Source: an uncultured Planctomycetia bacterium (lineage in GTDB: Bacteria; Planctomycetota; MHYJ01; WSZJ01; CAZYRM01). From it: a DNA stretch of 64,000 bases. Position 1 is the first letter of the stretch. The number at the start of each line of letters is the position of its first letter. The DNA is taken from contig CAZYRM010000003.1 of the NCBI GenBank assembly GCA_964649705.1, positions 29,850-93,849 of the forward strand, given 5' to 3'. This document shows, piece after piece, positions 1 through 64,000 of the stretch. The translations under genes were made by a program, and so were the position numbers. Under the pieces are notes generated by a model. That model searched no databases. It was not told where the DNA came from and worked only from the letters and a program-made list of their open reading frames with translations.

Positions 1-1
1 C

Positions 2-1405
2 GTACGGACCGACCCTGGCGTCTACTTCCCATGGGACGCCTTCGTCCAGATGGTCCAGTCGAGGATGAACGGGGCGCCTCCCGCGCCGGCGAACCTGTCC
101 GCGAACGCCTACGCGAACGGCGGGACGGCCTCGGCCGACTTCTCGTGGTCGCCCTCGGCGGGGGCCGCGGGGTACTACGTCGACGTGGCGCAGTCCCAAA
201 GCGACCTGGTCGACATGACGGGCACCTTCCAGAACTGGGACGTCGGGACGAGCACGGCGGTGACGTGGAACGGCCTCGCCCCGAGCACGACGTACTTCTG
301 GCGCGTGTGGGCCTACAACGGCGCGGGAGGGAACCACGGGTACCCCGACGGTCCGTTCACGACGCCCGGCGGGAACCGCCTCCTCCTCGGCCTGGGACGG
401 GGCGGGAACGGCCGCGTGGACGTCGTCTCGGGCGACTGGGCCCACGAGGCGTGGATGTCGCAGGGCTGGGCGGCGTACAACGCGGCGAACGGGACGATGA
501 TGCCGGCCTGCGGCGACGTGAACGGGGACGGCGTGGACGAGGTCGTCTGCGGGCTGGGGACGTACACGCCAGCGGGCGGATGGGCGCCGATCCTCGACGG
601 GGCGACGTACGCCGTCGTGAGGTGGCTCCACCTCGACTGGAGCGCGTACCCCGCGGCGAACGGCGAGACCAGGCCCGCGGTGGGCGACTTCGACGGGGAC
701 GGCCGCGCGGAGATCGCCATCGGGATCGGGACGTACACGGCGTCGGGCGGTTGGGTCTACCTGTACGACGACGCCTCGGCGGACTACGCCTTCTTGCGGA
801 CGCTGCGGATCCCGTGGTCGGCCTACAACTCGGCGAACGGCTCGACGAGGCCGGCGGCGGGAGACGTGGACGGCGACGGGCGGGACGAGCTCGTCGTCGG
901 GCTGGGGACCTATCCTGGCCAGGGCGGCTGGAGCGCTGTGTACGATGACGCGGCCGGCGGGTGGGCGTTCCGGCAGTGGATTCGGATCGACTGGTCGGCC
1001 TACAACACGGCGAACGGGGACGTGAGGCCGGCGTGCGGGAACCTGGACGGGGACGCGGCGGAGGAGATCGTCCTCGGCCTCGGCCGCTACACCACGGGCG
1101 GCGGGTACGCTCGGATCGTGGACGACGCGGGGACGTCGTACGCGAAGCGGGGCTGGGCGCGGGCGAACTGGTCCACGTACAACTCGGCGAACGGCGAGGT
1201 GCGCCCAGCGGTGGGCGACGTCGACGGGGACGGGCGGGGCGAGATCGTCCTCGGGCTGGGGACGACCAGCGTCACGGGCGGCTGGGTCTACGTCGCGGGG
1301 GATGCCTCGCGGAACTACGGCGGGGTCCGCTGGGTGCGCGCCGATGACTCCGCCTATGACGTCGCCAACGGGGAGACCTGGCCCGCGGTCGGCCGCGTGC
1401 GGTAG
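2..1405 (+). CDS. Fibronectin type III + FG-GAP/VCBS-like repeat protein (5' end outside window)
   Basis: ORF open to window edge; Fn3-like segment (LAPSTTYFWRVWAYN) followed by >=7 repeats of 'P(A)xGDxDGDGxxE(I/L)' typical of FG-GAP/integrin-alpha beta-propeller blades; TAG stop 1403-1405. Confidence 0.7.
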   Translation, partial: VRTDPGVYFPWDAFVQMVQSRMNGAPPAPANLSANAYANGGTASADFSWSPSAGAAGYYVDVAQSQSDLVDMTGTFQNWDVGTSTAVTWNGLAPSTTYFWRVWAYNGAGGNHGYPDGPFTTPGGNRLLLGLGRGGNGRVDVVSGDWAHEAWMSQGWAAYNAANGTMMPACGDVNGDGVDEVVCGLGTYTPAGGWAPILDGATYAVVRWLHLDWSAYPAANGETRPAVGDFDGDGRAEIAIGIGTYTASGGWVYLYDDASADYAFLRTLRIPWSAYNSANGSTRPAAGDVDGDGRDELVVGLGTYPGQGGWSAVYDDAAGGWAFRQWIRIDWSAYNTANGDVRPACGNLDGDAAEEIVLGLGRYTTGGGYARIVDDAGTSYAKRGWARANWSTYNSANGEVRPAVGDVDGDGRGEIVLGLGTTSVTGGWVYVAGDASRNYGGVRWVRADDSAYDVANGETWPAVGRVR

Positions 1406-1857
1406 GGTCCCCGGGCCTCTGGTTCGCCGGCGAGCCGGTGTACGCCTTCCAGCCAGGTCGGGAGGCCCCCGGGTCAGGTTGGCTCGCTTTCCAGCCGGTC
1501 AGGCGGAATCGGGTTGCCTGGGTCCATTTCATGTAACTACTGGTAGAATATGATGCTGCGCCAGGACTCCGATGTGAGTCTGGGTGGCAGGAGGGTTGCC
1601 CATGATCTCTCTCAAGGAAGCACACTGCTGGGGCAAGGCGCCACGCGGGCGTCGTGGCAGTCACCCGCGTGGCACCCCCAGCCTTATCAAACGTACCAAC
1701 CCCCTCTGCACACAGGGGATGACCCCGATCGGTCGCGACCCCGACCGAGCGGGGTCCTCTATTTAAGGACTGGACCCGGCGGCCGGCTTCGGGCAGAATC
1801 CTCCCAACACAGGGGGAATGGGGCCCGAGGGGCCCCAGACACGGGGAGGTCCAATAC

Positions 1858-2196
1858 GTGAGGCATCTCCTGCTGGCATCGCTCGCACTGGCGATCACCG
1901 CGAGCACCGCCTTCGCGCAGGGTGGCTGAGGGTCGTCCGGCTACAGCTCGCCCGGGTATGGCGGGTACTACGGCGGATCCACCTACGGCTACTCCGACGG
2001 CCACCACAGCGGGACCCACTACGGGTACCACGACGGGTGGCACGGCGGCGTCCACTACGGCGAGTACGACACGCCGTACGGCAACAACTCCGGCTGGCAC
2101 GGCGGCACGCACTATGGCGGGCACACGACCTGGCACTCCGGCCATCACTACGGACAGCCCTACGAGCGGTACGACCCGTACGGCTGGTCAAGGTAG
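1858..2196 (+). CDS. Secreted Gly/Tyr/His-rich repeat protein with in-frame TGA at 1927-1929 (possible Sec recoding or pseudogene)
   Basis: GTG at 1858 preceded by GGGGAGG RBS; encodes signal peptide MRHLLLASLALAITASTAFAQGG then TGA, frame continues 89 codons (GSSGYSSPGYGGYYGG...HYGYHDGWHGG...) to TAG 2194-2196 with no internal start; hairpin GGACCCGGC/GCCGGGTCC follows. Confidence 0.3.
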
Positions 2197-2212
2197 CCCT
2201 CAGCCTCTGAAC

Positions 2213-2239
2213 GGACCCGGCGGCGCTGCTGCCGGGTCC
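2213..2239 (+). terminator. GC-rich hairpin (9-bp stem GGACCCGGC / GCCGGGTCC, 9-nt loop) after the G/Y/H-rich ORF; no U-tract
   Basis: Perfect inverted repeat read directly from sequence 17 nt after the TAG stop. Confidence 0.3.
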
Positions 2240-2310
2240 GATTCCATTCCGGACGCCCGAAACCCGCCCCGATCCGGCATTCCCCGTCTGGACGCAGATG
2301 GGAGCACCAG

Positions 2311-3591
2311 ATGAGACGAATCCCCCTCGCCGCGGCCGCTCTGGCCGCCGTCACCCTACTCCTCGCCGACCAGTCGCCCGACGAGGTCCGCAAGGCCATC
2401 GGCGACACCGAGGCCTCCGACGGCTGGGTCTACGACGACCTTCCCGCGGGCTTCGCGCAGGCGAAGCGGGAGGGCAAGCCGCTCTTCATCGTCTTCCGCT
2501 GAGTGCCCTGAAAGGGCTGCAAGGCCTTCGACGGGCAGGTTGCCCGTCTCGAGCAGGAACTCGCCGACCTCTCCTCGAAGTTCGTCTGCGTGCGCGTCGT
2601 CCAGATGCGCGGCGTCGACATCAGCCTCTTCCAGTTCGACTGGGACATGACCTGGGCGGCGATGTTCATGAACGCCGACCAGACGGTCTACGCCCGCTAC
2701 GGCTCCCGCGCCTCCGACCGCGACCACTCCGGCGACCTCGTCTCCGTCGCCGGCCTGCGCGCCTGCATGGAGCGCGTCCTCGATCTTCACGCGGCGTACC
2801 CCGGCAACAAGTCCCTCCTCGAGGGGAAGAAGGGAAAGCCCCTCAAGTGGCGCACGGCCGAGTCGATCCCGAACCTCGCGAGCCGCTTCAAGCAGACCGA
2901 CTTGCCGAAGGGCTGCATCCATTGCCACCACGTCACGATGGGCCTCCGCCGCGAGGCCGCCAACGCGAAGCGCCCCATCCCCGACAGCCTGCTCTGGCTC
3001 TACCCGCTGCCCGAAAACGTCGGCGTGAAGATCGCCATCGACGACGGCCGCCGCGTCGAGGCGGTGACGAAGGGCTCCGCCGCGGAGAAGGCGGGCGTCC
3101 TCGCGGGTGACGAGATCGAGTCGCTTGATGGCCAGGCCGTCACGTCGCCTGCCGACCTCCAGTGGGTCCTGCAGAACCTCGCCGACTCGGCCAGCCCGAA
3201 GGCGGTCGTGAGACGCGGATCCGAATCGAAGACGCTGACGCTTGCGCTCTCGGGGCCGTGGAAGCACTACGACATCGCTTGGCGCGAGTCGCTATGGGAC
3301 CTGCGCAGCGGCGTCGTGTGGGTGCCCCTGACGGACGACGAACGAAAGGCCGCCGGGCTCACCGGCGAGGTCCTCGGGCTCCGCGCGAAGTTCGTCGGGC
3401 CGCAGGGGAACGCGAAGAAGGGCCGTTTCCAGCAGGAGGACATCCTCGTCGAGGTGGACGGGAAGTCGGCGCCGATGACCGAAGGGGAGTTGATCGTCTT
3501 CCTCAGGCAGAAGCACGTCCCCGGCTCCAAGGTCCCGATGTCCGTCCTACGCGGGAAGAAGCGGGTCAAGCTGACGCTGGAGCTGAGCTAG
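2311..3591 (+). CDS. Secreted thioredoxin-fold selenoprotein candidate (UxxU active site, two in-frame TGA at 2500-2502 and 2509-2511) fused to two PDZ domains
   Basis: ORFs 2311..2502 and 2590..3591 are in the same frame separated only by TGA-GTG-CCC-TGA; the joined product reads signal peptide ... GKPLFIVFR-U-VP-U-KGCKAF (beta-strand + CxxC-type motif at a helix start, like thioredoxin WCGPCK); two PDZ-like segments (GVKIAIDDG...GDEIESLDGQAV and GLRAKFVGPQG...EDILVEVDGKS); TGA is a normal stop elsewhere in the window (valS, mlaF, hldE). Confidence 0.65.
2530..2548 (+). promoter_or_regulatory. Candidate bacterial SECIS element (stem GACGGGC / GCCCGTC, apical loop AGGUU)
   Basis: Perfect 7-bp GC stem with 5-nt loop containing GGU; apical loop lies 26 nt after the second UGA and 35 nt after the first, within the 16-37 nt window described for bacterial SECIS. 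Confidence 0.4.
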
Positions 3592-4600
3592 GACGCCGAT
3601 CGAACGCCTTCAGGAGCGGCCTCTCCACGACGAGATAGAACGCGACGCCCGCCAGGATCGCCAGGACCACGACGATGACGAATGCCGCGCCGTGGTGGAG
3701 CCTCGTGGGGACCCCCGCGGCGACGGCGAGCTTGGCGATGAGCGACAGCGCGGGCACGTGGGCGAGGAAGATGGCGTACGACGCGGCCCCGAGGAATGAG
3801 AGCATGCGAGGCACGCGCAGGCCTCCGGACCGCTCCGCCTCGGCCAGCCCCAGGACGACGCCCAGGCTGCCCACACCGTACGCAACCAGCAGCGCGGAGG
3901 CGCCCAGCCACCGCGTGTAGGTCTCCACGACGCCCGCCCCGAGGAAGACCACCGCTCCCAGGAGCGCGACCAGGCGCGGCGCGGGCACGGTCCGCCTCAC
4001 GTAGACGGCGGCTCCGAGCATCCCGAGGAAGAACTGGACATGCCGCAGGTCCCCCAGCAAGTCGAGCGGGAACGGGCGTGGCCCAGGCGGAAGCAGGATG
4101 AAGAGGAGCCACACCGCGAAGACGACCAGGCCGATCCGCCTGCCCGCGATGAAGGCGAGGAAGGCGGCGTAGAACAGGACCTCGTTGCAGAGGCTCCACG
4201 CGACGCCGAGGACGGGTCCGGGCGGGTGCCACACGAGCAGGAAGGAGCAGAGGATCGTGTCGGCCTCGCGCTCGTGCCCCACTCCCCAGTCCGGCCTGAA
4301 AAAGAAGACAGGCACGAGGAGCGCTGTGATCACCCAATACGGCGGGTAGATGCGTCGGAAGCGCTTCCAGGCGTAGGACGGCCAGCGCTCGGGGCGGCCG
4401 ATGTCGCCGCGGTGGGCATAGGCGATGATGAACCCGGAGAGGACGAAGAAGAAGTCGACGCCGGCGTGGCCGAAGTCGAAGAGGTCGCCGAACGGCTCCG
4501 CGCCCCAGTACTTCGACTTGGCGAAGATCGATCCGCTCGCGTGGAAGAGCAGGACGAGGATCGCCGCGGCGGCGCGGGCGGCCTGCAGGGAGTGGATCAT
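3566..4600 (-). CDS. Acyltransferase family 3 (OafA/NolL-like) integral membrane protein
   Basis: 344-aa ORF, ~10 predicted TM segments, N-terminal QAARAAAAILVLLFHA motif typical of acyltransferase_3. Confidence 0.8.
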   Translation of the reverse strand: MIHSLQAARAAAAILVLLFHASGSIFAKSKYWGAEPFGDLFDFGHAGVDFFFVLSGFIIAYAHRGDIGRPERWPSYAWKRFRRIYPPYWVITALLVPVFFFRPDWGVGHEREADTILCSFLLVWHPPGPVLGVAWSLCNEVLFYAAFLAFIAGRRIGLVVFAVWLLFILLPPGPRPFPLDLLGDLRHVQFFLGMLGAAVYVRRTVPAPRLVALLGAVVFLGAGVVETYTRWLGASALLVAYGVGSLGVVLGLAEAERSGGLRVPRMLSFLGAASYAIFLAHVPALSLIAKLAVAAGVPTRLHHGAAFVIVVVLAILAGVAFYLVVERPLLKAFDRRPSSAPASA

Positions 4601-4664
4601 TTGGGAGGGAGCATAGCGAGGAGGTACACGGGGGACAAGAGATGGGGAACACTCGGATGGGTCT

Positions 4665-4710
4665 CGATTCGATATCTGATATCTGACATCTGAGGTCTGA
4701 TATCAGATAT
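4665..4710. repeat. AT-rich palindromic element copy A (GATATCTGATATC family)
   Basis: cgatatctgatatctgacatctgaggtctgatatcagatatg; arms are reverse complements; member of family also at 4767, 35858, 37531, 50006, 50453. Confidence 0.75.
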
Positions 4711-4766
4711 GTTCCGGGCATCCGGCGTGGTCAGCAGTCGCCAAGGTGATCGCCAGGCCGCGCGGC

Positions 4767-4818
4767 TGGGGCCGATATCTGATATCAGACCTCAGATATC
4801 AGATATCAGATATCGGCC
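4767..4818. repeat. AT-rich palindromic element copy B
   Basis: ggccgatatctgatatcagacc tcagatatcagatatcagatatcggcc: 17-bp perfect terminal inverted repeat; lies in divergent promoter region between acyltransferase and mlaE. Confidence 0.75.
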
Positions 4819-4947
4819 GCCCAACCACGCCGCGGACCTCCACCACGTACTGCGGCCACCAAGCCCCGCCTCGACCTCCACCCGTCTCGTTGACTTCCCG
4901 TCCCCCCCGGGTACAATCCCTCGATTCCATCCTCTCCGAGGGGCGAC

Positions 4948-5757
4948 GTGGCCGACACGAAAGAGTCCTCCGAGCCCGCGATCTACGCCTTCTTCGGCGG
5001 GATCGGCCACGAGTTGCTGGCGATGTTCAGCGGCTTCGGCGCGTTCGGCCTCCTCTTCCTCCGCGTCATCGTACGCCTGTTCCGGAAGTGGCCCAGCCGG
5101 AAGATCCTGCTCCTCCAGATGTTCAACATCGGGCCGAAGTCGCTCGTGGTCGTCCTGACCACCGGCTGCTTCACCGGCGCCGTGATCGCCGTCCAGAGCT
5201 ACTTCCAGTTCAAGCGCATGCAGGTCGAGACCATGCTCGGCGCCATCGTCGGCGTCACCATGGTCAAGGAGCTCGGCCCCGTGCTCACGGGCCTCATGCT
5301 CGCCGGCCGCGTCGGCGCCGCCATGACCGCTGAGCTCGGCACGATGAAGGTCACCGAGCAGATCGACGCCCTCTCGGCCATGGCCACCGACCCGATCAGC
5401 CACCTCATCCTCCCCCGCTTCGTCGCCTGCGTCCTCCTCATGCCCATCCTCGCCATCCTCTCCGACACCGTCGGGATCCTCGGCGGCTACTTCCTCTCCG
5501 TGGTGGTCCTCGACGTCGATCACTTCTACTACGTCTACCACACCAAGGAATGGGTTGACGTCTGGGACATCCTCGGAGGCCTGATCAAGTCGTCGATCTT
5601 CGGCGCCCTGATGTGCCTCATCTGCTGCTACAAGGGCTTCAACTGCGGCCCCGGCGCCTCGGGCGTCGGCAAGGCGACCACGGAGAGCGTCGTCACCTCG
5701 AGCATCACGATTCTGATCAGCGACTTCTTCCTGACCGTCATGCTCTTCCGCATGTGA
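4948..5757 (+). CDS. mlaE: MlaE-family ABC transporter permease
   Basis: 269-aa multi-TM ORF with conserved MlaE/Ttg2B motifs (LGPVLTGLMLAGRVGAAMTAELGTMKVTEQIDAL). Confidence 0.85.
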   Translation: MADTKESSEPAIYAFFGGIGHELLAMFSGFGAFGLLFLRVIVRLFRKWPSRKILLLQMFNIGPKSLVVVLTTGCFTGAVIAVQSYFQFKRMQVETMLGAIVGVTMVKELGPVLTGLMLAGRVGAAMTAELGTMKVTEQIDALSAMATDPISHLILPRFVACVLLMPILAILSDTVGILGGYFLSVVVLDVDHFYYVYHTKEWVDVWDILGGLIKSSIFGALMCLICCYKGFNCGPGASGVGKATTESVVTSSITILISDFFLTVMLFRM

Positions 5758-5758
5758 G

Positions 5759-6589
5759 ATGGCCGAGACTCCGCTCATCGACATCGTCGACGTCCACAAG
5801 ACGCTGGGCGAGAAGCGCGTCCTCGCGGGCGTGAACCTCTCCATCGGGCGGGGGGAGTGCGTCTGCGTCATCGGCCAGAGCGGCACGGGAAAGAGCGTCC
5901 TCCTCAAGCACATCCTCGGCCTGATGGCGCCCGACAAGGGGCAGATCCTCGTCGAGGGGAAGGACATCACGAAGGCCACCATCCCCGAGTGGAACCTCTT
6001 CCGCCGCCGGGTCGGGATGGTCTTCCAGGGTTCCGCCCTCTTCGACTCGCTCACCGTCGGAGAGAACGTCGCGTTCGCCCTCCAGGAGCACACGGACCTC
6101 TCCGCGCGCCAGATCCGGAAGATCGTCGAGGAGAAGCTCTCGATCGTCGATCTTCCAGGGGTGGAGGGAAAGATGCCGGGCGAGCTGTCGGGCGGGATGC
6201 GGAAGCGCGTCGGGATCGCCCGCGGGCTCGCGACCGACCCCGAGATCATGCTCTTCGACGAGCCGACCACGGGCCTCGACCCCGTGCGCGCCGCGGAGGT
6301 GGACCACCTGGTGCTGCGCCTGCGCGACAAGCTGTCGAAGACGGTGATCGTGGTCACGCACGACATGGCGAGCGCCTACCGCATCGCCACGCGGATCGCC
6401 ATGCTTCACGACGGCACGATCCGCTTCCTCGGGACGCCCGCCGAGGTGAAGGGCGCGGAGGACCCGTTCGTCCACCAGTTCATCAACGGCCTGATCGAGG
6501 GGCCCATCAAGAGCGAGTCCACGCGGACCTGGCAGCGCGACGAGGGCGGCTCCCCCATCGTCGGGAGCGCGGGGAAGGGGGCGAACTGA
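5759..6589 (+). CDS. mlaF: MlaF-like ABC transporter ATP-binding protein
   Basis: Walker A GQSGTGKS, signature LSGGMRKRVGIARGLA, Walker B IMLFDEPTTGLD; starts 2 nt after mlaE stop. Confidence 0.9.
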   Translation: MAETPLIDIVDVHKTLGEKRVLAGVNLSIGRGECVCVIGQSGTGKSVLLKHILGLMAPDKGQILVEGKDITKATIPEWNLFRRRVGMVFQGSALFDSLTVGENVAFALQEHTDLSARQIRKIVEEKLSIVDLPGVEGKMPGELSGGMRKRVGIARGLATDPEIMLFDEPTTGLDPVRAAEVDHLVLRLRDKLSKTVIVVTHDMASAYRIATRIAMLHDGTIRFLGTPAEVKGAEDPFVHQFINGLIEGPIKSESTRTWQRDEGGSPIVGSAGKGAN

Positions 6590-6590
6590 C

Positions 6591-7577
6591 GTGGCCTCCT
6601 CCCGCGCGGAACGTGTGCTCGGCGTGCTCGTCGTGATCGGGGTGGTCGCGGCCCTCTGGTCGGCCGTCGAGGCGATCCACGACCGGTACTGGCCGAAGGT
6701 GTACCGCGTCGTCGCCTACTTCGAGGACGCGAGGGGCATCGCCGAGGGGACGCCGATCCGGATCGCCGGCGTCCGCGCGGGGTGGGTGCTCGAGATCATC
6801 CCGCCGGGCTTCGACGCGCCGGCGCCGACCTTCGACCTCACCGGCCTGCCCGACGCCGAGAAGCAGAAGCGCGTGAAGATCGTCCTCGGCATCCTCGACC
6901 CGATCCGGATCCACACCCACAAGGTCCGCGTGGCGTCCATGGGCCTCATCCAGGAGCGCTACCTCGCGATCGACGTCGGCCACGAGGACCCCGTCCCCCG
7001 ATCCGGGGCCGCTGTCCTCGGCGAGCTGGACGTCTCGCTCGACAGCGTCGGCGACGCGGCGAGGAACGTCCAGGGGATCTTCAGCGACAGCGAGCTCCAG
7101 CAGCGGATCGGGCGATTCGGGGACGAGATGAAGGGACTGATCGGCGGGTTCAACCGGATCGTGGAGCGCGGCCCGGACGCGCTCAAGCGGGCCCAGGGGA
7201 CGTTCCGCGTCGTGGGCGACGACGCCAACGCGATGATCGAGGCCTCCTCGGACGCCATCGCCCGCACCCAGGCCAATTCCGCGGGGATCTCGGACCAGTT
7301 CGGAGTGACTCGCGAGCGGATCGAGCGGGTCCGCTCCGAGTTCCAGGCCCTCTCCGAGGCCGCGAAGGAGATGCAGGGCCACGTCGAGTCGGGAAAGGGC
7401 AACCTCGGACGATTCGCCTCGGACCCCTCGCTCTCGGAGTCGATCGAGGGCGTCTCGGGGGCGAAGACGAAGCTCGCATACGACCGAAGCAAGTCGGAGC
7501 CGATGAGCAAGGGCACGCGCTCGCTGCTCAAGGCGGCGAAGGCGATCCTCTTCTTCCTGGAGCCGTCGGACAAGTAG
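6591..7577 (+). CDS. mlaD: MCE/MlaD-family substrate-binding protein
   Basis: GTG start overlapping mlaF stop; N-terminal TM helix then MCE domain (YRVVAYFEDARGIAEGTPIRIAGVRAG). Confidence 0.75.
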   Translation: MASSRAERVLGVLVVIGVVAALWSAVEAIHDRYWPKVYRVVAYFEDARGIAEGTPIRIAGVRAGWVLEIIPPGFDAPAPTFDLTGLPDAEKQKRVKIVLGILDPIRIHTHKVRVASMGLIQERYLAIDVGHEDPVPRSGAAVLGELDVSLDSVGDAARNVQGIFSDSELQQRIGRFGDEMKGLIGGFNRIVERGPDALKRAQGTFRVVGDDANAMIEASSDAIARTQANSAGISDQFGVTRERIERVRSEFQALSEAAKEMQGHVESGKGNLGRFASDPSLSESIEGVSGAKTKLAYDRSKSEPMSKGTRSLLKAAKAILFFLEPSDK

Positions 7578-7587
7578 GAGGTCGACC

Positions 7588-8682
7588 GTGGACGAACGCA
7601 AGCTGGAATTGAGGCTCGGGATCTTCGTGACCCTCGGCCTCACGGTCTTCTGCGCCGTCGTGATCTACTTCCTGAAGGAAGGGGCCTTCCTGAACACCTA
7701 CCGCGTCACGGCCTACTTCGAGGACGTGACCGGCGTGGACGCGAAGAGCCCCGTCCAGATGGGCGGCGTGAAGATCGGGAAGGTCGAGCGGATCGACCCG
7801 CCGATCAAGGAGGACATCGAGGCGGCCCGCGGGAAGTCGGGCATCGCCATGACCGACCAGCAGATCAAGGAAGCCGAGGGGCGCGGCGACTACTCCCACC
7901 TCCCCGAAGGTCAGAAGCGCGCGCGGATCAAGGTCGTCATCCAGATCGAGCCCAGCTACCGCATCCGATCGCGCACGATCCGCATCGCGTCGAAGGGGCT
8001 CATCGGCGACAAGTTCCTCGAGTTCAAGCTCTCCGAGGCCGAGTTCAGCGGCGACGCGCTGCCGACGGACGGGACCGGCGAGGTCGAGGGAGAGACGCCC
8101 ACGAGCCAGGAGGAGCTGCTGAAGGGGGTCCAGAAGACGCTCGAGTTCTTCGGCGACCCGGCCCTCAAGGAGCGCGTGAACAACTTCCTCGACGAGGCCA
8201 CCACGCTGTTCCGCAAGGGGCAGCCGGTCCTCGACGACACCGACAAGCTGCTCGTGAACGTCGACAAGATGGTCATGACGCTCGGCGAGGACACCCACGT
8301 CATGATGGGGAGCGTCACGGACCAGGTGACGCGAACCTCCGACACGCTGAACGGGTTCATGATCTCGTTCGACCCGACCCGGGAGAAGCTGAACAACAAC
8401 CTGGACGAGCTGGAGAAGAGCCTCGTCTCGTTCCGGGGCGTCGTGGAGGACATCAAGTCGGGCCAGGGGTCGATCGGGAAGCTGTACAAGGACGAGGAGC
8501 TGTACGAGCGGCTCGTCTCGGTCGCCGACTCGGCCCAGCTCACGCTGGAGGACGCGGACACGGCCATCCTGTTCCTGACCGACAACCCGGCGAGCCTCAT
8601 CTGGGGGCGGGACGAGCGGAAGGAGCCGATCGAGCGACTGGAGTCCAGGCCGCGGTCGGCGTACACGCCGCCGAATCAGTAG
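7588..8682 (+). CDS. Second MCE-domain protein (MlaD paralog)
   Basis: N-terminal TM helix + MCE domain (YRVTAYFEDVTGVDAKSPVQMGGVKIGKV); same operon. Confidence 0.75.
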   Translation: MDERKLELRLGIFVTLGLTVFCAVVIYFLKEGAFLNTYRVTAYFEDVTGVDAKSPVQMGGVKIGKVERIDPPIKEDIEAARGKSGIAMTDQQIKEAEGRGDYSHLPEGQKRARIKVVIQIEPSYRIRSRTIRIASKGLIGDKFLEFKLSEAEFSGDALPTDGTGEVEGETPTSQEELLKGVQKTLEFFGDPALKERVNNFLDEATTLFRKGQPVLDDTDKLLVNVDKMVMTLGEDTHVMMGSVTDQVTRTSDTLNGFMISFDPTREKLNNNLDELEKSLVSFRGVVEDIKSGQGSIGKLYKDEELYERLVSVADSAQLTLEDADTAILFLTDNPASLIWGRDERKEPIERLESRPRSAYTPPNQ

Positions 8683-8692
8683 GGAGACGACG

Positions 8693-11425
8693 ATGCCGAC
8701 CGAGCTGCCGACCCGATACGACGCGGCCTCCACGGAGGAGCGGATCTACCAGGGCTGGGAGTCGAAGGGGCTCTTCACGGCGGACCCCGCCTCGACGAAG
8801 CCACCCTACTGCATCGTCATCCCGCCTCCGAACGTGACGGGCTCCCTCCACATGGGACACGCCCTGAACAACACGCTCCAGGACATCGTCATCCGCTGGA
8901 GGCGGATGAACGGGCACGAGGTGCTGTGGCTCCCGGGCACGGACCACGCGGGGATCGCGACCCAGAACGTGGTGGAGCGCGAGCTGGCGAAGGACAAGGT
9001 GTCCCGCCACGACCTCGGCCGCGAGAAGTTCCTCGAGCGCGTGTGGGAGTGGAAGCAGAAGTACGGCGACACGATCATCCGCCAGCTCAAGCGGCTCGGT
9101 TGCTCGTGCGACTGGACGCGGTGCCGGTTCACGATGGACGAAGGATACTCCCACGCGATCCGCGTGGCCTTCGTGCGGTACTTCGAAAAGGGGTACATCT
9201 ACAAGGACAAGCGGATCGTGAACTGGTGCCCGAGGTGCCTCTCGGCGATCTCGGACATCGAGGTGGACCGCCCCGAGAAGCCGCCCAAGGGAAAGCTCTG
9301 GCACATCAAGTATCCGGTGAAGGGCTCGGACCGCTTTCTGACGGTGGCCACGACGCGGCCCGAGACGATGCTCGGCGACACCGCCGTGGCCGTGCACCCG
9401 GACGACCCGCGGTACCAGGACCTGATCGGGAAGACGGCGGTCCTGCCGCTCATGGACCGCGAGATCCCGATCATCGCCGACGGCATCCTCGTGGACCCGA
9501 AGTTCGGCACGGGGGCCGTGAAGGTGACCCCGGCGCACGACCAGAGCGACTTCGACTGCGGCGTGAGGAACAAGCTCCCGCGCGTCATCGTGATGGACGA
9601 GCACGGGGCGATGAACGAGAACGCCGGCAAGTACAGGGGACTCGACCGCTTCAAGGCGCGCGACGCGATCGTGAAGGACCTCGAGGCGCTGGGGCTCCTC
9701 ATCAAGACCCAGGACCACGAGACGCCCATCGGCTACTGCGACCGCTGCAAGACCGTCCTCGAGCCGTACCTCTCCGACCAGTGGTTCGTGAGGATGAAGG
9801 AGCTGGCCCAGCCGGCGATCCGCGTGGTCAAGGAGGGGAGGGTCCGCTTCATCCCCGACCGCTGGACGCGCGTGTACCTGGAGTGGATGGAGAACCTCCG
9901 CGACTGGTGCATCAGCCGCCAGATCTGGTGGGGCCATCGGGTGCCCGCGTGGAAGTGCGCCGACTGCAAGAAGTACACCACGGGGCTGACCGACCCGACG
10001 AAATGCGGGCAGTGCGGAAGCGCCAAGATCGAGCAGGAAACCGACGTGCTCGACACGTGGTTCTCCAGCGCCCTCTGGCCGTTTGCGACGCTCGGCTGGC
10101 CCGACAAGGCCGCCGACGTGGCGAAGTTCTACCCCGGCCACTCGCTGTTCACGGCAAGCGAGATCATCTACCTCTGGGTGGCGAGGATGATCTTCAGCGG
10201 CATGGAGTTCCTCGGCGAGATCCCCTTCAGCGACGTCTACATCCACGCCACGGTGAAGATCTGGGGCGACCGGATGTCGAAGAGCAAGGGGAACGGCGTC
10301 GACCCGCTGGAGCTCATCAAGCGGTACGGCGCCGACGCCACGCGGCACTGCCTCGCGAGCCAGGCGAATCTCGGGCAGGACCTGAACTGGCAGAACGGCT
10401 TCAAGAACCTCGGCGAGGCGAAAAAGTCCCCTCCCGACGACCCGAAGTGGACCGGGAACCCGAAGTGCGAGGAGGGACAGGCGTTCATCACCAAGATCTG
10501 GAACGCGTGCCGCTTCTCGCTGTCGAACGTGCAGTCGTCGACCCCGGCGCGGCTCCTGGACGCGCTGCCGACGTCCGACAAGCTCGCCTTCGAGGATCGC
10601 TGGATCCTCTCCAGGCTCCACACGTGCATCGCGAAGGCCGACGCCGCCCTCGAGGAGTACCGCTTCGGCGAGTACGTGGGGGCGCTGTACCACTTCGTGT
10701 GGCACGAGTTCTGTGACTGGTACCTCGAGATCGTGAAGCCTCGCCTCGGCGGGCCGGACCGCGCGACCGTGGAGGCCGTGCTCGTGCAAACGCTGACGAA
10801 CGTCCTCAGGCTCCTCCACCCGGTGATCCCGTTCGTGACCGAGGAGCTGTGGCAGGCGATCCGCTCGTTCCCCGGGCTCGACAAGGCGCTCTCCGAGAAC
10901 CTCATGACCGCGCCGTGGCCGAAGCAGGACCCCTCGCGCGTCCACGGGGCCACCGAGGAGGCGATGTCGCGCCTCATGGACGTGACGCGCGGGATCCGCG
11001 AGATCCGCGCCCGCGTGAACGCCCCACGCGCGCAGCTCCTCGCGGCACAGGTGAGCGGGCAGGACGAGGCGGCCCTCGCCGCCCTCCGCGGCCAGGAGCG
11101 GGTCATCGAGAGGCTCGGGGGGCTCTCCGCGCTCACGCTGGGCGTGGGGCTCTCTCGTCCGCCGAGGTCGGCGACGGAGGCGATCGGCCCGCTGGCGATC
11201 AGCGTGCCCCTCGAGGGCGTGATCGACCTGGCGGCGGAGCGGAAGCGGCTCGAGCAGCGCCTGGCGGAGACCGTGGGCGGCATCGAGCGGGTGCAGAAGA
11301 AGCTCGGCGACCCGAACTTCCGCGACAAGGCCCCCGCGGAGGTGGTCCAGGCGGAAGAGACCCGCATGCGCGAGCTCGAGGCGCAGCGCGCGAAGCTGGA
11401 AGAGGCCGTTCGGGACCTGGCGTGA
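8693..11425 (+). CDS. valS: Valine--tRNA ligase
   Basis: 910 aa; class I HIGH (PNVTGSLHMGHAL) and KMSKS (KMSKSKGNGVDP) motifs, editing domain, C-terminal coiled coil; TGA stop. Confidence 0.95.
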   Translation: MPTELPTRYDAASTEERIYQGWESKGLFTADPASTKPPYCIVIPPPNVTGSLHMGHALNNTLQDIVIRWRRMNGHEVLWLPGTDHAGIATQNVVERELAKDKVSRHDLGREKFLERVWEWKQKYGDTIIRQLKRLGCSCDWTRCRFTMDEGYSHAIRVAFVRYFEKGYIYKDKRIVNWCPRCLSAISDIEVDRPEKPPKGKLWHIKYPVKGSDRFLTVATTRPETMLGDTAVAVHPDDPRYQDLIGKTAVLPLMDREIPIIADGILVDPKFGTGAVKVTPAHDQSDFDCGVRNKLPRVIVMDEHGAMNENAGKYRGLDRFKARDAIVKDLEALGLLIKTQDHETPIGYCDRCKTVLEPYLSDQWFVRMKELAQPAIRVVKEGRVRFIPDRWTRVYLEWMENLRDWCISRQIWWGHRVPAWKCADCKKYTTGLTDPTKCGQCGSAKIEQETDVLDTWFSSALWPFATLGWPDKAADVAKFYPGHSLFTASEIIYLWVARMIFSGMEFLGEIPFSDVYIHATVKIWGDRMSKSKGNGVDPLELIKRYGADATRHCLASQANLGQDLNWQNGFKNLGEAKKSPPDDPKWTGNPKCEEGQAFITKIWNACRFSLSNVQSSTPARLLDALPTSDKLAFEDRWILSRLHTCIAKADAALEEYRFGEYVGALYHFVWHEFCDWYLEIVKPRLGGPDRATVEAVLVQTLTNVLRLLHPVIPFVTEELWQAIRSFPGLDKALSENLMTAPWPKQDPSRVHGATEEAMSRLMDVTRGIREIRARVNAPRAQLLAAQVSGQDEAALAALRGQERVIERLGGLSALTLGVGLSRPPRSATEAIGPLAISVPLEGVIDLAAERKRLEQRLAETVGGIERVQKKLGDPNFRDKAPAEVVQAEETRMRELEAQRAKLEEAVRDLA

Positions 11426-11811
11426 AGGCGCGATCCCGCTCCGCGGCCCGCTGGGTCCCCGTGCTCGTGTACATGGCCGGGATCTTCTGGCTCTCGAGCA
11501 TGGAACGCCCTCGGATCCCGCTCGCCGTGAACGACAAGCTCGCCCACGTCGCGGCGTACGCGCTCCTCGGCGCGCTCGTCCTGCGGGCGGCGAACGGCGG
11601 CCTCGGCCGGCCCGCCTCGGCGGGCGCGGTCCTCTTCTCCCTCCTGCTCTCGGCCGCGTACGGCGCCTCCGACGAGTGGCACCAGTCGTTCGTCCCCGGG
11701 CGGGTCGCCTCCGCGGGCGACGTCGTCGCCGACGCCCTGGGCGCGTTCCTGGCGATCGCGGTTCTGGCCGCGTGGGGACGGCGCCCCTATAATGCCCCTG
11801 TCCAACGCTGA
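11422..11811 (+). CDS. VanZ-like family membrane protein
   Basis: GTG overlapping valS stop (GTGA); 4 TM helices, conserved DEWHQSFVPGR motif. Confidence 0.65.
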   Translation: MKARSRSAARWVPVLVYMAGIFWLSSMERPRIPLAVNDKLAHVAAYALLGALVLRAANGGLGRPASAGAVLFSLLLSAAYGASDEWHQSFVPGRVASAGDVVADALGAFLAIAVLAAWGRRPYNAPVQR

Positions 11812-11823
11812 TCGAGAGGGACC

Positions 11824-12576
11824 ATGACCGACCTCAACGTAGCAGGCCTCCGGCCCGAATCCGTGGACATCGTCAAGGGCTTCGCGCAGGGCGCCGTCAA
11901 CGCCTTCAAGGAGCACCTCCTGTCCGTGAACCTCGCCGGGAGCGTCCTGACGAAGGACTACCTCCCCGGCCGCTCCGACACGAACTTCGTGCTCCTCTTC
12001 CAGCGCTTCTACCCGGACTTCTTCGACGAGGTCCAGGAGCTCGGGAGGATGTACGGGTCGCGCGGCGTGAGCGCGCCGCTCTGCATGACGCAGGCGTACG
12101 TCGAGACCTCGCTCGACGCCTTCCCGGTCGAGTTCTACAACCTCAAGCTGATCCACCACACGGTGTTCGGGCGTGACCTGCTGGCGGACCTCAAGATCGA
12201 GAAGGCCGACCTGAGGCTCCAGTGCGAACGTGAGCTGAAGTCGCACTTCCTGCAGCTCAGGAACGGCTTCATCCAGGTGGGGAACGACGCGCAGGCCCTG
12301 AAGGACATGCTCTTCTCCGCGCTGTCGGCCTACGTCCCCGTCGTTCGCGCGCTCCTCCACCTGCTCGGCAAGGAGTCCCCGCGCGAGGCGGTGGAGGCGG
12401 TTACGGCGCTCGAGGGGGCCCTGGGGATGCCGCTCGCGGCGATGAAGGACCTGTGGCGCATCCGGGTCGAGGAGGCGCGCGTCGATGCCGACGCGCTCCG
12501 GCACCTCTTCCTCGGCCTCTACGAGCTGGGCGGGTCGCTCGGCGAGAAGGTCGACCAGATGCAGATCCCGGCATAG
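11824..12576 (+). CDS. Hypothetical cytoplasmic protein
   Basis: 250-aa ORF with protein-like composition and GC3 bias, no recognisable motif. Confidence 0.5.
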   Translation: MTDLNVAGLRPESVDIVKGFAQGAVNAFKEHLLSVNLAGSVLTKDYLPGRSDTNFVLLFQRFYPDFFDEVQELGRMYGSRGVSAPLCMTQAYVETSLDAFPVEFYNLKLIHHTVFGRDLLADLKIEKADLRLQCERELKSHFLQLRNGFIQVGNDAQALKDMLFSALSAYVPVVRALLHLLGKESPREAVEAVTALEGALGMPLAAMKDLWRIRVEEARVDADALRHLFLGLYELGGSLGEKVDQMQIPA

Positions 12577-12591
12577 GGGGACGATCCACAG

Positions 12592-13479
12592 ATGCGCACA
12601 GATGCACACAGATTCGGGGCGGTGGCGCTCTTCCTGATCATAGCGGGCGTCGCCTGGCCCCAGGCGATCCGGCGCGAGGGGTTCGTCACGGATCAGGCTG
12701 GCGTGGTCGACCCGGCCTCCGAGGAGGGCATCCGGTCCATTCTTAGCGAGCTCCTCAACCGGACCGACTACGACGTCGCCATCGTGACTGTCCGGACCGC
12801 GCCCGGCGGGGTGGAGGGCCTGGCCGACTCGCTCGCCCGCGCGTGGAACACGGACGGCAACCTCGGTCTCGTCATCGTGGTCGCCGTCGACGACCGGGCG
12901 TGGAGAATCGCCCCGTCGAGCGAGTTGGAGGGGCTTTTGAGCAGCTCCTTCAACAATGGAGTGGCCGACCGGTGCTTCAAGCCGCAGTTCCGCGCGGGCA
13001 ACTACGGCGCGGGGCTCCTCGCGGCGGTTCATGAGATCGCCGTTCGAATCCCCGTGCGGTCGGGCGGCACGACGTCGTATCCCTCCTCCAGCGGCAACAC
13101 GCCCCCGCCTCCGACGCGCTACCCGACGGCGACCTCCTGCGGCGGCCCGGGCCTCTGCACGGGCATCGGGTGCGTCGTCGCATTCCTCTTTGTGATGGGG
13201 ATCCTCAACACGGCCCGCCGCTGGACCCCGGGGGGCTGGGGCGGCGGCGGCGGATACTGGTCGCGACCCTACGGCGGCGGCGGCTGGGGCGGCGGATGGG
13301 GACGATCGTACGGCCCCCGTCGGAGCTGGGGAAGCGGTTGGGGCAGCTCGAGCAGCTCCGGCTGGTCCTCCGGCCGGTCGAGTTGGGGCTCCAGCGGCGG
13401 TTCCAGCTTCCGCTCGAGCTCCAGCAGCACCCCGCGCCGCACGAGCTTCGGCGGCGGCGGCACCTCCGGAAGCTGGTAA
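12592..13479 (+). CDS. TPM-domain (YgcG/TLP18.3-like) protein with TM helix and Gly/Ser/Trp-rich tail
   Basis: Signal peptide, TPM-phosphatase-like core (FVTDQAGVVDPASEEGIRSILSEL...DVAIVTV), C-terminal TM + GGWGGG repeats typical of YgcG family. Confidence 0.7.
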   Translation: MRTDAHRFGAVALFLIIAGVAWPQAIRREGFVTDQAGVVDPASEEGIRSILSELLNRTDYDVAIVTVRTAPGGVEGLADSLARAWNTDGNLGLVIVVAVDDRAWRIAPSSELEGLLSSSFNNGVADRCFKPQFRAGNYGAGLLAAVHEIAVRIPVRSGGTTSYPSSSGNTPPPPTRYPTATSCGGPGLCTGIGCVVAFLFVMGILNTARRWTPGGWGGGGGYWSRPYGGGGWGGGWGRSYGPRRSWGSGWGSSSSSGWSSGRSSWGSSGGSSFRSSSSSTPRRTSFGGGGTSGSW

Positions 13480-13482
13480 TGC

Positions 13483-15732
13483 ATGCCCGATCCTCGTGAC
13501 GAGTTTCTCCGGCACAAGGAGCAGGCCCTCGCGGCGAAGCGTGAGGGTCGCAACGAGGAGGCGCGCGTCCACTTCCTCGCCGCCGCGAAGGCCCTCCTCG
13601 GGCTCGCCGAGAAGGTGAAGTCCCCCGAAGAGAAGGCCACCCTCGCCGAGGCGGCCCGCGCGCTCGTGGCGAAGGCCAAGGAGCTGAAGGGAGCCCCTTC
13701 GACCGACGCCGACCTCGTGCAGATCGAGGCCGACCTGCCGGCCGGGCCCCCCAGAGTGGCGCCGCCCGTCGTCGTCGCCCCGACGGCGCCCGAGCCCCCA
13801 AGGCCCGCCACGGCGATCGACCCGACGCTCTTCCTCGCCTCCTCCCCAGGCCAGGGCATGCGCGCGCAGATCCTCGGCGCGCTCTCGGCCGTGCTACCCC
13901 TCTCCCCCGCGATCGACCTTGCCGCCGTCGCAGCGGAGGCGAACGGGATGAGCGGCCCGGACCTCCTGGCGCTCCTCGCGGACGCCTGCCGCCGTGCGCA
14001 GAAGGCGTGCGTCAAGGGGCGGACGGAGTGGCGCATCGAGCCCGAGGACCTCGCGGCCGCGCTGGCCTCGCGCGAGGCCCCCGTCGTCACGACGGCGGGA
14101 ATGCCCCCGTCGGAGGCCCCCGCGGCCCCCCCCGACCCGCGCGTCCAGGAGACGCTCCTCCAGCACGGACTGCCGCCCGACGAGGCCGCCGCGTTCCTGG
14201 ACCTCCTCCACCTCACCGAGGACCGTCAGCTCCTCGCCGACCTCCTCGCGGACCGGGCGCGCGAGGTCAAGGGACGCGTCGCGAAGCGCCAGGCGCTCGA
14301 GGTCATGGGGCCGTACATGGAGAGGCTCGACCGGGTCGTCTTCGACCACGTCCTGGCCCAGGTCCTGACCGACCCCCTCGCCGTCGACCCCGCCCAGCTT
14401 GAGGCCGACCTCAAGGCCCTCGTCGACGGCGGCGGAGACAAGCGCCGCGAGCTGGCGCGACGGCTCGTGGACGCCTACCGCGGGACGCTCTCCCCCGCGG
14501 AGCTCGCGCCGTTCGAGGCGGCGGCCTCCTCCGAACAGGTCGACCTCGGCGCGCTGAAGGCCGACATCGAGGCGAAGGCCGGCCGCGCCCGCTTCGACCG
14601 GTTCATCGACGGCGCCGTCGAGGCGATGACGGACCTCTCCCCCGTGCTCCGTCGGAAGCTCCAGCGCAAGGCCAAGCGCCTCATCCCCGTCACGCAGGAC
14701 GCCTCGGCGCTCCGTGTCGAGGTCCGCAAGCTGCGAGATCGCCTCGTCGCCTTCTTCGAGGGCCAGAAGCGCAAGGAGGGCGACGAGGCCAAGGACCCGA
14801 TCTCCAACGTGGATGACCTGATCCTCGACGTCTGCCCCGTCGACTACGACGACGTCGCGGGGATGGACGCGATGAAGCGGGCGCTCGAGTTCGCGATCGA
14901 GAGCCCGCTCCGCGACCACGAGGTGATCCTGCGCGCCACGGGGAGGCCTCCGGAGAACACGGGCGTCCTCCTCTACGGCCCGCCGGGGTGCGGAAAGACG
15001 TTCATCGCGCTCGCCGCCGCCGGGGAGTTCCGCCTGAAGCACGGCGTCACGGTGATCAGCGTGCCGCTGGAGGCCGTCCTCGCGCTCCACTGGTCGAGGC
15101 AGATCGAGCGGATCGTCGACATCTTCGACCTGGCGAGGCGGAAGGCGCCGGCGATCGTGATCTGGGACGAGTTCGACACGTACGCCGCGGACCCGAGGGT
15201 CACCGGGCGCAAGTACGACGAGAAGCTCTGCACGACGTTCAAGCAGCAGTTCGAGGGGGTGATGAAGTCGGAGAAGCCGATCATCCACGTGGCGACCTCG
15301 AACTACCCGTGGAAGCTGGAGATCCCGCTCCTCAGGCCCGGGAGGCTTGGGGACATCAAGTACGTCGCGCCCCCCGACGCGGCGGCGAGGCGGGAGCTGT
15401 TCGACGTGCTCCTCGCGGGGGCGAACGTCGAGGAGGGAATCGCCCTCGACGAGCTGGCGGCGGCGACCGACGGGGCGGTCTCGGCGGAGATCAAGGCGAT
15501 CGTCCGGAAGGCGCTCGAGACGCCCGTGAAGGAGTACATCGACCGCGGGCGCAAGGACCCGCTGCGGAAGGCCACGATGGAGGACCTCCGCGCGGCCGCG
15601 AAGGAGCTGACGGTGGGGCAGTTCCCCGCGTGGCTCAAGCTCGCCGAGCAGGAGATCAGCAAGGAGCGCTTCCTGCCGGTCCAGCCGCTCTTCCAGGAGC
15701 TGAAGACGGAGTTCGAGCGGTACCTGAAATGA
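13483..15732 (+). CDS. MIT-domain AAA+ ATPase (Vps4/spastin-like)
   Basis: N-terminal three-helix MIT-like domain; Walker A GPPGCGKT, Walker B IVIWDEFD, sensor-1 ATSN, Arg finger PGRLGD; 4 bp after TPM gene. Confidence 0.8.
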   Translation: MPDPRDEFLRHKEQALAAKREGRNEEARVHFLAAAKALLGLAEKVKSPEEKATLAEAARALVAKAKELKGAPSTDADLVQIEADLPAGPPRVAPPVVVAPTAPEPPRPATAIDPTLFLASSPGQGMRAQILGALSAVLPLSPAIDLAAVAAEANGMSGPDLLALLADACRRAQKACVKGRTEWRIEPEDLAAALASREAPVVTTAGMPPSEAPAAPPDPRVQETLLQHGLPPDEAAAFLDLLHLTEDRQLLADLLADRAREVKGRVAKRQALEVMGPYMERLDRVVFDHVLAQVLTDPLAVDPAQLEADLKALVDGGGDKRRELARRLVDAYRGTLSPAELAPFEAAASSEQVDLGALKADIEAKAGRARFDRFIDGAVEAMTDLSPVLRRKLQRKAKRLIPVTQDASALRVEVRKLRDRLVAFFEGQKRKEGDEAKDPISNVDDLILDVCPVDYDDVAGMDAMKRALEFAIESPLRDHEVILRATGRPPENTGVLLYGPPGCGKTFIALAAAGEFRLKHGVTVISVPLEAVLALHWSRQIERIVDIFDLARRKAPAIVIWDEFDTYAADPRVTGRKYDEKLCTTFKQQFEGVMKSEKPIIHVATSNYPWKLEIPLLRPGRLGDIKYVAPPDAAARRELFDVLLAGANVEEGIALDELAAATDGAVSAEIKAIVRKALETPVKEYIDRGRKDPLRKATMEDLRAAAKELTVGQFPAWLKLAEQEISKERFLPVQPLFQELKTEFERYLK

Positions 15733-15773
15733 ACCGCGGCGCGCCCCGGGGCGTTCGATCCGACGGGGGTCAC

Positions 15774-18527
15774 ATGCGCGTCCACCTTCTGTCCCTGCTC
15801 GCCTGCGCCGCGCTCTCGGCCGGGGACCGTGACGACCTCCCCTACCTCGTCGCGGCCCTGGACAGCCCGGTGCCGCTCGTCGCCGGAGATGCGCACGCCC
15901 GCCTCCTGATCGCCGGGCCCGAGGCGATTCCGCTCCTGCTGTCCGCGGCGGAGGACGAGCTGGCCCGGCGCGCGGACCTGCTGCCCCGCATCGAGCGACT
16001 GATCCGCGACCTGGACTCGGACGACTACGATTCGCGCGAGCGCGCGGAGCTTGACCTTGTGGAGATCGGCCCCGAGGCCCTCCCCGCCCTACGCGAGGCC
16101 GCCGCGCACGGATCGCCGGAGCAGCAGGCGCGGGCCCAGGGCGCCGTGGACCGGATCGGGGCGGGGGCGGCCGTCCCGCCGAGGTTCCTCGTCCGGCTCT
16201 CGCACGCGATCTCCGCCCAGCCCGACGACCGGTGCGTCCCGACGCTTGTCGCATTCGCACGGCAACCGGAGGTGCCGGTCATGTCCGACGCCATCGAGGG
16301 CCTCTGGCGGCTGGGCACGGAGGCCGCCGTGGCCGCGCTCCGATCGCTTGCCGAGGAAGCCAACGTGGACCGCCGGTGGCTCGCCCGAGCGGCCCTCCTG
16401 GCCTCCGGCGTCGACCTCGACCTCTCCCCGGAGGCGTTCGTCGCCGACTGGCCGTCGCGGGAGACGCGGGAAGTCCTGTACTCGTCGCTCAGGCGGTGGG
16501 AGTCGCCCCGGGTCGTGCGATTTGCCCTGTCCGCGCTGAAGAGGGAGGGCGTCACCGCCCCCGCGGCCCTCCTGACCGTGCTGGAGGAGGTGGCGGACTC
16601 CCCCTTCCTCACACGCGAGGTCCTTGAATCGCTGCGTCAGGAGCTGCCCTGGAATCGGGGGGTGCTCCTGGGACTGCTGCGCGACCCGACCCCGGAGGCC
16701 GTCGCCGTACTGACCGACGCGCTCGCAAACCCCGAGTGGCGGGCACGGCAGGCCGCGGCCAGGATGCTCGCGAGGCTGAAGGGCGAGGAGGCCGCGGGGC
16801 TCATCGAGCCGCTCCTCGGCGACCCCGACCCCGTCCGCCTGACGGCCCTTCGGGCGCTCCACGCGGTTGGCGGTCGGGACGCCGCGCCGTTTCGTGAGGC
16901 GCTCGACAACCCGCTCCTGGCCAACGAGGCGATCGAGTACGCCCTCGTGAGGATGCCGGGGGCGGAGCGGAGCGGATCGATCGAGAATCGGATCGACGGC
17001 CCTCCGGACGAGGACTGCGGCGCGATCGAGAGATGGCTCGAGGCTGTGCTCGACCCCGTGCTCCGACGTCCGTTTCAGGAGCAGGACTACCTCCCGCGTC
17101 CGGTCACGCGGGACCCGGTCCGACGCTACGTCCTCGCCGCGGCACAGGCCCTGCAGGGACCGCTCCCGCCGAGGCCGATCGAGGTCCAGGGAGCCGCCTC
17201 TCGGTTCCGGGACTTCCTCGCGCTCGACGCAGGCCCCCGCGCCGCCGCCATCCGGGCCGGTCTTCGCGCCGAGGAGGGAGACAGGTGGGCCGAGGCGGCT
17301 CGCTGGGCCGTGTGGGAGGGGTGCGACGGCCTCGAGGAGGACCTCTTCCCGCTCCTTTCGTGCGGCAACGCGGCCACCGAGGAGATCGCGCGACTCTACC
17401 TGGCGCGGAGGAAGACGGACGACCTCTCAGGCCGGGTCAGGCGCATGGCGCTCGGGAGCGACCCGGGAAGCGCGCCGCTCCTGTGGGTGCAATGGGAGGG
17501 GCGTGCCGCGGCGAAGGCGCTGCTCGAGCGCCTGAAGGAGCCTGGCACACCGCCGTCGGGCCTCCTGCGGGCGCTCGCCCAGGCGCCGCTGGAGGCGCCG
17601 GACGCCCTGCTCCTCCTGGCGTTCCCCGTCAGCGAGGGGGCGGACGGCCGAGCGCTGTGCGCGGCCCTTCACCGGACGGGATCGGCGGACGCGCAGGTCC
17701 GACTCCGCGAGTTGGCCACGCTGCTGTTCAGCCCGTCCGAAGAGGCCTGGATCGAGCTGGCAGCGGACCCCGCGGATATCGAGCTCGTCCTGCGCTTCAT
17801 GCGGGCGTCACGGGGAATCGTGGTCGATTCGTCCATGCGCTCGCCGCGACTGGTCGAGGCCATCGGGTCCCCTGCCGCGATGGGCGAGCTCGCGGCGCGC
17901 GTGGCCGTTCCCGCGTGGTCCGACGTCGAATCGATCGCACGGGCGATGGTCCGCCTGGATCGTGAGTCCGCCCGCGCCAGGGCGGCCGAGTGGCACCGGT
18001 CCCTCCATGCGCCGCGGCGCCTCGCCGCCCTCTGGATCGACCTGCTCTCGGGGGAGACGCCCTCGAAGGAGACGACGGAGTCCCTGGCGTCGGCCGGGAC
18101 GGTCTACCGTGTCGCCCTCCTGGCGGCCGCACGCGAGTCGGGATCGGCGCCGCTCGCGCAAGCCTGCGTCCCCCTGCTCGTCGACCCCGAGCCGGACGTC
18201 CGAGTCTCCGCCTGGCACGCGCTCGCCGCGTGCGTCGGGGGCACGCCCGAGGGGCACGGCAACACCTTCTCGGTTCCCGTCGAGGTCCGCCGGGCGTGGG
18301 CGGCGTGGTTCGAGGCAAACCCGGGAGTCGACCGGCGGCAAGCCCTGGCCGCCCGGATGGCCGGGGCCGTCGACGACGAGGAGGACCTCCTCCAGTGCTT
18401 CGTCCGCGGTCCACAACACGTGGCGATGGCGGCCTGGATCGAACACGGGGCCAGGCCCGACGACATGCCGACGACCCCCCAGTCTTTCGTGGATGAGGCC
18501 GTACGATGGCGAGACTCGCTGCGCTGA
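15774..18527 (+). CDS. Secreted HEAT-repeat (PBS-lyase type) protein
   Basis: Signal peptide MRVHLLSLLACAALSA; repeated ~30-aa Ala/Leu-rich HEAT units incl. DPEPDVRVSAWHALAA. Confidence 0.7.
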   Translation: MRVHLLSLLACAALSAGDRDDLPYLVAALDSPVPLVAGDAHARLLIAGPEAIPLLLSAAEDELARRADLLPRIERLIRDLDSDDYDSRERAELDLVEIGPEALPALREAAAHGSPEQQARAQGAVDRIGAGAAVPPRFLVRLSHAISAQPDDRCVPTLVAFARQPEVPVMSDAIEGLWRLGTEAAVAALRSLAEEANVDRRWLARAALLASGVDLDLSPEAFVADWPSRETREVLYSSLRRWESPRVVRFALSALKREGVTAPAALLTVLEEVADSPFLTREVLESLRQELPWNRGVLLGLLRDPTPEAVAVLTDALANPEWRARQAAARMLARLKGEEAAGLIEPLLGDPDPVRLTALRALHAVGGRDAAPFREALDNPLLANEAIEYALVRMPGAERSGSIENRIDGPPDEDCGAIERWLEAVLDPVLRRPFQEQDYLPRPVTRDPVRRYVLAAAQALQGPLPPRPIEVQGAASRFRDFLALDAGPRAAAIRAGLRAEEGDRWAEAARWAVWEGCDGLEEDLFPLLSCGNAATEEIARLYLARRKTDDLSGRVRRMALGSDPGSAPLLWVQWEGRAAAKALLERLKEPGTPPSGLLRALAQAPLEAPDALLLLAFPVSEGADGRALCAALHRTGSADAQVRLRELATLLFSPSEEAWIELAADPADIELVLRFMRASRGIVVDSSMRSPRLVEAIGSPAAMGELAARVAVPAWSDVESIARAMVRLDRESARARAAEWHRSLHAPRRLAALWIDLLSGETPSKETTESLASAGTVYRVALLAAARESGSAPLAQACVPLLVDPEPDVRVSAWHALAACVGGTPEGHGNTFSVPVEVRRAWAAWFEANPGVDRRQALAARMAGAVDDEEDLLQCFVRGPQHVAMAAWIEHGARPDDMPTTPQSFVDEAVRWRDSLR

Positions 18528-20665
18528 TCCTGATCGCCGCGGCCGCGTGGGCCGAGGACGCGTCGGGGACGCTCCTCGCTCGCCTCGGGTCGTCCGACCC
18601 GTCCGAGCGCGTCAGGGCCATGGAGGAGGTCCAGCGGCTCCCGGAGGTGGACCGCCGCGCCCTGGCGGGGAGCATCCGCAGTCAGCCACCCGAGGTCGCG
18701 ATGCGCCTCTGGCGCGCCCTGGGGGCGGAGACGGCGAACGACGCGGACCTCGTCGCTGCGGCCTTGCGCTCGACCGGTCCCGAGGCAAGGGTCACGTGGC
18801 TGAGGGCGGCCAGGGAGCTGGGCGTGGAGCGGTTCCTGGCGCTGACGCCGCCCCTGCCGGCGGACATCCTCGTGGAGCTGCTGTGCCCGGCCGCCTCGGC
18901 GGTCCCGGCGTCGACGGCGCTCGGCCTGAAGGAGGAGTCGCGCCCGGAACGGCCGACCTGGCAGCGCGCGCCGGACGACCTCCAGGCCGCGCTCGACCTG
19001 TCGAGGCACGAATCCCACCTCGTCCGCGCGGCCCTTGCGCAGTGGCTGGCGAACTTCTCGGGCGCGGACGCCCGGCGCGGGATCGAGAGGCTGTGCGAGG
19101 ACCGGTCCGGACTGGTGCGCCTGCTCGCCATTCGCGCGCTGCGTCCGAGGATCGCGGAGAAGAGGGATGAGCGAGCCTTCCTCCTCCCGTTCCTGGCCGA
19201 CCCGTCCCCGGCCGTCCGCGCGGAGGCGCTCCGCAGCCTCGCCCCGGTCGCGAGTCCGGCGACCGACCTCGCGGCGTGGGTCCGTCTCTACGACCCCGAC
19301 ACCGAGGTCCGCAGCGTGGCCACGGGGTACTTCCTCTATCGCAAGCTCCCGTGGTCCGTGCCGTACCTCCTGCGCGTTCTTTCCTCTACCTCGTCGCAGA
19401 CCGCGTCGCAGGTCGAACAGGCACTCCTCGCCGATGAGCGGCCCCGCACGGCCGTGGAGCTGGCGACGAGGCTCGACCTGGTCCCGCGCGCGGGGATGCC
19501 GATCGCGCTGCGCCTGCTCGACGGCCTGGCGCGCTCGGCGGGCCTCCCTGGCCCCTCCTGGTTGCCGGTCGGGGGCGAGACACCCCTGCCTGCGACGCTC
19601 TGGTGGCACGAGGACCGCCAGGTCGGGGCGGTGCGAATCGTCTCGGCGGGCCGGGTTCAGGCGAAGGTTCAGGTCTCGATGGACGGAAGCTCCTGGACGG
19701 ACCTGGGTCTCTACGTCCTGGCCAAGGGCGAGCACGTCATCCCGATCGGCGACGGGTGCCGGGCCGTTCGTGTGGCTCGGGAGCCCAGCCGGGCGTCCCG
19801 GCTCCTGCGGGACGGCGAACCGGGGCCACCCGAGGCGCCGGTGTTCGCCGCGACCATCTCCCTGCTCACGGGGCCCGCCGACCCGGTCGCCGCCTGGAGA
19901 GCGTGGGCGGAGCAGGCGCGTCCGTGGCTCTCGGGACGGGCCGGAGACAGGCTGGCGTCGGCCCTGGATGCCATCGAACTGGGCAATCACGACCAGGCCA
20001 TCACGCACCTGAACGACTGTCTCAGGGAGGTCCCTGGCCACCCGATCGCGCGGCTCCTGACGGCTCAGGTGCTCCTGGAGAGGTCCGCGAGCGAGCCGGC
20101 GGCCAGGCTCCTCGAAAGTCTCGTCGAGGAGTACCCCACGCATGCCTCTTCCCTGGCGGCGCTGGCCCGCGTGCGGGAACTTCGGGAGGACTTCGCCGCG
20201 GCGCGGGAGCTGTTGAACCGGGCGATCGAGGCGGACCCCGCGGAGCCCACGTACCGCTCTCGCCGCGCGGCGCTGGCGACGAAGGCCGGCGACCACGTCA
20301 TCGCGGTGGAGCACCTGGCCGTGGCGGTCGCCCTTCGCCCCGAGGACCACATCCTGCGGTTCGACTACGGCTACGCGTTGTTCTCGGCGGGGGAGTACGC
20401 GGACGGACTGCCGCAGTTCCGCCATGTGATCGAGCGCGACCCGGGGAACCTCGACGCGCGCTACAACGTCGCCTGCGGCCTGGCGCGCCTCGGCCGCGCC
20501 GACGAGGCACTCCACGCCCTGCAGGAGGCCGTCAACGCCGGCTTCCACGACGCCGACTTCGCGCGCAAGGACCCCGACCTCGAGTCGGTCCGGTCCGACC
20601 CCCGCTTCGAGGGGATCCTGAGTGGGGATCCCTCGGCAGGGGACTTCATCAACAACTGGAAGTGA
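18506..20665 (+). CDS. Secreted HEAT-repeat + C-terminal TPR-repeat protein
   Basis: Signal peptide; HEAT motifs (DPSPAVRAEALRSL, DPDTEVRSVA); C-terminal TPR units (AIEADPAEPTYRSRRAALATKAGDHVIAVEHLAVAVALRPED...). Confidence 0.7.
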   Translation: MARLAALILIAAAAWAEDASGTLLARLGSSDPSERVRAMEEVQRLPEVDRRALAGSIRSQPPEVAMRLWRALGAETANDADLVAAALRSTGPEARVTWLRAARELGVERFLALTPPLPADILVELLCPAASAVPASTALGLKEESRPERPTWQRAPDDLQAALDLSRHESHLVRAALAQWLANFSGADARRGIERLCEDRSGLVRLLAIRALRPRIAEKRDERAFLLPFLADPSPAVRAEALRSLAPVASPATDLAAWVRLYDPDTEVRSVATGYFLYRKLPWSVPYLLRVLSSTSSQTASQVEQALLADERPRTAVELATRLDLVPRAGMPIALRLLDGLARSAGLPGPSWLPVGGETPLPATLWWHEDRQVGAVRIVSAGRVQAKVQVSMDGSSWTDLGLYVLAKGEHVIPIGDGCRAVRVAREPSRASRLLRDGEPGPPEAPVFAATISLLTGPADPVAAWRAWAEQARPWLSGRAGDRLASALDAIELGNHDQAITHLNDCLREVPGHPIARLLTAQVLLERSASEPAARLLESLVEEYPTHASSLAALARVRELREDFAAARELLNRAIEADPAEPTYRSRRAALATKAGDHVIAVEHLAVAVALRPEDHILRFDYGYALFSAGEYADGLPQFRHVIERDPGNLDARYNVACGLARLGRADEALHALQEAVNAGFHDADFARKDPDLESVRSDPRFEGILSGDPSAGDFINNWK

Positions 20666-20749
20666 CCTGAAATCAGCGCCGTGCCCTCAGCTCCATCGAT
20701 GCGTGGCGGGGTCTCGTGCATGCCGGGCGCGGCACCGAGGCGCGGCGTC

Positions 20750-21090
20750 GCCGTTACCACAGAGTACGGAGGGCACGGAGATGCCATCGTACCGATGGGC
20801 GGGCTGTGACAACTCGGCGGCCGCGGCGACCGAGGAGGCGCGCCGCGCGGAGCGCGGCGCGGCGGCGGGGACGGACAAGGGCGGGACAGAGGGCGTGGTT
20901 GCTCCTATCACGCCGTGGCCGATGAACCGCCCAGCCCTAGTCGAGGGCCCCGAGCCCGCAACCCTCTGTCCCCGCCCTGTCCGTCCCCTCCGCCCGTCGG
21001 CCTCGGGCCGACGGCCTCCTCGGCGCCGTGGCCGCTGCGTTGTACGAGCACGATGGAACGGCCGACGGCATCTCTGTGGGCTCCGTGGCT
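20750..21090. other. Structured intergenic region with nested long-range inverted repeats (candidate ncRNA or palindromic element)
   Basis: accacagagtacggagggcacggag (20757-20781) pairs with ctccgtggctctgtggt (21064-21080); inner pair gacaagggcgggacagaggg (20872-) with ccctctgtccccgccctgtc (20961-); local hairpin ggcgtg...cacgcc; no long clean ORF. Confidence 0.3.
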
Positions 21091-21168
21091 CTGTGGTGAA
21101 CTCATCGCCTGGACGACGCAGGCGATCGAGTTGCGGGCAACGCCGTCGCTCGCGCCTCGATGGCTCCC

Positions 21169-22356
21169 CTACGGGCGGACGGACCCGCCTGGGCGAGTGG
21201 ACAGCTTCTTCAACCTCTCGCAGGCGGCGCGGAGCGTCTCGAGGCGTTTGCAGAAGGTAAAGCGAATCAGCCCGTGCCCCTCGCGCGGGTCGTTGAAGAA
21301 GCTCGAGCCTGGCACGCCCGCCACGCCGATGTCCTTCACCAGCCAGTGCGCGAAGGCCGTGTCGTCCGGGAATCCGAACCGGCCGATGTCGCAAAGCAGG
21401 TAGTACGCCCCCCCGGGCTTCTTCGAGCAGACCAGCCCCGCCTCGGAGAGCCCCTGGTAGATCGTCTCGCGCCTCTCCAGGTAGTCGCGCGCCACCTTCT
21501 CGTAGTACGAGTCCGGCAGCCCCATCGCGACGGCCGCACCCTCCTGCAGGGGCGCAGGGGATCCCACGGTGAGGAAGTCGTGCACCTTCCGGATCGCGTT
21601 GGTCAGCTTCTCCGCCGCAATCGTGTACCCCACCCTCCACCCGGTCACGCTGTACGTCTTCGACGCTCCGCTGATCCACACCGTCCGGTCCGCCATCCCG
21701 TCGATCGTGTACATCGGGATGTGCTTCAGCCCGTCGTAGACGATGTGCTCGTAGATCTCGTCCGTGACCGCGAGGGCGTCCCACTTCTGGCAGAGATTCG
21801 CGATGAAGACCAGCTCGTCGCGCGTGAACACCTTCCCCGTCGGATTGTTCGGCGTGTTGATGATGATCGCCTTCGTCCGGTCGTTGAAGGCGGCCGCCAG
21901 CTCCTTCTCGTCGAACGACCAGTCCGGCGCCCTGAGCTTCACGAACCGCGGCGTCGCGCCCGACAGGATCGCGTCCGGCCCGTAGTTCTCGTAGAACGGC
22001 TCGAAGACGATCACCTCCTCGCCCGGGTCGACGGTCGCCAGGAGCGTCGAGATCATCGCCTCGGTCGACCCGCACGTGACGCAGATGTTCCGCTCCGGGT
22101 CGGCCGTCACGCCGTAGAAGCGCTTCGTCTTCGCCGCGATCGCCTCGCGGAGCCGCTTCGCGCCCCAGGTGATGGAATACTGGTTCACGTCGCGGTGGAT
22201 CGCGTCGGCTGCGGCCTGCTTGATCTCCTCGGGCGCGGGGAAGTCCGGGAACCCCTGAGCGAGGTTCACGCCGCCGTGGACGTTGTTGAGGCGCGTCATC
22301 TCACGGATGACGCTCTCGGTAAACCGTTGGGCCTTGGCCGAGATGAGCGATTTCAT
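21169..22356 (-). CDS. Class I/II pyridoxal-phosphate-dependent aminotransferase
   Basis: 395 aa from MKSLISAKAQRF; conserved NTPNNPTGKV and SGASKTYSVTGWRVGY (PLP-Lys) motifs. Confidence 0.85.
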   Translation of the reverse strand: MKSLISAKAQRFTESVIREMTRLNNVHGGVNLAQGFPDFPAPEEIKQAAADAIHRDVNQYSITWGAKRLREAIAAKTKRFYGVTADPERNICVTCGSTEAMISTLLATVDPGEEVIVFEPFYENYGPDAILSGATPRFVKLRAPDWSFDEKELAAAFNDRTKAIIINTPNNPTGKVFTRDELVFIANLCQKWDALAVTDEIYEHIVYDGLKHIPMYTIDGMADRTVWISGASKTYSVTGWRVGYTIAAEKLTNAIRKVHDFLTVGSPAPLQEGAAVAMGLPDSYYEKVARDYLERRETIYQGLSEAGLVCSKKPGGAYYLLCDIGRFGFPDDTAFAHWLVKDIGVAGVPGSSFFNDPREGHGLIRFTFCKRLETLRAACERLKKLSTRPGGSVRP

Positions 22357-22419
22357 GGCCGCGAAGCATACAAAAACGTGGACAGGACCCGCAACGTTAC
22401 CGACCCTATGCCACGGGAG

Positions 22420-23394
22420 ATGAGGATGAAGCACATCGCCGTCTTGACGAGCGGCGGGGACGCGCCCGGGATGAACGCCTGCATCCGCGCGATCGTCCGC
22501 TCGGCGGCCGCGAAGGGGATCCGGGCCACCGGCGTCTGCCGCGGCTACGCGGGGCTCATCGCCGGCGACTTCCGCGATCTCGGGCCGCGGTCCGTCTCGA
22601 ACGTCATCCAGGCCGGCGGGAGCCTCCTCAAGAGCAGCCGCTGCCCCGAGATGAAGACCCCCGAGGGGCGCACGCGCGCCGTTGAGCAGCTCCGCCGCGC
22701 CGGAATCGAGGGCCTCATCGTCATCGGCGGCAATGGCAGCTCCGCCGGCGCGCACGTGCTCGCCACCGAGTGCGGCCTCCGCGTCGTCTGCTGCGCGAGC
22801 ACCATCGACAACGACCTCTGGGGGACCGACACCACGATCGGCTTTGATACCGCCGTGAACACGGCCCTCGACGCCATCGACCGCATCCGCGACACCGCCC
22901 ACTCCCACGACCGAGTCTTCCTCGTGGAAGTCATGGGCCGCGACGCGGGGTTCATCGCCCTCGCCAGCGGGATCGGGGGCGGCGCGGAGGTGATCTTCCT
23001 CCCCGAGGTGAAGGGCGAGGCGGAGCGCGCCGCCCGCGTCCTCCAGGAAGGACGCCAGAAGGGGAAGAAGAGCTTCATCTTCGTCGTCTCCGAGGGGGAG
23101 CAGCCCGGCGGCGCAATCGAGCTCGCGAAGTCGATCCAGGCCCTGTCGGGGTTCGACTTCCGCGTCGCCATCCTGGGGCACGTCCAGCGCGGCGGGTCTC
23201 CCTCCGCGCGCGACCGCATCCTGGCCTCCCGCCTCGGCATCGCGGCCGTCGAGGCGCTCCAGGCCGGCGCGTCCGACGTCATGGTCGGCGAGCAGGGAGG
23301 AAAGCTCGTCCACGTCGCTCTCGCCGACGCCATTTCCAAGAAGAAGCCCCTCGACCCCGACCTGGTGCGCATCGTCGATCTGCTCAATGGCTGA
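22420..23394 (+). CDS. pfkA: ATP-dependent 6-phosphofructokinase
   Basis: IAVLTSGGDAPGMNA, GGNGS, MGRDAGFIAL motifs; start could be 22408/22420/22426. Confidence 0.85.
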   Translation: MRMKHIAVLTSGGDAPGMNACIRAIVRSAAAKGIRATGVCRGYAGLIAGDFRDLGPRSVSNVIQAGGSLLKSSRCPEMKTPEGRTRAVEQLRRAGIEGLIVIGGNGSSAGAHVLATECGLRVVCCASTIDNDLWGTDTTIGFDTAVNTALDAIDRIRDTAHSHDRVFLVEVMGRDAGFIALASGIGGGAEVIFLPEVKGEAERAARVLQEGRQKGKKSFIFVVSEGEQPGGAIELAKSIQALSGFDFRVAILGHVQRGGSPSARDRILASRLGIAAVEALQAGASDVMVGEQGGKLVHVALADAISKKKPLDPDLVRIVDLLNG

Positions 23395-24604
23395 TTCCAC
23401 CCGTCTCGACGTCCTGATTTTCGGTGGCGGAGCGGCCGGGCTCTGGACGCTCGACCGCCTCGCGCGCGCGGGCTACTCCGTGGCCCTGCTCGAGTCGAGC
23501 TCGCTCGGCCAGGGGCAGACCGTCCAGTCGCAGGGGATCATCCACGGCGGCGGGAAGTACGCCCTCCACGGCCTCTCCGACCTGACGGCCGTGGCGGCGA
23601 TCAAGGAGATGCCCGACCGCTGGCGAGCCCACCTGCGAGGCGAAGTGGCGCCGGACCTCTCCGCGACGCGGCTCCTGTCCGAGCAGTGCGTCCTGTGGCT
23701 GCCGCGCGAGTCGTTCCTCGCGAGGGTGGCCTCGTTCGGCTTCGTCCCGATGCTCGGGAAGACGGGCCTCCTCGCCACCCCGCCCGTCGCGATTAAGAAG
23801 GACGACTGGCCCCCGTCCCTCCGCGAGTCCGCCATCGACGTCTACGCCATGGCGGAACCCGTCATCGACACGCGGTCCTTCCTGGAGGCGATCGCCGCGC
23901 CGAACCGGGGGCTTGTCCGGAGCTACAACCCCGGCGCCGCGGCGAGCGGCGTCTCGATCCGCTCCGACGGGCTGGTCCGACTCGCCTCCCCCCCGATCGA
24001 GATCCAGGCGCGCGCCGTCGTGCTCGCCGCGGGTAGCGGCAACGGCGTCCTCTTCTCCCGCATGGGGATCGACCCGTGGATGATGCAGGAGAGGCCTCTC
24101 AGGATGTTCCTCCTCAGGGGCGACCTCCCTCCCCTCTTCGGCCACTGCGTGCTCGGCGGCAAGCCGCACATCACGATCACCTCCACGACGGACTCGGCCG
24201 GCCGGGCCGTGTGGAACGTCGGCGGCGAGGTGGCGGAGCAGGCCACGAAGCTGACGGACGACGAGGAGATCCGCGAGGCCGGCGCGAAGGACCTCCGGCG
24301 CTGCCTGCCCGGGTTCGACTTCTCCAGGGTCGAGATGGCCCACTACCCCGCCCAGCGCGCCGAGTCCCGCACGAAGGACCTCAGGCGGCCCAGCGGCGTC
24401 CACGCGAACCGCCTGGCGGACAAGGTGTGGGTCGCCTGGCCGACGAAGCTCGCCCTCGTCCCGGTGCTCGCCGACGAGCTCTTCGGGCAGTTATCGGTGG
24501 AACTGGGCCCGCCCGCCGGCTATCCTATCGAGCCCTTCGGCGGGGCGTGCCCGCCGGTCGCGATTCCCCCCTGGGAGCAGGCCGCATGGTCCCCCGTCCC
24601 CTAG
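23387..24604 (+). CDS. FAD-dependent oxidoreductase
   Basis: N-terminal dinucleotide-binding motif VLIFGGGAAGLWTLDRLARAGYSVALLE. Confidence 0.65.
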   Translation: MADSTRLDVLIFGGGAAGLWTLDRLARAGYSVALLESSSLGQGQTVQSQGIIHGGGKYALHGLSDLTAVAAIKEMPDRWRAHLRGEVAPDLSATRLLSEQCVLWLPRESFLARVASFGFVPMLGKTGLLATPPVAIKKDDWPPSLRESAIDVYAMAEPVIDTRSFLEAIAAPNRGLVRSYNPGAAASGVSIRSDGLVRLASPPIEIQARAVVLAAGSGNGVLFSRMGIDPWMMQERPLRMFLLRGDLPPLFGHCVLGGKPHITITSTTDSAGRAVWNVGGEVAEQATKLTDDEEIREAGAKDLRRCLPGFDFSRVEMAHYPAQRAESRTKDLRRPSGVHANRLADKVWVAWPTKLALVPVLADELFGQLSVELGPPAGYPIEPFGGACPPVAIPPWEQAAWSPVP

Positions 24605-25401
24605 GCTCCACAGGGCTCTTCACGAGCCCGATCGGCCTGGGGACCGTGAAGCTGGGCCGCAATGCGGACGTCAAGTACGCCGAGGCGTTTGCGCTCCCGT
24701 CGGACGAGGAGGTGGAGGCCCTCCTCGAGGAGGCCCTTCGCCTGGGCCTGACGCTCATCGACACGGCTCCTGCGTACGGGGAGAGCGAGCGGCGCCTCGC
24801 CCCGTTCCTCGCACGTCACCGCGACCGCGTCCTTCTCTGCACGAAGGCCGGAGAGACCTGGACGCCGGGCCGCCAGCAAGCTGGCCTCGCCAGCTCGACG
24901 TACGACTTCTCCGCGCGGGCGATCGAGGCGTCCGTCGAGGAGAGCCTCCGTCGGCTCGGAACCGACCGCTTGGACATCCTCCTCCTCCACTCGGACGGCC
25001 GCGACAAGGAGATCCTCCAGGCCACGGACTCCCTGGAGGCGATCGACCGCTTGAAGACGGCCGGCAAGGTGCGGTTCGGGGGGATCTCCGCCAAGACGTC
25101 GGGGGGGATCGGCGCCGCGATCGGGCGCCTCGACGTCGTGATGGCCCCCTTCAGCCAGTCGGACCCCTCGCGCGCCGACGCGCTGATGGCCGCGCGCGAG
25201 GCCGGGATGGGCGTCCTGGTGATCAAGGGGCTCCAGGCGGGAAAGCTGCAGGCCTCCGAGGCGGTCCGCTTCGCGCTGTCGCAACCGTTCGTCGACTGTC
25301 TCGTCGTCGGCACGCTCTCCGCGTCGCACCTTGCGGAGGCGGTCCGCATCGCCGAGTCGCATTCAGGGCTCCCTTCACCAGAAAGCCGGCCCCGCCCGTG
25401 A
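24586..25401 (+). CDS. Aldo/keto reductase
   Basis: GLGTVKLG...LIDTAPAYGESE...LDILLLHS signature of AKR family. Confidence 0.75.
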   Translation: MVPRPLGSTGLFTSPIGLGTVKLGRNADVKYAEAFALPSDEEVEALLEEALRLGLTLIDTAPAYGESERRLAPFLARHRDRVLLCTKAGETWTPGRQQAGLASSTYDFSARAIEASVEESLRRLGTDRLDILLLHSDGRDKEILQATDSLEAIDRLKTAGKVRFGGISAKTSGGIGAAIGRLDVVMAPFSQSDPSRADALMAAREAGMGVLVIKGLQAGKLQASEAVRFALSQPFVDCLVVGTLSASHLAEAVRIAESHSGLPSPESRPRP

Positions 25402-26873
25402 CGGCATCGCTCCCACGAATCCTGCGCTCCATCGGCAGCCCGAGGGTCCTCGTGGTCGGGGACCTGATCCTGGACCAGTACGTGCTGGGTTCGGTCGAGC
25501 GGGTCTCTCCCGAGGCGCCGATCCAGGTCCTCGCGGTGCGGGAGGAGCAGTACCGCCTGGGCGGGGCGGCGAACGTGGCGAACAACCTCGTGCGCCTGGG
25601 CGCGCGGGTCTGCTGCGCGGGCGTGGTGGGGGCCGACGAGGTCGGACGCAGGCTCCTCGGCGAGCTGAAGGGCGCGGGCGTCGACGTCTCGGCCGTCGTG
25701 CGCGACCCCTCCCGCCCGACGCCGCTCAAGACGCGGATGATCGCCCACCACCAGCACATGCTCCGCGTCGATCGCGAGAAGACGCACGCCCTCGTGCACA
25801 CGGTCGAGGACCAGCTCATCCGCCGGGTCCGTCGCGCCGCGCGCAGGGCGGACCTCGTGCTCCTCTCGGACTACGCGAAGGGCACGCTCACGGACCGCGT
25901 CCTCGCGCTCTTCCGGGAGCGGACGCTCCGAGGCGTTCCCGTCATCGTCGACCCGAAGGGGCTGGACTACCGGCGCTACCGCGGCGCGACGGCGATCACG
26001 CCGAACGAGGGGGAGGCGTCCCTCGCCACCGGAATGCAGATCCGTGACGACGAGAGCCTGCGCGCGGCGGCGAAGAGGCTCCTCGACGAGCTCTCGCTGC
26101 GCTTCATCGTGATCACCCGCGGCGAGCGCGGGATGTACCTGCTGGAGTGGAACGGCAAGGAGGTCGTCGTCCCCTCCGAGGCGCGCGAGGTCTTCGACGT
26201 GACGGGCGCCGGCGACACAGTGCTGGCGACGCTCGGCCTCGTGGTGGCCGCGGGGCACCCGCCCGAGCCGGCCGTGCGCCTGGCGAACACGGCGGGGGGC
26301 CTGAAGGTGGAGAAGCTCGGCACGGCGACGCTGACGCGCGACGAGCTGCTCGCGCGCCTCGCGGAGCACCACCGGGCCACGGACCAGCAAGCTGGCTTTG
26401 CCAGGGGGAAGGTCCTCTCGGCGCGCCGCCTCGCGACGGTGATCGAGGGGCACCGGGCCAAGGGGGAGTCGGTGGTCTTCACGAACGGCTGCTTCGACCT
26501 GATCCACGCGGGGCACGTCCGCTCGATCCGCTTCGCGCGGTCGCAGGGAGACGTCGTCGTGGTCGCGATCAACTCGGATGCGGGCGTGCGGCGCCTGAAG
26601 GGAGAAGGACGTCCGATCCTGCCCGCGGCGGAGCGGGCGGAGATGCTCGCGGCGCTCGAGGACGTCGACTACGTCACGGTCTTCAGCGAGCCGACCCCGG
26701 TGAGGCTCCTGCGCCTGCTCAAGCCGGACGTGCTCGTCAAGGGAGGCGCGTACGGCCACGAGGGGGTCGTCGGGCACGAGGTGGTGGAGAAGTACGGCGG
26801 CCGGATCGCGCTGGCGCCCATGGCCCAGGGGCTCTCGACGACGGACCTGATGAAGAGGATCCGAGGGAAATGA
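25398..26873 (+). CDS. hldE: Bifunctional D-beta-D-heptose 7-phosphate kinase / heptose 1-phosphate adenylyltransferase
   Basis: N-terminal PfkB-type kinase domain (DVTGAGDT) and C-terminal cytidylyltransferase domain (TNGCFDLIHAGH). Confidence 0.9.
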   Translation: MTASLPRILRSIGSPRVLVVGDLILDQYVLGSVERVSPEAPIQVLAVREEQYRLGGAANVANNLVRLGARVCCAGVVGADEVGRRLLGELKGAGVDVSAVVRDPSRPTPLKTRMIAHHQHMLRVDREKTHALVHTVEDQLIRRVRRAARRADLVLLSDYAKGTLTDRVLALFRERTLRGVPVIVDPKGLDYRRYRGATAITPNEGEASLATGMQIRDDESLRAAAKRLLDELSLRFIVITRGERGMYLLEWNGKEVVVPSEAREVFDVTGAGDTVLATLGLVVAAGHPPEPAVRLANTAGGLKVEKLGTATLTRDELLARLAEHHRATDQQAGFARGKVLSARRLATVIEGHRAKGESVVFTNGCFDLIHAGHVRSIRFARSQGDVVVVAINSDAGVRRLKGEGRPILPAAERAEMLAALEDVDYVTVFSEPTPVRLLRLLKPDVLVKGGAYGHEGVVGHEVVEKYGGRIALAPMAQGLSTTDLMKRIRGK

Positions 26874-27445
26874 GGACGAACCGCGCGCGCATTGAGGCGG
26901 CGATCGTGCAGTCGATCGCGGTCAAGCACCTGTTCCTCGCCACGCGGGTGGAGGTGCTCTGCCGGATCGCGGACGCGGCCAGCACGGCCCTCCGCCGCGG
27001 TGGGAAGATCGTGCTGTTCGGCAATGGAGGCAGCGCGGCCGACGCGTGCCATATTGCGACGGAGCTGGTCGGTCGGTTCAAGAAGGACCGCCGCGCCATT
27101 CCGGCCCTCGCGCTGGGGACAAACGTGCAGCTCCTGACGGCCATTGCGAACGACCTGGGTTACGAGGAGTCGTTCGCGCGCGAAGTAGACGCGCACGTGA
27201 CGAGGAAGGACCTGGTCATCGCGATCAGCACGAGCGGGAACTCGCCAAACGTCCTGCGCGCGGTCGCGCGCGCGAAGGCGAAGGGAGCGCTGGTCGCGGG
27301 ATTCACGGGGGCGAAGGGCGGAAAGCTGCGCTCGCGCGTCGACCTGCTGCTGGACGTCCCCTCGGACGACACGCCGCGGGTCCAGGAGTGCCACCTGCTT
27401 GCGGGGCACATCCTGTGCGAGGTGATCGAGGCCGAGACCAGCTAG
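26870..27445 (+). CDS. gmhA: Phosphoheptose isomerase (SIS domain)
   Basis: ATG overlapping hldE stop; SIS motifs GNGGSAADA, ISTSGNS; 3' 60-200 bp re-occur as fragments at 35647 and 37446. Confidence 0.85.
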   Translation: MRTNRARIEAAIVQSIAVKHLFLATRVEVLCRIADAASTALRRGGKIVLFGNGGSAADACHIATELVGRFKKDRRAIPALALGTNVQLLTAIANDLGYEESFAREVDAHVTRKDLVIAISTSGNSPNVLRAVARAKAKGALVAGFTGAKGGKLRSRVDLLLDVPSDDTPRVQECHLLAGHILCEVIEAETS

Positions 27446-27498
27446 CCCGATCCCTCGGGGCCATGTCCGATGTCTGAAGATCAGGCAGTAGCGCGATT

Positions 27499-28188
27499 CT
27501 AGGTCTTCGGCGTGGGCTGTCTGGCGCTCTCGGAAGGGCCGCTCCCGGGCGTCAGGCCCTTGAACATCTTCGAAACCCGGGAATCCTGTCGGAACGCAAG
27601 GGTGCCCGCGGCGATGACCCGGCCGACCGCGCGCTCGCTCCGCTCCTGGGCGGCGTTGCGATCCGAGGTCGCCTGCTTGGCCGTGACCTTCTTCCCCTTC
27701 TGCGAGGTGTCGGCCGTGCCGAGGGCGTCCTTCACGGCCTGGACTGCGACCAAGTCTTCCGGCAGCAGCCCTGCATTCCGCGCACTCTCCGGGTCGTCGC
27801 CCGCCGCCTTGAGGATGGTCTGGAGGCCCGCCTCGACGGAGGAGACCTTGAGCTTGCTGACCTTCACGCCAACGCCGAAGGCCTTGTGGAGCGCCTTGTC
27901 GTTGGGTTGGCCGTCCCGGACGGCGCTGCGGAGGGCGGAGACGAGGTCGGCGCCTGCGCTGGCGGCGTTGCCCTGGGCGACGGTGGAGGAGCTCCGGTCG
28001 GAGCGGACGGCCTTGGCACCGGCGTGTTCACCGCGCAATGCGGCCAAGTCAACCCGGAGGCCATCGAGGAGCCCGGCGGGGAGCCTCGGCTCGATCGCGG
28101 TTCGGTGCTTGTCCCCGAGCGTGTAGGCGGCCTCGCAGACGCGGATCGCCACGTCGACCTGCCACTTGGGCTGCTTCGCCTTGGCCAT
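27499..28188 (-). CDS. Hypothetical protein (first gene of lower-GC inserted segment)
   Basis: 229-aa ORF, Ala/Lys-rich, no recognisable domain. Confidence 0.45.
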   Translation of the reverse strand: MAKAKQPKWQVDVAIRVCEAAYTLGDKHRTAIEPRLPAGLLDGLRVDLAALRGEHAGAKAVRSDRSSSTVAQGNAASAGADLVSALRSAVRDGQPNDKALHKAFGVGVKVSKLKVSSVEAGLQTILKAAGDDPESARNAGLLPEDLVAVQAVKDALGTADTSQKGKKVTAKQATSDRNAAQERSERAVGRVIAAGTLAFRQDSRVSKMFKGLTPGSGPSESARQPTPKT

Positions 28189-28439
28189 GTCATCTCCTGC
28201 TCAAGAGGGGCGGAAGGCCACCATTCGGACACCCCAGATGGAAGGGTTTTGGGGATCGCGTGCAAGCCGTCGGATGGGGGAGGCTGATTCGCCTGTCGCC
28301 CCGACAGGTGGTCACGGAGAGTCCGTGCCCTCCCCCTGGACCACCGGCGCCGGTGGCCTTCGCGCTTCGCGGGGAGTCTGGGCGTTGTGATCGACCCCGA
28401 TGGTCGTTAGAATCGGCGATTACGCGGTGCGGCGGAGAG

Positions 28440-29300
28440 TTGCCAGGTCGAGCTGAGAAGGGCGCCTCCATCAACTTCCTGTTCTGGAATATCGCACGGA
28501 AGCGTCTAGAGACCGATATCGCGCGGTTGGTCCGGGAGCACCACATCGATCTAATCGTACTCTGCGAGTGTACTGTGCCCGTCGGCGCACTGCTGCGCGC
28601 ACTCGGGCAAGTCGCGGCTCCCTTCAACCGAAGCGAGAGAGTACTCCCGGACAGCGGGCTGGAGATCCTGATTCGGTACCCAGCGGAGTTCCTCAAGAAG
28701 TGCCACGATTCGATCGGAATGACGGCGAAGAAGCTCTGCCTCCCTGCAGCAGAGGAAATCCTGCTCACGGTCATGCACCTGCCCAGCCGATTACACTGGT
28801 CGACCGACGCTCAGGCCGCGGAGTGCCATAGAGTGGCGGGGGTTCTCCGGGCGATCGAGGAGAGGATCGGGCATCGCCGCACGGTGCTCGTCGGGGACTT
28901 CAATGTGAACCCGTTCGCATCAGGGATGACCTCCCCCTATGCGTTCCGCGGCGTTTCTACAACGGCAATCGCGAAGAGGGGTGAGGGTATCGTTCGCGGG
29001 GAATCATGGCCGTTCTTCTACAACCCGATGTGGAGTTGCCTGGGGGACCGATCCCCCGGGCCTCCGGGCACCTACTTCAATGACACAGGAACCGCCGACT
29101 GCCTCTTCTGGTACACTCTCGATCAGGTGCTGCTACGGCCCGAGCTCCTGGATCGCTACCCGCTATCGTCGATTCGGATTCTCGATTCCATCGAAGGCAC
29201 CTCATTGTTGAAGGCGAATTCTGGAATACCCGATCGCAAGCGGTTCTCCGATCACCTTCCCTTGCTGTTTTCGTTGGATGTGACCCCGAACGGAGGCTAG
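28440..29300 (+). CDS. Endonuclease/exonuclease/phosphatase (EEP) family protein
   Basis: INFLFWNI N-terminal strand, LVGDFNVNP, C-terminal SDHLPL catalytic His motif; start codon uncertain (TTG 28440 in frame; no in-frame ATG nearby); region GC markedly lower than flanks. Confidence 0.6.
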   Translation: MPGRAEKGASINFLFWNIARKRLETDIARLVREHHIDLIVLCECTVPVGALLRALGQVAAPFNRSERVLPDSGLEILIRYPAEFLKKCHDSIGMTAKKLCLPAAEEILLTVMHLPSRLHWSTDAQAAECHRVAGVLRAIEERIGHRRTVLVGDFNVNPFASGMTSPYAFRGVSTTAIAKRGEGIVRGESWPFFYNPMWSCLGDRSPGPPGTYFNDTGTADCLFWYTLDQVLLRPELLDRYPLSSIRILDSIEGTSLLKANSGIPDRKRFSDHLPLLFSLDVTPNGG

Positions 29301-29302
29301 AG

Positions 29303-29716
29303 ATGTCGACGACCGAGCAGCCCAGCAGCCTCTGGCCCAAGGACTTGGTCGACCGTGCCGTAGAGGCGCCGATCGCGATCCTCAAGGAACAGGGCTCGGA
29401 ACTTCAGAAGTTGACCAAGAACATGCTCAAGGGGGAGCCGCGAGTGACGAAGGTGCCGGGGGAAGACGGGGATCGCCTGATCGTCTCATTCGTCGTAGTC
29501 GCGCCCGCCCTCGCCGACTACGAGGTGGAGCTCCTCTCCTTCGAGCAATCGACGTCGCTCTATCCGATTGAAGTGTCCTCCATGGGCTTCAAGTTGCCGA
29601 AATCCAGAATCTCGTCGGCTGAGCAGTTCCGTCATTACCTGAGAGGGAAGCTGGCGACCCCCAAGGTGAAGAACGTGATCAGTTCACTCTTGGCGCAGGC
29701 CAAGGCCATCAGCTAG
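29303..29716 (+). CDS. Hypothetical protein
   Basis: 137-aa ORF starting 3 nt after EEP stop; lower GC. Confidence 0.45.
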   Translation: MSTTEQPSSLWPKDLVDRAVEAPIAILKEQGSELQKLTKNMLKGEPRVTKVPGEDGDRLIVSFVVVAPALADYEVELLSFEQSTSLYPIEVSSMGFKLPKSRISSAEQFRHYLRGKLATPKVKNVISSLLAQAKAIS

Positions 29717-29916
29717 CAGAGGTGCTGGGGGAGCTCCGCGACCCGAAGGGATCGGACACGCGACGAGGCGGGTCCCGACGGTCAAGTCGAGCGTGAATGG
29801 CTTCAGACCCGCTCGCAGGGCGGATCGGAAGGCGTCGGGGGTTTCCGATCTGCCCTCTATCACTCCCCGTCGCGCGGGAGAGCGATCGAGTACCTCTCCG
29901 TCTGAATACTCGACGC

Positions 29917-30465
29917 CTACGGGGCCTGCCAGATGATCTTTCCGTTCGCATCGAGGAGAGTGACGCTCGGGAGTCCATTCACGTCCACGCCCTCGGCCAC
30001 GCGAATCTTGCCGTTCGAATCGAAGAGGGTGAGGCTCGGGGATCCATCCACGTCCACGCCCTCTGCTACGCGGAGCTTGCCGTCCGCGTCGCGGAGAGTG
30101 AGATACGGGGACCCTGAGGGGAGCACGCCCACTGCCGTACGGAGCTTCTCGTTGCCGTCGAGAAAACGAAGGGCCGGGGGCCCGTTCGGATCGATGCCCA
30201 AGAACATGAGCGACTTCCCGTCCGCGCTGGACATTTCGAGGGTCGGGGAGTCTCCCTGCCCCACGATCTCGCGCACGTGCAACACCGCGCGTTCCTGCCC
30301 GTCCGTGTCCCGCAGGACGAATTTCGTCGCCTCCACGGTCCCGTCAGGCGAGGTCCATCCCACTGCGACCAAGGCGGCGAAAGCGAGGGACAGCAGAGCC
30401 ACAGCGCCCTTGAGGTGGCGGTTCGACCGCTCCAGGCGGTCGAGACGGTCGGTCAGGTTGTCCAT
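29917..30465 (-). CDS. Membrane-anchored protein with ~20-aa tandem repeats
   Basis: N-terminal TM/signal anchor; repeats GSPYLTLRDADGKLRVAEGVDVDGSPSLTLFDSNGKIRVAEGVDVNGLPSVTLLDANGKI. Confidence 0.5.
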   Translation of the reverse strand: MDNLTDRLDRLERSNRHLKGAVALLSLAFAALVAVGWTSPDGTVEATKFVLRDTDGQERAVLHVREIVGQGDSPTLEMSSADGKSLMFLGIDPNGPPALRFLDGNEKLRTAVGVLPSGSPYLTLRDADGKLRVAEGVDVDGSPSLTLFDSNGKIRVAEGVDVNGLPSVTLLDANGKIIWQAP

Positions 30466-30868
30466 GGTGTTCCTCCTGAAAAGTACGGTGGCCAGCCTAC
30501 AGAGGCGAGTCTCTCACGTCACGCCGTTTGCGTTTCGTCGCGGTGCCCCTCACTGGACGGCGCGGGAGTGATCTGCGGGTCCCCCAGCTCGCGGAAGGCG
30601 AGTTCGACGAGGTCATGCACGAGCGCGTCGAACGGGCCGCGCTGCCGCGTCGGCGGCCAGAGTCAGATAGCCGCGGAGGGAGAACGCCCGCAGGTACAAT
30701 CTGAGTTCGTTGCGCCAGCGACGCGCGCTGAGTTCGACGTCCTCGTGCTTCCCCTCCTCCACCACAGACCGGGACGGGATCGTGAAGGCACGCGTCGCTC
30801 GATCGACCTCTGGATTGCAGTGGGCGGCGCGAGGTACCATCTGCTACATGCCGCCGTAGGAGAGGACG

Positions 30869-33800
30869 ATGGTGGACGACGCGAGCAGCCCGCCCGCTAG
30901 TAGCACGGACGCTCAACCCAGCGAGCACCTCGCCGGGGACCTTCTACGAGGGGTGCCAGGCACCGTCTCCACTGAGCCTTCGGGGACGGGCTCTGCTGAT
31001 CTCGAAACGCCCCACTCAGGGTTGTCGACGCTCTCGCTGGCGAAGCCAGCTGCGGCGATCGCTGCTGAAGGGCCTACGCCCGACGCGGCGACACCTCTGC
31101 TCACGGGACTGACGTGGGCTTGGCCGAACGTGCCGCGGCGGCTCGGCCAATACGAATTGGTCGGAGAGCTGGGCCATGGCGGGATGGGGATCGTTTTCCG
31201 TGCGCGGCACGTGAAGCTGGGGACGGAATGCGCGGTGAAGGTCCTCATCGCCGGGGAGCACGCCTCACCCGAGATGATGTCGCGGTTCCAGCGCGAGGCG
31301 GCGGCGGTCGCCAGGATGGGGAAGCACCCAAACATCGTTACGGTTTTCGATCTCGGACAGGAGGGCAGCCTCTTCTACTACGCGATGGAGCTGGTGGACG
31401 GCATGTCGCTCTCTAGGCTCTTGCGCGAGCGGGGGGGAGAGTTCACACCCCAAGAGACGGCAGTCCTCGTGGAACAGGTCGCACGCGCGGTCCACTTCGC
31501 ACATGCGCACAAGGTGATTCACAGGGACCTGAAGCCCGACAACATCGTGGTGCGCACCATCTCGACTGGCGCGAGCATCGCTTGGGAGCCGCAAGTGATG
31601 GACTTCGGCCTCGCGCGCGACATCGGATCCGCGGAGAAGCTCTCCGTGACCGGGCATGTGATGGGCTCGCCGAACTACATGGCCCCCGAGCAGGCCTGGG
31701 GGAGGCACGAGGAGAGCGACGCGCGAACGGACGTCTACGGGCTCGGTGCAATTCTCTACCAGATGCTCGCGGGCTTTCCTCCGCATCCCGGTAGGGACCA
31801 GTACAAGGTCATAGACGACATTCGGAGAGGCAAGGAGGTCGTCCTGCCCAGGCGAGTGCGGTCCGACGCACCCAAGGACCTGGAGACGATTTGCCTCAGG
31901 TGCCTGGAGGTAGTGCAGGGCAAGCGCTATCCAACCGCGGAGGCCCTCGCCGAGGACCTCGCGAGGTTCAGGCGCGGGGAGCCAGTCCACGCGCGGCCGG
32001 TGTCCTTGGCGTCGCGGGCATGGCGTAGAGCAGTGCGGCACTGGCGGGTCGTCTTGCCGAGCACTGTGGCGGTCGGCGTGGCCCTCGCGTTCGGGCTCTA
32101 CGCGGTCGTAAGTCATTTCCGGCACGTTCGAGATCTCGACGCGGAGCAGGGGAGGACGCAGGCGGCGCTGCTGAAGACAGAGGATGCACTCACGATCGCC
32201 GAGGAGGCGAAGGTCTTGGCGCAGGCCTCGGAGGCTCGAGAGGGGAGGCTCAAGCGGAGATCCCAGGCAGAGGCGGAGATCCTCAAGGCGCAACGAGACT
32301 CGAACGCTGGGAACCAAATGAACGCCCTGGCCCACGCGATTGCCTCTGTGCGACTCCGCCCAGGGGCTGTTGCCGCAGAGGAGGCGTGGCGGGCACACGC
32401 ATTCGCACCCGCTGTCCGTTGGTGCTCACCGAGCAAGGTAGGCCACCAGGACTCCCTCAGGTGGGTCTCGTTCAGCCCAGATGGGAGCCGGATACTCTCC
32501 GTGTCCCTGGACAACACGGTTCGTTCTTGGGAGGTGTCCTCGGGGAAGGAGCTTGTTCGCCACGATGTGCATACGAGCGGCGTCATGTGCCTCGCGCTCA
32601 GCTCGGACGGTACCCGGCTCGTGTCGTTCTCGCCAGACAACGCAGGCTCCGTGTGGGACACGGCCACCGGGAGGGAGGTGGTCCGCCTCGAGGGGCATAC
32701 GATGCTCGTCATAAACCTCGCGCTCAGCCCGGACGGTACCCGTGTAGTATCAGGGTCCGCGGACAACACGGTTCGCATCTGGGACGCGGACTCGGGCGAG
32801 GAGTTAGCTCGCCCTGAAGGGCACCCAAAATTCGTCTCCTCCTTGGCCTTCAGCCCGGACGGCAAGCGAGTTGCCGTGGCTGGTGACTGGGTCGGGATCT
32901 GGGACGTCGCGTCAGCGAAGCTCGTGGCACGCCTCGAAGGGGATAATTTCCGTGTCCATGAGGTTGCCTTCAGCCCGGATGGCGCCCGAGTCGTTGGGGT
33001 GCTAGACGACAGCGCTATCCGAATCTGGGACGCGCCTTCGGGCAAAGAGTTGGCGCGCCTCCAAGGCGATGCGGGGTATGTCACTTGCCTCGCTCTCAGC
33101 CCGGACGGGAACCACGTCGTCTCGGGGTCTGTCGACAACTCGATTCGTCTGTGGGACACAGCCTCAAGGAAGGAGACGGCTCGTCTCCAGGGGCATAGGG
33201 CGCCCGTGAGGTCGGTCGCCTTCAGTCCAGACGGGAGTTGGGTCGTCTCGGGATCGGACGACCACACGGTCCGTCTCTGGGATACGGCCCCGAGGAAGGA
33301 GGTCGGCCGTATCGAGGGGCACACCAACATCGTAAGTTCCATTGCCTTCAGCCCGGATGGAAGCCGACTTGTGACGGGATCCGGCGACAACACGCTCCGC
33401 CTCTGGAACGCGACGACCGGCAGGGAGATCACCCGCTTCGAAGGGCATACAGAGATGGTCCATTCGGTCGCCTTCAGTCTGGACGGGACCCATCTCGCCT
33501 CGGGATCCGGTGACGACACGGTCCGCCTTTGGGACGTGGCGACAGGGAAGGAGGTGGGCCGGCTCGAAGGGCATACAGGGTGCGTCATTTCGGTCGACTT
33601 TAGCCCAGACGCGAGCCGAGTCCTGTCGCGTTCCGATTCGACCGCCAGCCTCTGGAACCTCGCCTCGGGGAAGGAGGTCGCCCGCATCGGCGGGCAGGAC
33701 GACTTCGTGACGAACGTTTCTTTCAGCCCAGATGGCAGGTGGATCGTCTCCGCCTTGGGCGGCAGCACGATTCACCTCCTAGACGCGGCCTCTGGAAGGG

Positions 33801-35122
33801 AGGTAGCTCGCCTCACGGGACATACGGACATGGTGTGTCGGGTCACCTTCAGCCTTGACGGCATGCGGCTCGTCTCGGGATCCCTGGACAACACCATACG
33901 CATATGGGATGCGGCCTCTGGGAAGGAGGTGAGTCGCCTTACCGGGCATACGGGCTCCGTCACTTTCGTCGCGTTCGCCCTGGACGGGACCAGGGTCGTC
34001 TCCGCGTCACTGGACGACACGGTCCGGCTCTGGGACGTAGCGTCGGAGAGCGAGGTGGCCAAGTTGGAACGGGTAAAGAGCGATGGCACGGCCCTCAGCC
34101 TCAGCCCGGACGGGGCTAGGATTGCAAGGAGTGGAGTCGACGGGGTGCTGCTCTGGGACGCAGCGTCAGGTAAGGAGGTGGCCCGGTTTGCGGGACCTAC
34201 CAGGAGTTTCATGCCCGTAGTGTTCAGCCCAGACGGGAGTCGGATTGCGTTGGTCGGGGTCGAGGAGGGGGTCCGAGTTCTTGACGCAGCCTCGGGAAGG
34301 GAAGTAGCCCGGCTCGGGGGCCATAGCGACGAGGTTACGTGCGTTGCGTTCAGCCCTGATGGTACCCGTGTCGTCTCGGCGTCGTCGCTGGACGGGACTG
34401 TCCGTCTCTGGGACGCCGCGTCCGGGGGAGAGATAGCGTGCCTCAAGGGACACGCCGAGACCGTCTCGTCCGTAGCCTTCAGCCTGGACGGCACCAGGGT
34501 GGTTTCGGGGTCCCACGACAAGACGATTCGGGTTTGGGACGCGAGTTCAAGCAAGCAGCCGGCTCCCTTTGAGGGGCATGCGGATCGCGTTGCGTTCGTC
34601 GCGTTCAGCCCCGATGGAACCCGGATCGTCTCGGCGTCCAAGGACAAGACGGTCCGGCTCTGGGACGCGGACTCGGGGGAGGAGGTAGGACGGCTCCAGG
34701 GGCATACGGCCCCTGTCAGGGTGGTCGCCTTTAGCCCCGACGCGATGTGGGTGACTTCGGAGGACTCTAACGGAGTGGTCCTACGTTGGAATGCGACCAC
34801 AGGCGCACCGGTCCAGGAATCTGACGAGGCAGCAGCCAAGGCGTGTCTCGACGAGTGGCTCGCGATCCAGGGCCTGCGCGCGCCAACTCGCCTTCCCCAC
34901 GTCGGCGCAGTCATCCTGGAAGGTGAGGCCGAGTGGCGCACGGCATGGAGCGACCCCGAGCGGGGCGAAAACGGCCTCCCGAGGAAGGTGGCACGGATCC
35001 TCGACCGGTGGGAACATGATATCGGCATGCGAGTCGACATTGAGACGGGTAAACTCGTGCGCCTCTCGTGCCCCGGCCCCGCCTTCGCGAACGACCCTCA
35101 GATCGCACCGCTGTGCAAGTAG
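30869..35122 (+). CDS. Serine/threonine protein kinase fused to ~28 WD40 repeats (1417 aa)
   Basis: Hanks kinase motifs GELGHGGMGIVFRA, AVKVL, HRDLKPDNIVV, DFGLAR, APE; followed by regularly spaced WD40 units (GH...V.S.AFSPDG..V.SGS.D.T.RLWD). Confidence 0.85.
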   Translation: MVDDASSPPASSTDAQPSEHLAGDLLRGVPGTVSTEPSGTGSADLETPHSGLSTLSLAKPAAAIAAEGPTPDAATPLLTGLTWAWPNVPRRLGQYELVGELGHGGMGIVFRARHVKLGTECAVKVLIAGEHASPEMMSRFQREAAAVARMGKHPNIVTVFDLGQEGSLFYYAMELVDGMSLSRLLRERGGEFTPQETAVLVEQVARAVHFAHAHKVIHRDLKPDNIVVRTISTGASIAWEPQVMDFGLARDIGSAEKLSVTGHVMGSPNYMAPEQAWGRHEESDARTDVYGLGAILYQMLAGFPPHPGRDQYKVIDDIRRGKEVVLPRRVRSDAPKDLETICLRCLEVVQGKRYPTAEALAEDLARFRRGEPVHARPVSLASRAWRRAVRHWRVVLPSTVAVGVALAFGLYAVVSHFRHVRDLDAEQGRTQAALLKTEDALTIAEEAKVLAQASEAREGRLKRRSQAEAEILKAQRDSNAGNQMNALAHAIASVRLRPGAVAAEEAWRAHAFAPAVRWCSPSKVGHQDSLRWVSFSPDGSRILSVSLDNTVRSWEVSSGKELVRHDVHTSGVMCLALSSDGTRLVSFSPDNAGSVWDTATGREVVRLEGHTMLVINLALSPDGTRVVSGSADNTVRIWDADSGEELARPEGHPKFVSSLAFSPDGKRVAVAGDWVGIWDVASAKLVARLEGDNFRVHEVAFSPDGARVVGVLDDSAIRIWDAPSGKELARLQGDAGYVTCLALSPDGNHVVSGSVDNSIRLWDTASRKETARLQGHRAPVRSVAFSPDGSWVVSGSDDHTVRLWDTAPRKEVGRIEGHTNIVSSIAFSPDGSRLVTGSGDNTLRLWNATTGREITRFEGHTEMVHSVAFSLDGTHLASGSGDDTVRLWDVATGKEVGRLEGHTGCVISVDFSPDASRVLSRSDSTASLWNLASGKEVARIGGQDDFVTNVSFSPDGRWIVSALGGSTIHLLDAASGREVARLTGHTDMVCRVTFSLDGMRLVSGSLDNTIRIWDAASGKEVSRLTGHTGSVTFVAFALDGTRVVSASLDDTVRLWDVASESEVAKLERVKSDGTALSLSPDGARIARSGVDGVLLWDAASGKEVARFAGPTRSFMPVVFSPDGSRIALVGVEEGVRVLDAASGREVARLGGHSDEVTCVAFSPDGTRVVSASSLDGTVRLWDAASGGEIACLKGHAETVSSVAFSLDGTRVVSGSHDKTIRVWDASSSKQPAPFEGHADRVAFVAFSPDGTRIVSASKDKTVRLWDADSGEEVGRLQGHTAPVRVVAFSPDAMWVTSEDSNGVVLRWNATTGAPVQESDEAAAKACLDEWLAIQGLRAPTRLPHVGAVILEGEAEWRTAWSDPERGENGLPRKVARILDRWEHDIGMRVDIETGKLVRLSCPGPAFANDPQIAPLCK

Positions 35123-35646
35123 AGCAACAGGGTCGACTCTGGACGCGTGCTGCCCTTCGCTTTCCTCAGCTCAGGGAGGCGTTTTCGACGCTTCCCTCTG
35201 CGTCATTGCCGCCAGCAGCTTCAGGTTTCTCTCCTCCTCCCCACCCTCCCGCAGACCCTGCTCGCACCTCCTTCGCAGTTCCGCGATCCACGCGGCCAGC
35301 GGTCGCCCGCCGAACGGCGGCGCAGCGGCGCTGGCTCCCCATTCCGCGATTCCACCTCCTCCCGCCCGTTTTCCCCTGGTCCCCTCCCCCGCGCAAAGTG
35401 GCCCCCTGCGGGACCGCGATCAACACGAGCGGGCCACGCGGCGCGGCCGGGGAGGCCCCGGAGCGCTTGCGCGCATCGTAGGGTTGCAGAAACGGCGGGT
35501 GGAGCGCGGATTTGTTTCGTGTAAGGGTAGCACTACACCGGGCGACGGTAGCATCGTGTCGGGCACGGGAAGCCTCGCATCGGACGAGGGAAGCATCCCG
35601 TCGGCTGGGGCATCCCCTTCGAGCCCCCCCGGCCCATTGCTGTCCG

Positions 35647-35859
35647 CCGAACGTGCTTCGCGCGGTCGCCAGGGCGAAGGCGGTCGGCGCGATGGTCGTC
35701 GGCTTCACCGGCGCGAAGGGCGGGAAGCTGCGCTCCCGCGTCGACATGCTGCTCGACGTCCCCTCGGACGACACGCCGCGGGTCCAGGAGTGCCACCTGC
35801 TGGCGGGGCACATCCTGTGCGAGGTCGTCGAGGCCGAGGTGTCCGGGGGGTCTCTTTGA
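35647..35859 (+). pseudogene. Duplicated 3' fragment of gmhA (71 C-terminal codons)
   Basis: Translates PNVLRAVARAKAVGAMVVGFTGAKGGKLRSRVDMLLDVPSDDTPRVQECHLLAGHILCEVVEAEVSGGSL*, ~90% identical to GmhA C-terminus encoded at 27236-27445; no upstream SIS N-terminus. Confidence 0.7.
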
Positions 35860-35946
35860 TATGTGATATCTGCTATGAGATATCTGATATGGGCATCGGG
35901 GCCTCCATATCAGATATGTCATAGCAGATATCACATATCAGATATC
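35858..35946. repeat. AT-rich palindromic element copy C (complete hairpin: 34-bp arms, 15-nt loop)
   Basis: gatatgtgatatctgctatgagatatctgatatg - ggcatcggggcctcc - atatcagatatgtcatagcagatatcacatatcagatatc; arms reverse-complementary with 1 mismatch; begins inside stop codon of gmhA fragment. Confidence 0.8.
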
Positions 35947-36105
35947 TTGTGGGGACTCGGTTCCCCTGTACTGCCGCGTTGCTGGCACATCGCTCTCGGG
36001 TCCATCTCTGGTGTTTTCGAGGCGTCCGTCGCCCTCCCGGGGGCGTGTCGCGGAACTGGGACGCGATTCTGTGACCGGGGGCCCGGGCCGTCCCAAAACG
36101 CGACG

Positions 36106-36195
36106 GGCGGATCGTCGCGGGTCTCCCGCGCATCGTCGCGAGTCTCCCGCGCATCGTCACGAGTCTCCCGCGCATCGTCACGAGTCTCCCGCGAT
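36106..36195. repeat. 21-bp tandem repeat x ~4.3 (gagtctcccgcgcatcgtcac)
   Basis: Direct read: gtctcccgcgcatcgtcgcga / gtctcccgcgcatcgtcacga / gtctcccgcgcatcgtcacga / partial. Confidence 0.7.
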
Positions 36196-36439
36196 CGGCT
36201 GGGCGTCTACGCCTCTTGCCCATCTCGCCTGGGGGCCTCGCGCAGGTCGGACCAGAGGAGCGCCCGGTTCCCCTCGAAGCCGTGGGCCACGCGGCGGGTT
36301 GCGAGGATCAGGCGGACGTCGGCGTCGTCGGAGAGTCGCTCCATGAGCCGGCTGACGACCTCGTAGCCGAGATCGACAGGGTCGGCGAGGTATCGGTTCC
36401 TGACCGCCTGACGGGAGGAGACTCGCCCGGCGCCCCGAG

Positions 36440-37346
36440 CTAGTCGTCCTTCGCGGTCGGGCGCCAGATGATCATGTCTTTCATCTGGTCGTCCCGGAGG
36501 TGGTCCAGGACCACGAAGCGCTTGTCCTGAGTGTTCTGGTGGACGATCGACGAGCCCGTCTGCTTCGGGAGCGGCTTGATGAGCACCATCACGTGCATGG
36601 GGTTGGTGAGCACGTCTCCCGGGAGCGCGTCCTTCCACTGGATCTTCTTGCCGAACTTGTAGCCGCCCTGCACCCCGAAATCCTGGCGCCCCAGCCGCCA
36701 CATCGGGTCCCCGGGCAGCTCGCTGCACTCGCCGGAGCGCACCTGCTGACCCACGCGCGAGAACGCGAACAGGAGGATCTCCTGGTTCATCGCCGGCAGG
36801 AGACCGAGGTCGCACACCTTCGCGTAGTCGCACCCGTCGGCCTTGGGCAGCTCCTGCGCCTGGCGCTGCGCGACGCTGCCCTTCTTGAGGTCGAACACCG
36901 TGAGGTGCAGCGACGGCTTGCCGCCGGTGGTCTTGACGCGCGGCTCGATCAGGTACTCCGCGTGCTGCTTGTCCTTCCATTCGGCCACGTCCTCGTTCTT
37001 GAACAGGACTCCCTTCGGCAGGGCCCCCTCGGCGTACTCCACCTTCAGCGGATGCTCGGCCTCGGCCTTGAAGAGGTAGACGCCGTTCTTGAGGAGCGCC
37101 TGCTGCAGGGCGAGCTGAATCTGCCCGCACGAGGCCTGGAGCGGGTCGGCCTCGGTCTCGCAGCGCACCTGGAGCATGGCGACGACCGACTCCTTCGTGA
37201 GGCCGACGACCTGCTTGCCGACCTTCGTCAGGCCGGCGGAGAGCACGGCGCGCGCCTTGTCGTCCTCGGCGCCGACAGGCACGAGGCCGCGGGCCAGCAG
37301 AAGCGCGATCACGAGCACCCAGGACGTTCCACGATGCGGCATGGCG
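36440..37346 (-). CDS. Secreted hypothetical protein (cargo of 1.6-kb cassette)
   Basis: Signal peptide MPHRGTSWVLVIALLLARGLVPVGA; 302 aa, Lys-rich, GC lower than flanks; start could also be upstream ATG at 37474. Confidence 0.55.
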
Positions 37347-37445
37347 GGCCCTCCTCGCGCCCGCCCCGCGTCGACCCAGGCCAGGTCGCAGGAGCGAGCG
37401 ATACCATCCCAACGGATCGGAGGGTGGCTTGTCAAGGGTCGATGG

Positions 37446-37510
37446 ACCAGGAGGGCCACCTGCTGGCGGGGCACATCCTCTGCGAGCTGATCGAGGCTTC
37501 GTGCCGGTAG
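37446..37510 (+). pseudogene. Second duplicated 3' fragment of gmhA (~21 codons)
   Basis: accaggagggccacctgctggcggggcacatcctctgcgagctgatcgaggc -> QEGHLLAGHILCELIEA, cf. GmhA VQECHLLAGHILCEVIEAETS. Confidence 0.55.
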
Positions 37511-37530
37511 CCAGGGTGTTCTCCGGACCC

Positions 37531-37655
37531 TATCAGATGTCAGATGTCATATCTCAGATGTCTGATATCGTCGCCCCTGACCTCCAGCCGGCCCGTTCCT
37601 GACAAGATGCGACGACATCAGACATCTGAGATATGACATCAGACATCTGATATCT
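37531..37655. repeat. AT-rich palindromic element copy D (42-bp arms separated by 35-bp spacer)
   Basis: tatcagatgtcagatgtcatatctcagatgtctgatatcgtcg ... cgacgacatcagacatctgagatatgacatcagacatctgatatc; right arm supplies last 5 codons + stop of ABC transporter. Confidence 0.75.
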
Positions 37656-39567
37656 TCGACGTATCCACCGCCCTGTACTGCCTGGTCGCCGTCTCCCTGA
37701 ACTGCAGGTGGTACAGCTTCGAGTACAGCCCCATCCTGTCCAGCAGCTCCGCGTGCGTCCCGATCTCGACCACCATCCCCTTCTCCAGGACCAGGATCCG
37801 GTTCGCGTGCTGCACCGTCGACAGCCGGTGCGCGATCACCAGCACCGTCCGCCCTTCCATCAGCCGGTTCAGCGCCGCCTGAACGGCCTGCTCCGACTCG
37901 CTGTCGAGCGCGCTGGTCGCCTCGTCCAGCAGCAGCACCTGCGGGTCCCTGAGGATCGCCCTCGCGATCGCGATCCGCTGCCTCTGCCCGCCCGACAGCT
38001 TCGCCCCTCTCTCCCCCACGATCGAGCCGTATCCCTCCGGGAGCGTCACGATGAAGTCGTCGATGTTCGCCGCCTGGGCCGCGGCCCGCACCTCCTCCAT
38101 CGTCGCCTGGGGCCGCCCGTAGCGTATGTTCTCCTCGATCGTCGTGTGGAAGAGGAACGTGTCCTGCGACACGATGGCCAGCCGCGAGAGGAGCGACGGG
38201 CGGGCCATCCTCCGAAGGTCGACCCCGTCCACCTCGATCGCCCCTTCCGTGGGGTCGTAGTACCTCGCCATCAGGTCGAGGAGCGTCGACTTCCCCGCCC
38301 CCGTCGGCCCCACGATGGCGATCACCTCTCCCTGGCGGATCGAGATGCTGACGTCCTTCAGGACCGGCTCGTCCCGATAGGCGAACCCCACGCCCTTGAA
38401 CTCGATCCCGCGCGCGATGGGCGGGCACTCGACCGCGTCCCCGACGTCCTCGACCTCCGCGTGCGTGTCGAGCAGCTCGAACACGCGGTCGCACGCGGCG
38501 ACGGACTCCTGCAGGATGTTGAACGTCTTCGAAATCGTCTTGAGCTCGCGGTTCACGGCGACCCAGGCCAGCACGAATCCCGCGAACGATCCGCCCGTCA
38601 ACCCGAACTTGCGGTTGATGACGAGCCAGCCGCCGACCACGACCAGGCCCGCGATCCCCGCGGACTGCGCCAGTTCCAGGAACCCCGACGAGAGGGCCTT
38701 CGCCCGCACGAGCGACATGTGCCTCCGCACGAACTCTCGGCACCGCTCGTCGAACTGCGCGAGCATCCGCGACTCGAGCCGGAACGCCTTCACGACGCGG
38801 ATCCCGCCGAACATCTGGTTCATCGTCTCCGTCATCTCTCCCAGCCGGTCGAGCGTCTTGCGCTTCGAGACCTTCATCTTCTTGCCGAGCGCGTAGACGG
38901 GCAGCACGATGAGCGGCAGGAGGACGAACATCCCCACGGCGAGCTGCCACGAGTACCAGGCCGCGATGCCGATCCCGACGACGACCATCATCGGCTGCAG
39001 CACCAGGTCGCCGAAGAGCGCCGTCATCGCGCCCTGGACGACCGAGACGTCGTTCGTCACGCGCGAGATCAGGTCGCCCGCCTTCCGGTCGTGGAAGAAC
39101 TTGAGCGACAGCCCGAGCATGTGCCTGCACAGGTCGCGACGCAGGTCGATCATCGACCGGATCATGACCCACTTCTGGAGGAACTCCTGGGCGTAGTCCA
39201 GCAGGCCCAGCGGGATCGCCAGGGCAAGGCAGATCACGGCGAGCCGCTTCAGCACGTCCCAGGAGTCGCTGCCCGCCTGGGAGAGGAACACGCCGTCGAA
39301 CAGCGGCCGCACGAGCGCCAGCCGCCCCATGTAGCACGCGCTGTACGCCGCCATCGTGAACAGGCAGAGGAGAACGAGCATCTGGTACGGCAGCGCGTAC
39401 CGGTACAGGCGGGCGAGGGAGAAGACCCAGCCGAGCCTTCCGCGGTCTGCGAGGCGGCCGAGGCCCGCGGCGGCCAGCCGGACCGCTCCGTACAGCGCAG
39501 CGAACAGGGCGACGTCTACGGCGAGGACGAGGGCCCAATGCTCCCTGGCCCACAGGACGGCGCGCAT
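37639..39567 (-). CDS. ABC transporter permease/ATP-binding fusion (MsbA-like exporter)
   Basis: 6 TM helices then NBD with Walker A GPTGAGKST, signature LSGGQRQRIAIARA, Walker B LLLDEATSALD; start at MRAVLWAREHW. Confidence 0.85.
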   Translation of the reverse strand: MRAVLWAREHWALVLAVDVALFAALYGAVRLAAAGLGRLADRGRLGWVFSLARLYRYALPYQMLVLLCLFTMAAYSACYMGRLALVRPLFDGVFLSQAGSDSWDVLKRLAVICLALAIPLGLLDYAQEFLQKWVMIRSMIDLRRDLCRHMLGLSLKFFHDRKAGDLISRVTNDVSVVQGAMTALFGDLVLQPMMVVVGIGIAAWYSWQLAVGMFVLLPLIVLPVYALGKKMKVSKRKTLDRLGEMTETMNQMFGGIRVVKAFRLESRMLAQFDERCREFVRRHMSLVRAKALSSGFLELAQSAGIAGLVVVGGWLVINRKFGLTGGSFAGFVLAWVAVNRELKTISKTFNILQESVAACDRVFELLDTHAEVEDVGDAVECPPIARGIEFKGVGFAYRDEPVLKDVSISIRQGEVIAIVGPTGAGKSTLLDLMARYYDPTEGAIEVDGVDLRRMARPSLLSRLAIVSQDTFLFHTTIEENIRYGRPQATMEEVRAAAQAANIDDFIVTLPEGYGSIVGERGAKLSGGQRQRIAIARAILRDPQVLLLDEATSALDSESEQAVQAALNRLMEGRTVLVIAHRLSTVQHANRILVLEKGMVVEIGTHAELLDRMGLYSKLYHLQFRETATRQYRAVDTSKISDV

Positions 39568-39604
39568 CGCGGCGACGATTCGTTCCGTTTCCACGTGCCG
39601 GCGC

Positions 39605-42205
39605 TCACTCCGTCCTGTCGGCCGCCGCGACCGCCGCCTCGGCGGCGGTGGCCGGTTCGACCAGGGTCCGCGCCACGACGCAGCGGCGCATGTCCAGGTA
39701 GGCCCGCGCGACGCGGCGTACGTCCTCCGCGCCGACGGCCTCGACGCGGTCGAGGTACCGCCAGTAGTGCTCGTATCCCAGGCCGTACAGCTCGTCGAGG
39801 GCCATTCCCTGCGCCTGGTCCTGGTTCCGCTGGAGGTCGCCGATGCGCGACCCGACGAGCGAGTTCTTCGCCCGGGCCAGCTCGTCCTCGGGGATCGGTT
39901 CGCGAGCGAGCCGGGCCAGCTCGTCGGCGAGGCCGTCGAGGCAGGCATCGAACTTGTCGCGCGTCGTGCGGGTCATGAAGAGGAAGGCGCCGGGGTCGAG
40001 GTTGCTCGCCGCCACGCCGTGGACCTCGTACGCCAGGGCCTGCTCCTCGCGCAGGCGGACGAAGATCCGCCCGCCGAGCCCGGAGAGGAGCTGCTGGATC
40101 ACGTCGAGGACGTACCCGTCCGGGTGGCGGAACGACACGGTCGGGAACCCGACACACAGCGCCCCGAGGTTCTTCCCAGGAATCGTCTGCTCGACGTCGC
40201 TACGCTCCCCGATGCGCGGCTGGGAGGGCAGGACGGGCACGCCGACCGGGGACGCCGAGAGCCCCGCGAGGACCGTCGCGATCTTCGACTGCGCCTCCTC
40301 CACCGAGACGTCGCCCACGACGGCGACCACGGCGTTCGAGGAGCGGCACCACGCCGCGTGGAACGCGGCGAGGTCCTCGCGGCCGATCGCGCAGACCGTC
40401 TCCTCGCGGCCGAGCTGGGGACGACCGTAGGGGTGCTCGCCGTAGAGCGAGCGGTTGAGGAGGATCATGTCCTGCGTCATGGCGTCCTCCCTCTGCCTCG
40501 CGATGGCCGAGAGGGTGAGCCGGCGCACGAGCTCGATCTGGTCCGGGTCGAAGGCCGGCTCCGTGAGGCACTCGCCGAAGAGGCCGAGCGCGAGGTCGAG
40601 GTGCTCGGTGAGGCAGGTCACCTGGAGGCCGAAGCTGTTCTTCCCCGAGAACTGCTCGAGGCGCCCCCCGACGGACTCGATCGCCTCGTGCAGCTCCTCC
40701 GCGGTCCGGCGGCGCGTGCCGCGCGTCATCGCGGAGGCCATGAACGCGGAGACGCCCGCGCGGTCGGGCGGCTCGAACCGCACGCCTCCCAGGAACGCCG
40801 CGTACGCGGTGACGAGCGGGAGGGTCCGGTTCGGACGGACGAGCAGGGTCCCTCCGCCGGGCAGTGTGGACTTCGCGACGTCCGGCACGCGGACGCCGCC
40901 CGTCGGGGGGGGCTCGGACGCCGCGGCGAGGGTCGACCCGCCCACGGAGACCGAGGCGGACCGCGGGACGACGCTCGCGACGGTCAGCGTCTCCTCGGTC
41001 AGGTAGCGTCGCGCGGCGTCGAGGACCTGCTCGGGCCGGACCCGCCTGATACCGTCGACGTACAGGGCGTCGAAGGCGATGTTGTGGGCCAAGCACTCCC
41101 CCGTGCCGAGGCTCCGCGCCTGGGCCTCGACGCCCTGGCGGGAGTAGACGAAGTTCGCCAGGACCTGGTTCTTCGCGCGGTCGAGCTCCGCGGCCGTGAC
41201 CGGCTCGTCGCGCAGCCGGTAGGCCTCTTCGAGGACGACGTCGCACGTCTCTCGGAACCGGTCGGGCTCGATCCCGTCCGCCCAGACGTAGAAGGTGCCG
41301 GGGTCGAGCGGCGTGTCGCTGGAGGCGTCGATCGAGCTGACGAGCCTGCGCTTGTCCTTGACGATCCGCGCGAGGCGGCTGGCGCGCCCGTGGCCGAGGA
41401 CGAGGGAGAGGACATCGAGCGCGTAGAGGTCCGGGTGGGACACGGCGATGGTGGGCCACCCGAGCATGAGCTTGGTCTGGGGCGTGTCGGCCTCGCGGGA
41501 GGCCTCGCGGCGGCCGAGCTGCCGGGGCTCCCGCGGGAGCGTGATCGGCGGCCGCGGGCGACGCTCGAAGTCGGCGAACGAGCGCTCGACCCTCCTCGCC
41601 GCCTCGGACCCGTCGACGTCCCCGACGACGACGAAGATCATGTTGTTCGGGACGTACATGCGGCGGTAGTAGCGGACGAGGTCCTCGCGGCCGATCCGCT
41701 TGAACTGGTCGATGTACCCGCCCACGGGGATCCGGTAGGGATGGACCTGGTACGCGGTCGACTGGAACAGGTGGTAGAGGACCTGGTCCGGCGTGTCGAG
41801 GTCCTTCTCCAGCTCCTTGACGATGACCTCGGACTCCTTGGCCGTCTCCGCGGGGTCGAAGGCGGAGTTCTTCACGACGTCGGACAGGGCGTCGAGCGCG
41901 GGGTCGAGGTAGGGGGACCGGACGGTGCAGTAGAAGACGGTCCGGTCGTAGAAGGTGTAGGCGTTGAGGTCCCCTCCCGCGGCGCGGATCTCGTTGGCGA
42001 ACGCGCCGACGCCGCGCGTGGGGGTCCCCTTGAAGATCATGTGCTCGACGAAGTGGGAGATCCCGCAGCCGAGGAACTCCTCCTCGAAGATCGAGCCCGC
42101 GCGGAACCACGCCTGCAGCGTGACGATCGGCGCGGCGTGGTCCTCCTTCACGATGAAGACCATGCCGTTGTCGAGGTCCGCGCGCAGGGGCGCCTGGTCG
42201 GGCAT
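39605..42205 (-). CDS. M16 (pitrilysin) family zinc peptidase, tandem active + inactive halves
   Basis: Inverted zinc motif HFVEH in first half (GISHFVEHMIFKGT), second M16 pair lacks it; start MPDQAPL preceded by GGAG. Confidence 0.85.
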   Translation of the reverse strand: MPDQAPLRADLDNGMVFIVKEDHAAPIVTLQAWFRAGSIFEEEFLGCGISHFVEHMIFKGTPTRGVGAFANEIRAAGGDLNAYTFYDRTVFYCTVRSPYLDPALDALSDVVKNSAFDPAETAKESEVIVKELEKDLDTPDQVLYHLFQSTAYQVHPYRIPVGGYIDQFKRIGREDLVRYYRRMYVPNNMIFVVVGDVDGSEAARRVERSFADFERRPRPPITLPREPRQLGRREASREADTPQTKLMLGWPTIAVSHPDLYALDVLSLVLGHGRASRLARIVKDKRRLVSSIDASSDTPLDPGTFYVWADGIEPDRFRETCDVVLEEAYRLRDEPVTAAELDRAKNQVLANFVYSRQGVEAQARSLGTGECLAHNIAFDALYVDGIRRVRPEQVLDAARRYLTEETLTVASVVPRSASVSVGGSTLAAASEPPPTGGVRVPDVAKSTLPGGGTLLVRPNRTLPLVTAYAAFLGGVRFEPPDRAGVSAFMASAMTRGTRRRTAEELHEAIESVGGRLEQFSGKNSFGLQVTCLTEHLDLALGLFGECLTEPAFDPDQIELVRRLTLSAIARQREDAMTQDMILLNRSLYGEHPYGRPQLGREETVCAIGREDLAAFHAAWCRSSNAVVAVVGDVSVEEAQSKIATVLAGLSASPVGVPVLPSQPRIGERSDVEQTIPGKNLGALCVGFPTVSFRHPDGYVLDVIQQLLSGLGGRIFVRLREEQALAYEVHGVAASNLDPGAFLFMTRTTRDKFDACLDGLADELARLAREPIPEDELARAKNSLVGSRIGDLQRNQDQAQGMALDELYGLGYEHYWRYLDRVEAVGAEDVRRVARAYLDMRRCVVARTLVEPATAAEAAVAAADRTE

Positions 42206-42325
42206 CGAAGGCTCCTGGAACGCCGGCTGAGTCGGGCAGGATACCACGCCGGCGCCGCGTTCTGAACCTTTTGAGTTCGGCGGCGCTTCATGGTAGATCG
42301 ATCGGCCCGTTTGCCAGGAGTTCCC

Positions 42326-43609
42326 ATGCTCGACCTCGCCGTCATCCGCAAGGACCCCGACCGCGTGCGCGCGGCCGTGAAGAACAAGCACGAGAAGGCC
42401 GACGTCGACGCCATCCTCCGCGTCGACGAGGAGCGCCGCGCCCTGCAGACGAAGGTCGACGGCTTCCGCAAGGAGGTCAACGAGGGGTCGAAGCAGATCG
42501 GCCAGCTCGCCCGCCAGGGCCAGGACGTTTCGGAGCTGAAGGCTCGCATGCGGGCCCTCGGCGACGACGAGAAGGCCTCGGGCGCGCGCATGAAGGAGCT
42601 CGAGGACGAGCTCGAGCGCCTCCTCCTCTGGGTCCCGAATCTCCCCGCCTCGGACGTCCCGGTCGGCGAGGACGCCGCCGGCAACGCCGAGGTCGCGCGC
42701 TGGGGCGAGCGGAAGACGTTCGGCTTCGCCCCGAAGGCCCATTGGGACCTCGCGAAGGACCTCGGGATCATCGACTTCGAGCGCGGAGCGAGGCTGGCCG
42801 GCTCGGGCTTCATCCTCTACACGGGCCTCGGGGCCCGCCTCCAGCGCGCGCTCATCAACTTCATGATCGACCTCCACACGCGCGAGCACGGCTACACCGA
42901 GGTCTGGACCCCCGTCCTGGCCAACCGCGACGCCATGCGCGGGACGGGGCAGATCCCGAAGCTCGAAGACGACATGTACCGCCTGCAGAACGACGACCTC
43001 TTCCTCATCCCGACGGCCGAGGTCCCGATCACGAACATCTACCGCACCGAGATCCTCCCCGCCGACCGCATCCCGACGTACCTCACGGCGTACTCGGCCT
43101 GCTTCCGCCGCGAGGCGGGGGCGGCGGGACGCGACAACCGCGGCCTCGTGCGAATCCACCAGTTCGACAAGGTGGAGCTCGTCAAGCTCGCGCATCCCGA
43201 CAACTCGTACGTCGAGCTGGAGTCGCTCCTCGGAAACGCCCGCCGAGTGCTCGAGCTGCTCGGGATCGAGTACCGCGTGCTCAAGCTCTGCACCGGCGAC
43301 ATGAGCTTCGCCTCGGCGAAGACGTACGACATCGAGGCCTGGGCGCCGGGGCTCGACCGGTGGCTCGAGGTGTCGAGCTGCAGCAACTTCGAGGACTTCC
43401 AGGCGCGGCGGATGAACCTGCGCTTCCGTGACAAGGACGGCAAGACGCGCTTCGTCCACACGCTGAACGGCAGCGGCCTCGCGCTCCCGCGGACCGTGAT
43501 CTGCATCCTCGAGACCCACCAGCGGAGCGACGGAACGGTGGAGGTCCCGGCCCCGTTGCGCCCCTACATGGGCGTCGACGTGATCGCGCCCCCGGTGAAA
43601 ACGGCGTGA
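42326..43609 (+). CDS. serS: Serine--tRNA ligase
   Basis: N-terminal coiled-coil arm, class II motifs (FRREAG, GSGLALPRTVICILE); start MLDLAVIRKD. Confidence 0.9.
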   Translation: MLDLAVIRKDPDRVRAAVKNKHEKADVDAILRVDEERRALQTKVDGFRKEVNEGSKQIGQLARQGQDVSELKARMRALGDDEKASGARMKELEDELERLLLWVPNLPASDVPVGEDAAGNAEVARWGERKTFGFAPKAHWDLAKDLGIIDFERGARLAGSGFILYTGLGARLQRALINFMIDLHTREHGYTEVWTPVLANRDAMRGTGQIPKLEDDMYRLQNDDLFLIPTAEVPITNIYRTEILPADRIPTYLTAYSACFRREAGAAGRDNRGLVRIHQFDKVELVKLAHPDNSYVELESLLGNARRVLELLGIEYRVLKLCTGDMSFASAKTYDIEAWAPGLDRWLEVSSCSNFEDFQARRMNLRFRDKDGKTRFVHTLNGSGLALPRTVICILETHQRSDGTVEVPAPLRPYMGVDVIAPPVKTA

Positions 43610-43677
43610 CCGCCCCCCCCTCCGCCGGGGTACACTGAGGCCGTAGTCGCCCACTCGCCAGGGGGACATGCGTTCGC

Positions 43678-46600
43678 ATGGGGGACGGAGTCGAAAAGAC
43701 GCCGGAGTCGCTGGCCGCGCTCGTCTTCAAGGACGACCTGACCGGGCTCTACAACCGCCGCTACCTCTTCAAGTGGCTCAAGGCCGAGGTGAAGTGGGAC
43801 GCGAATGACGGGCCCCCGCTCTCGCTCCTCATGCTCGACCTCGACGACTTCAAGAAGATCAACGACACTCGAGGCCACCTCGCGGGGGACGACGCCCTCA
43901 GGCACTTCGCCAAGACCTTCTTCATCGGGCTCCGTCCGGGCGACGTCGGGATCCGCTACGCCGGCGACGAGTTCGCCATCCTGTGCCCGAACACGCCGAA
44001 GGCGGCCGCGGCCGAGGTCGGCCGCGCCTTCATCGAGCGTCTCGCCCGGTCCCCCTGGCCCCCCGACGCCTCGCGCCCGCTCCTCCTGAAGGCCAGCGCC
44101 GGGCTCGCCACCTTCCCCGAGGATGCGCACAGCCCCGAGGAGCTCGTCGAGCGGGCCGACGAGGCGCTCCTCCACGCCAAGCGGAAGGGGAAGAACATCC
44201 TCTCCATCCAGGGGCAGCTCGACGCGGCCCACCTCTCCGAGATCCGGGCGCTCGAGGGGATCCCCTGCCCCCGCTTCATCGGCCGCGCGGCGGAGGTCTC
44301 CCTCGTGGAGGAGTCGATCATCGGCGTGAGCGGCGGCCGCGCGGCGCTCCTCCTCCTCGACGGCGTCCCCGGCACGGGCAAGACGCGGCTCCTGGGGGAG
44401 ACGGTCCGGCGCGCCAAGGAGCTCGGCTGGACCTGCCTCCTCGAGCGCTGCAGCGAGTACGAGAGCGCCCTCCCGCTCCAGCCGCTCGTCGCGCTGGTGG
44501 AGCAGTACGTCCGGACGCACCCCGAGGATGCGATGCGCTTCTCGCGGGAGATCGCGGAGGAGCCCCTCGGCGTGCTCTCGGAGCACGTCCGCGTCCTCGA
44601 CGCGCCGCCGGACGCCGTCGCGCGCGCGAAGGCCCTCCCCGAGGCGACCCGGCGGAAGCACTTCTTCCACGCGCTCGCGCATTTCCTGACCTCGCTCGCA
44701 CGCGAGCACCCGGTCCTCATCGCGCTCGACGAGTTCCAGTTCGCCGACCTCGGCACGCTCGAGGTCGTGCGGCGGCTCGTGACGACCGAGTCCTGCCAGC
44801 TCCTCGTCGCGGCGGCGAGGCGGACCAACCCGGGGGAGCCGGCCGCGCCGGGGTTCGACCGCCTCCTCTCCGGACTCGAGGAGGCGGGCGCGCTCGCGCA
44901 CCTGGAGCTCGGCCCCTTCCAGGAGGCGGAGCTCATCGACTTCCTGACCGCCCTCCTGCCGGGCGCGGAGCAGGTCCCGACCCTGGCCGCCCTCCTCGCC
45001 CCGATGTGCCACGGGAACCCGCTGTTCCTCGAAGAGTGCCTGAAGATGCTCATCCTCCGGGGCGTCCTCAAGCGCGGAGTGGGCGGCTGGGCGATCGAGA
45101 CGCTGAAGAAAAAGGACCTGCCGGCGTCGCTCGATGAGGTGATCTGGAGCCGCCTGTCGACCCTGGACCCCGAGACCTCGCGCATCATGGCCGGCGCGGC
45201 CGTGATCGGCCCCAACTTCGCGCTCGACGTCCTGCAGGGACTGTCGGGGAAGAACCAGGGGGAGACGCAGGAGATGCTCGACCGCGCGGAGAAGGCGCGG
45301 ATCATCGCCCCGGACGCCGTCGGGGAGATGCGCTTCCTGAACCCGAGGATCCAGGAGGTCACCTACGGCCACCTCGACGCCGGGGAGCGGCGGACGCTGC
45401 AGGGGCAGGTCGGGCGGATCGAGGAGGCGCAGGGGGCCAATCCCGCCCGCCTGGCGGCCCGGTTCGAGCTCGCGGGGGACGAGGAGAAGGCGAAGAAGTA
45501 CCGTGCGCTGCGGGACGACGTCGCCAGAGCGCGCTTCTCCGACAGCGAGGCGAGGAACTACACGCGGCGCACGCGCTCCCTCCGCCGCCAGCGCGTGAAG
45601 GAGGCGGACAGCCCGCTCGACAAGGACGCGGAGGCCTCCGCCGCGAGCCTCCTTCGCACGCTCGTCCTGGCGGTGAAGTCGAGGAAGATGTACCCGGCGG
45701 GGAGCCAGATGGTCCTCCAGTCGCGCAAGGCGTTCCTCACGGTCGCGACCGAGGCCCTGTCGAGGATGGGGGCGATCACCGCCACCGCCGAGAAGGGGGT
45801 CCTCCACTTGAACGGCGCGGCCGCCGACGTGAAGGCGATGGGCGCGCTGGCGCAGGAGTCGATCGCCTTCCTCGAGGAGAGGCTGCTCAGGGGGATCACG
45901 CTCACACGGGACGCCTCGACGGAGGAGCTGGAGCGGCTCGTCGACCTGCTGCACGAGGTGAAACCCGAGGAGGCGCTCGACCCGACGTGGTGGGACGAGG
46001 CGCTCGATCGCCGCGGCATCGCGCACCTGGGCGCCCATCCGAGGGCCTACGTCGCGACGAACGAGATGGCGGCGGAGGTGAGCGTCGTGGACGCGATCGG
46101 GGCGTCGGTCCGCGAGGCGCTCCGCTCCCTGTGCGCCGCGGTGGACAACGCGAGGATGTACCCGCCGGGCAGTCAGATCATCGCCGGGTCCCTGGAGCAG
46201 CTCGCGAAGGCGCTCGAGGAGGCGCTCGCGCGCACCGAGCAGGTGGCCTTCGCCGACGTGGACGGCGCCCTCGTGGTGAACGGGGTCGCGGCGACGGCGC
46301 GGGTCTTCGGGACGACGGCGAGCCAGACGCTCAAGCTCCTGAAGGACCGCCAGCTCAAGAGCTGCGCCGTCCGCCGCGGGGCGACGCGGGACGAGGTCGT
46401 CGCCTTCGTCGAGGAGCTCGCCCAGTCTGCCGCGGAGGGGGCCGAGCTCAAGAAACGCCTCGCCGCGCGCGGCGTCACGCACGTGGAGGTCGGCGAGGCG
46501 CGCTTCGCCGCAGCCAGGGAGGGGGGCACGAAGCCGCCGGCCCCCCCGCCCCCGCCGACGCCGGCGGAGGGGGTCGCCGCGCAGGCGCGGAAGTGGATCG

Positions 46601-47802
46601 CGGGGAACCCCGCCGACCTGGCGTTGGAGCCGACTGCGAGCCGCGTGCCGGGCGTCTTCGAGCGGCTCTGGATCGAGGGGCACACCGAGCTGTTCCGGGA
46701 GCTGGCGGCCTTCCTGCCGAAGGGGCTCTCGTCGCCCGTGGAGGAGGTCCGCAAGCGGGTCTGCGCCGTCCTCGGCGCCTCGTGGGAGAAGGTCCGCGCC
46801 CTCGCCCCCGCGGAGTGGGTCGCGGTCATGGAGGGGCCGATCGCCGCGGCGCTGCAGGGGGAGAAGGGCGCGGGGGCCCAGGATGCCCTGGCCGACGTCG
46901 CGCTGCCCCTGCTGGAGGACCGAGCGGCCGCGCGAGCGTACGTGGTCGCGCGCAGGCTCCTCTGGGGCCTCGGCATCACCGCCGAGGGGACGAGCGTGCG
47001 CGCCCGCCCGGGGCTCGACCGCCGCCTCCGACAGCTTGCGGAGCGGACGATCGGCCCGGCGCTGCTCGCCGACCTCGGCGGAAGGGACGAGCAGGCGCGA
47101 CTCGACGCCCTCTCCTACGTGATGGGGCTCGGGCGCACGGCCTCGCTCGCGCTGGCGAAGGCGCTGGGCGACGCGGCGGACCGCACGACCCGCGAGACGC
47201 TCGCGCGGCAGGTCAGGACGCTCGGGAAGGAGGCCGTCGAGCTGATCCGCGCCGAGCTCTCGCCCTTCCAGGAGGCGGTGCGGGCGTCGCGCATCGGCGA
47301 GGTCCTGGATCAGTGGAGCCTCGCGCCGGCGGAGGACCTCGTGCTCGCCCTGGGGCACAAGGACCCGTCGGTGTGGGCGTCGGCCCTGGTGGCGGCGCGG
47401 AAGCTCCCGCGGCGCGACGCGGCGGACGGGCTCTCGCGCGCGGTCAACGGCACGAACCCCGCCGTGGCCGCGGGGGCGGCCCACGCGATCGGCGAGCTGC
47501 GCCTCGACGAAGGGCTCGACACGCTTCGGAACGCGCTGGGCCGCTGGCAGGATCCCCTCGTCCTCAAGGAGGTCTGCCTGGCCCTCGGGAAGCTCCGCGA
47601 CGCGAACTCCTCCACGGACCTGATCCGCCTGGCGACGAAGAAGGGGTTCCTCTGGTTCTCGAAGGGCCTCCCGGACGAGGTCCGCGCGGCGGCGGCCTGG
47701 GCGCTATGCGAGGTCTCGACGGTGGACGCCCAGGACGCGGTCGCGAGGCTGCAGAAGGACTCGAGCGTCGAAGTGCGGTCCGCGATCCACGTGCGAAGCT
47801 GA
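43678..47802 (+). CDS. GGDEF-domain (AGDEF variant) + P-loop ATPase (AAA16/STAND-like) + HEAT-repeat multidomain protein
   Basis: N-terminal diguanylate-cyclase fold (LTGLYNRRY...LLMLDLDDFKKIND...RYAGDEFAIL), Walker A GVPGTGKTRLLGE, long helical arm, C-terminal HEAT units. Confidence 0.8.
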   Translation: MGDGVEKTPESLAALVFKDDLTGLYNRRYLFKWLKAEVKWDANDGPPLSLLMLDLDDFKKINDTRGHLAGDDALRHFAKTFFIGLRPGDVGIRYAGDEFAILCPNTPKAAAAEVGRAFIERLARSPWPPDASRPLLLKASAGLATFPEDAHSPEELVERADEALLHAKRKGKNILSIQGQLDAAHLSEIRALEGIPCPRFIGRAAEVSLVEESIIGVSGGRAALLLLDGVPGTGKTRLLGETVRRAKELGWTCLLERCSEYESALPLQPLVALVEQYVRTHPEDAMRFSREIAEEPLGVLSEHVRVLDAPPDAVARAKALPEATRRKHFFHALAHFLTSLAREHPVLIALDEFQFADLGTLEVVRRLVTTESCQLLVAAARRTNPGEPAAPGFDRLLSGLEEAGALAHLELGPFQEAELIDFLTALLPGAEQVPTLAALLAPMCHGNPLFLEECLKMLILRGVLKRGVGGWAIETLKKKDLPASLDEVIWSRLSTLDPETSRIMAGAAVIGPNFALDVLQGLSGKNQGETQEMLDRAEKARIIAPDAVGEMRFLNPRIQEVTYGHLDAGERRTLQGQVGRIEEAQGANPARLAARFELAGDEEKAKKYRALRDDVARARFSDSEARNYTRRTRSLRRQRVKEADSPLDKDAEASAASLLRTLVLAVKSRKMYPAGSQMVLQSRKAFLTVATEALSRMGAITATAEKGVLHLNGAAADVKAMGALAQESIAFLEERLLRGITLTRDASTEELERLVDLLHEVKPEEALDPTWWDEALDRRGIAHLGAHPRAYVATNEMAAEVSVVDAIGASVREALRSLCAAVDNARMYPPGSQIIAGSLEQLAKALEEALARTEQVAFADVDGALVVNGVAATARVFGTTASQTLKLLKDRQLKSCAVRRGATRDEVVAFVEELAQSAAEGAELKKRLAARGVTHVEVGEARFAAAREGGTKPPAPPPPPTPAEGVAAQARKWIAGNPADLALEPTASRVPGVFERLWIEGHTELFRELAAFLPKGLSSPVEEVRKRVCAVLGASWEKVRALAPAEWVAVMEGPIAAALQGEKGAGAQDALADVALPLLEDRAAARAYVVARRLLWGLGITAEGTSVRARPGLDRRLRQLAERTIGPALLADLGGRDEQARLDALSYVMGLGRTASLALAKALGDAADRTTRETLARQVRTLGKEAVELIRAELSPFQEAVRASRIGEVLDQWSLAPAEDLVLALGHKDPSVWASALVAARKLPRRDAADGLSRAVNGTNPAVAAGAAHAIGELRLDEGLDTLRNALGRWQDPLVLKEVCLALGKLRDANSSTDLIRLATKKGFLWFSKGLPDEVRAAAAWALCEVSTVDAQDAVARLQKDSSVEVRSAIHVRS

Positions 47803-47805
47803 TCC

Positions 47806-47883
47806 GGGAATTCTCATTTATCAACCTCGCATTTATCAATACAGGCTCAATCCTCGAAGCCCCAACCGCAATTGAGAATTCCC
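47806..47883. promoter_or_regulatory. 11-bp perfect inverted repeat (gggaattctca / tgagaattccc) bracketing AT-rich segment with direct repeat catttatcaa x2
   Basis: Direct read of 100-bp AT-rich intergenic region upstream of 47903 ORF. Confidence 0.3.
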
Positions 47884-47902
47884 GCACCCCGGCCGATGAT
47901 CC

Positions 47903-48391
47903 ATGTGGAGGCAGTTCCACATGGCCAGCTTCTCCCGCCGTGCCCATCGCGACTACGAGCGCTCGAACGACGTCCTCGAGCTGACGATCGCCCCCGCGAC
48001 TGACGCGGTGGAGGCGGCCTCGCGGCTCGCGGGAGGGCTCGTCGCGAACGACCGTATCGCCGTAGAGGTCGCGAGCCAGGCGATCGTCTCGTCGCTCTGC
48101 CGCTCGCTCGGCGTGCGGGACCTCCCCGTCAAGGTCGGGTACAAGCGCCTGGTGCGGGGGCGCGTCCAGTTCTACGGGTTCTGCGGCAAGGACGGGTACA
48201 TGACCCTGTACTTCCGCACGGGGAAGACGAACAAGCCCGTCGCGCACAAGACCTACCTCAGGACGCTCGTCCACGAGCTGACTCACCACCTCGACTGGGT
48301 CCACCTGCGGCTCCTCCACTCCTTCCACACGAAGGGGTTCTACGGGCGCGTCCGGAGCCTCTACCAGGGCCTGCTGGACCCCCTGCCGTAG
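47903..48391 (+). CDS. Small putative zinc metallopeptidase (HExxH)
   Basis: HELTHHLD motif; SprT/DUF45-like size. Confidence 0.5.
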   Translation: MWRQFHMASFSRRAHRDYERSNDVLELTIAPATDAVEAASRLAGGLVANDRIAVEVASQAIVSSLCRSLGVRDLPVKVGYKRLVRGRVQFYGFCGKDGYMTLYFRTGKTNKPVAHKTYLRTLVHELTHHLDWVHLRLLHSFHTKGFYGRVRSLYQGLLDPLP

Positions 48392-48465
48392 CCGGAATTT
48401 CGCCTCTCACGACGCCGCCCCGGGCCGTACTACCCTCCCACATCCATCCAACAAGGGGGAACGCC

Positions 48466-49668
48466 GTGAGACGCTTCGCAGTCATCCTGTGGCTCGTCCT
48501 GCTCGCCCTGCCCGTCGCCGCCGAGGAGAAGGCCGACGTGGGCGTTTTCGACCAGGCCTGGGAGACGGTCCGCGACCGCTTCTACGACGACGACCTGCAC
48601 GGGCTCGACTGGGAGGGGATCCACGAGGACTACCTCCCGCTCGCCGAGGAGGCGGAGACGCCGGAGGAGCTCCACGCGGTGATCAACATGATGCTCGCTG
48701 AGCTGGCGGCGAGTCACCTGGTGCTGATGGAGAAGGAGGCGTACGACGTCCACATGGCCCCGGAGTTCACGGGGAAGAAGACGGTGCGCGCCGGGTTCGA
48801 GGCGATGGAGATGGAAGACGGGTTCTTCGTCGGAGGGGTGCTCGAGAAGGGGCCGGCGGAGAAGGCGGGGCTCAGGCTCGGGGACCGGATCGTGGAGATC
48901 AACGGCGAGTCGCCCGCGGACTGCGGCCTGCTGGTGGATGCGGGAGGCGATCCGGGCATCCCGGGCCACCCGCACTACTTCATCCACGCGGAGGAGGGCG
49001 AGACGATCGAGGTCACGGTGCAGCGGGAAGACGACGGGTCGGAGAGGACGTACCGCGTGAAGCCGGCGCCGTGCTCGATGGTCCAGGCCTCGCGGGACAG
49101 CATCCGGGTGATCGAGAAGGACGGGGTGAAGCTGGGGTACATCCACCTGTGGCACTACCTGTCGCCGTCGATCTCCTCCGCGCTCTCGGGGGCGATCCGG
49201 AAGGAATTCAAGGACTGCGACGGGCTGGTGCTGGACGTGCGGGGCCGTGGCGGGAACGTCATGGTGATCTACCAGGTCCTGGGGACGATCAAGCGGCGCT
49301 GGAAGAAGCCGGTGACGTGCCTGATCGACGAGAACAGCCGCTCGGCGAAGGAGATCTTCGCCTTCCAGTGGCGGAAGGACAAGCTGGGGCCGCTGGTCGG
49401 CCGCACGACGGCGGGCGCGGTGCTCGGGTGCACGTTCGAGCGGATGAAGGACGGATCGGTCCTCTTGATCCCCGTGACGGACGTGGGAAACCTCTCGCCT
49501 GGCGTGAAGCTGGAGGGGAAAGGCGTTTCGCCGGACATCGAGGTGCCGGGGGACTATCGGTACTGCGGAGGGGACGATCCGGTGATCGAGAAGGGGGTCG
49601 AGACGCTGCTCGAGATGATCAACGGGTCGTGGCTGGGATGGGCGGTCGAGTTGCGGCCGGCCGCATAG
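48466..49668 (+). CDS. S41 family C-terminal processing peptidase with PDZ domain
   Basis: Signal peptide, PDZ (GGVLEKGPAEKAGLRLGDRIVEING), catalytic Ser-Lys region (ENSRSAKEIFA). Confidence 0.8.
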   Translation: MRRFAVILWLVLLALPVAAEEKADVGVFDQAWETVRDRFYDDDLHGLDWEGIHEDYLPLAEEAETPEELHAVINMMLAELAASHLVLMEKEAYDVHMAPEFTGKKTVRAGFEAMEMEDGFFVGGVLEKGPAEKAGLRLGDRIVEINGESPADCGLLVDAGGDPGIPGHPHYFIHAEEGETIEVTVQREDDGSERTYRVKPAPCSMVQASRDSIRVIEKDGVKLGYIHLWHYLSPSISSALSGAIRKEFKDCDGLVLDVRGRGGNVMVIYQVLGTIKRRWKKPVTCLIDENSRSAKEIFAFQWRKDKLGPLVGRTTAGAVLGCTFERMKDGSVLLIPVTDVGNLSPGVKLEGKGVSPDIEVPGDYRYCGGDDPVIEKGVETLLEMINGSWLGWAVELRPAA

Positions 49669-49721
49669 CTGGACGGGCGGGGAGAGGCGTGGCAAGATGA
49701 GGCTCCCCACGAGGAGGGAGC

Positions 49722-49958
49722 ATGAAGTACCTGAAGACCGCGCAGTACGTCCCGGGCAAGGGCGAGGCGTGGATGTACTACGAGCTGGACGACCAGATGA
49801 CGGTCCAGCGGTACTGCACGCACATTCCGATGACGGGAGAGAGCGAGCACGTCGCGGACCCGATCATCAAGCAGCTCTTCCGGCCGGAGATGATGCAGAC
49901 CTCGACGGAAGCGGAGTTCGTCGAGCACTGGAACATCGCGCCTGGAGCGAAGGCGTAG
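49722..49958 (+). CDS. Small hypothetical protein (78 aa)
   Basis: ORF with RBS-like GGAGGGAG upstream. Confidence 0.4.
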   Translation: MKYLKTAQYVPGKGEAWMYYELDDQMTVQRYCTHIPMTGESEHVADPIIKQLFRPEMMQTSTEAEFVEHWNIAPGAKA

Positions 49959-50005
49959 TCCGACGTCGACGCGCCAGCAGCGTTGCCCTTGGGGGTCTGG
50001 CGGGC

Positions 50006-50054
50006 GAGGCCTCCATATCAGATATCTCATAGCAGATACCACATATCACATATC
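50006..50054. repeat. AT-rich element copy E (single arm = right arm of copy C)
   Basis: gaggcctcc atatcagatatctcatagcagataccacatatcacatatc vs copy C ggggcctcc atatcagatatgtcatagcagatatcacatatcagatatc. Confidence 0.7.
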
Positions 50055-50441
50055 TTCCGAGCCCGAGGCGGGAAGGGACTTCTTCGCCGTGGCGAGGGAC
50101 TTGGAAAAGACGAGCACGAGCTCCTGACACTCGCCGACGAGACGGTTCAGGCTCTTGGCTGTCACGTAGCCCGCCCGGGTCACCAGGCGTAGCCAGTAGA
50201 GCGACTCGCGAAGCTCCTTCAGGGCGATGTGGTACTTGTGGACGAAGTCGGCCTTGCTCTCCGCAGCCCGGGCCTCCTCGTAGTTCGCGCCAGGGGAAGT
50301 CGCCGATCGCAGGAGCTGGTCTCCGCAGTGCCGCGCCGCCTTCGAATGCGGCAGCGCCTCGACCAGCTTCAGCACCCGAACGGCGAACTCCACCAGCCGT
50401 TCGCTCAGCGCCTCAGCCATCCCGTCTCTCCACGTCGACAT
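50046..50441 (-). CDS. Four-helix-bundle protein (23S rRNA intervening-sequence protein family, PF05635/TIGR02436-like)
   Basis: 131 aa; family hallmarks ...ARHCGDQLLRSATS...NYEEA... and RESLYWLRL; flanked by inverted AT-rich repeats E and F. Confidence 0.75.
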   Translation of the reverse strand: MSTWRDGMAEALSERLVEFAVRVLKLVEALPHSKAARHCGDQLLRSATSPGANYEEARAAESKADFVHKYHIALKELRESLYWLRLVTRAGYVTAKSLNRLVGECQELVLVFSKSLATAKKSLPASGSEDM

Positions 50442-50452
50442 GTCGAACCCTC

Positions 50453-50508
50453 CTATGTGATCTGGGATATCTGATATGTGATATCTGATATGTGATATTG
50501 GATATGCG
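50453..50508. repeat. AT-rich element copy F (inverted relative to E)
   Basis: ctatgtgatctgggatatctgatatgtgatatctgatatgtgatattggatatg; reverse complement resembles copy E. Confidence 0.7.
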
Positions 50509-50511
50509 CCC

Positions 50512-51237
50512 CTATCCGGCCACGACAGCCACCAGGACCTCTTCCGCCCCAGCGGCCATCAGTGCTCGCGCACACGCGTCCGCCGTCCCTCCCGTCGTCA
50601 GCACATCGTCAATCAGCAGCACCCTCCCCGTAACGGTCCCCTCGACCCGAAACGCCCCCGCCGGACTCGCCCGCCGCTTCCTGACCGGCAACCGCGCCTG
50701 TCTCGCCGTCGCCCGAACCCGCCTCAGCACCCCTGCGACGAGCGGCCTCCCGAGGGCCTCCGCCACGATCACCCCGATCTCCTCCGCCTGGTTGTAGCCT
50801 CTCTCCCTCCGCCGTGCCCGGTGCAGCGGCACGGGCACGACGACGTCGACGCGCTCCTCCCACCGTCGCGCCAGGAGCGCCTGGGCGAGCCACTCTCCCA
50901 TCGGCCTCGCCAGGAGCGGCTTTCGCAGGAACTTGAGCTCGTGCACGGCCCGCCGCGCAACGCCCTCGTAGCGGACGGCGACGACAGCTCGGCGGAACGC
51001 GAACCGCCTCCCTCGGCACGCCCGGCATCGGCGCCGCGGCCTCCCCGGCGCGCCCCTCGGCTTCCCGCACCGCGGACATGCCTCCGCGCCCACCGCGCGG
51101 ACTGCCCCCTCGCAGGATCCGCACAGATCGACTCGGGCCGTCCCGACGAGCGGCGCATCGCACACGAGGCACGCCCGCGGCCATACAACGTCGATGAGCG
51201 CGCACCCGGCGCGCTCCAGCCACCTTCCGATCCCCAT
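50512..51237 (-). CDS. comF: ComF/GntX-family phosphoribosyltransferase-domain protein
   Basis: N-terminal double CxxC zinc ribbon (CLVCDAPL...CGSCEG...CPRCGKP), C-terminal PRTase motif VLLIDDVLTTGGT. Confidence 0.75.
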   Translation of the reverse strand: MGIGRWLERAGCALIDVVWPRACLVCDAPLVGTARVDLCGSCEGAVRAVGAEACPRCGKPRGAPGRPRRRCRACRGRRFAFRRAVVAVRYEGVARRAVHELKFLRKPLLARPMGEWLAQALLARRWEERVDVVVPVPLHRARRRERGYNQAEEIGVIVAEALGRPLVAGVLRRVRATARQARLPVRKRRASPAGAFRVEGTVTGRVLLIDDVLTTGGTADACARALMAAGAEEVLVAVVAG

Positions 51238-51932
51238 GGGAGGGGCCCTCCAAGCAGAAGAAGGGCACGGGGTCTGCCAGGATCGCGCTCCGGAGTAGCA
51301 TCCCGGAACCATCAGGCGGGTAGGGAGATGCGTACTTCGCCGGAAACCGCGTCCCCAGGCAAGTGGGGCGAATTCCAGCAAGCCGCAGATCGAGGTGCTG
51401 GATTCGACGACACTCGGCGCCAGGGCAGCGAACGACAGTCGCTCGTCCGAACTGCCCGGCAGGACTCGCGGCGTTCCGTCGCGTCCGACGCTATCCTATG
51501 GGTCCGATGGGTGCCCGAGCCCGAGATCCAGATCGCAAATCCCAGATCCCGGCGCGGTCGTTGTCCGCATCCCAAGGGGCGTCACCGTCCAGACGGGGAA
51601 TTCACCACAGAGGACGCCCGGAGGCCTCTGCAGCGGTGCCGTCGGTGAAGGACAACGCCGCGGCCGCCGCGTAGTACAAGCCCCATGGATGCGTCCGATC
51701 TCGCCTCCGTGCGTCCTCTGTGGTGAAAGCAGCGCCTTGATCGTCGCGCACGTGCGAGCCTGCCGCAAGCGACGCAAGCAGCGAGTCTGTCGTGGCTTCG
51801 TTCGTCCACGCCGAAACAACTGCGCGCCGCGCAGTCGTTGAGCGATAGGGATCTCGTTGGGATCGGGAATTCGGGATCTGGACCTCGGACGCGGGCGCCC
51901 GTCCGACCTCGTTGGTCAGGCTTGACGCGACC

Positions 51933-53843
51933 CTACCGTGTCCGATCGTGCAGGATTGCCCTGCAACGGGCGAAGTGCTCGGCCTGTCCGGGCGTGTATA
52001 GGGCGTCGCGGAGGTCCACGAGGTAGAAGTCCGCGTCGAGCACCTTGGCCCCGCGCAGGTCCGCTCCGCGGAGGTTCGCCTTGCGGATCTCCTCGGGCGA
52101 CTTGAAGTCCTGTTCGAGGTACTCGTCCGTGTAAAACCCCGTCTTGCTCCCCTCGCCGGCGATGACGCTGCCGACCAGCCCGCTCCGCGACGAGCCGAGG
52201 TGGAACGACGCGTGCCTGAGGTCGGCATTCCGCAGGTCGGCGCGCTCCCACTCGACGTTGGCCAGGCCTGCCTCCTTGAGGACGGCCCCGCGAAAGTCCG
52301 CGCCGGGCATCTTCGAGCCGGTGAGATAGCTCCCGGTCAGGTCTGCGCCGCGGAAGTTCGGCGCGTCGAGCTCCACCCCTTCCAGGTCGCATCTCGTCAG
52401 CGTGGCCTCCTCGAAGACCACGCCGTCCAGGCGGGCGAGGCGCAATTCGAGGTCTTCGATGATGGCTTCGCTCAGGTCGGCGCCATCGAGGTCCGCGCCC
52501 TTGATCTCGACCCGTGAGAGCCGACACTTCGAGAGATTCGCCCTGCGGAGCCTTGCCCGGACGAGGCTCGTCTGCGCGAACGTTGCGCCGTGCATGCATG
52601 CATCCTCGAGATTCGCCTCCGCCAGGCTGGTTTGGCGGAAGATGGCGAAGGCCATCTGGGCACCCTGGAGGTCGGCCCCGGTGAGGTCGACTTCGCGCCA
52701 CGTCGTCCCCTCGAGGCGTGCGCGCCCCAGGTGCGCACCGCACAGTCGCACGCCGAGGAGAATGGCTCGGGTCAGGTCGGCGTCCGTCAGGTCCGCACGA
52801 GAGAGGTCCGCCCGGGTGAGGTTCGCCTTTCGGAGGTCCATCCCGCCCCAGCGCGCATCGACGAGGTGTGCTCCGGCCAGGCAGAGGGGCCACCGACCCG
52901 ACGGACGCCAATCCGGGCGCGCCGCCAGGAGCAGGCTCGCCGCGATCGAATGTGCCTCCCGTCCGGGTCCTCTCACCAACTCCGCGAGGCGCCCCAGGGC
53001 GGCGGGACTCGTGCGAGCCAGCGCGGCCGCGTGGCGGACGAAATCGGCGGGGCACCTCTGCATCGCAAGGCGAATGGCCGGGCTCTTCTCATGCAACATC
53101 CGCAGGAGGCCCTCCGCCGCGAGGAGGATCCGGACGGGCCTATGGCGGAGCAAGTGCCGGATCGGCGGATCCCAGGGTCCGATCCCCTCTCCCAGATGGT
53201 GTACCAACGAGTCCGTCCGCCCCTGGATGTCGCCGAGGACCTCGGCGGTCAACTCGTTCCGCATGGGCCCCTCGGGGAGGAGCCGGTCGATTCCCCGCCG
53301 TAGCGCCGATACCACGTCGAGCACTGCGTCGTCCGCGGCCAGTTCTTCGAGCACGATGCGCCACAAGAGCGGAAGGCCGCGCAGCATCGGGAGGCGGTCC
53401 TTGTCCGACCTGACCCGTCGCATGACCGAGGCACAACGAGACCGATGTCTGGCGAGGAGGTACTCGATGGCCTCGTCGTCGGTCCACGGGGCCAACTCGA
53501 GCATGGCGAGCACGCGTCCCTTGGGAGGATCCGCCCCAGTGAACACGACGAGGCGACCGGAGAACTCGTCGGAGCTCCAGAGGGCCCACGGTTCGTCCAG
53601 GTACACGACGTGGCCGCCCGTCCCAAACGTCGCCGCGACGTGCCTGATAGCGACGCTCTTCCCGGATCCATGGTCTCCCACGATCGCGACGGCGCCGACG
53701 GCCTGCTCGTCGACGAACGGCCTGACGAGGTCCTCGATGGGCAGGACCTCCCCGTCCGCGCCCATCCTGGCGCGCGGCACGACGGGCGCCCGCTCCAGCG
53801 GGGCCGCCTGGCCGACCTGCGGTTCCGAGTCTAACGGATCCAC
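51933..53843 (-). CDS. P-loop NTPase fused to extended pentapeptide-repeat domain
   Basis: Walker A VGDHGSGKSV, Walker B-like VVYLDEP; C-terminal ~300 aa of A(D/N)L(x)x(A)xL pentapeptide repeats. Confidence 0.75.
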   Translation of the reverse strand: MDPLDSEPQVGQAAPLERAPVVPRARMGADGEVLPIEDLVRPFVDEQAVGAVAIVGDHGSGKSVAIRHVAATFGTGGHVVYLDEPWALWSSDEFSGRLVVFTGADPPKGRVLAMLELAPWTDDEAIEYLLARHRSRCASVMRRVRSDKDRLPMLRGLPLLWRIVLEELAADDAVLDVVSALRRGIDRLLPEGPMRNELTAEVLGDIQGRTDSLVHHLGEGIGPWDPPIRHLLRHRPVRILLAAEGLLRMLHEKSPAIRLAMQRCPADFVRHAAALARTSPAALGRLAELVRGPGREAHSIAASLLLAARPDWRPSGRWPLCLAGAHLVDARWGGMDLRKANLTRADLSRADLTDADLTRAILLGVRLCGAHLGRARLEGTTWREVDLTGADLQGAQMAFAIFRQTSLAEANLEDACMHGATFAQTSLVRARLRRANLSKCRLSRVEIKGADLDGADLSEAIIEDLELRLARLDGVVFEEATLTRCDLEGVELDAPNFRGADLTGSYLTGSKMPGADFRGAVLKEAGLANVEWERADLRNADLRHASFHLGSSRSGLVGSVIAGEGSKTGFYTDEYLEQDFKSPEEIRKANLRGADLRGAKVLDADFYLVDLRDALYTPGQAEHFARCRAILHDRTR

Positions 53844-54068
53844 GACCGGAGCAGGCTACCGCGTCGGGATCGTCCGCGTCGAGTGCCAATCTGTGCGCGG
53901 GCGGTCCCCCTGGCGTCCTTGGCGCCCTTGGCGGTTCCATGGAGACTCGGCCGACCCCGCGGCGAGGCCGCATCGCGGCGGCCGGCGATGCCCGTCCGAT
54001 CCTTGCGAGCGGGAGTCCCGAGGGCTACGATCCGCGCGCGCATTGCAACGGGGGAGAAAAGCAACGCA

Positions 54069-54458
54069 ATGGGCGGAAACCTCCGTCCGGTCGGAGCGGC
54101 AGCCGAGGACCTCGCCTGCGACTGGCTCGCGGGACGGGGCTACCGCGTCATCGAACGCAACTTCGGCACGCGGTCTGGCGAGGTGGACATCGTCGCAATG
54201 GACGCCGAAGTGCTCTGCTTCATCGAGGTCAAGGCCCTCCGCGACCCGCCCGACGACATGGTCCCCGAGATGGCCGTCACGGCACGGAAGCGGGGTCGGA
54301 TACTCAGGGCCGCGCGCGAGTACCTCGCGGACCGCCACATCCGCTCCGTCCCCTGCCGCTTCGACGTGGTGGGCATCATCTACCGCGGCGGCGTCCCCGA
54401 GGTCCGCCTCTCCAAGGCCGCCTTCGACGGCTCGAACCTCCCGCCCTCGATGCGGTAG
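54069..54458 (+). CDS. yraN: YraN-family (UPF0102) predicted endonuclease
   Basis: LAGRGYRVIERNFGTRSGEVDIVA...LCFIEVK motif of UPF0102. Confidence 0.75.
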   Translation: MGGNLRPVGAAAEDLACDWLAGRGYRVIERNFGTRSGEVDIVAMDAEVLCFIEVKALRDPPDDMVPEMAVTARKRGRILRAAREYLADRHIRSVPCRFDVVGIIYRGGVPEVRLSKAAFDGSNLPPSMR

Positions 54459-54470
54459 GACGGTGCGTCC

Positions 54471-54785
54471 GTGGACCCCTTCCCAAGCGGGAGGCCGATC
54501 GAGTATCATCCAGGTATCCAGAGGATGATCGCCGTGGGCAGCATCACCATCGACATTCCCGATGACACCTTCCGGGCCCTGAAGGTGGACCCCAGCGCTG
54601 TACCCGAGGTCATTCGGATGGCCGCCGCAGCCAAGATGTACGAGATTGGCCGCCTCTCCTCCGGCGCGGCCGCACGCCTGGCCGGGGTCCCTCGCTCGGT
54701 CTTCTTGATGAGGCTGGCCGACTACGGCGTGGATACGTTCCGCCTGACGGAGGAGGAACTGCGAGGAGAAGCACGGCTTGCCTGA
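54471..54785 (+). CDS. UPF0175-family antitoxin-like protein
   Basis: C-terminal ...YEIGRLSSGAAARLAGVPRSVFLMRLADYGVD matching UPF0175 consensus; start may be internal Met at 54525. Confidence 0.6.
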   Translation: MDPFPSGRPIEYHPGIQRMIAVGSITIDIPDDTFRALKVDPSAVPEVIRMAAAAKMYEIGRLSSGAAARLAGVPRSVFLMRLADYGVDTFRLTEEELRGEARLA

Positions 54786-55287
54786 GGTCATCTCTAACAC
54801 ATCGCCTCTGCAGTACCTCCATCAAGCCGGCCTCCTCTCATTGCTCCCCTCCATTGCCGGAACGATCGTCATCCCTCCCGCGGTCAGGGCAGAGCTCATG
54901 GAGGGGCGACTTCGGGGAGTCGACCTGCCGGACGTGGACACGCTCCCCTGGATCATCGTCCGTACGCCCGCCAGCACCCCCGCACTGCCGCTCGCAAGCG
55001 ACCTGGGAGCCGGGGAGGCCGAGGTGCTGGCACTCGCACTTGAGTCACCGGGAAGCGTCGTGGTCATGGACGACGCGCTGGGACGCCAGGTAGCACAGAC
55101 ATTGCGCATCCGGCTCTCGGGGACGCTTGGCTTGTTGTTGGACGCGAAGCGAAGGGGGCTGCTCCCAGCGGTCGGCCCCACACTCGACCGCCTCCAGGCC
55201 CTGAGGTTCCGTATCTCCAGGTCGACCCGGGAAGCGGTCCTTCGGATCGCAGGCGAGGAGCCCTTGCCACCTGCGTCACCAGCCTAG
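54778..55287 (+). CDS. DUF3368-family (PIN-like) toxin-like protein
   Basis: Overlaps UPF0175 gene by 8 bp; N-terminal ISNTSPLQYL typical of DUF3368. Confidence 0.6.
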   Translation: MPEVISNTSPLQYLHQAGLLSLLPSIAGTIVIPPAVRAELMEGRLRGVDLPDVDTLPWIIVRTPASTPALPLASDLGAGEAEVLALALESPGSVVVMDDALGRQVAQTLRIRLSGTLGLLLDAKRRGLLPAVGPTLDRLQALRFRISRSTREAVLRIAGEEPLPPASPA

Positions 55288-55374
55288 GCGAGCAGGCTCG
55301 GAGCCTGAGGGAGAACAGCCGGAGCAGACAGAAAGCGTAGGGCAGGCCGCTGGGCCCGAGACCACGGGAGTCGG

Positions 55375-56468
55375 CTACGCGCGCATCAGGATGATCTTGC
55401 GGCCGTCCGCGAGGAAGCTCCAGATCTTCTGCTGGAAGACGACGACGTCGAGGTTGTTGTACGTCTTCTTGAACTCCTTCAGCGGCAGCACGACCTCGGT
55501 GTGCTGGGCGGGGCTCTCCTTGATCTCCTTCGCGATCGCCTCCAGGTCGAAGTCCGAGAGGTCGATCTCGCGGCGATCGAACGTCTCCTGGAGCGGCAGC
55601 CTGTAGGCGTACCGCGCGATCTTGTCCGCTGTGCGGCGGTCCACGTCGAGGTCGACCAGGTAGTCCACCGTCTTCTTGATGAACTCCTCCTTGTTCGCGA
55701 CCTTTGCCAGCGGATTGTTGCGGTCGAAGGCCCCGATGTTCTTCTCCAGGAAGTGGAGGGCCCGCTTGATCTCCTCGCCGATCGTCGCCTGGAAGAACAT
55801 CGTCGACGTGCCCATCGCGCGGCCGCGCGCCTCCGCCTCCTGGCGGTAGTACGTCTCGAAGATGTCCACGAGCTTCGGGTCGAGCTGCGCGCCCGCGACC
55901 TGGCGGAGGATCGCGAAGGCGTCCTCCGGGGCCATCGCCTTGCGATACGCGCGGTCGCTCGTCAGGGCGTCGAACACGTCCGCGACCGCGATCACGCGCG
56001 CCTCCGTCGGGATCTCGTACCCCGAGATGCGCGCCTGCGGGTACCCCGAGCCGTCGAAGTGGATGTGGTGGCAGAGCACCCCCTCGATCTGGATGAACGG
56101 CGAGATGATCTCCACCCGCTTCGCGCCCGTCTCGACGTGGATCTTCACCTTTTCGTACTCGTCCGGGAGCAGCCGCCCCGGCTTGTTCAGCACCTCGTAC
56201 GGCACGTCGAGCTTCCCGTAGTCGTGCACGATCGCCGTGATCTCGAGCTTGTTCAGCCTCTCCTTGTTGAAGGTGGGGAGGCGGCTCGCGATGAGCTTCG
56301 CCCACTTCGCCACGCGGGTGCAGTGGTCCTTGATGTACGGGTCGTGCAGCTCGACCTGCAGCCGGGCCGTGTTGGCGATCTCGCGGATCGTGTCGAGCTT
56401 CGCGGACTCCAGGTCCTTCCGCAGCGTCTCGACCTCGCCCTCGAGCTTCTTGGACTTGTTCTCGAACA
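55375..56468 (-). CDS. HD-GYP domain c-di-GMP phosphodiesterase
   Basis: HD motif AIVHDYGK, HHIHFDGSGYP (HD-GYP signature), N-terminal coiled coil. Confidence 0.8.
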
Positions 56469-56471
56469 TCG

Positions 56472-58973
56472 TCACTTCCGTTCGTACCACTCCCGCCATT
56501 CCGCGACGAACTTCGCGCGCGCCTCCTCCGGGGTCGACGCATCCAGGGGATGAGAGATGTGCGTCAGGGCGCCGAGGGCCTCCGACGCGGCCCCCCAGAG
56601 GGAGGCGTCCTTCCCCCCGGCCAGGAACAGAAGCGCGGGCACGGCCTTCCTGTCCAGCCCTCCGAACTCCTCCATCGCCGACGCGCGACGCGACGGGTCT
56701 TCCGAGGCGACCTCGCGGAGGAGCTCCTTGACCTTCCAGAGGGGCACGCTCTCGACGCGCTGGAGGCCCGCCAGCCCCGCCCGACACAGGTCCCGGACGC
56801 GCGCGGCCTCGTCGCGGACCGCGGCGGGCACGCCGGCCTCGGACACGAGCCGATCGGCCGCCTCCGCACCCTTCGCGAACTGCTTCGCGGCGTGGAGGAG
56901 CTCGACCCTCTTCAATCGCAGGGACCAGTTGAACTCGGTTCCGGCGGCCTCCTGGGCGAGCATCCCGTCCACCAGGGCGAGCGCCTCGGGGTGCCGCTCG
57001 AGCTCCGAGAGCGCCTGCACGTAGCGCAGCTTCGCCTCGGGGAGCGCCTTGGCCTTCTCCGCGCCCTCCTTGAGGAACGGGAGGGCGTCCGCGCGGCGCC
57101 CGGCGCCCAGCAAGGCGATGCCGAGCAGCTCGCGGGCGACCGCCGCGCGCTCGGGGGAGTCCTTCTCGAACGCGGCGTCGTGCGCCGCCGGGTCGAGCAC
57201 CTCCACCGCGCGGGCCCAGTCCTGCGCCTCCACGAGCCGCGCTCCGACCGCGACCGCGCGCGCCCGATCGGCGCCGACGATCATGAGGATCCCCTTCCAG
57301 GCGTCGACCGCCACCGCGGGGTCCCCGGGGAGCGCGCCCAGCAGGTCAGGGATCGAGGACGGGTCCGCGATCTGGCCGAGCGCAAGCGCCGCCGCGGAAC
57401 GCTCCTTCGCGTCGCTCTTCGCCGCCGTGAGCACGCCCGAGAGGAACAGGGCCTCCACCTTGCCTCCGGCGGCCCCCAAACCCTGGATCGCCTTCACGCG
57501 CACGTCGAGGAAGGGGTCCTCGACGAGATCGCGCAACACGGAGAGGCCGCCCGGCGCCCGGATCTTCGCAAGGCTGTTGGCGATCGACCAGCGGAGCGGA
57601 CGCGCCTCCGGTCCCTTCGCCTCGCGCAGAAGCCCCGTGAGGTACGGAACGGTCTCCGACGCGCCACTCTCCCCCATCGCGTCGACGACCGCCTTCCGCA
57701 GGTCGGGGTCGTCGTTCGTCTTCGGAAGGAAGTTGATCAGCTCGGTCACCCCCTGCGGCGAGGACATCCTCCCGAGCGCCTCCACCGCGGCCACCCGCAC
57801 GGTGCGGTCGGCGTCCTCGAGGGCGGGACGGATCGGCTTGACGGCGAGCTCCGCCGGGAGCCGCGCCAGCCCGTGGATCGCGGCGATGCGCACGCGCGAG
57901 GACGGGCCGCCCGTCGCGGCCGCGGCGAGCACCGCCGCCGCCTCGCGCTGGGCCTGCGGGGCGGCCTGCGCCTGGCCGGCGACCTCGCCCACCGCCTCGA
58001 GCGCCGCGGAGCGCGCCTCGCCGTCCGGGTCCTGCGCCGCGAGCGCGAGGAGCGGCGTGAGCGCCTTCTCGCGCTGGGCCTCGGGGAGCCTTGCCGCCTC
58101 GGTCGCGCCGAACGCGCGGACCTGCGGCGCGAGCTTGTACTCCAGCGCCTCCTGGACCAGCGCCAGCCGCGCCTCGGGCTTGTCCTCGGGGACCTGCGCC
58201 AGCTTGAGCGTGAGCAGCTCGATCTTCGTCCTTGCCAGCTCCGCGCCGACGTCGCTCTGCGGGTCGGCCTGCGCGTCCTGCAGGGCCTCCTCCTGCCACT
58301 GCTCGCGCGTCTGTGTCCGGGCCGTCTCCCACCACGCGTTCCACGCCCCGGCGTTCGGGAAGGCGTGCCCCGTCACCAGGAACAGGGCCGCGTTGACGCG
58401 GTCGAGGACCACGGGCTCGGTGATTTCGAGGAGCTTGAAGAGGGGCTCGACCGACTTGCGGTGGCGCGTGCGGCCGAGGGCCTCCGCGAGGCGCGCCGTC
58501 TCGGGGGCCCCGAGGTCCGGCCTCCCGAGCGACTCGATCACCGCGTCCGCGACCTTCTCCCGATCGAAGCTCTCCAGGCAGACGAAGGTCGCATCGACGA
58601 TCCCGTCCGTCGTCCCTCGGAGCCGCTGGACGACCATCGGGAGGAGCCTGACGTCCTTCGTGGCGCCGATCACCTTGAGCAGATCGATGATGGCCGGCTC
58701 CTTGCCGCGGAGGAGGACCTCCTCGATCGCCTGTCTCGCCTCCTCGGTGCGCATCTCGATGAGGCGTCCCGCGGCCGCGGAGCGGATCACGGCGTCCTCG
58801 GAGTCGAGCTGTTCGCGAAGCTCGGCGACGGTCCCGTTGGCGGAGGGCGGGTGGTCGTCGGGGGTGCCCTGCGCCTGCAACCTCGTGCCCCCCGTGTCCG
58901 CGGTGCACGCGGAGCACGCGAGGAGCGCCGACGCGACGAGGAAGGCGCACGCATTCCGACGGTGGATCGGCAT
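56472..58973 (-). CDS. HEAT/TPR-repeat lipoprotein
   Basis: Lipobox LLACSAC after N-terminal signal; repeated Ala/Leu-rich HEAT-like units; ends 3 bp before HD-GYP start. Confidence 0.65.
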   Translation of the reverse strand: MPIHRRNACAFLVASALLACSACTADTGGTRLQAQGTPDDHPPSANGTVAELREQLDSEDAVIRSAAAGRLIEMRTEEARQAIEEVLLRGKEPAIIDLLKVIGATKDVRLLPMVVQRLRGTTDGIVDATFVCLESFDREKVADAVIESLGRPDLGAPETARLAEALGRTRHRKSVEPLFKLLEITEPVVLDRVNAALFLVTGHAFPNAGAWNAWWETARTQTREQWQEEALQDAQADPQSDVGAELARTKIELLTLKLAQVPEDKPEARLALVQEALEYKLAPQVRAFGATEAARLPEAQREKALTPLLALAAQDPDGEARSAALEAVGEVAGQAQAAPQAQREAAAVLAAAATGGPSSRVRIAAIHGLARLPAELAVKPIRPALEDADRTVRVAAVEALGRMSSPQGVTELINFLPKTNDDPDLRKAVVDAMGESGASETVPYLTGLLREAKGPEARPLRWSIANSLAKIRAPGGLSVLRDLVEDPFLDVRVKAIQGLGAAGGKVEALFLSGVLTAAKSDAKERSAAALALGQIADPSSIPDLLGALPGDPAVAVDAWKGILMIVGADRARAVAVGARLVEAQDWARAVEVLDPAAHDAAFEKDSPERAAVARELLGIALLGAGRRADALPFLKEGAEKAKALPEAKLRYVQALSELERHPEALALVDGMLAQEAAGTEFNWSLRLKRVELLHAAKQFAKGAEAADRLVSEAGVPAAVRDEAARVRDLCRAGLAGLQRVESVPLWKVKELLREVASEDPSRRASAMEEFGGLDRKAVPALLFLAGGKDASLWGAASEALGALTHISHPLDASTPEEARAKFVAEWREWYERK

Positions 58974-59146
58974 CGGGACCCCTGCTTCCACGGACTGACC
59001 CCCGCAAGAAGATACCCTTGCCCGGTACCAAGGTCAATGATGGAGGTCGGCGCGCGGCCGCGCTCACGTGCGCCCGGAAAATGGCTTGACTGGTCTTTTC
59101 GCCGTGCTAGCATGAATCGTCGCACTCGTCTCCGGGAGGCCTCGCC

Positions 59147-59647
59147 ATGTGGGTCATCGCCAAGTACATCAAGTACATCGTCCTCTTCGGCCTCCTCTGG
59201 GTCGCGCTCGTCACCTACCGCACGTTCTCCTGCCACAAGATGTACCACGACATGATGCAACCCGCGATCAAGCAGGAGGACTTCAAGCCCGTCTACGCCG
59301 GCGTGCGGACGATGGACAAGATCAACAAGGAGGACATCGTCGTCTTCCAGTACCTGGTCAGCGGGCGACAGGAGTCCCCCTTCTTCTGCGGGCGGATCGT
59401 CGCGAAAGAGGGCGACCGGGTGGCGATCGAGGCGGGGCGCGTGAAGGTGAACGGCCAGGACCAGAACGAGGCCTACGTCCCGGCGGACGCCTTCATCGGC
59501 ACCGAGAACTTCGTCGAAATCATCGTCCCCAGGGGTCACTACTTCATCCTCGGGGACAACCGGAAGACCAGCCGTCTCAAGGACAGCCGTTCCTTCGGAC
59601 CGATCCCGATGGAGGCTGTCGTCGGGAAGGTGGGGGATTTCTGGTAG
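59147..59647 (+). CDS. lepB: Signal peptidase I (S26)
   Basis: N-terminal TM, GDNRKTSRLKDSRSFGPIP (box E) and catalytic Lys region. Confidence 0.8.
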   Translation: MWVIAKYIKYIVLFGLLWVALVTYRTFSCHKMYHDMMQPAIKQEDFKPVYAGVRTMDKINKEDIVVFQYLVSGRQESPFFCGRIVAKEGDRVAIEAGRVKVNGQDQNEAYVPADAFIGTENFVEIIVPRGHYFILGDNRKTSRLKDSRSFGPIPMEAVVGKVGDFW

Positions 59648-59664
59648 CCGCGAAGGAGTGACCC

Positions 59665-61275
59665 ATGTCCGCGCGTGTCCCCAAGCGGGATGCCCCTCCG
59701 CCCGGAAAGCCGCCCGGCGCGGGTCCCGTGAAGTCCGGCGGCGCAGGCGGCGCCGACGGTCTGGCCAAGAAGCCCCCGCAGCACTACAAGGTCGGGAAGT
59801 GGATCTTCACGCCGCTCTCGATCGCGGAGTTCTGCGGCGTCCTCGTGCTCGGGATCATGGGCGTCAGCTTCACCGTCTCCGCCTACCGCGACTTCAAGCT
59901 GAAGTACAACTTCGACAAGGCGCTCGTCTTCTACGCCTCCAACCAGGCGGGGAATGCGACCGACCGCCTGACGGGCGCGATCAGCGCCCGCACCATGGAA
60001 GACTGGCCCTACCCGTACCTCCTGCAGGCCAAGGTCAACGTCAACGAGGGGAAGCTCGAGGAGGCCCAGGCGGGCTTCGAGAAGCTGGCCACGGTCAAGG
60101 TGGGCGAGAAGAACTGGACGAGGGCGCACCAGGCGAGCACGAAGGTCGGCCTCGGGTGCATCGCGCTCCGTCGGTACGATGACGCGCTGGAGAAGCAGAA
60201 GCCCCAGCCCAAGCTCCTCGACGAGGCCAAGGCCGCCTTCAAGGAGGCCCAATCGATCGACGAGAAGTGCCTCGAGGCGGGCATCGGCCTCGCGCACGTG
60301 GCGCTGCGCGCCGGATGGGACCCGGCGCTAGGGGCGATCAACCAGGACGCCTGCAACCTTGCGCAGGCCGAGCTGAAGAAGGTCGACGCGGCGGGGCTCA
60401 CGCCCACGATCGACGGCCTTGTCGACAAGTACATGGCGCAGGGCCGCATCGCCTACGAGCGGCAGGACTACAGCGGCGCCGAGCTGGAGTTCCGCCGCGC
60501 GTTCCAGCTCCAGCCGGGCTGGAAGGCGCCGTTTGCGAACGTCGCGTTCATGATGTCGCGCTACTTCAGCGTGTCGGGGGTCGCCCGACTGGACGAGATG
60601 GCCGCGAAGCAGCAGGAGTTCGACGAGTTCGTGCAGCGCCTGGAGTCGCTCTACAACTCGGACACGGAGCGCTACGCGGTGTTCAAGGAGGCGATGTTCT
60701 CCTTCTTCAACTCCATGGGCTACGCCTTCTGCAAGGGCTTCCGGCACGAGGTCGGCTTCACCTACCTCGACCGCGCGGGGGCCATCGACAACGTCAGGCC
60801 GACGATCGCGATCAACAAGGCGGACCTCTTCCTCTTCTATGCGGACTCGAACAAGTACCAGGAGCAGGAGCAGCTCCAGCACGCGAACAACGCCCGCGAG
60901 CAGTGGCTCCGCGCCGCCGAGCAGTGCCGCTCGACGCAGCAGCCCCGGAAGAGGATGCTGTGCCTCTACAACCGCGCCATCATCCTCTACAACAAGAACC
61001 CGAAGGAGATGACGTACCTCGAGAACGCCTGGAACGACCTGAAGGACCTCGCGCGGGAGTTCCCGGGCGAGCCGCTCATCCTGAGGGCCCAGGCCGCCCT
61101 CGCGAGGCGCAAGGGGGAGATCTCCGACGCGGCCAGGCTCCTCGCCGAGGCGCGGGCCGCGTGGGAGAAGATGCCCGAGTCGGACGAGAAGAGGGTGATG
61201 AAAGAGGACTTCGACAAGTTTGAGGAAGACCTCAAGAAGGGCAAGATCGACGACGAGCCGCCCCCCGGGAAGTAG
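59665..61275 (+). CDS. Membrane-anchored TPR-like protein
   Basis: One TM helix (WIFTPLSIAEFCGVLVLGIMGV) then helical-repeat region. Confidence 0.5.
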   Translation: MSARVPKRDAPPPGKPPGAGPVKSGGAGGADGLAKKPPQHYKVGKWIFTPLSIAEFCGVLVLGIMGVSFTVSAYRDFKLKYNFDKALVFYASNQAGNATDRLTGAISARTMEDWPYPYLLQAKVNVNEGKLEEAQAGFEKLATVKVGEKNWTRAHQASTKVGLGCIALRRYDDALEKQKPQPKLLDEAKAAFKEAQSIDEKCLEAGIGLAHVALRAGWDPALGAINQDACNLAQAELKKVDAAGLTPTIDGLVDKYMAQGRIAYERQDYSGAELEFRRAFQLQPGWKAPFANVAFMMSRYFSVSGVARLDEMAAKQQEFDEFVQRLESLYNSDTERYAVFKEAMFSFFNSMGYAFCKGFRHEVGFTYLDRAGAIDNVRPTIAINKADLFLFYADSNKYQEQEQLQHANNAREQWLRAAEQCRSTQQPRKRMLCLYNRAIILYNKNPKEMTYLENAWNDLKDLAREFPGEPLILRAQAALARRKGEISDAARLLAEARAAWEKMPESDEKRVMKEDFDKFEEDLKKGKIDDEPPPGK

Positions 61276-61292
61276 GACGCAGGAGCCCCACG

Positions 61293-61616
61293 ATGCGTTG
61301 CAAGGCGTGCAGCTACGAGAACGAAGAGACCGTCGAATACTGCGCCCGCTGCGGGACCCACGTCGTCTACCAGCGCGACGAGGTCCAGAGCGTCCTCAAG
61401 GTCAAGCTCGAGACGCAGATGGCGGACGACCTCGAGGAGCAGATGAGGAACTTCCTCGTCATGGCGGGCGCGCTGCTCCTGGGGGCGATCACGTTCAAGA
61501 TCTTCTTCAGCGGCTGGGCGACCTGCTTCGTGATGCCCTCGTCGAGCCAGAGCGCCCAGTACGCGACGGTGAACTACGTGTTCGAGGCGCCGATCACGCC
61601 GATCCGCCCGAAGTAG
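61293..61616 (+). CDS. Small zinc-ribbon membrane protein
   Basis: CxxC...CxxC (CKACSYENEETVEYCARCG) then TM helix. Confidence 0.45.
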   Translation: MRCKACSYENEETVEYCARCGTHVVYQRDEVQSVLKVKLETQMADDLEEQMRNFLVMAGALLLGAITFKIFFSGWATCFVMPSSSQSAQYATVNYVFEAPITPIRPK

Positions 61617-62376
61617 CGAGGGTCGACCGGCTCGTCCCCCTCACCCCCTCCGCCCAGCGCGAGAGCGGCCACCCCTGGGGACCGCTCCAGCTCCGCTCGA
61701 CACGGAAGCCCTCCTCCGCCAGGAGGCGCTCCAGGCCGGACGGCGCGAAGTCGTGCAGGTGCCACGGGGCGTGGTAGAGGCCGTCCGCGGCGCCGAAGGG
61801 GCGCAGGAGGCGGACGAGCGGCGTGGTGTCCGGCACGCGGAGGAGGAGCCTCCCGCCGGGGACGAGGGCGCGCCTCGCGGCGCCGAGAAACGCCCTCGGG
61901 TCGGGGACGTGTTCGAGGACGTAGAGGGCGACCACGGCGTCGAACGAGGCGCTCGGGGCGTCATCGAGGGTCCCGTGCCGCGCCACGCCCGAGGACGCCA
62001 CGTCGAGGCCCTCGGCGCGCCAGCCTCGCCGCCGCGCCGCGGAGAGGAGGTGGCCGAAGCCGCTTCCGACCTCGAGAAGCCTCCCGGGCGGCCCCAGGGC
62101 GTCGAGGGCGTCGTCGACGACGGGGGCGTACCGCGCGCGCCAGGCCTCCTCGTCGCGCGGCAGGTACCCCTCGTACGCCGCGAGCAGGGCGTCGGCGGAG
62201 GGGCGCGGCGAGAGATAGACGTGCGCGCACGCGACGCAACGGACGTAGCGCCAGCCGCCGTCGGCGTGGACGAGCGAGCGGCGCGGGTCGGCGCAGAGCG
62301 GGCAGGAGACGCTGTCGGTGGCGTCGCGCGACGCGTCCCAGCGATGCGCCCGGCCCGGGCGGAGGCGCCCGATCAC
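61594..62376 (-). CDS. Class I SAM-dependent methyltransferase
   Basis: Motif I LLEVGSGFGHL, motif post-I/II (DAVVALYVLEHV); GTG start forms GTGA overlap with ACP stop (alternative ATG 62418). Confidence 0.65.
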   Translation of the reverse strand: MIGRLRPGRAHRWDASRDATDSVSCPLCADPRRSLVHADGGWRYVRCVACAHVYLSPRPSADALLAAYEGYLPRDEEAWRARYAPVVDDALDALGPPGRLLEVGSGFGHLLSAARRRGWRAEGLDVASSGVARHGTLDDAPSASFDAVVALYVLEHVPDPRAFLGAARRALVPGGRLLLRVPDTTPLVRLLRPFGAADGLYHAPWHLHDFAPSGLERLLAEEGFRVERSWSGPQGWPLSRWAEGVRGTSRSTLATSGGSA

Positions 62377-62657
62377 CGCTCCTCCTTCGCTGGAGCTTCG
62401 GAGGACAGGTCGACCCATCCGCTCGCGACGACGAACCGCGCGATCGACGAGACGTCGCTGAGGACCTGCTGGGCCCTGTCGCCGGGGACGACCGCGCCGT
62501 ACTGCTTCTCGAGGTGGACGCAGACCTCGAGCGCGTCGATCGAGTCGAGCCCGAGGCCGCCGTTGAAGAGCGGAAGGTCGTCGGCGATCGACTCGGGCGC
62601 GCGGTCCATCCGGAGGACGCGGACGATCAGCTCCTTGAGGCGGTCTTCGAGGCGCAT
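62373..62657 (-). CDS. Acyl carrier protein
   Basis: Phosphopantetheine site LGLDSIDALE. Confidence 0.75.
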   Translation of the reverse strand: MRLEDRLKELIVRVLRMDRAPESIADDLPLFNGGLGLDSIDALEVCVHLEKQYGAVVPGDRAQQVLSDVSSIARFVVASGWVDLSSEAPAKEER

Positions 62658-62663
62658 CGGCTG

Positions 62664-63893
62664 CTACTTCCCGTCCTTCGCCTTCTTCTCGTCCCTCTGC
62701 CTCTTCTCGAGCTCGAGCTGACGGATGACGAGCTCGGCGAGGTCGGCGGACTCGCGGTCGGTGACGGCCTTACCGCGGACGGCGAGGAGCCGCGCGAGGG
62801 CCGCCTCCCTCCAGGCCTCGTCGAACCGCTCTTGCCGGGCCAGGACGATGGCCCGGATGGAGCGGCAGGCGGCGTCGCCGGCCTCCACCTCGTCGGCGGC
62901 GTACTTCCCTTCGCACCGGCGGAACTGCTGGAGGAGGGAGATGCCGCGGGTGGCGAGGTGGAAGGCCTCGTCGAGCTCGCCGGCCTTGAGCGCGCACATC
63001 GCGAGCGGCTCGATCGTTACGGCCGCGGGGAGATAGTCGTCGGCCTGCTTGTGGGCGGTCGGCTCGTCGATGACGAGCGCGTCGTGGTCGTCGAACTTGA
63101 AGGCGCCCTCGTCGCAGCGGATCTGGACGGCCTTCCGGAGCGGGCCGAGGGCCTCGCGCAGGCGGTCCTCCTCCATGTGGAAGAGGCCGAGGACGGACCA
63201 AAGGAAGGCCCTGTCACCGCCGGCGGTCTGCTTGTCGATGAGCGCCTGGAGCCACGCGGCGCCGACGCCGGCCCCTTCGTAGCGGGACATGCAGTGGGCC
63301 CGGGCGCCCAGGGCGCCGATCCCGCCGGTCGCGATGGCCTCGTCATAGGCGGCGAGGGCGGCCGGATACTCCCCCATCGCCTCGCGACACTCGGCGATGG
63401 CCATCCAGCACGCCTCTGGGTCCGCGCCTGCCTTGATCGCGTCCTGGTAGGCGGCCGCGGCCTCGGCGTACTTCGCCTCGGTGCGGAGGCGGTCGGCGAG
63501 GGCGAGGCACTCCTGCTCCAGGAGCGCCGGGTTGCTCCAGATGCCCGCGCGGGCTTTGCGCGCCGCGTCTTCGGCCTTCCGGGCGCCGTCGAGGAACGCC
63601 TCGTAGTCCCTCTTCGCCACCAGCGGCTGCGCGTCGGGCGCCTCGGGGTTCTCGCCGAGCGGGATCCCCATGGTCCCCGCGGGGCAGCACCCCTTCGAGA
63701 TCATCTCGATCGCCAGGTTGGCGTCGCCGTCGACAAGCCAGACCCAGGTCTGAACGGTGTGCGGGCTATCCTTGTCGACGACCTCGAACGACCAGACGGG
63801 CACGGCGCGGGCCGACGGGTGGGCTTCGTTCCAGGCCTTGACGACCGCAGGGAGGTCCTCCGAGAGCGTCGCGCGGCGGTATCCGCATCCCAT
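62664..63893 (-). CDS. Thermonuclease (SNase)-like domain fused to TPR repeats
   Basis: SNase C-terminal signature ...AEDAARKARAGIWS; downstream TPR-like Ala-rich repeats. Confidence 0.55.
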   Translation of the reverse strand: MGCGYRRATLSEDLPAVVKAWNEAHPSARAVPVWSFEVVDKDSPHTVQTWVWLVDGDANLAIEMISKGCCPAGTMGIPLGENPEAPDAQPLVAKRDYEAFLDGARKAEDAARKARAGIWSNPALLEQECLALADRLRTEAKYAEAAAAYQDAIKAGADPEACWMAIAECREAMGEYPAALAAYDEAIATGGIGALGARAHCMSRYEGAGVGAAWLQALIDKQTAGGDRAFLWSVLGLFHMEEDRLREALGPLRKAVQIRCDEGAFKFDDHDALVIDEPTAHKQADDYLPAAVTIEPLAMCALKAGELDEAFHLATRGISLLQQFRRCEGKYAADEVEAGDAACRSIRAIVLARQERFDEAWREAALARLLAVRGKAVTDRESADLAELVIRQLELEKRQRDEKKAKDGK

Positions 63894-64000
63894 CAGGCAG
63901 TAGAGTGTCTTCGGATCGGACTCGCGACCGCCGAAGAGGCCTCTCCAGCGCAGGTCGGAGGCGGGAAACCCGGCGGGCTCCTCGGCGAAGGCGGCGGCGG

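What the first reader, a model, noticed from the sequence alone, without database searches (positions are those of the whole stretch)
20666..21168. 500-bp gene-free region with nested long-range inverted repeats between convergent genes
This region lies between the HEAT/TPR gene (ends 20665) and the convergent aminotransferase (ends 21169). The sequence shows two nested pairs of complementary segments: 20757-20781 with 21064-21080, and 20872-20891 with 20961-20980. It also contains a local 6-bp hairpin (ggcgtg...cacgcc). This much symmetry in 330 bp suggests a structured RNA or a large composite palindromic element rather than neutral spacer. The 12-mer TTCACCACAGAG from its outer arm also occurs in another long intergenic region (51614-51625).
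Basis: seen in the sequence. Interest (0 to 1): 0.5.

Follow-up and report, generated by a model that had tools for sequence, protein, structure and literature searches.

The report
Gene-less copy of a widespread foldback repeat
The spacer holds a 348-bp DNA palindrome that is a gene-less copy of a repeat family found in at least 14 bacterial phyla, whose full-length members carry a small nuclease gene and are built like the intervening sequences of 23S rRNA genes.

Summary
Positions 20753-21100 form one long foldback. Two ~140-nt arms match end to end (about 131 of 140 positions) around a ~68-nt loop, and the fold z-score is -13 on one strand and -12 on the other.

It is not a conserved structured RNA. 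Rfam gives nothing, and a syntenic relative has an unrelated spacer. Mismatches in stems of related gene-carrying elements show no strand bias.

It is an ORF-less member of a repeat family. The ends read TTCACCAC(A/G)GAG followed by tandem CAC(A/G)GAG units. A second copy lies at 51601-51727.

Full-length family members enclose a GxxExxY (PF13366, PD-(D/E)XK nuclease) gene. Of 74 such genes from metagenomes, 63 are flanked by these inverted arrays, against 10 of 600 random controls.

The window also holds a sister element that carries a 23S-rRNA-IVS-type four-helix-bundle gene (50046-50441), plus three ORF-less copies of it. The architecture matches the published Coxiella 23S rRNA intervening sequence.

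How the elements move is unknown, and no target-site duplication was found. Cleavage of any transcript by RNase III is inferred. I found no published description of the family.

The parts
20753..21100 (.). Element A: the whole 348-bp foldback, an ORF-less member of the TTCACCAC(A/G)GAG / CAC(A/G)GAG-array family
   Evidence: The arms align end to end with about 131 matches. The fold has 140 pairs and z -13. A profile built from independent partner ends of family members gives its best window hit at 21100 on the minus strand, E 0.046.
20753..20780 (+). Left terminal array of A: GTTACCACAGAG-TACGGAG-GG-CACGGAG. This is a degenerate terminus with one base missing relative to TTCACCACAGAG.
   Evidence: Sequence. 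By eye it is close to the Gemmataceae family member L083, TTAACCACAGAGTCACGGAGGGCACAGAG.
21072..21100 (-). Right terminal array of A, read on the minus strand: TTCACCACAGAG-C-CACGGAG-CC-CACAGAG. It has the exact family terminus and three units.
   Evidence: It matches the pattern TTCACCACAGAGNCACGGAG that was used for the genome scan.
20781..20893 (.). Inner part of the left arm. It includes a side hairpin at 20840-20860 and the inner repeat GGGGACGGACAAGGGCGGGACAGAGGG.
20894..20961 (.). Central loop of about 68 nt with small local hairpins, including GGCGTG (20892-20897, the stem-loop junction) paired with CACGCC (20909-20914)
20962..21071 (.). Inner part of the right arm, mirror image of 20781-20893. 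It includes a side hairpin at 20995-21013.
51601..51727 (.). Element B: a 127-bp ORF-less foldback with the same termini (TTCACCACAGAGGACGC ... GCGTCCTCTGTGGTGAA)
   Evidence: Fold z -6.4. Second and third best hits of the family-end profile in the window.
51501..51908 (.). Element D: a larger foldback that encloses B. Its arms are 51501-51559 and 51850-51908, built of CCAGATC-type units.
   Evidence: Arms of 59 nt, 76% complementary. Fold z -7.3.
50014..50492 (-). Element C: an ORF-bearing sister element. Inverted arrays of ATATCAGAT-type units (50014-50052 and 50454-50492) flank a four-helix-bundle gene at 50046-50441 on the minus strand.
   Evidence: TIGR02436 E 1.3e-26 and PF05635 (23S_rRNA_IVP) E 4e-19. 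Arms of 39 nt, 87% complementary. Sequence.
35857..35940 (.). Element E2: an 84-bp ORF-less foldback made of element C's array
   Evidence: Arms of 36 nt, 97% complementary. 47 of 52 positions identical to C's array and the adjoining bases.
4670..4815 (.). Element E1: a 146-bp ORF-less foldback with GATATCTGA-type units
   Evidence: Arms of 41 nt, 98% complementary.
37531..37652 (.). Element E3: a 122-bp ORF-less foldback with CAGATGT-type units
   Evidence: Arms of 44 nt, 95% complementary.

Best explanation
Element A (20753-21100) is a non-autonomous, gene-less copy of a selfish foldback DNA repeat. It sits in the spacer between two convergent genes of a Planctomycetota genome.

The family. 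Each end reads TTCACCAC(A/G)GAG followed by two to four tandem 8-9-nt units with the core CAC(A/G)GAG. The two ends are in inverted orientation, so either strand folds into a long hairpin. Full-length members are about 0.5-0.65 kb and carry one small gene in the loop, a GxxExxY protein (PF13366, PD-(D/E)XK nuclease fold). Short members (57-390 bp), like A and B, have lost the gene or never had it.

The wider class. The same build, with other unit sequences, surrounds four-helix-bundle '23S rRNA IVS protein' genes, including one in this window. It is also the build of the intervening sequences of 23S rRNA genes.

Shown here: family membership, the spread across phyla, the link to the two gene families, the lack of conservation at the orthologous site, and the absence of target-site duplications.

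Inferred: (i) the arrays are recognition sites for the element-encoded or a trans-acting protein that copies or moves the element; (ii) if read-through from either flanking gene transcribes A, the ~140-bp RNA duplex is cut by RNase III, as published for 23S IVSs, so A would in effect separate and end the two convergent transcripts.
For: Membership of A and B:
- The exact 12-mer occurs 3 times in the window against 0.14 expected, each time at the end of a palindrome.
- A profile built only from partner ends, which the scan pattern did not select, ranks the right end of A and both ends of B as the top three hits in 64 kb.

The family:
- The scan of GTDB species genomes for TTCACCACAGAGNCACGGAG stopped at its 120-locus limit. 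Hits come from Acidobacteriota, Planctomycetota, Verrucomicrobiota, Cyanobacteria, Chloroflexota, Bacteroidota, Alpha-, Beta-, Gamma- and Zetaproteobacteria, Gemmatimonadota, Chlorobi, Sumerlaeota, Desantisbacteria, Auribacterota and Kiritimatiellae.
- 75 of 128 ends have an inverted mate 57-728 nt away. The mates give the consensus TTCACCAC(A/G)GAG-R-CAC(A/G)GAG, with 0.9 or higher conservation at the core positions.
- About half of 58 viral-contig hits are also true members.

Gene link:
- The loop ORFs in L107 and L082 are GxxExxY proteins; L107 scores TIGR04256 7e-43 and PF13366 8e-42. The GxxExxY reading frame in L089 is split in two and lies beside an array of a variant unit type.
- Starting from the protein, 63 of 74 metagenome GxxExxY genes have an inverted repeat between their flanks. 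The repeats read by eye are tandem-unit arrays, most starting TTCACC(A/G)C. 45 of 74 have the 12-mer (2 mismatches or fewer) on both sides.
- Only 10 of 600 random pseudo-genes reach the same score. In all 5 viral GxxExxY loci the flanks, read by eye, also carry such arrays.

Sister class:
- The window gene 50046-50441 is a four-helix-bundle / 23S_rRNA_IVP protein flanked by inverted arrays. ORF-less copies of those arrays lie at 35857-35940 and elsewhere.
- All 6 further four-helix-bundle loci (5 distinct) show the same build.

Published parallel: the Coxiella 23S IVS has a 28-bp terminal inverted-repeat stem, tandem GACAGAT heptamers of variable number upstream of the S23p ORF, and is excised by RNase III (PMC4990558).

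Not conserved, and turnover at this spot:
- The L188 spacer is unrelated.
- In L187 the same gene is followed by an array of a different unit type, GCAAAAG.

Element-only homology: L218 and L226 are 87% identical over 405 nt, and the alignment does not extend into the flanks.
Against: - No GxxExxY gene lies in the 64-kb window, so a trans-acting partner in this genome is unproven.
- Mobility is not shown. No filled-versus-empty site pair was found and there is no target-site duplication.
- Several ORF-bearing elements sit at orthologous positions in genomes that are only 70-80% identical, which means long vertical inheritance.
- A is atypical: 348 bp with 140-nt arms against a family median near 110 bp. 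Its left terminus is degenerate and was not picked up by the end profile.
- Arms of one element resemble each other only modestly more than arms of different elements (8.4 against 5.3, p 1e-5).
- Transcription and RNase III cleavage of A are untested.
Confidence: 0.78

Rival explanations
1. A is a functional cis-acting RNA element kept by the host. It would act as a two-way transcription stop or a 3'-end stabiliser for the convergent HEAT/TPR and aminotransferase mRNAs, as REP/BIME elements do. Its repeat-family origin would then be secondary.
For: It sits exactly between two convergent 3' ends and folds very stably on both strands. Family members tend to have an A-rich left flank and a T-rich right flank; 15 of 70 have at least 6 T in the 10 nt that follow, which resembles two-way intrinsic terminators.
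Against: A has no T-run, and no terminator-like or promoter-like site was found. The syntenic relative L188 lacks it and L187 has a different element there. There is no strand-specific wobble bias in related elements. Other family members lie upstream of genes or enclose ORFs, so position is not fixed.
Confidence: 0.12
2. A is a REP/REPIN-type element mobilised by a RAYT (Y1 HUH) transposase, or a classical MITE mobilised by a DDE transposase.
For: It is palindromic, intergenic, repeated and ORF-less.
Against: The termini are TTCACC.../...GGTGAA, not the GTAG or CGTC heads of REPs. Size and arm length are far above REP size. There is no target-site duplication in 70 family members. The gene repeatedly enclosed by the same termini is a PD-(D/E)XK protein, not a Y1 or DDE transposase. 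No shared transposase-like neighbour was found in 120 8-kb loci.
Confidence: 0.05
3. The palindrome is an assembly artefact, that is, a chimeric foldback made by the assembler.
For: An independent assembly has a run of N inside the element. Many relatives lie on short contigs or at contig ends.
Against: The arms are imperfect (about 85% matched, with indels), which assemblers do not produce. Both flanks are unique genes on one contig. The independent assembly agrees over the rest of the compared stretch outside the run of N. The same family occurs in isolate genomes such as Azospirillum rugosum, Calothrix PCC 7103 and Roseomonas.
Confidence: 0.02
4. A is an integron attC-type recombination site or another site-specific recombinase target.
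For: It is an imperfect palindrome, and relatives sometimes flank single small ORFs in a cassette-like way.
Against: By eye the termini do not fit the attC core sites RYYYAAC / GTTRRRY (core sites recalled from established knowledge). Elements occur singly between housekeeping genes, not in same-orientation cassette arrays. Both ends are equivalent.
Confidence: 0.02

Closest known systems
Intervening sequences (IVS) of 23S rRNA genes, such as the Coxiella burnetii IVS with its S23p ORF (PMC4990558); also Leptospira and Salmonella
   Same: Terminal inverted repeats form a long stem. The stem-proximal region consists of tandem heptamers whose number varies (GACAGAT in Coxiella; CAC(A/G)GAG, ATCAGAT and CCAGATC here). 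The loop is either empty or holds one small ORF of the four-helix-bundle family, and one such ORF-bearing element lies in this window. The origin and mobility of IVSs are likewise unresolved.
   Different: A lies between protein-coding genes, not in helix 25 or 45 of 23S rRNA, and no rRNA was found in the window. The unit sequence and the conserved TTCACC terminus differ. The gene associated with A's subfamily is a GxxExxY PD-(D/E)XK nuclease, not S23p. RNase III processing is shown for IVSs and only inferred here.
Bacterial MITEs and foldback elements (Correia elements, enterobacterial RU-1/RU-2, Nezha)
   Same: Short, ORF-less and intergenic, with terminal inverted repeats that fold into hairpins. 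Multiple copies exist, and longer relatives with the same ends carry a gene.
   Different: There is no target-site duplication. The termini are arrays of tandem 8-9-nt units rather than a single inverted repeat. The family spans many phyla with a nearly invariant 12-20-nt terminus. The candidate partner gene is a 125-aa PD-(D/E)XK protein, not a known transposase.
REP / BIME / REPIN elements with RAYT transposases
   Same: Extragenic palindromes, often at 3' ends of genes, without target-site duplications. They can affect mRNA ends.
   Different: The terminal motif, size and internal tandem units all differ. No Y1 transposase link was seen. Individual REP families are lineage-specific, whereas this terminus is shared across phyla.
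PDDEXK_3 (PF13366) / TIGR04256 'GxxExxY protein' and TIGR02436 'four helix bundle protein' families
   Same: These are the two gene families found in the loops of full-length elements. PF13366 is listed as 'function unknown' with multiple transfers between bacterial divisions and archaea (PMC3424549).
   Different: These are protein families, not DNA elements. I found no description of their flanking inverted arrays or of ORF-less derivatives.

Membership tests
TTCACCAC(A/G)GAG / CAC(A/G)GAG-array foldback family (defined here) | Terminal 12-mer TTCACCAC(A/G)GAG at both ends in inverted orientation | tested here: met
   The right end is exact (21089-21100, minus strand). The left end is GTTACCACAGAG, one base short. 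Element B is exact at both ends.
TTCACCAC(A/G)GAG / CAC(A/G)GAG-array foldback family (defined here) | At least two tandem CAC(A/G)GAG units, 8-9 nt apart, next to the terminus | tested here: met
   The right end has three units. The left end has ACGGAG plus CACGGAG. The profile hit has E 0.046.
TTCACCAC(A/G)GAG / CAC(A/G)GAG-array foldback family (defined here) | Arms complementary, and the palindrome ends at the terminus | tested here: met
   (about 131 matches). Only 4-5 weak pairs lie outside the termini. In the family, the palindrome stops at the terminus in 40 of 70 elements.
TTCACCAC(A/G)GAG / CAC(A/G)GAG-array foldback family (defined here) | GxxExxY gene in the loop (full-length form) | tested here: not met
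   No coding-like ORF in A and no GxxExxY ORF in the window. A is therefore filed as the ORF-less form, like most family members (loop of 5-135 nt).
23S rRNA intervening sequence (IVS) | Inserted in helix 25 or 45 of a 23S rRNA gene | tested here: not met
   A lies between a HEAT/TPR gene and an aminotransferase gene. No rRNA match was found in the window.
23S rRNA intervening sequence (IVS) | Terminal inverted repeats form a long stem that contains tandem heptamers | tested here: met
   compared with the description in PMC4990558.
23S rRNA intervening sequence (IVS) | Excised from the transcript by RNase III | not testable with these tools
   No expression data. Inferred from the ~140-bp duplex.
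MITE (miniature inverted-repeat transposable element) | Terminal inverted repeats, small size, no ORF, multiple copies | tested here: met
MITE (miniature inverted-repeat transposable element) | Target-site duplication flanking the element | tested here: not met
   No excess of direct repeats of 3-9 nt in 70 elements. The flanks of A are ...GTCGCC and CTCATC...
MITE (miniature inverted-repeat transposable element) | Autonomous partner with the same ends that encodes a transposase | tested here: inconclusive
   GxxExxY-bearing elements share the ends, but the protein is not a demonstrated transposase.
REP / REPIN with RAYT | Short (20-40 nt) palindrome with a GTAG or CGTC head; RAYT gene in the genome | tested here: not met
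   The head motif and size do not fit. Presence of a RAYT gene was not tested.
Integron attC site | Core sites RYYYAAC ... GTTRRRY, same-orientation cassette array next to intI | tested here: not met
   By eye the termini do not fit the core sites, and elements are solitary. intI was not searched for.
Any Rfam RNA family | Match at the family's gathering score | tested here: not met
Intrinsic (rho-independent) terminator | G+C-rich hairpin followed by a T-run | tested here: not met
   none on either strand.

The most novel reading that the evidence does not exclude
The inverted arrays of tandem 7-9-nt units, together with the small gene they enclose (GxxExxY PD-(D/E)XK nuclease or four-helix-bundle protein), would form a so far unrecognised class of very small (about 0.5-0.65 kb) autonomous selfish elements present across bacterial phyla. 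These would spawn gene-less foldback copies such as A. They would also be the source of the 23S rRNA intervening sequences, whose origin has been open since 1990. In this reading the nuclease recognises the arrays or the cruciform they extrude and drives copying without target-site duplication.
Probability: 0.3. Interest if true: 0.8.

Novelty: new variant of a known kind. Interest (0 to 1): 0.58.

Why it matters
For this locus, the result replaces 'possible structured RNA' with a concrete identification. The spacer is occupied by a dispersed foldback repeat, and at least seven elements of the same build lie in 64 kb of this Planctomycetota genome.

More broadly, a 12-20-nt terminus kept almost unchanged in at least 14 phyla points to recognition by a conserved protein. 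It is tightly linked to PF13366, a very common family of unknown function.

The four-helix-bundle 'IVS protein' genes share the build. This ties dispersed intergenic repeats to the 23S rRNA intervening sequences and gives testable hypotheses for what these two protein families do and where IVSs come from.

There is also a practical side. These repeats break metagenome assemblies: many relatives sit on very short contigs or at contig ends, and one assembly has a gap inside element A. Their long hairpins can also be mistaken for RNA genes.

Tried and rejected
- Rfam at gathering score on the window and on 18 loci with canonical elements: nothing at the elements. There was one unrelated Acido-Lenti-1 hit in L179. 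Relaxed E-values gave only microRNA-hairpin noise.
- Full-text search for the terminal sequences returned only primers and unrelated hits. Searches for GxxExxY, PF13366, TIGR04256, TIGR02436 and PF05635 found no description of the flanks.
- Shared neighbouring protein in 120 8-kb loci: only ubiquitous ABC ATPases, no transposase.
- Target-site duplication: none.
- Flank complementarity beyond the termini is only slightly above shuffles (3.67 against 2.79 of 10), which gives weak support for insertion into pre-existing hairpins.
- Strand-specific G-U bias in stems of ORF-bearing elements: none.
- Promoter and terminator scan of the spacer: nothing.
- BLAST of a full-length element against plasmids: no match.
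- PDB sequence search with GxxExxY: no solved relative.
- Viral-contig scans for four-helix-bundle relatives: nothing. These were replaced by contig look-ups.
- About half of the first viral-contig hits were chance or coding matches in one phage gene family and were discarded.
- The loop ORFs of L109, L044 and L059 match no family.
- Orthologue comparison: L185 loses synteny after the HEAT/TPR gene, so it gives no information on the spacer.

Full report
**1. The observation**

The spacer between the HEAT/TPR gene (ends 20665) and the convergent aminotransferase gene (ends 21169) is real. It holds no ORF with coding-like composition.

When the left half (20753-20927) is aligned with the reverse complement of the right half (20928-21100), the two arms match from the outer ends inward, with about 131 identical positions. 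A loop of about 68 nt is left in the middle.

The predicted fold has 140 base pairs. A small side hairpin sits at mirror-image positions on each arm.

Folding energy is far beyond chance on both strands. RNA parameters give z -13.2 and -12.0, DNA parameters give z -10.7, and no shuffle folded as well.

The 6-bp GGCGTG/CACGCC hairpin is present.

The 12-mer TTCACCACAGAG lies at 21089-21100 on the minus strand. These two form an inverted pair, which is a second palindromic element. Three matches were found against 0.14 expected.

An independent assembly of the same population is identical over the rest of the compared stretch, but carries a run of N, with differing bases beside it, at about 20841-20855. 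The sequence of that G+C-rich side hairpin is therefore uncertain.

**2. What it is: a member of a repeat family**

The two window elements are:
- A: 20753-21100, 348 bp.
- B: 51601-51727, 127 bp.

They share only their termini.

A scan of viral contigs for the terminus plus a nearby CGGAG gave 58 hits. About half carry the same structure: TTCACCACAGAG followed by tandem units (G/A)NCAC(A/G)GAG, often with an inverted partner 85-570 bp away. The contigs range from 41% to 68% G+C.

By record title these come from:
- Acidobacteriota, Planctomycetota, Verrucomicrobiota and Kiritimatiellae
- Cyanobacteria (Lyngbya, Calothrix, Baaleninema)
- Chloroflexota
- Bacteroidota
- Alpha-, Beta-, Gamma- and Zetaproteobacteria, and 'delta proteobacteria'
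- Gemmatimonadota, Chlorobi, Sumerlaeota, Desantisbacteria and Auribacterota

Of 128 ends, 75 have an inverted mate. Element lengths run from 57 to 728 bp with a median near 110 bp. The mates were not selected by the scan pattern, yet they give the consensus TTCACCAC(A/G)GAG-R-CAC(A/G)GAG, with 0.9 or higher conservation at the core positions.

A profile built only from those mates was searched against the 64-kb window. Its three best hits are the right end of A (E 0.046) and the two ends of B.

The left end of A is degenerate (GTTACCACAGAGTACGGAGGGCACGGAG). By eye it is close to a Gemmataceae member.

Rfam has no family for these elements, in the window or in 18 loci with canonical copies.

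**3. The gene link**

A minority of family members have long loops. In L107 and L082 the loop holds a 123-130-aa ORF directly bounded by the arrays. L089 has the same gene as a split reading frame beside an array of a variant unit type. The L107 ORF is a GxxExxY protein (TIGR04256, E 7e-43; PF13366 PDDEXK_3, E 8e-42).

I then tested the link from the protein side, using 80 metagenome loci that encode GxxExxY relatives. Of 74 with enough flanking DNA:
- 63 have an inverted repeat between the upstream and downstream flanks.
- The repeats read by eye are arrays of tandem 8-9-nt units, most beginning TTCACC(A/G)C. Unit variants include CACGGAG, CACAGAG, CGCAGAG, CACGAAG, CGCAAAG and CGCCGAG.
- 45 have the 12-mer (2 mismatches or fewer) on both sides.

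Random 360-nt pseudo-genes in the genome loci reach the same score in only 10 of 600 trials. In all five GxxExxY loci from viral contigs the flanks, read by eye, also carry such arrays, some with quite different, A+T-rich units.

The full-length form of the family is therefore a 0.5-0.65-kb unit: array, then nuclease-fold gene, then inverted array. A and B are gene-less forms.

**4. A sister class in the same window, and the link to 23S rRNA intervening sequences**

I screened all held DNA for small ORFs flanked by inverted repeats. This turned up the window's own ORF at 50046-50441 on the minus strand.

That ORF is a four-helix-bundle protein (TIGR02436, E 1.3e-26; PF05635 '23S rRNA-intervening sequence protein', E 4e-19). 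NCBI annotates it as a four helix bundle protein of a Planctomycetota MAG. It is flanked by inverted arrays of ATATCAGAT-type units with 39-nt arms, 87% complementary.

Three gene-less foldbacks with the same kind of units lie at 4670-4815, 35857-35940 and 37531-37652. Their arms are 36-44 nt and 95-98% complementary. The second shares 47 of 52 positions with the array of the gene-bearing element.

Element B sits inside a larger foldback (arms 51501-51559 and 51850-51908) built of CCAGATC-type units.

Six further four-helix-bundle loci (five distinct) all show inverted unit arrays, with units of GATATCTGA, CAAATTT or GCAAAAG type. One lies between ftsW and murG.

The published description of the Coxiella burnetii 23S rRNA IVS matches this build:
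- Tandem GACAGAT heptamers of variable number lie upstream of an S23p (four-helix-bundle) ORF.
- RNase III excises the element.
- Its origin is unresolved, with mobility as one hypothesis (PMC4990558).

**5. Is A conserved or mobile?**

Three orthologues of the HEAT/TPR protein were found, at 71%, 61% and 56% identity.
- L185 (71%): synteny breaks right after the gene.
- L188 (56%): this contig keeps the convergent aminotransferase. Its ~500-bp spacer has no homology to A, no family termini, and only a 24-nt-arm hairpin of another sequence.
- L187 (61%): the contig ends about 100 nt after the gene, in an array of GCAAAAG-type units. The same spot therefore holds a different member of the wider class.

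This argues against a conserved RNA and for turnover of elements at this site. The genomes are too diverged to give a clean empty site.

No target-site duplication appears in 70 family members. In 40 of 70 the palindrome stops exactly at the TTCACC terminus.

Evidence on movement is mixed:
- Some ORF-bearing elements share 87% identity over 405 nt, and the alignment does not extend into the flanks (L218 and L226).
- Others sit at orthologous positions in genomes only 70-80% identical.
- The window's four-helix-bundle element is at the same place, downstream of a ComF-like gene, in a relative.

Movement, if it occurs, is therefore infrequent.

**6. DNA element or RNA structure?**

The fold is equally good on both strands.

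In 55 GxxExxY elements, stem mismatches are not enriched for changes that keep G-U pairs on the sense strand (115 against 125, p 0.56). Transversions are common.

Arms of one element are more alike than arms of different elements, but only modestly.

I read this as a DNA-level inverted repeat made of repeated short sites, as expected for protein recognition, rather than an RNA helix under strand-specific selection.

If A is transcribed by read-through from either flanking gene, a duplex of about 140 bp would still be a substrate for RNase III. This rests on established knowledge of the enzyme and on the IVS precedent. That step is inferred, not shown. No promoter-like or terminator-like site is present.

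**7. Verdict**

The finding is a true and highly non-random palindrome.

It is a gene-less copy of a foldback repeat family that spans many phyla. Full-length members carry a GxxExxY PD-(D/E)XK gene, and the build equals that of 23S rRNA intervening sequences.

I found no description of this family or of the gene-array link in Rfam 15 or in the searchable literature. Such a description could still exist elsewhere.

I rate it a new variant of a known kind (IVS-like or MITE-like palindromic elements). Interest is moderate to fairly high, because it links two very common families of unknown function and an old open question to a testable model.

Noticed in passing
window 50014-50492: A four-helix-bundle '23S rRNA IVS protein' gene (50046-50441, minus strand) is flanked by inverted arrays of ATATCAGAT-type units. 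It lies directly downstream of a ComF-like gene (50512-51381, minus strand; DZR_2 and Pribosyltran domains). A relative (L269) has the same gene at the same position.
   Followed up: yes
window 4670-4815, 35857-35940, 37531-37652: Three A+T-rich, nearly perfect palindromes (arms 36-44 nt, 95-98% complementary) built of GATATCTGA/CAGATGT units stand out in this 69% G+C genome. They are gene-less relatives of the four-helix-bundle element.
   Followed up: yes
window 51501-51908: A larger foldback with 59-nt arms of CCAGATC-type units encloses element B. This is a nested arrangement also seen in other genomes (L110, L122, L136).
   Followed up: partly
L001 about 11485-11510 (= window about 20841-20855): An independent assembly of the same population has a run of N and differing bases inside element A, at the G+C-rich side hairpin. 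The window sequence there may not be exact.
   Followed up: partly
L187 6170-6236: In a 61%-identical relative, the contig ends about 100 nt after the HEAT/TPR orthologue, in an array of GCAAAAG-type units. This suggests that a different element of the wider class occupies the same spot and broke the assembly.
   Followed up: partly
L188 6344-6407: The syntenic spacer of a 56%-identical relative holds a different hairpin (24-nt arms, 96% complementary: CGGAGCCCTGGAAGGGCGACCCAT...). It may be another repeat family.
   Followed up: no
L067 4417-4815: A Mariprofundaceae contig ends in a head-to-tail array of at least three 111-113-bp family elements with a period of about 126 bp. Tandem multiplication of whole elements is unexplained.
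   Followed up: no
L276 530-1500: A four-helix-bundle element lies between ftsW and murG, inside the cell-division gene cluster. It has several nested or repeated GTCAAAAG-type arrays on both sides.
   Followed up: partly
L107 1327-4133 and L193: These are orthologous loci whose flanks are 72-79% identical in DNA. The GxxExxY element between them did not align at DNA level, and the proteins are 62% identical. The element evolves faster than its surroundings or has been replaced in place.
   Followed up: no
L179 13-62: An Acido-Lenti-1 RNA (RF01687, 47.9 bits) lies in one fetched locus. It is unrelated to the element.
   Followed up: no
L109 2050-2381, L059 7409-7980, L044 7610-7965: Some family elements enclose small ORFs that match no Pfam or NCBIfam family. 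An 89-aa ORF in L109 is tightly bounded by the arrays. The cargo is therefore not limited to GxxExxY.
   Followed up: partly

What the first reader, a model, noticed from the sequence alone, without database searches (positions are those of the whole stretch)
27380..37510. Triplicated 3' end of gmhA delimits two tandem insertions (8.4-kb lower-GC island and 1.6-kb cassette)
The intact gmhA gene (26870..27445) ends in ...PRVQECHLLAGHILCEVIEAETS. A 213-bp copy of its 3' end (71 codons, ~90% nt identity) recurs at 35647-35859. A shorter, more diverged copy (QEGHLLAGHILCELIEA) recurs at 37446-37510. Each of the three copies is followed within 0-20 bp by an AT-rich palindromic element or its remnant. 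Direct repeats of a gene's 3' end are the classic signature of site-specific integration that reconstitutes the target. The intervening DNA (27446-35646) is visibly lower in GC, especially 28400-30500. It carries an EEP nuclease, a tandem-repeat membrane protein and a 1417-aa Ser/Thr kinase-WD40 protein. The second segment (35947-37445) carries a 21-bp tandem repeat and one secreted-protein gene. No integrase is present, so the elements are either decayed or mobilised in trans.
Basis: seen in the sequence. Interest (0 to 1): 0.75.

Follow-up and report, generated by a model that had tools for sequence, protein, structure and literature searches.

The report
DNA islands flanked by gmhA-end relics
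In an uncultured groundwater planctomycete, about 10 kb of extra DNA was slotted in behind the sugar-pathway gene gmhA in at least two steps, each giving the gene a new tail and leaving the old tail as a relic; this is a familiar kind of genomic island, unusual in having no integrase and in being tied to a family of hairpin repeats.

Summary
gmhA (26870-27445) has a 194-213-nt copy of its 3' end at 35645-35859 (88% identity) and a 69-nt copy at 37444-37512 (83%).

- **Empty site.** Two related contigs have gmhA abutting a convergent MsbA-like ABC-exporter gene. A third has only a hairpin repeat between them. So the roughly 10.2 kb at 27446-37638 is inserted DNA.
- **Not an artefact.** An independent assembly spans the whole region at 99.99% identity.
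- **Nature of the copies.** Copy 2 differs from gmhA mostly at third codon positions (5/2/16). It therefore diverged as a working gene end and is not a decaying paralogue. The E. coli prophage e14 shows the same pattern at icd/icdC.
- **No recombinase.** None was found in either segment or in any other window gene tested.
- **Against one att core.** The two relics start at different gmhA positions. A 48-nt stub of the ABC gene's 3' end sits beside hairpin P2. An identical P2 with the same stub lies at an unrelated locus.
- **The palindromes.** They are a dispersed heptamer-repeat hairpin family, and one copy encloses a 23S-rRNA-IVS-type four-helix-bundle gene. The "remnant" after copy 1 is weak.

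Best reading: successive single-crossover insertions that replace the gmhA 3' end, catalysed in trans. This is a new member of a known kind, of moderate interest.

The parts
25452..26873 (+). hldE (bifunctional heptose kinase/adenylyltransferase), upstream anchor gene. Its 3' end overlaps the gmhA start.
   Evidence: PfkB + CTP_transf_like domains. Same hldE-gmhA order in L083, L085-L088.
26870..27445 (+). Intact gmhA (191 aa). Its last ~200 nt (27243-27445) is 'copy 1', the currently used 3' end.
   Evidence: SIS_2 at 4e-24. Closest relatives are 73-86% identical in amino acids. Alignment.
27463..27485 (.). Possible truncated arm of a hairpin element (P1 remnant): ATGTCCGATGTCTGA plus a short CTGA..TCAG.
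   Evidence: It sits at the same 17-20-nt offset from the stop as the hairpins in L087, L088 and copy 3. No significant fold (z = -0.64), so this call is weak.
27446..35644 (.). Island A (8.2 kb). Genes: 229-aa (27499-28188, -), EEP nuclease (28575-29300, +), 137-aa (29303-29716, +), 182-aa membrane protein with 69-nt repeats (29917-30465, -), and a 1417-aa Ser/Thr kinase-WD40 protein (30869-35122, +). These are followed by 522 nt of non-coding DNA holding a degenerate 21-nt array (35539-35604).
   Evidence: Absent from L083, L085 and L088. GC 0.59-0.66 and GC3 0.75-0.84 in the core. Domains. No recombinase, and nothing in PHROGs or PADLOC beyond generic kinase hits.
35645..35859 (+). Copy 2: a displaced former gmhA 3' end. 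It has 71 in-frame codons and its own tail ...EAEVSGGSL*, with the stop inside P2.
   Evidence: 88% identity over 194 nt (D7). Differences by codon position are 5/2/16, with 14 synonymous versus 5 non-synonymous codons. There is a 47-nt tract identical to copy 1, then one mismatch, then 27 identical nt.
35857..35946 (.). Hairpin element P2: 36-nt arms, 97% complementary, 12-nt loop.
   Evidence: I10. dG -35.5 kcal/mol, z = -10.7. Its right arm plus loop is 92% identical to 50005-50056 (D5). An identical copy lies at another locus (L097).
35947..35990 (-). Stub of the ABC-exporter 3' end. On the reverse strand it reads ...ATRQYRGTESPQDI*.
   Evidence: The 12-mer CCCTGTACTGCC sits at the same 16-nt offset from P2 and from P3. 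At peptide level it matches the real C-terminus ...ATRQYRAVDTSKISDV* and L088 ...RQYRGTDTSKISDV*.
35991..37443 (.). Segment B cargo: a 21-nt tandem array (36107-36211) and a 300-aa secreted-protein gene (36440-37342, -).
   Evidence: (D12). No family hit. GC3 of 0.95 is native-like. A related 21-nt array lies beside the other P2 locus.
37444..37512 (+). Copy 3: the oldest and probably original gmhA 3' end (QEGHLLAGHILCELIEASCR*).
   Evidence: 83% identity over 69 nt (D9). It is nearest to the L087 allele, with 3 differences in 51 nt. A conserved Cys is changed to Gly, consistent with a relic.
37531..37654 (.). Hairpin element P3: 44-nt arms, 95% complementary, 34-nt loop. Its right arm supplies the last codons and the stop of the ABC gene.
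   Evidence: I2. dG -43.9 kcal/mol, z = -10.5. It is orthologous to the hairpins after gmhA in L087 and L088.
37639..39594 (-). MsbA-like ABC exporter (651 aa), the ancestral convergent neighbour of gmhA.
   Evidence: ABC_membrane + ABC_tran; MsbA_lipidA at 1e-150. It lies directly next to gmhA in L083, L085 and L088. The 651-aa form is on record.
4670..4815 (.). Another member of the hairpin family, not next to any gmhA fragment.
   Evidence: Arms of 41 nt, 98% complementary (I3). dG -52.9 kcal/mol, z = -11.4.
50013..50506 (.). A hairpin-family member whose arms enclose a 131-aa four-helix-bundle / 23S-rRNA-IVS-protein gene (50046-50441, -).
   Evidence: PF05635 at 4e-19 and TIGR02436 at 1e-26. 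Arms (I12). The same locus appears in five other assemblies.

Best explanation
In this clade gmhA and an MsbA-like ABC-exporter gene are convergent neighbours. In some members a heptamer-repeat hairpin element (P) lies between them. In the window, 10.2 kb has been added between the two genes by at least two successive single-crossover (Campbell-type) insertions inside the last ~70-210 nt of gmhA.

Each incoming DNA carried its own working copy of the gmhA 3' end together with the hairpin that follows gmhA. Recombination fused that copy to the resident gene body. It pushed the previous 3' end, with its hairpin, downstream, where it persists as an untranslated relic.

Inferred order:
1. Copy 3 + P3 is the original end.
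2. Copy 2 + P2 + a 48-nt ABC stub arrived with segment B.
3. The present end, with a hairpin remnant, arrived with island A.

Neither segment encodes a recombinase, so the crossover was catalysed in trans. The catalyst was either host homologous recombination acting on the 25-47-nt identical tracts, or an integrase encoded elsewhere.

Shown: the insertion, the relic nature and functional past of the fragments, reconstitution of gmhA, and the absence of a recombinase in cis. Inferred: circular intermediates, the order of events, and the enzyme.
For: - **Empty and intermediate sites.** L083 and L085 have gmhA abutting the ABC gene. L088 has gmhA-hairpin-ABC with the same rewritten ABC tail (...DTSKISDV*) as the window.
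- **Independent assembly.** It is identical across 26440-39652.
- **Copy 2 diverged as a functional coding end.** Codon-position differences are 5/2/16, with 14 synonymous versus 5 non-synonymous codons, and the frame is open.
- **Copy 3 with P3 is nearest to the L087 and L088 alleles and hairpins**.
- **Each copy has a different tail, spacer and hairpin variant.** These are three alleles of one junction rather than recent in-situ duplicates.
- **Identity tracts suitable for a crossover.** 47 + 27 nt between copies 1 and 2, and 25 nt between copies 2 and 3.
- **Same anatomy as e14 in icd.** The last 165 nt of icd are annotated inside the prophage, icdC is the displaced relic, 153/165 nt are identical, and codon-position differences are 1/0/11 (PMC4759930).
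- **Atypical GC and GC3 in the core of island A**.
- **No recombinase.** None in the island genes, in 6-frame reading by eye of the non-coding stretches, or in about 35 other window genes.
Against: - No circular form, excised allele or island-free variant of this strain is on record. The GmhA 90% cluster has one member.
- The relics begin at different positions in gmhA, so a single att core is not evident.
- Homology of 69 nt at 83-88% is short for RecA-type recombination.
- The ABC stub beside P2, and the identical P2 + stub at an unrelated locus (L097), show that pieces of this junction also move or recombine in some way this model does not explain.
- Sliding identity could not show which of copy 1 or copy 2 is native to the lineage.
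- Segment B is compositionally native, so it may be an intragenomic rearrangement rather than an acquisition.
Confidence: 0.5

Rival explanations
1. Two classical integrative elements each used a tyrosine or serine integrase specific for the gmhA 3' end. They either lost the integrase or never had one, in which case they are CIME-like, flanked by att sites and mobilised in trans by a cognate element. They accreted in tandem.
For: - Tandem relics of the target 3' end with gene reconstitution are the textbook signature, and the pattern matches e14/icd.
- The core of island A is compositionally foreign.
- Downstream of gmhA is variable in the clade: L107 has a different neighbour.
Against: - No integrase, excisionase or fragment of one was found anywhere tested.
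- The relics start at two different gmhA positions.
- The two segments share no end sequences.
- The duplicated module extends past gmhA through the hairpin into the ABC gene's 3' end, which an attP does not need.
- No gmhA-bearing viral contig was found.
- None of seven relatives shows an integrase at this site.
- No paper linking gmhA to an att site was found.
Confidence: 0.25
2. The stub-hairpin-stub unit (gmhA stub, P2, ABC stub; about 350 nt, 35645-35990) is itself a mobile or gene-converting hairpin module that carries flanking gene ends with it. On this reading a single island (A+B) was inserted once, leaving copy 3. The P2 module landed inside it later.
For: - An identical P2 with the same roughly 50-nt ABC stub lies downstream of an unrelated 237-aa gene (L097). 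That stub ends at the same distance from the arm in both loci. A 75%-identical homologue locus (L098) lacks it.
- The hairpin family is dispersed: 43 motif hits against 0.56 expected.
- Hairpin types after gmhA differ between relatives.
- Related 21-nt arrays flank both P2 loci.
Against: - Landing by chance within 10 kb of its own source junction is unlikely unless homology guided it, which collapses this model into the main one.
- The far side of the second P2 copy was not recoverable, so a gmhA stub there is unproven.
- The exact 55-aa stub ORF is on record only from this locus.
- No transposase or reverse transcriptase is associated with the module.
Confidence: 0.12
3. Homology-facilitated illegitimate recombination or end-joining of linear foreign DNA. 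One end was anchored by gmhA homology. The other end was joined illegitimately upstream of the anchor, which duplicated the gene end. Hairpin-induced breakage may have promoted this.
For: - Relic boundaries are variable and no recombinase is present.
- Long perfect palindromes are known fragile sites (general knowledge).
- There are short GC-rich microhomologies at both relic boundaries.
Against: - A join upstream of the anchor needs two chromatids or a circle.
- The incoming ends carry complete functional gmhA tails plus hairpins.
- There is no direct evidence of breakage.
Confidence: 0.08
4. In-situ tandem duplication or paralogous gmhA copies that decayed, or an assembly artefact.
For: Repeats of a gene end could arise by duplication. 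Short-read metagenome assemblies do break at these repeats: L081 and L094 end there, and L095 joins two loci through P2.
Against: - Copy 2 shows purifying-selection-type divergence, not neutral decay.
- Homology ends sharply, with no upstream gmhA or hldE remnant.
- The three tails and hairpins are different alleles.
- Empty sites exist in relatives.
- An independent contig spans the whole region.
Confidence: 0.03

Closest known systems
Prophage e14 (and phage 21) integrated in the 3' end of icd in E. coli K-12, with the icdC relic
   Same: - The element supplies a substitute 3' end of a housekeeping gene, and the displaced native end persists as a fragment at the far junction.
- The duplicate is 165 nt and 92.7% identical, with differences almost all at third codon positions (PMC4759930).
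- Here the figures are 194-213 nt, 88% identity and codon-position differences of 5/2/16.
   Different: - e14 carries intE/xisE and recombines at an 11-nt core at the left edge of the duplicate.
- Here there is no integrase and no clean core at the edge.
- Here two relics of different length lie in tandem.
- Here the duplicated module also includes an intergenic hairpin and a stub of the opposite gene.
CIMEs and site-specific accretion at the 3' end of fda in Streptococcus thermophilus (ICESt1/ICESt3 family)
   Same: Integrase-less segments bounded by att-like repeats of a protein gene's 3' end, stacked in tandem. This comparison comes from my own knowledge and was not checked with a paper here.
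   Different: CIMEs share identical att cores with a known cognate ICE integrase. No cognate element or common core was found here.
Tandem genomic islands at tRNA/tmRNA gene 3' ends
   Same: Repeated use of one site, with relic 3' ends between the islands.
   Different: The target here is a protein-coding gene. There is no tRNA in the window and no integrase.
23S rRNA intervening sequences (IVS) with an S23p/four-helix-bundle ORF, and REPIN/MITE-type hairpin repeats (for the palindromes only)
   Same: - Long terminal inverted repeats form a stem that can enclose a PF05635/TIGR02436 ORF.
- The Coxiella IVS has a 28-bp terminal stem and tandem heptameric repeats (PMC4990558).
- Like REPINs, the elements are dispersed, intergenic and hairpin-forming.
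   Different: - They lie in intergenic DNA, not in 23S rRNA.
- Most copies have no ORF.
- No RAYT or other transposase was seen.
- The arms are built of GATATC-N heptamers.

Membership tests
Integrase-mediated genomic island / integrative element at a gene 3' end | Present/absent polymorphism: the same flanking genes are adjacent in relatives (empty site) | tested here: met
   L083 and L085 have gmhA directly convergent with the ABC gene. L088 has only a hairpin between them.
Integrase-mediated genomic island / integrative element at a gene 3' end | Direct repeats made of the target gene's 3' end, with the target gene reconstituted | tested here: met
   Copies at 35645-35859 and 37444-37512. 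gmhA is intact.
Integrase-mediated genomic island / integrative element at a gene 3' end | Element-encoded tyrosine or serine recombinase next to an att site | tested here: not met
   - No recombinase family hit was found in Pfam, NCBIfam, PADLOC or PHROGs for any island gene.
- None was found in the other window genes tested.
- The 229-aa end gene is predicted all-helical at low confidence (pLDDT 50).
Integrase-mediated genomic island / integrative element at a gene 3' end | A common identical core at the boundaries, at the same position for elements stacked at one site | tested here: not met
   The relics begin at about -203 and -66 nt from the gmhA stop. The longest shared identical tracts are internal: 47 nt between copies 1 and 2, and 25 nt between copies 2 and 3.
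Integrase-mediated genomic island / integrative element at a gene 3' end | Atypical base composition | tested here: inconclusive
   Met for 28.3-35.1 kb (GC3 0.75-0.84). Not met for the 229-aa gene (0.90) or segment B (0.95).
Integrase-mediated genomic island / integrative element at a gene 3' end | Excision to a circle / restoration of the empty site | not testable with these tools
   No reads are available. No island-free allele of this strain's GmhA is in the protein collection (cluster of one member).
CIME (cis-mobilisable element) | att-flanked, no recombination genes, and a cognate integrase-bearing element using the same site in related genomes | tested here: inconclusive
   The first two features are met. 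No cognate element was seen in seven related contigs or in viral contigs. All of those contigs are short.
23S rRNA IVS element (palindromes) | Terminal inverted repeats forming a stem around an S23p/four-helix-bundle ORF | tested here: met
   The arms at 50013-50048 and 50454-50506 enclose a PF05635/TIGR02436 ORF.
23S rRNA IVS element (palindromes) | Located inside a 23S rRNA gene helix and excised by RNase III | tested here: not met
   There is no rRNA or any Rfam family in the window. All copies are intergenic.
REPIN/MITE-type repeat (palindromes) | Many dispersed near-identical hairpin copies | tested here: met
   - Four loci lie within 64 kb, with 43 motif hits against 0.56 expected.
- An identical P2 sits at a second locus.
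- Fold z-scores are about -10.5 to -11.4.
REPIN/MITE-type repeat (palindromes) | Cognate transposase (RAYT or an IS parent) and target-site duplications | tested here: not met
   No transposase was found in the window. Comparison of L083 with L088 shows no clear duplication. The rest of the genome was not available.
Integron cassette array / IMEX at dif | IntI with attC hairpins, or 28-nt dif-like repeats bounding the units | tested here: not met
   There is no IntI. The repeats bounding the units are 69-213-nt gene ends, not the hairpins or dif-like sites.

The most novel reading that the evidence does not exclude
The IVS-like heptamer-repeat hairpins are the active agents. They move or gene-convert together with about 50-200 nt of the gene ends on either side. 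That would create portable copies of the gmhA-hairpin-ABC junction, which then serve as homology handles. Unrelated DNA could be captured behind gmhA, and possibly elsewhere, without any element-encoded integrase.
Probability: 0.13. Interest if true: 0.7.

Novelty: new member of a known kind. Interest (0 to 1): 0.35.

Why it matters
- **A new target gene.** No paper naming gmhA as an integration target turned up in one literature search. Here it is documented with empty, intermediate and occupied states, in a poorly known, uncultured Planctomycetota lineage.
- **Integrase-less stacking.** The locus shows how islands can stack at a gene end while keeping the gene intact, with no integrase of their own.
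- **The side observation may be the more interesting part.** A dispersed hairpin family is related in architecture to 23S rRNA intervening sequences. It sits between convergent genes, rewrites their last codons, and is copied together with neighbouring gene stubs. If these hairpins seed recombination, they would bear on the long-open question of what IVS/four-helix-bundle elements are and how they spread.

Tried and rejected
- **Genome-contig scan with GmhA.** Only relatives at 60% identity or below, so no close genome.
- **Viral-contig scan with GmhA.** Nothing.
- **Metagenome scan with the gmhA core.** One locus, L088, which proved useful.
- **Homologues of the 229-aa end gene.** Three distant proteins in unrelated contexts, with no hairpin or gmhA stub nearby. 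Its structure model was too poor to search with (pLDDT 50).
- **Breakpoint test for a chimeric gmhA.** The maximum chi-square only picked the variable N-terminus. Copy 1 and copy 2 are equally distant from relatives, so I could not say which is native.
- **Shared element ends between island A and segment B.** None above the shuffle background.
- **Upstream gmhA or hldE remnants before copy 2.** One 19-nt match (E = 0.028), treated as chance.
- **Six-frame Pfam scan of the non-coding stretches.** The translations were read by eye only.
- **Second P2 locus.** The 35.9-kb contig that holds it was not returned, so the far side of that hairpin stays unknown.
- **Rejected readings.**
  - tRNA target.
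  - Known RNA family.
  - Defence system: only generic kinase hits.
  - Prophage.
  - Integron or dif/IMEX.
  - Assembly artefact.

Full report
**1. The observation**

The window has about 70% GC. It comes from a Planctomycetota MAG from Hainich H51 groundwater.

gmhA is an intact 191-aa SIS-domain gene at 26870-27445, directly after hldE.

- **Copy 2.** A direct repeat of the gmhA 3' end lies at 35645-35838. It is 88% identical over 194 nt (family D7) and continues in frame to its own stop at 35857-35859.
- **Copy 3.** A shorter repeat lies at 37444-37512, 83% identical over 69 nt (family D9).
- **Boundaries.** Similarity to gmhA stops abruptly on the 5' side of both copies. Nothing resembling the rest of gmhA or hldE precedes them.
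- **Hairpins.** Copies 2 and 3 are each followed by long AT-rich palindromes. P2 is at 35857-35946 and P3 at 37531-37654. Their arms are 36-44 nt and 95-97% complementary. Folded as DNA, P2 gives -35.5 and P3 -43.9 kcal/mol, with z about -10.5.
- **Copy 1.** After it there is only a 15-nt arm-like string at the usual offset, and it does not fold better than shuffles (z = -0.64).
- **Assembly.** A contig from a separate assembly (L093) matches window 26440-39652 at 99.99%, so the arrangement is real.

**2. It is an insertion**

GmhA homologues at 73-86% identity were traced to their contigs.

- In L083 (83%) and L085 (73%) the order is hldE-gmhA, followed directly by a convergent MsbA-like ABC-exporter gene and an M16 peptidase gene. 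The gap is 30 nt in L083 and there is a 20-nt overlap in L085. Neither has a palindrome.
- L088, found with a DNA pattern for the gmhA core, has hldE-gmhA-hairpin-ABC and nothing else.
- In the window the same exporter gene (37639-39594, minus strand) lies 10.2 kb from the gmhA stop.
- L087 and L086 (86%) have a hairpin arm right after gmhA, and their contigs break there. L107 (84%) has a different, co-directional sequence after gmhA.

The site is therefore variable across the clade. Everything between 27446 and 37638 is additional DNA in this lineage.

The P3 hairpin rewrote the last codons of the exporter, from ...DTPRVDA* in L083 to ...DTSKISDV* in the window. L088 shares the rewritten tail. 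P3 is therefore older than the islands.

**3. What the gmhA fragments are**

Copy 2 differs from the present gmhA end at 23 positions, distributed 5/2/16 over codon positions. That gives 14 synonymous and 5 conservative non-synonymous codons, and the frame is open. This is the mark of divergence under purifying selection, so copy 2 was once a working gene end. It is not a paralogue that decayed in place.

Copy 3 is closest to the L087 allele (3 differences in 51 nt). It carries a change of a conserved Cys, as expected of a relic. Its hairpin P3 is orthologous to those of L087 and L088.

The three copies have three different tails, spacers and hairpin variants. They are three alleles of one gmhA-spacer-hairpin junction. 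The natural reading is successive replacement of the gene's 3' end.

The E. coli comparator shows the same anatomy. In MG1655 the last 165 nt of icd are annotated inside prophage e14, and the displaced end survives as icdC. The two are 153/165 identical, with codon-position differences of 1/0/11. Excision restores icd+ through an 11-bp repeat (PMC4759930).

**4. What argues against a simple 'integrase plus att site' story**

- **No recombinase was found.** Pfam, NCBIfam, PADLOC and PHROGs gave no recombinase hit for the island genes. About 35 other genes of the window gave none either.
- **The gene next to the junction is uninformative.** The 229-aa gene is an orphan, all-helical in a poor model.
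- **The relics start at different gmhA positions.** They begin at about -203 and -66 nt from the stop, so no single core is evident.
- **Island A and segment B share no end sequences**.
- **Segment B looks native.** Its 300-aa gene has GC3 of 0.95. Only 28.3-35.1 kb looks foreign, with GC3 of 0.75-0.84.
- **A stub of the other flanking gene sits beside P2.** To the right of P2 lies a roughly 48-nt piece of the exporter's 3' end. The reverse frame reads ...ATRQYRGTESPQDI*. The 12-mer CCCTGTACTGCC is at the same 16-nt offset as beside P3. What was duplicated is therefore a whole junction module (gmhA end, hairpin, exporter end), not just a gmhA att site.
- **The same P2 + stub occurs elsewhere.** An identical P2 core, with the same stub at about 85% identity, lies downstream of an unrelated 237-aa gene in the same population (L097). 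A 75%-identical homologue locus lacks it. Contig L095 joins the two loci through P2, probably as a chimera.

**5. The palindromes**

They form a dispersed family built of GATATC-N heptamers. A two-unit motif occurs 43 times at four loci, against 0.56 expected.

The copy at 50013-50506 encloses a 131-aa four-helix-bundle / 23S-rRNA-IVS-protein gene (PF05635 at 4e-19; TIGR02436 at 1e-26). This is the architecture of 23S rRNA intervening sequences. The Coxiella IVS has a 28-bp terminal stem, tandem heptameric repeats and an S23p ORF, and its origin as a mobile element is an old, unsettled idea (PMC4990558).

Here the elements are intergenic, often between convergent genes. No Rfam family or rRNA is involved. 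They are part of the resident landscape and are not markers of the islands' att sites.

**6. Mechanism**

My best estimate (about 0.5) is at least two Campbell-type single crossovers within the gmhA 3' region. The partners would be the chromosome and circular DNAs that carried a copy of the junction.

- Each event reconstitutes gmhA and displaces the previous end.
- Catalysis was in trans, either by host homologous recombination on the 25-47-nt identical tracts or by an integrase encoded elsewhere.

Rivals:
- The classical decayed or CIME-like integrase model: 0.25.
- A mobile or gene-converting stub-hairpin-stub module that landed in a single older island: 0.12.
- Homology-facilitated illegitimate joining: 0.08.
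- In-situ duplication or an assembly artefact: 0.03.

The data cannot name the enzyme. They cannot tell which of copy 1 or copy 2 is native. They do not reveal the far side of the second P2 locus.

**7. Verdict**

The site-specific integrase mechanism and the role given to the palindromes are not supported.

This is a new member of a known kind: a genomic island at the 3' end of a protein-coding gene with relic ends, like e14/icd. The targeted gene has not, to my knowledge, been described as such a site. The island has two unusual traits: it has no integrase, and it is entangled with an IVS-like hairpin family that carries gene stubs around. Interest is moderate.

Noticed in passing
window 50013-50506 (ORF 50046-50441, minus strand): A hairpin-family member encloses a 131-aa four-helix-bundle / 23S-rRNA-IVS-protein gene. 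It lies between a ComF-like gene and an S41 peptidase gene. The same locus is seen in five other assemblies, including Logan runs SRR32696703/01 and ERR3858132.
   Followed up: partly
window 4670-4815: A hairpin-family copy with a 64-nt GC-rich loop lies in the divergent promoter region between an acyltransferase gene and mlaE. Its outer flanks carry weak inverted GCAGTAC-type boxes that resemble the ABC stub beside P2.
   Followed up: partly
window 35947-35990; L097 1040-1100: A roughly 48-nt stub of the ABC-exporter 3' end sits beside P2. The same stub, with an identical P2 core, lies downstream of an unrelated 237-aa gene at another locus. The far side of that second hairpin could not be retrieved.
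   Followed up: partly
window 37639-37654 versus L083 2503-2520: The P3 hairpin overlaps the ABC-exporter gene and replaces its last codons (PRVDA* becomes SKISDV*). L088 shares the change. The P2 arm likewise supplies the stop codon of the gmhA relic, and the arm at 50046 supplies the stop of the four-helix-bundle gene.
   Followed up: yes
window 36107-36211 and 35539-35604; L095 6790-7002: 21-nt tandem arrays (GCGCATCGTCACGAGTCTCCC; related GCGGATCGTCGCGTTTCTCCG) lie near both P2 loci in the same relative orientation. A weaker array lies just upstream of copy 2. Their function is unknown.
   Followed up: partly
L095 5686-7002: One assembly contig leaves the window sequence exactly at the left edge of P2 and continues into the 237-aa-gene locus. 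This is either a chimera through the palindrome or a structural variant. L094 breaks at the same base. L081 ends inside copy 2 with a copy-1/copy-2 hybrid sequence.
   Followed up: partly
P2 and 4670 element versus P3, L087, L088 and the 50-kb element: The hairpins come in two inside-out topologies. In some, the end of the arm that faces the loop is the end that faces outward in others. P2 looks like the abutted ends of the ORF-bearing element.
   Followed up: no
window 54459-55287: An adjacent UPF0175 (antitoxin-like) and DUF3368 (PIN-like) gene pair, probably a toxin-antitoxin module. A UPF0102 (YraN-like) gene lies next to it at 53835-54458.
   Followed up: no
window 465-1319 and 1984-2124: Five 171-177-nt tandem repeats lie inside an FG-GAP/fn3 surface-protein gene. 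Short Gly/Tyr/His-rich repeats lie downstream of it.
   Followed up: no
L107 970-1050: A relative with 84%-identical GmhA has neither the hairpin nor the ABC gene within 81 nt of the gmhA stop. Instead a possible co-directional gene start follows. This is another state of the variable site.
   Followed up: no

What the first reader, a model, noticed from the sequence alone, without database searches (positions are those of the whole stretch)
50006..50508. Four-helix-bundle (23S rRNA IVS-protein family) gene bounded by terminal inverted repeats forms a ~500-bp cassette
The 131-aa four-helix-bundle ORF (50046..50441, minus strand) is bracketed by element copies E and F. They are in inverted orientation relative to each other, as TIRs of a small transposable cassette would be. 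Members of this protein family are known to be sporadically inserted, including inside 23S rRNA intervening sequences, but the mechanism is unknown. Here the same TIR sequence also exists as cargo-less hairpins (copies B and C) and with other cargo (D brackets nothing; C and D bracket a secreted-protein gene), suggesting a MITE/autonomous-element relationship.
Basis: partly seen in the sequence, partly recalled or inferred. Interest (0 to 1): 0.65.

Follow-up and report, generated by a model that had tools for sequence, protein, structure and literature searches.

The report
Heptamer-armed four-helix-bundle gene cassette
A small gene for a four-helix-bundle protein sits between two inverted runs of 7-base repeats, and this arrangement accompanies the gene family across many bacterial phyla, linking it to the unexplained 7-base-repeat hairpins scattered through those genomes.

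Summary
A 131-aa PF05635 (23S-rRNA-IVS/Avd-like) gene at 50046-50441(-) lies between two AT-rich arrays of tandem heptamers (GATATCW/GATATGW) in inverted orientation. They can form a 39-57 bp stem. The same heptamers build three near-perfect gene-less hairpins elsewhere in the window.

The pattern is general. In 77 of 93 homologous loci from more than ten phyla, the gene is flanked by an inverted repeat stronger than every same-locus control, almost always with period 7 and about 5 units per arm. Unit sequence differs between lineages but tracks protein similarity. Arm spacing is bimodal: 5-130 nt hairpins and 340-650 nt cassettes. Truncated intermediates exist. A relative has a clean empty site.

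No transposase, target duplication or identical copy at a second site was found, so "transposon" is not shown. The "other cargo" reading is wrong.

The architecture matches the ORF-bearing 23S rRNA intervening sequence of Coxiella. My best reading is a selfish or exchangeable IVS-type cassette whose arms are cis sites, probably bound by the pentameric protein. This would be a new variant of a known kind, and it links two old puzzles.

The parts
50046..50441 (-). 131-aa four-helix-bundle protein gene (PF05635 / TIGR02436, Avd-like); the stop codon TGA lies inside array E
50448..50453 (-). ribosome-binding site GGAGGG, 6 nt upstream of the ATG and directly adjacent to array F
   Evidence: read from sequence
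50014..50055 (.). array E: ~6 tandem heptamers (CATATCA/GATATCT type); the arm downstream of the gene; 34/35 identical to an arm of solo hairpin B
50454..50506 (.). array F: ~7.6 tandem heptamers (GATATCT/GATATGT); the arm upstream of the gene; inverted relative to E
49998..50013 (.). GC-rich outer extension of the stem; pairs with 50507-50522 in the 57-nt register
   Evidence: (I1)
50507..50522 (.). GC-rich outer extension of the stem on the F side; overlaps the comF-like stop codon at 50512-50514
49959..50511 (.). whole segment present here and in the L006 relative but replaced by 3 nt (GGG) between the two convergent stop codons in relative L094: the indel unit
4670..4815 (.). solo hairpin A: 41-bp arms of the same heptamers, 1 mismatch, 64-nt loop, between divergent genes
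35857..35940 (.). solo hairpin B: 36-bp arms, 1 mismatch, 12-nt loop, after the gmhA-like 3' end
37531..37652 (.). solo hairpin C: 44-bp arms, 2 mismatches, 34-nt loop; the msbA-like stop codon lies in its 3' arm

Best explanation
The locus is an IVS-type cassette outside rRNA. It is a promoter-poor unit of about 550 bp, made of an RBS and a PF05635 four-helix-bundle gene enclosed by two inverted arrays of about 5-7 tandem heptamers.

Shown:
- The architecture is conserved across phyla.
- Arms and gene are gained or lost together.
- Arm unit type is inherited with the gene.
- The two arms of each element stay complementary while their sequence turns over quickly.
- Gene-less hairpins of the same unit family coexist in the same genome.
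- Truncated cassettes link the two classes.

Inferred:
- The arrays are the cis-acting part.
- The encoded protein is a pentamer in solved relatives. I propose it is the trans-acting partner that binds the arrays or the stem, roughly one protomer per heptamer, on its own transcript or DNA and on the solo hairpins.
- Spread and replacement would occur by recombination or conversion at the arrays, or by an unidentified hairpin-dependent route, and not by classical cut-and-paste.
- In RNA the 39-57 bp stem would be an RNase III substrate, as in rRNA intervening sequences.
For: (1) Census. 77 of 93 PF05635 loci have a flanking inverted repeat stronger than all 40 same-locus controls, and the best lag is 7 in nearly all. 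148 of 170 flanks hold TRF arrays, 134 with period 7 or 14. The median is 5.0 units per arm and the mode 5-6.

(2) Named cultured examples: Nostoc punctiforme, Planktothrix agardhii, Anabaena cylindrica and Treponema saccharophilum. A second subfamily shows the pattern in L100/L201.

(3) Unit similarity tracks protein identity. At >=80% identity 8 of 9 pairs share a unit; below 60% about 8% do.

(4) Arm spacing is bimodal, 5-130 nt and 340-650 nt. 60 of 71 pairs spaced 250-1000 nt hold a 4HB ORF.

(5) Truncated cassettes exist. L033 7350-7624 keeps 46 C-terminal residues, 89% identical to the intact neighbouring copy. L189 is another case.

(6) L094 is an empty site.

(7) The 4HB protein is 67.5% identical between the window and its syntenic counterpart in L006, while the flanking proteins are 81-97% identical. 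The array polarity is also flipped.

(8) Hairpins B and C are old duplicates. Their flanks are ~90% identical and their arms only ~65%, yet each stem has just 1-2 mismatches. Arm E is 34/35 identical to an arm of B, 14 kb away.

(9) At the orthologous msbA/gmhA site, three relatives carry a hairpin of their own genome's unit family, no hairpin, or a hairpin with different units. Other arrays within 4HB loci share the cassette's unit in 19 of 59 cases, against a baseline of ~8%.

(10) Precedents. In the Coxiella IVS, the S23p ORF sits inside a stem cut by RNase III that contains GACAGAT heptamers (PMC4990558). In the DGR complex, the Avd pentamer contacts an RNA stem-loop with all five protomers using the same residues (bioRxiv 10.1101/2023.10.23.563531).

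(11) The predicted RNA fold closes the whole cassette with the terminal stem, z=-3.0.
Against: - There is no direct evidence that the protein binds the arrays. The unit/protein correlation could be plain co-inheritance.
- Stem mismatches show no strand bias (66 G:U-type against 65 A:C-type), so selection on a sense-strand RNA helix is not demonstrated.
- Exact proteins are always found in a single context, and there is no target duplication, so movement is inferred only from presence/absence and turnover.
- Most heptamer arrays are not next to a 4HB gene: about 4 of 120 pattern hits were.
- Arrays can also bracket other genes, such as atpC in L039.
- 16 of 93 4HB genes lack a significant flanking repeat.
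- The window protein is not strongly basic, by my own residue count from the translation.
Confidence: 0.45

Rival explanations
1. A purely RNA-level module. The inverted arrays form a long stem in the read-through transcript. The stem acts as an RNase III processing site and/or a bidirectional terminator or 3'-end stabiliser. Solo hairpins would be REP-like RNA-stability or terminator elements. The 4HB gene would merely ride in the loop, as in rRNA IVS, and its protein would have no role at the arrays.
For: - Coxiella IVS: the stem is cut by RNase III and the ORF seems dispensable (PMC4990558).
- Solo hairpins B, C, L234 and L237 lie between convergent genes.
- Both classes share a polarity with the A-rich arm 5' and the T-rich arm 3' (41:9 and 24:7), as in bidirectional terminators.
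- The cassette lies 70 nt downstream of comF on the same strand, with no sigma70-like promoter.
- The terminal stem forms in the MFE fold.
Against: - No excess of G:U over A:C mismatches.
- It does not explain why this one protein family occupies 60 of 71 long loops, nor why the period is 7 with ~5 units.
- Hairpin A lies between divergent genes.
- Some cassettes are antisense to both neighbours, for example between cas2 and cas1 in Anabaena.
- The ORFs are intact with strong RBSs and conserved across phyla.
Confidence: 0.25
2. A classical TIR transposon / MITE family. The arms are terminal inverted repeats recognised by a transposase encoded elsewhere. The cassette and the solo hairpins are non-autonomous elements moved in trans, and the 4HB gene is passenger cargo.
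For: - Inverted termini; two size classes with truncated intermediates.
- A filled/empty polymorphism.
- Near-identical arms at distant sites: E against B, 34/35.
Against: - No target-site duplication at the junction.
- No transposase in the cassette.
- Arms differ in sequence between lineages and even between paralogues in one locus, such as L058. This is hard to reconcile with a conserved transposase site.
- No identical copy in a second context.
- A passenger would not be the same family in 60 of 71 cases.
Confidence: 0.1
3. A by-product of simple-sequence-repeat dynamics. Heptamer arrays arise and expand by replication slippage in AT-rich intergenic DNA of these genomes. Inverted pairs persist because palindromes homogenise by intrastrand repair. 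4HB genes are simply small mobile ORFs that integrate preferentially at such recombinogenic arrays.
For: - Arrays are abundant without 4HB genes and are described in genomes as SSRs (PMC4692102, PMC4679880, PMC2700814).
- Short-loop hairpins are more perfect than the 400-nt-spaced arms: 1-2 mismatches against 5.
- Complex arm duplications occur around genes (L224; B/C).
Against: - The empty site lacks arrays as well as the gene.
- Unit type follows the protein.
- Unit number is narrowly peaked at 5-6 and is not open-ended as slippage would give.
- The gene is packed precisely between the arms, with the RBS and stop codon at the arm edges.
Confidence: 0.1

Closest known systems
ORF-bearing intervening sequences (IVS) of 23S rRNA (Leptospira, Coxiella burnetii; S23p ORF)
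   Same: It has the same protein family (PF05635) and the same layout: the ORF sits in the loop of a long stem made by terminal inverted repeats. In Coxiella the 5' stem region consists of tandem heptamers (GACAGAT) whose number varies between strains, and the stem is cut by RNase III (PMC4990558). A short ORF-less form and a long ORF-bearing form both exist.
   Different: Here the element lies between two protein-coding genes and not in helix 25 or 45 of 23S rRNA. No rRNA is present in the window. The ORF has a strong RBS, unlike Coxiella's. RNase III cleavage is not shown here.
REP / REPIN elements and their RAYT gene
   Same: There are many short palindromic intergenic elements and a few protein genes that are themselves flanked by the same elements in inverted orientation. 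The element sequence is specific to the genome or paralogue.
   Different: The protein is a ~130-aa helical bundle with no HUH/Y1 nuclease motif. The elements are arrays of tandem heptamers and not a fixed 20-35-nt palindrome. The resemblance is by logic only; no homology was found.
Heptanucleotide simple-sequence arrays of bacteria (cyanobacterial STRR, Xanthomonas GGGAATC, Beggiatoaceae/cyanobacterial TAACTGA, Geobacter metallireducens paired hepta/octanucleotide sites)
   Same: They are intergenic tandem 7-mers of about 4-6 units, often in convergent inverted pairs: 70-75 pairs in Xanthomonas, and paired 'global regulator sites' in Geobacter (PMC4692102, PMC2700814, PMC4679880).
   Different: In the text I could search, those papers do not connect the arrays to PF05635 genes. 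The functions they propose (G-quadruplex, translational control, an unknown regulator) are different and untested.
Avd, the accessory protein of diversity-generating retroelements
   Same: It is a homologous pentameric four-helix-bundle protein. It binds an RNA stem-loop with all five protomers using equivalent residues.
   Different: There is no reverse transcriptase, template repeat or variable repeat next to this gene. Avd's RNA site is an 11-bp stem with a tetraloop and not a heptamer array.
MITEs and their autonomous parents
   Same: They have inverted termini, a long protein-coding form and short internally deleted forms, and multiple copies per genome.
   Different: There is no transposase, no target-site duplication, and the termini are not conserved in sequence.

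Membership tests
PF05635 / TIGR02436 four-helix-bundle (23S rRNA IVS protein, Avd-like) | Sequence match above the curated cut-offs | tested here: met
   Pfam 69.2 bits against a cut-off of 33.8. TIGR02436 93 bits against 24. PDB 2RLD E=1e-18.
PF05635 / TIGR02436 four-helix-bundle (23S rRNA IVS protein, Avd-like) | Homopentameric assembly | not tested
   This is known for the solved relatives 2GSC and Avd (papers cited). 2RLD holds 5 chains. No oligomer prediction was run.
rRNA intervening sequence (IVS) | Located inside a 23S rRNA helix and removed from the rRNA | tested here: not met
   There is no rRNA in the window (Rfam). The element lies between the comF-like gene and a 78-aa ORF.
rRNA intervening sequence (IVS) | Terminal inverted repeats forming a long stem that encloses an S23p ORF | tested here: met
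   Compare Coxiella, PMC4990558.
rRNA intervening sequence (IVS) | Stem cleaved by RNase III | not testable with these tools
   This needs RNA end-mapping or an in vitro assay.
TIR transposon / MITE | Target-site duplication flanking the element | tested here: not met
   The filled versus empty site alignment shows no duplicated flank. The relatives are ~79% identical, so a 2-4 bp duplication could be obscured.
TIR transposon / MITE | Transposase encoded by the autonomous copy | tested here: not met
   The only ORF is the 131-aa helical-bundle protein. There is no PADLOC hit and no other family hit.
TIR transposon / MITE | Same element at several unrelated sites (recent copies) | tested here: inconclusive
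   Arms E and B are 34/35 identical at sites 14 kb apart. However, exact proteins P0071 and P0021 occur in one context only.
REP/RAYT-type partnership | Protein gene flanked by inverted copies of the dispersed element | tested here: met
REP/RAYT-type partnership | HUH/Y1 transposase fold of the protein | tested here: not met
   The protein is PF05635, a four-helix bundle.
Intrinsic terminator | Short GC-rich stem followed by a T run | tested here: not met
   The scan finds none at the arrays. The stems are 36-57 bp and AT-rich.
Diversity-generating retroelement | Adjacent reverse transcriptase and TR/VR repeats | tested here: not met
   The neighbouring genes are comF-like, S41 peptidase, pentapeptide and a 78-aa ORF.

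The most novel reading that the evidence does not exclude
PF05635 four-helix-bundle pentamers may be the cognate trans-acting partners of the heptanucleotide-repeat hairpins (STRR-like arrays) that litter many bacterial genomes. Each protomer would read one heptamer. Each paralogue would co-evolve with its own unit family. The protein gene, flanked by its own sites, would be the 'master copy' of a REP/RAYT-like system with a completely different protein. The ORF-bearing 23S rRNA intervening sequences would then be just the copies that landed in rRNA. This would explain both the origin of IVSs and the excess of 7-nt repeats in bacteria.
Probability: 0.3. Interest if true: 0.85.

Novelty: new variant of a known kind. 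Interest (0 to 1): 0.66.

Why it matters
Two observations have lacked an explanation for about 30 years. The first is what the '23S rRNA IVS protein' family does and how IVS elements arise and spread. The second is why tandem heptanucleotide repeats, often in inverted pairs, are over-represented in many bacteria (cyanobacterial STRR, Xanthomonas, Geobacter, Beggiatoaceae).

This window, together with the census it prompted, shows that the two belong together. The gene family is almost always embedded between inverted heptamer arrays. The unit type follows the protein. Gene-less hairpins of the same type sit in the same genomes.

This gives a concrete, cheap experiment: test whether the protein binds its own heptamer array. 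It also gives a genomic marker for finding such cassettes, including those inserted inside CRISPR-cas and DISARM operons. In the 7.7 million papers and preprints I could search, I found no paper stating this general link. It may nevertheless exist in literature not held there.

Tried and rejected
- Rfam at gathering threshold over the whole window found no family.
- PADLOC gave no hit.
- IMG/VR viral contigs held no relative of this subfamily. The phage collection gave one weak hit. I therefore could not run the planned negative control of DGR-linked Avd genes without arrays.
- The sigma70 promoter scan of the arrays found none.
- I tested for a sense-strand RNA helix by looking for an excess of G:U-type over A:C-type mismatches. 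There was none, 66 against 65.
- I searched the loops of hairpins A and C for remnants of a 4HB gene and found none.
It gave only four more cassettes and several solo hairpins.
- Looking for identical cassettes in different contexts as a sign of recent movement found none.
- I considered that solo hairpin B might be a circle-junction product of the cassette, because E resembles B's 3' arm together with part of B's loop. In this lineage polarity rests on one base per unit, so this could not be tested and I left it open.
- I considered chance or assembly artefact. I rejected both on the shuffle statistics and the five independent assemblies.

Full report
WHAT IS THERE

The window is 69% G+C. It comes from an uncultured Planctomycetota genome seen in Hainich groundwater assemblies. 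At 50046-50441 on the minus strand lies a 131-aa ORF. It is a clear member of PF05635 / TIGR02436, the '23S rRNA intervening sequence / four helix bundle' family, which also includes the DGR protein Avd.

Two AT-rich islands flank the ORF. These are more specific than generic terminal repeats. They are arrays of tandem heptamers, GATATCT/GATATGT on one side and the complement on the other: 50014-50055 with 5.9 units and 50454-50506 with 7.6 units.

The arrays are inverted. They pair over 39 nt at 87%, or over 57 nt at 77% in a register that takes in GC-rich outer bases. The gene fills the space exactly. Its TGA stop lies in array E. A GGAGGG ribosome-binding site lies between array F and the ATG. 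The sense RNA is predicted to close the whole 540-nt unit with this terminal stem, z = -3.0.

OTHER COPIES IN THE WINDOW

The heptamer 19-mer occurs 16 times with up to 3 mismatches, against none expected. All occurrences fall in four inverted pairs. Three of them are gene-less hairpins:
- A: 4670-4815, 41-bp arms, 1 mismatch, 64-nt loop, between divergent genes.
- B: 35857-35940, 36 bp, 1 mismatch, 12-nt loop.
- C: 37531-37652, 44 bp, 2 mismatches, 34-nt loop.

There is no second PF05635 gene in the window.

Arm E is 34/35 identical to an arm of B. That is closer than to its own partner F, at 34/39. Arms at different sites therefore share recent ancestry or exchange sequence.

THE PATTERN IS GENERAL

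The three nearest homologues I looked up already showed the same layout with different units. These were GATATCT/GACATCT in the syntenic relative, CAAATTT-type in another planctomycete at another locus, and GACATTG/GGCATTT in a third.

I then fetched 80 loci from GTDB genomes of more than ten phyla. For each I scored the best inverted repeat between the 140 nt upstream and the 140 nt downstream of the gene, against 40 equally spaced control positions in the same locus.
- 77 of 93 genes exceeded every control. The best autocorrelation lag was 7 in almost all, and 8 in one.
- TRF found arrays in 148 of 170 flanks, 134 with period 7 or 14. The median was 5.0 units, with a sharp mode at 5-6.
- A different subfamily (PANIAEG motif) found through a DNA-pattern scan shows the same layout.
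- So do genes on plasmids of cultured Nostoc punctiforme, Planktothrix agardhii, Anabaena cylindrica and Treponema saccharophilum.

In these loci, inverted heptamer pairs fall into two size classes, 5-130 nt and 340-650 nt between the arms. 60 of 71 pairs spaced 250-1000 nt contain a 4HB ORF. Intermediates exist. L033 7350-7624 has a 183-nt loop that still encodes the last 46 residues, 89% identical to the intact copy 1 kb away. L189 is similar.

GENE AND ARMS ARE ONE UNIT

In a related genome (L094; flanking proteins 59-89% identical to the window's) the two convergent stop codons are separated by GGG. It has no gene, no arrays and no 50-nt spacer.

Unit similarity rises with protein identity. 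At 80% identity or more, 8 of 9 pairs share the unit with the same polarity. Below 60%, about 8% do. Paralogues in one locus (L058) carry different units.

The syntenic cassette in L006 is only 67.5% identical in protein, while its neighbours are 81-97% identical. Its arrays also have the opposite polarity. This points to fast turnover or replacement at a fixed site.

THE ARMS ARE KEPT COMPLEMENTARY

Hairpins B and C lie in a ~240-nt direct duplication. Its unique flanks are ~90% identical, but the arms are only ~65% identical. Even so, each hairpin has just 1-2 mismatches. Most differences are therefore compensated.

Across 62 cassettes, mismatches show no strand bias: 66 G:U-type against 65 A:C-type. 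I cannot therefore claim selection on a sense-strand RNA helix. DNA-level homogenisation or symmetric use is equally compatible.

Both size classes share a strand-invariant polarity, with the A-rich arm 5' and the T-rich arm 3': 41:9 and 6:0 for cassettes, 11:4 and 13:3 for solo hairpins.

SOLO HAIRPINS TURN OVER AND FOLLOW THE GENOME'S UNIT FAMILY

At the orthologous msbA/gmhA convergent junction, three relatives differ:
- One carries a short palindrome of GATATCA/GATGTCA units. It lies on the same contig as the L006 cassette and uses the same unit family.
- One carries no array at all, only a 30-nt GC-rich spacer.
- One carries a long hairpin with CAATGnn-like units, resembling the arms of a cassette from the same metagenome (L011).

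Within the 4HB loci, 19 of 59 additional arrays share the cassette's unit with at most one mismatch. The baseline between unrelated cassettes is ~8%.

WHAT IS NOT SUPPORTED

No transposase, target duplication or identical copy in a second context was found. Transposition in the classical sense is therefore not shown.

The secreted-protein gene at 36440-37474 lies between two complete hairpins of a duplicated segment. In all three relatives msbA and gmhA are adjacent without it.

Most heptamer arrays are not next to a 4HB gene. Arrays can also bracket another gene, atpC in L039.

COMPARISON WITH THE KNOWN

The closest described object is the ORF-bearing 23S rRNA intervening sequence. In Coxiella burnetii, the S23p ORF sits in the loop of a 28-bp terminal-inverted-repeat stem that RNase III cuts. 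The 5' stem region consists of tandem GACAGAT heptamers whose number varies between strains. Earlier authors suggested that IVSs are remnants of mobile elements whose ORF served mobility (PMC4990558). The present element has that architecture but lies between protein genes, so it fails the defining 'inside rRNA' criterion.

Inverted pairs of tandem heptamers are described as unexplained simple-sequence elements:
- Xanthomonas: 70-75 pairs (PMC4692102).
- Geobacter metallireducens: 'global regulator binding sites' with five heptanucleotides, mostly in pairs (PMC2700814).
- Beggiatoaceae, cyanobacteria and Bacteroidetes (PMC4679880).

None of these texts mentions the protein family. Seven full-text searches found no paper making the general link.

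In the homologous DGR system, the Avd pentamer grips an RNA stem-loop with all five protomers using the same residues. This makes pentamer binding to a five-unit periodic nucleic acid a reasonable inference, but it remains untested.

MECHANISM I COMMIT TO

I give this model a confidence of ~0.45. The element is an IVS-type cassette whose heptamer arrays are the cis sites. Its pentameric product binds these arrays or the stem they form, on its own locus and on the solo hairpins. Cassettes are gained, replaced and decay to solo hairpins through recombination at the arrays, and not by a transposase.

Shown: the architecture, its generality, co-inheritance, the indel, turnover, compensation, and the two size classes with intermediates.

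Inferred: protein binding, the one-protomer-per-heptamer reading, RNase III processing, and the route of spread.

The main rival (0.25) is a purely RNA-level stem, acting in processing or termination, in which the gene merely rides. The two models are not exclusive.

VERDICT

It is overstated on transposition and wrong on 'other cargo'. I rate the finding as a new variant of a known kind, with interest 0.66.

Noticed in passing
window 35770-37700: This is a ~240-nt direct duplication made of the gmhA-like 3' end, a heptamer hairpin and the msbA 3' end. It brackets a 1.5-kb segment carrying a 344-aa secreted-protein gene (36440-37474, minus strand). In three relatives msbA and a 190-191-aa gmhA are directly convergent. 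Here the gmhA reading frame is only 115 aa (35512-35859), so it looks truncated, and its usual upstream neighbour hldE is replaced by a WD40 kinase gene.
   Followed up: partly
window 50014-50052 vs 35857-35940: Cassette arm E, together with 8 nt of its outer flank (GAGGCCTCC), matches the 3' arm of solo hairpin B together with part of B's loop (GGGGCCTCC). Relative to B, the cassette therefore looks 'inside-out'. The B loop also resembles the two ends of the A loop (GGGCATC...GGGGCC). No model I tried explains this.
   Followed up: partly
L224 2330-3010 (also L225-L233): The arm layout around a 4HB gene is complex: T-arm, A-arm, gene, A-arm, T-arm. The A-arm plus 15 nt of unique flank (CATCGGGAAGAACAA) is directly repeated on both sides of the gene. 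The sequence is identical in about ten metagenome samples.
   Followed up: no
L039 3077-3621: An ATP synthase epsilon-subunit (atpC-like, by eye) ORF is bracketed by a strong inverted pair of heptamer arrays (score 103). The arrays can therefore flank a housekeeping gene.
   Followed up: no
L216 (Anabaena cylindrica pANACY.01) 1036-3127; L219 (Planktothrix agardhii p1) 1-3315: In L216 a four-helix-bundle cassette lies between cas2 and cas1, antisense to both. In L219 one lies between drmD and an MmeI-type gene of a DISARM system. In Nostoc punctiforme (L217) one lies between tnsA and xisH.
   Followed up: no
L017 5900-6450: One cassette, from a Promineifilaceae MAG, has arms with period 8 instead of 7 (TTCAACAA/TTCACCAA). 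This recalls the octanucleotide paired sites reported in Geobacter metallireducens.
   Followed up: no
window 37639-37641 and 50046-50048; L234 6448-6450: Stop codons of flanking or enclosed genes (msbA-like, the 4HB gene) are supplied by the heptamer arrays themselves, as TGA within GATATGTGA or GATGTCTGA. The arrays therefore overlap coding 3' ends.
   Followed up: no
window 36107-36197 and 35539-35604: Two 21-nt tandem repeats (4.4 copies at 94% identity, and 3.1 copies at 72%) lie beside hairpin B, inside the rearranged region.
   Followed up: no
window 29938-30102: A 69-nt tandem repeat of 2.4 copies, 81% identical.
   Followed up: no
window 47795-47860: An AT-rich island just downstream of the large GGDEF/AAA gene, which ends at 47802. 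It carries a direct repeat CATTTATCAA(N6)CATTTATCAA. It is unrelated to the heptamer family.
   Followed up: no
L009 4590-4630: A third, single array of the same CAAATTT/GAGATTT unit family as the neighbouring cassette lies in the next intergenic region, 1.2 kb away.
   Followed up: no
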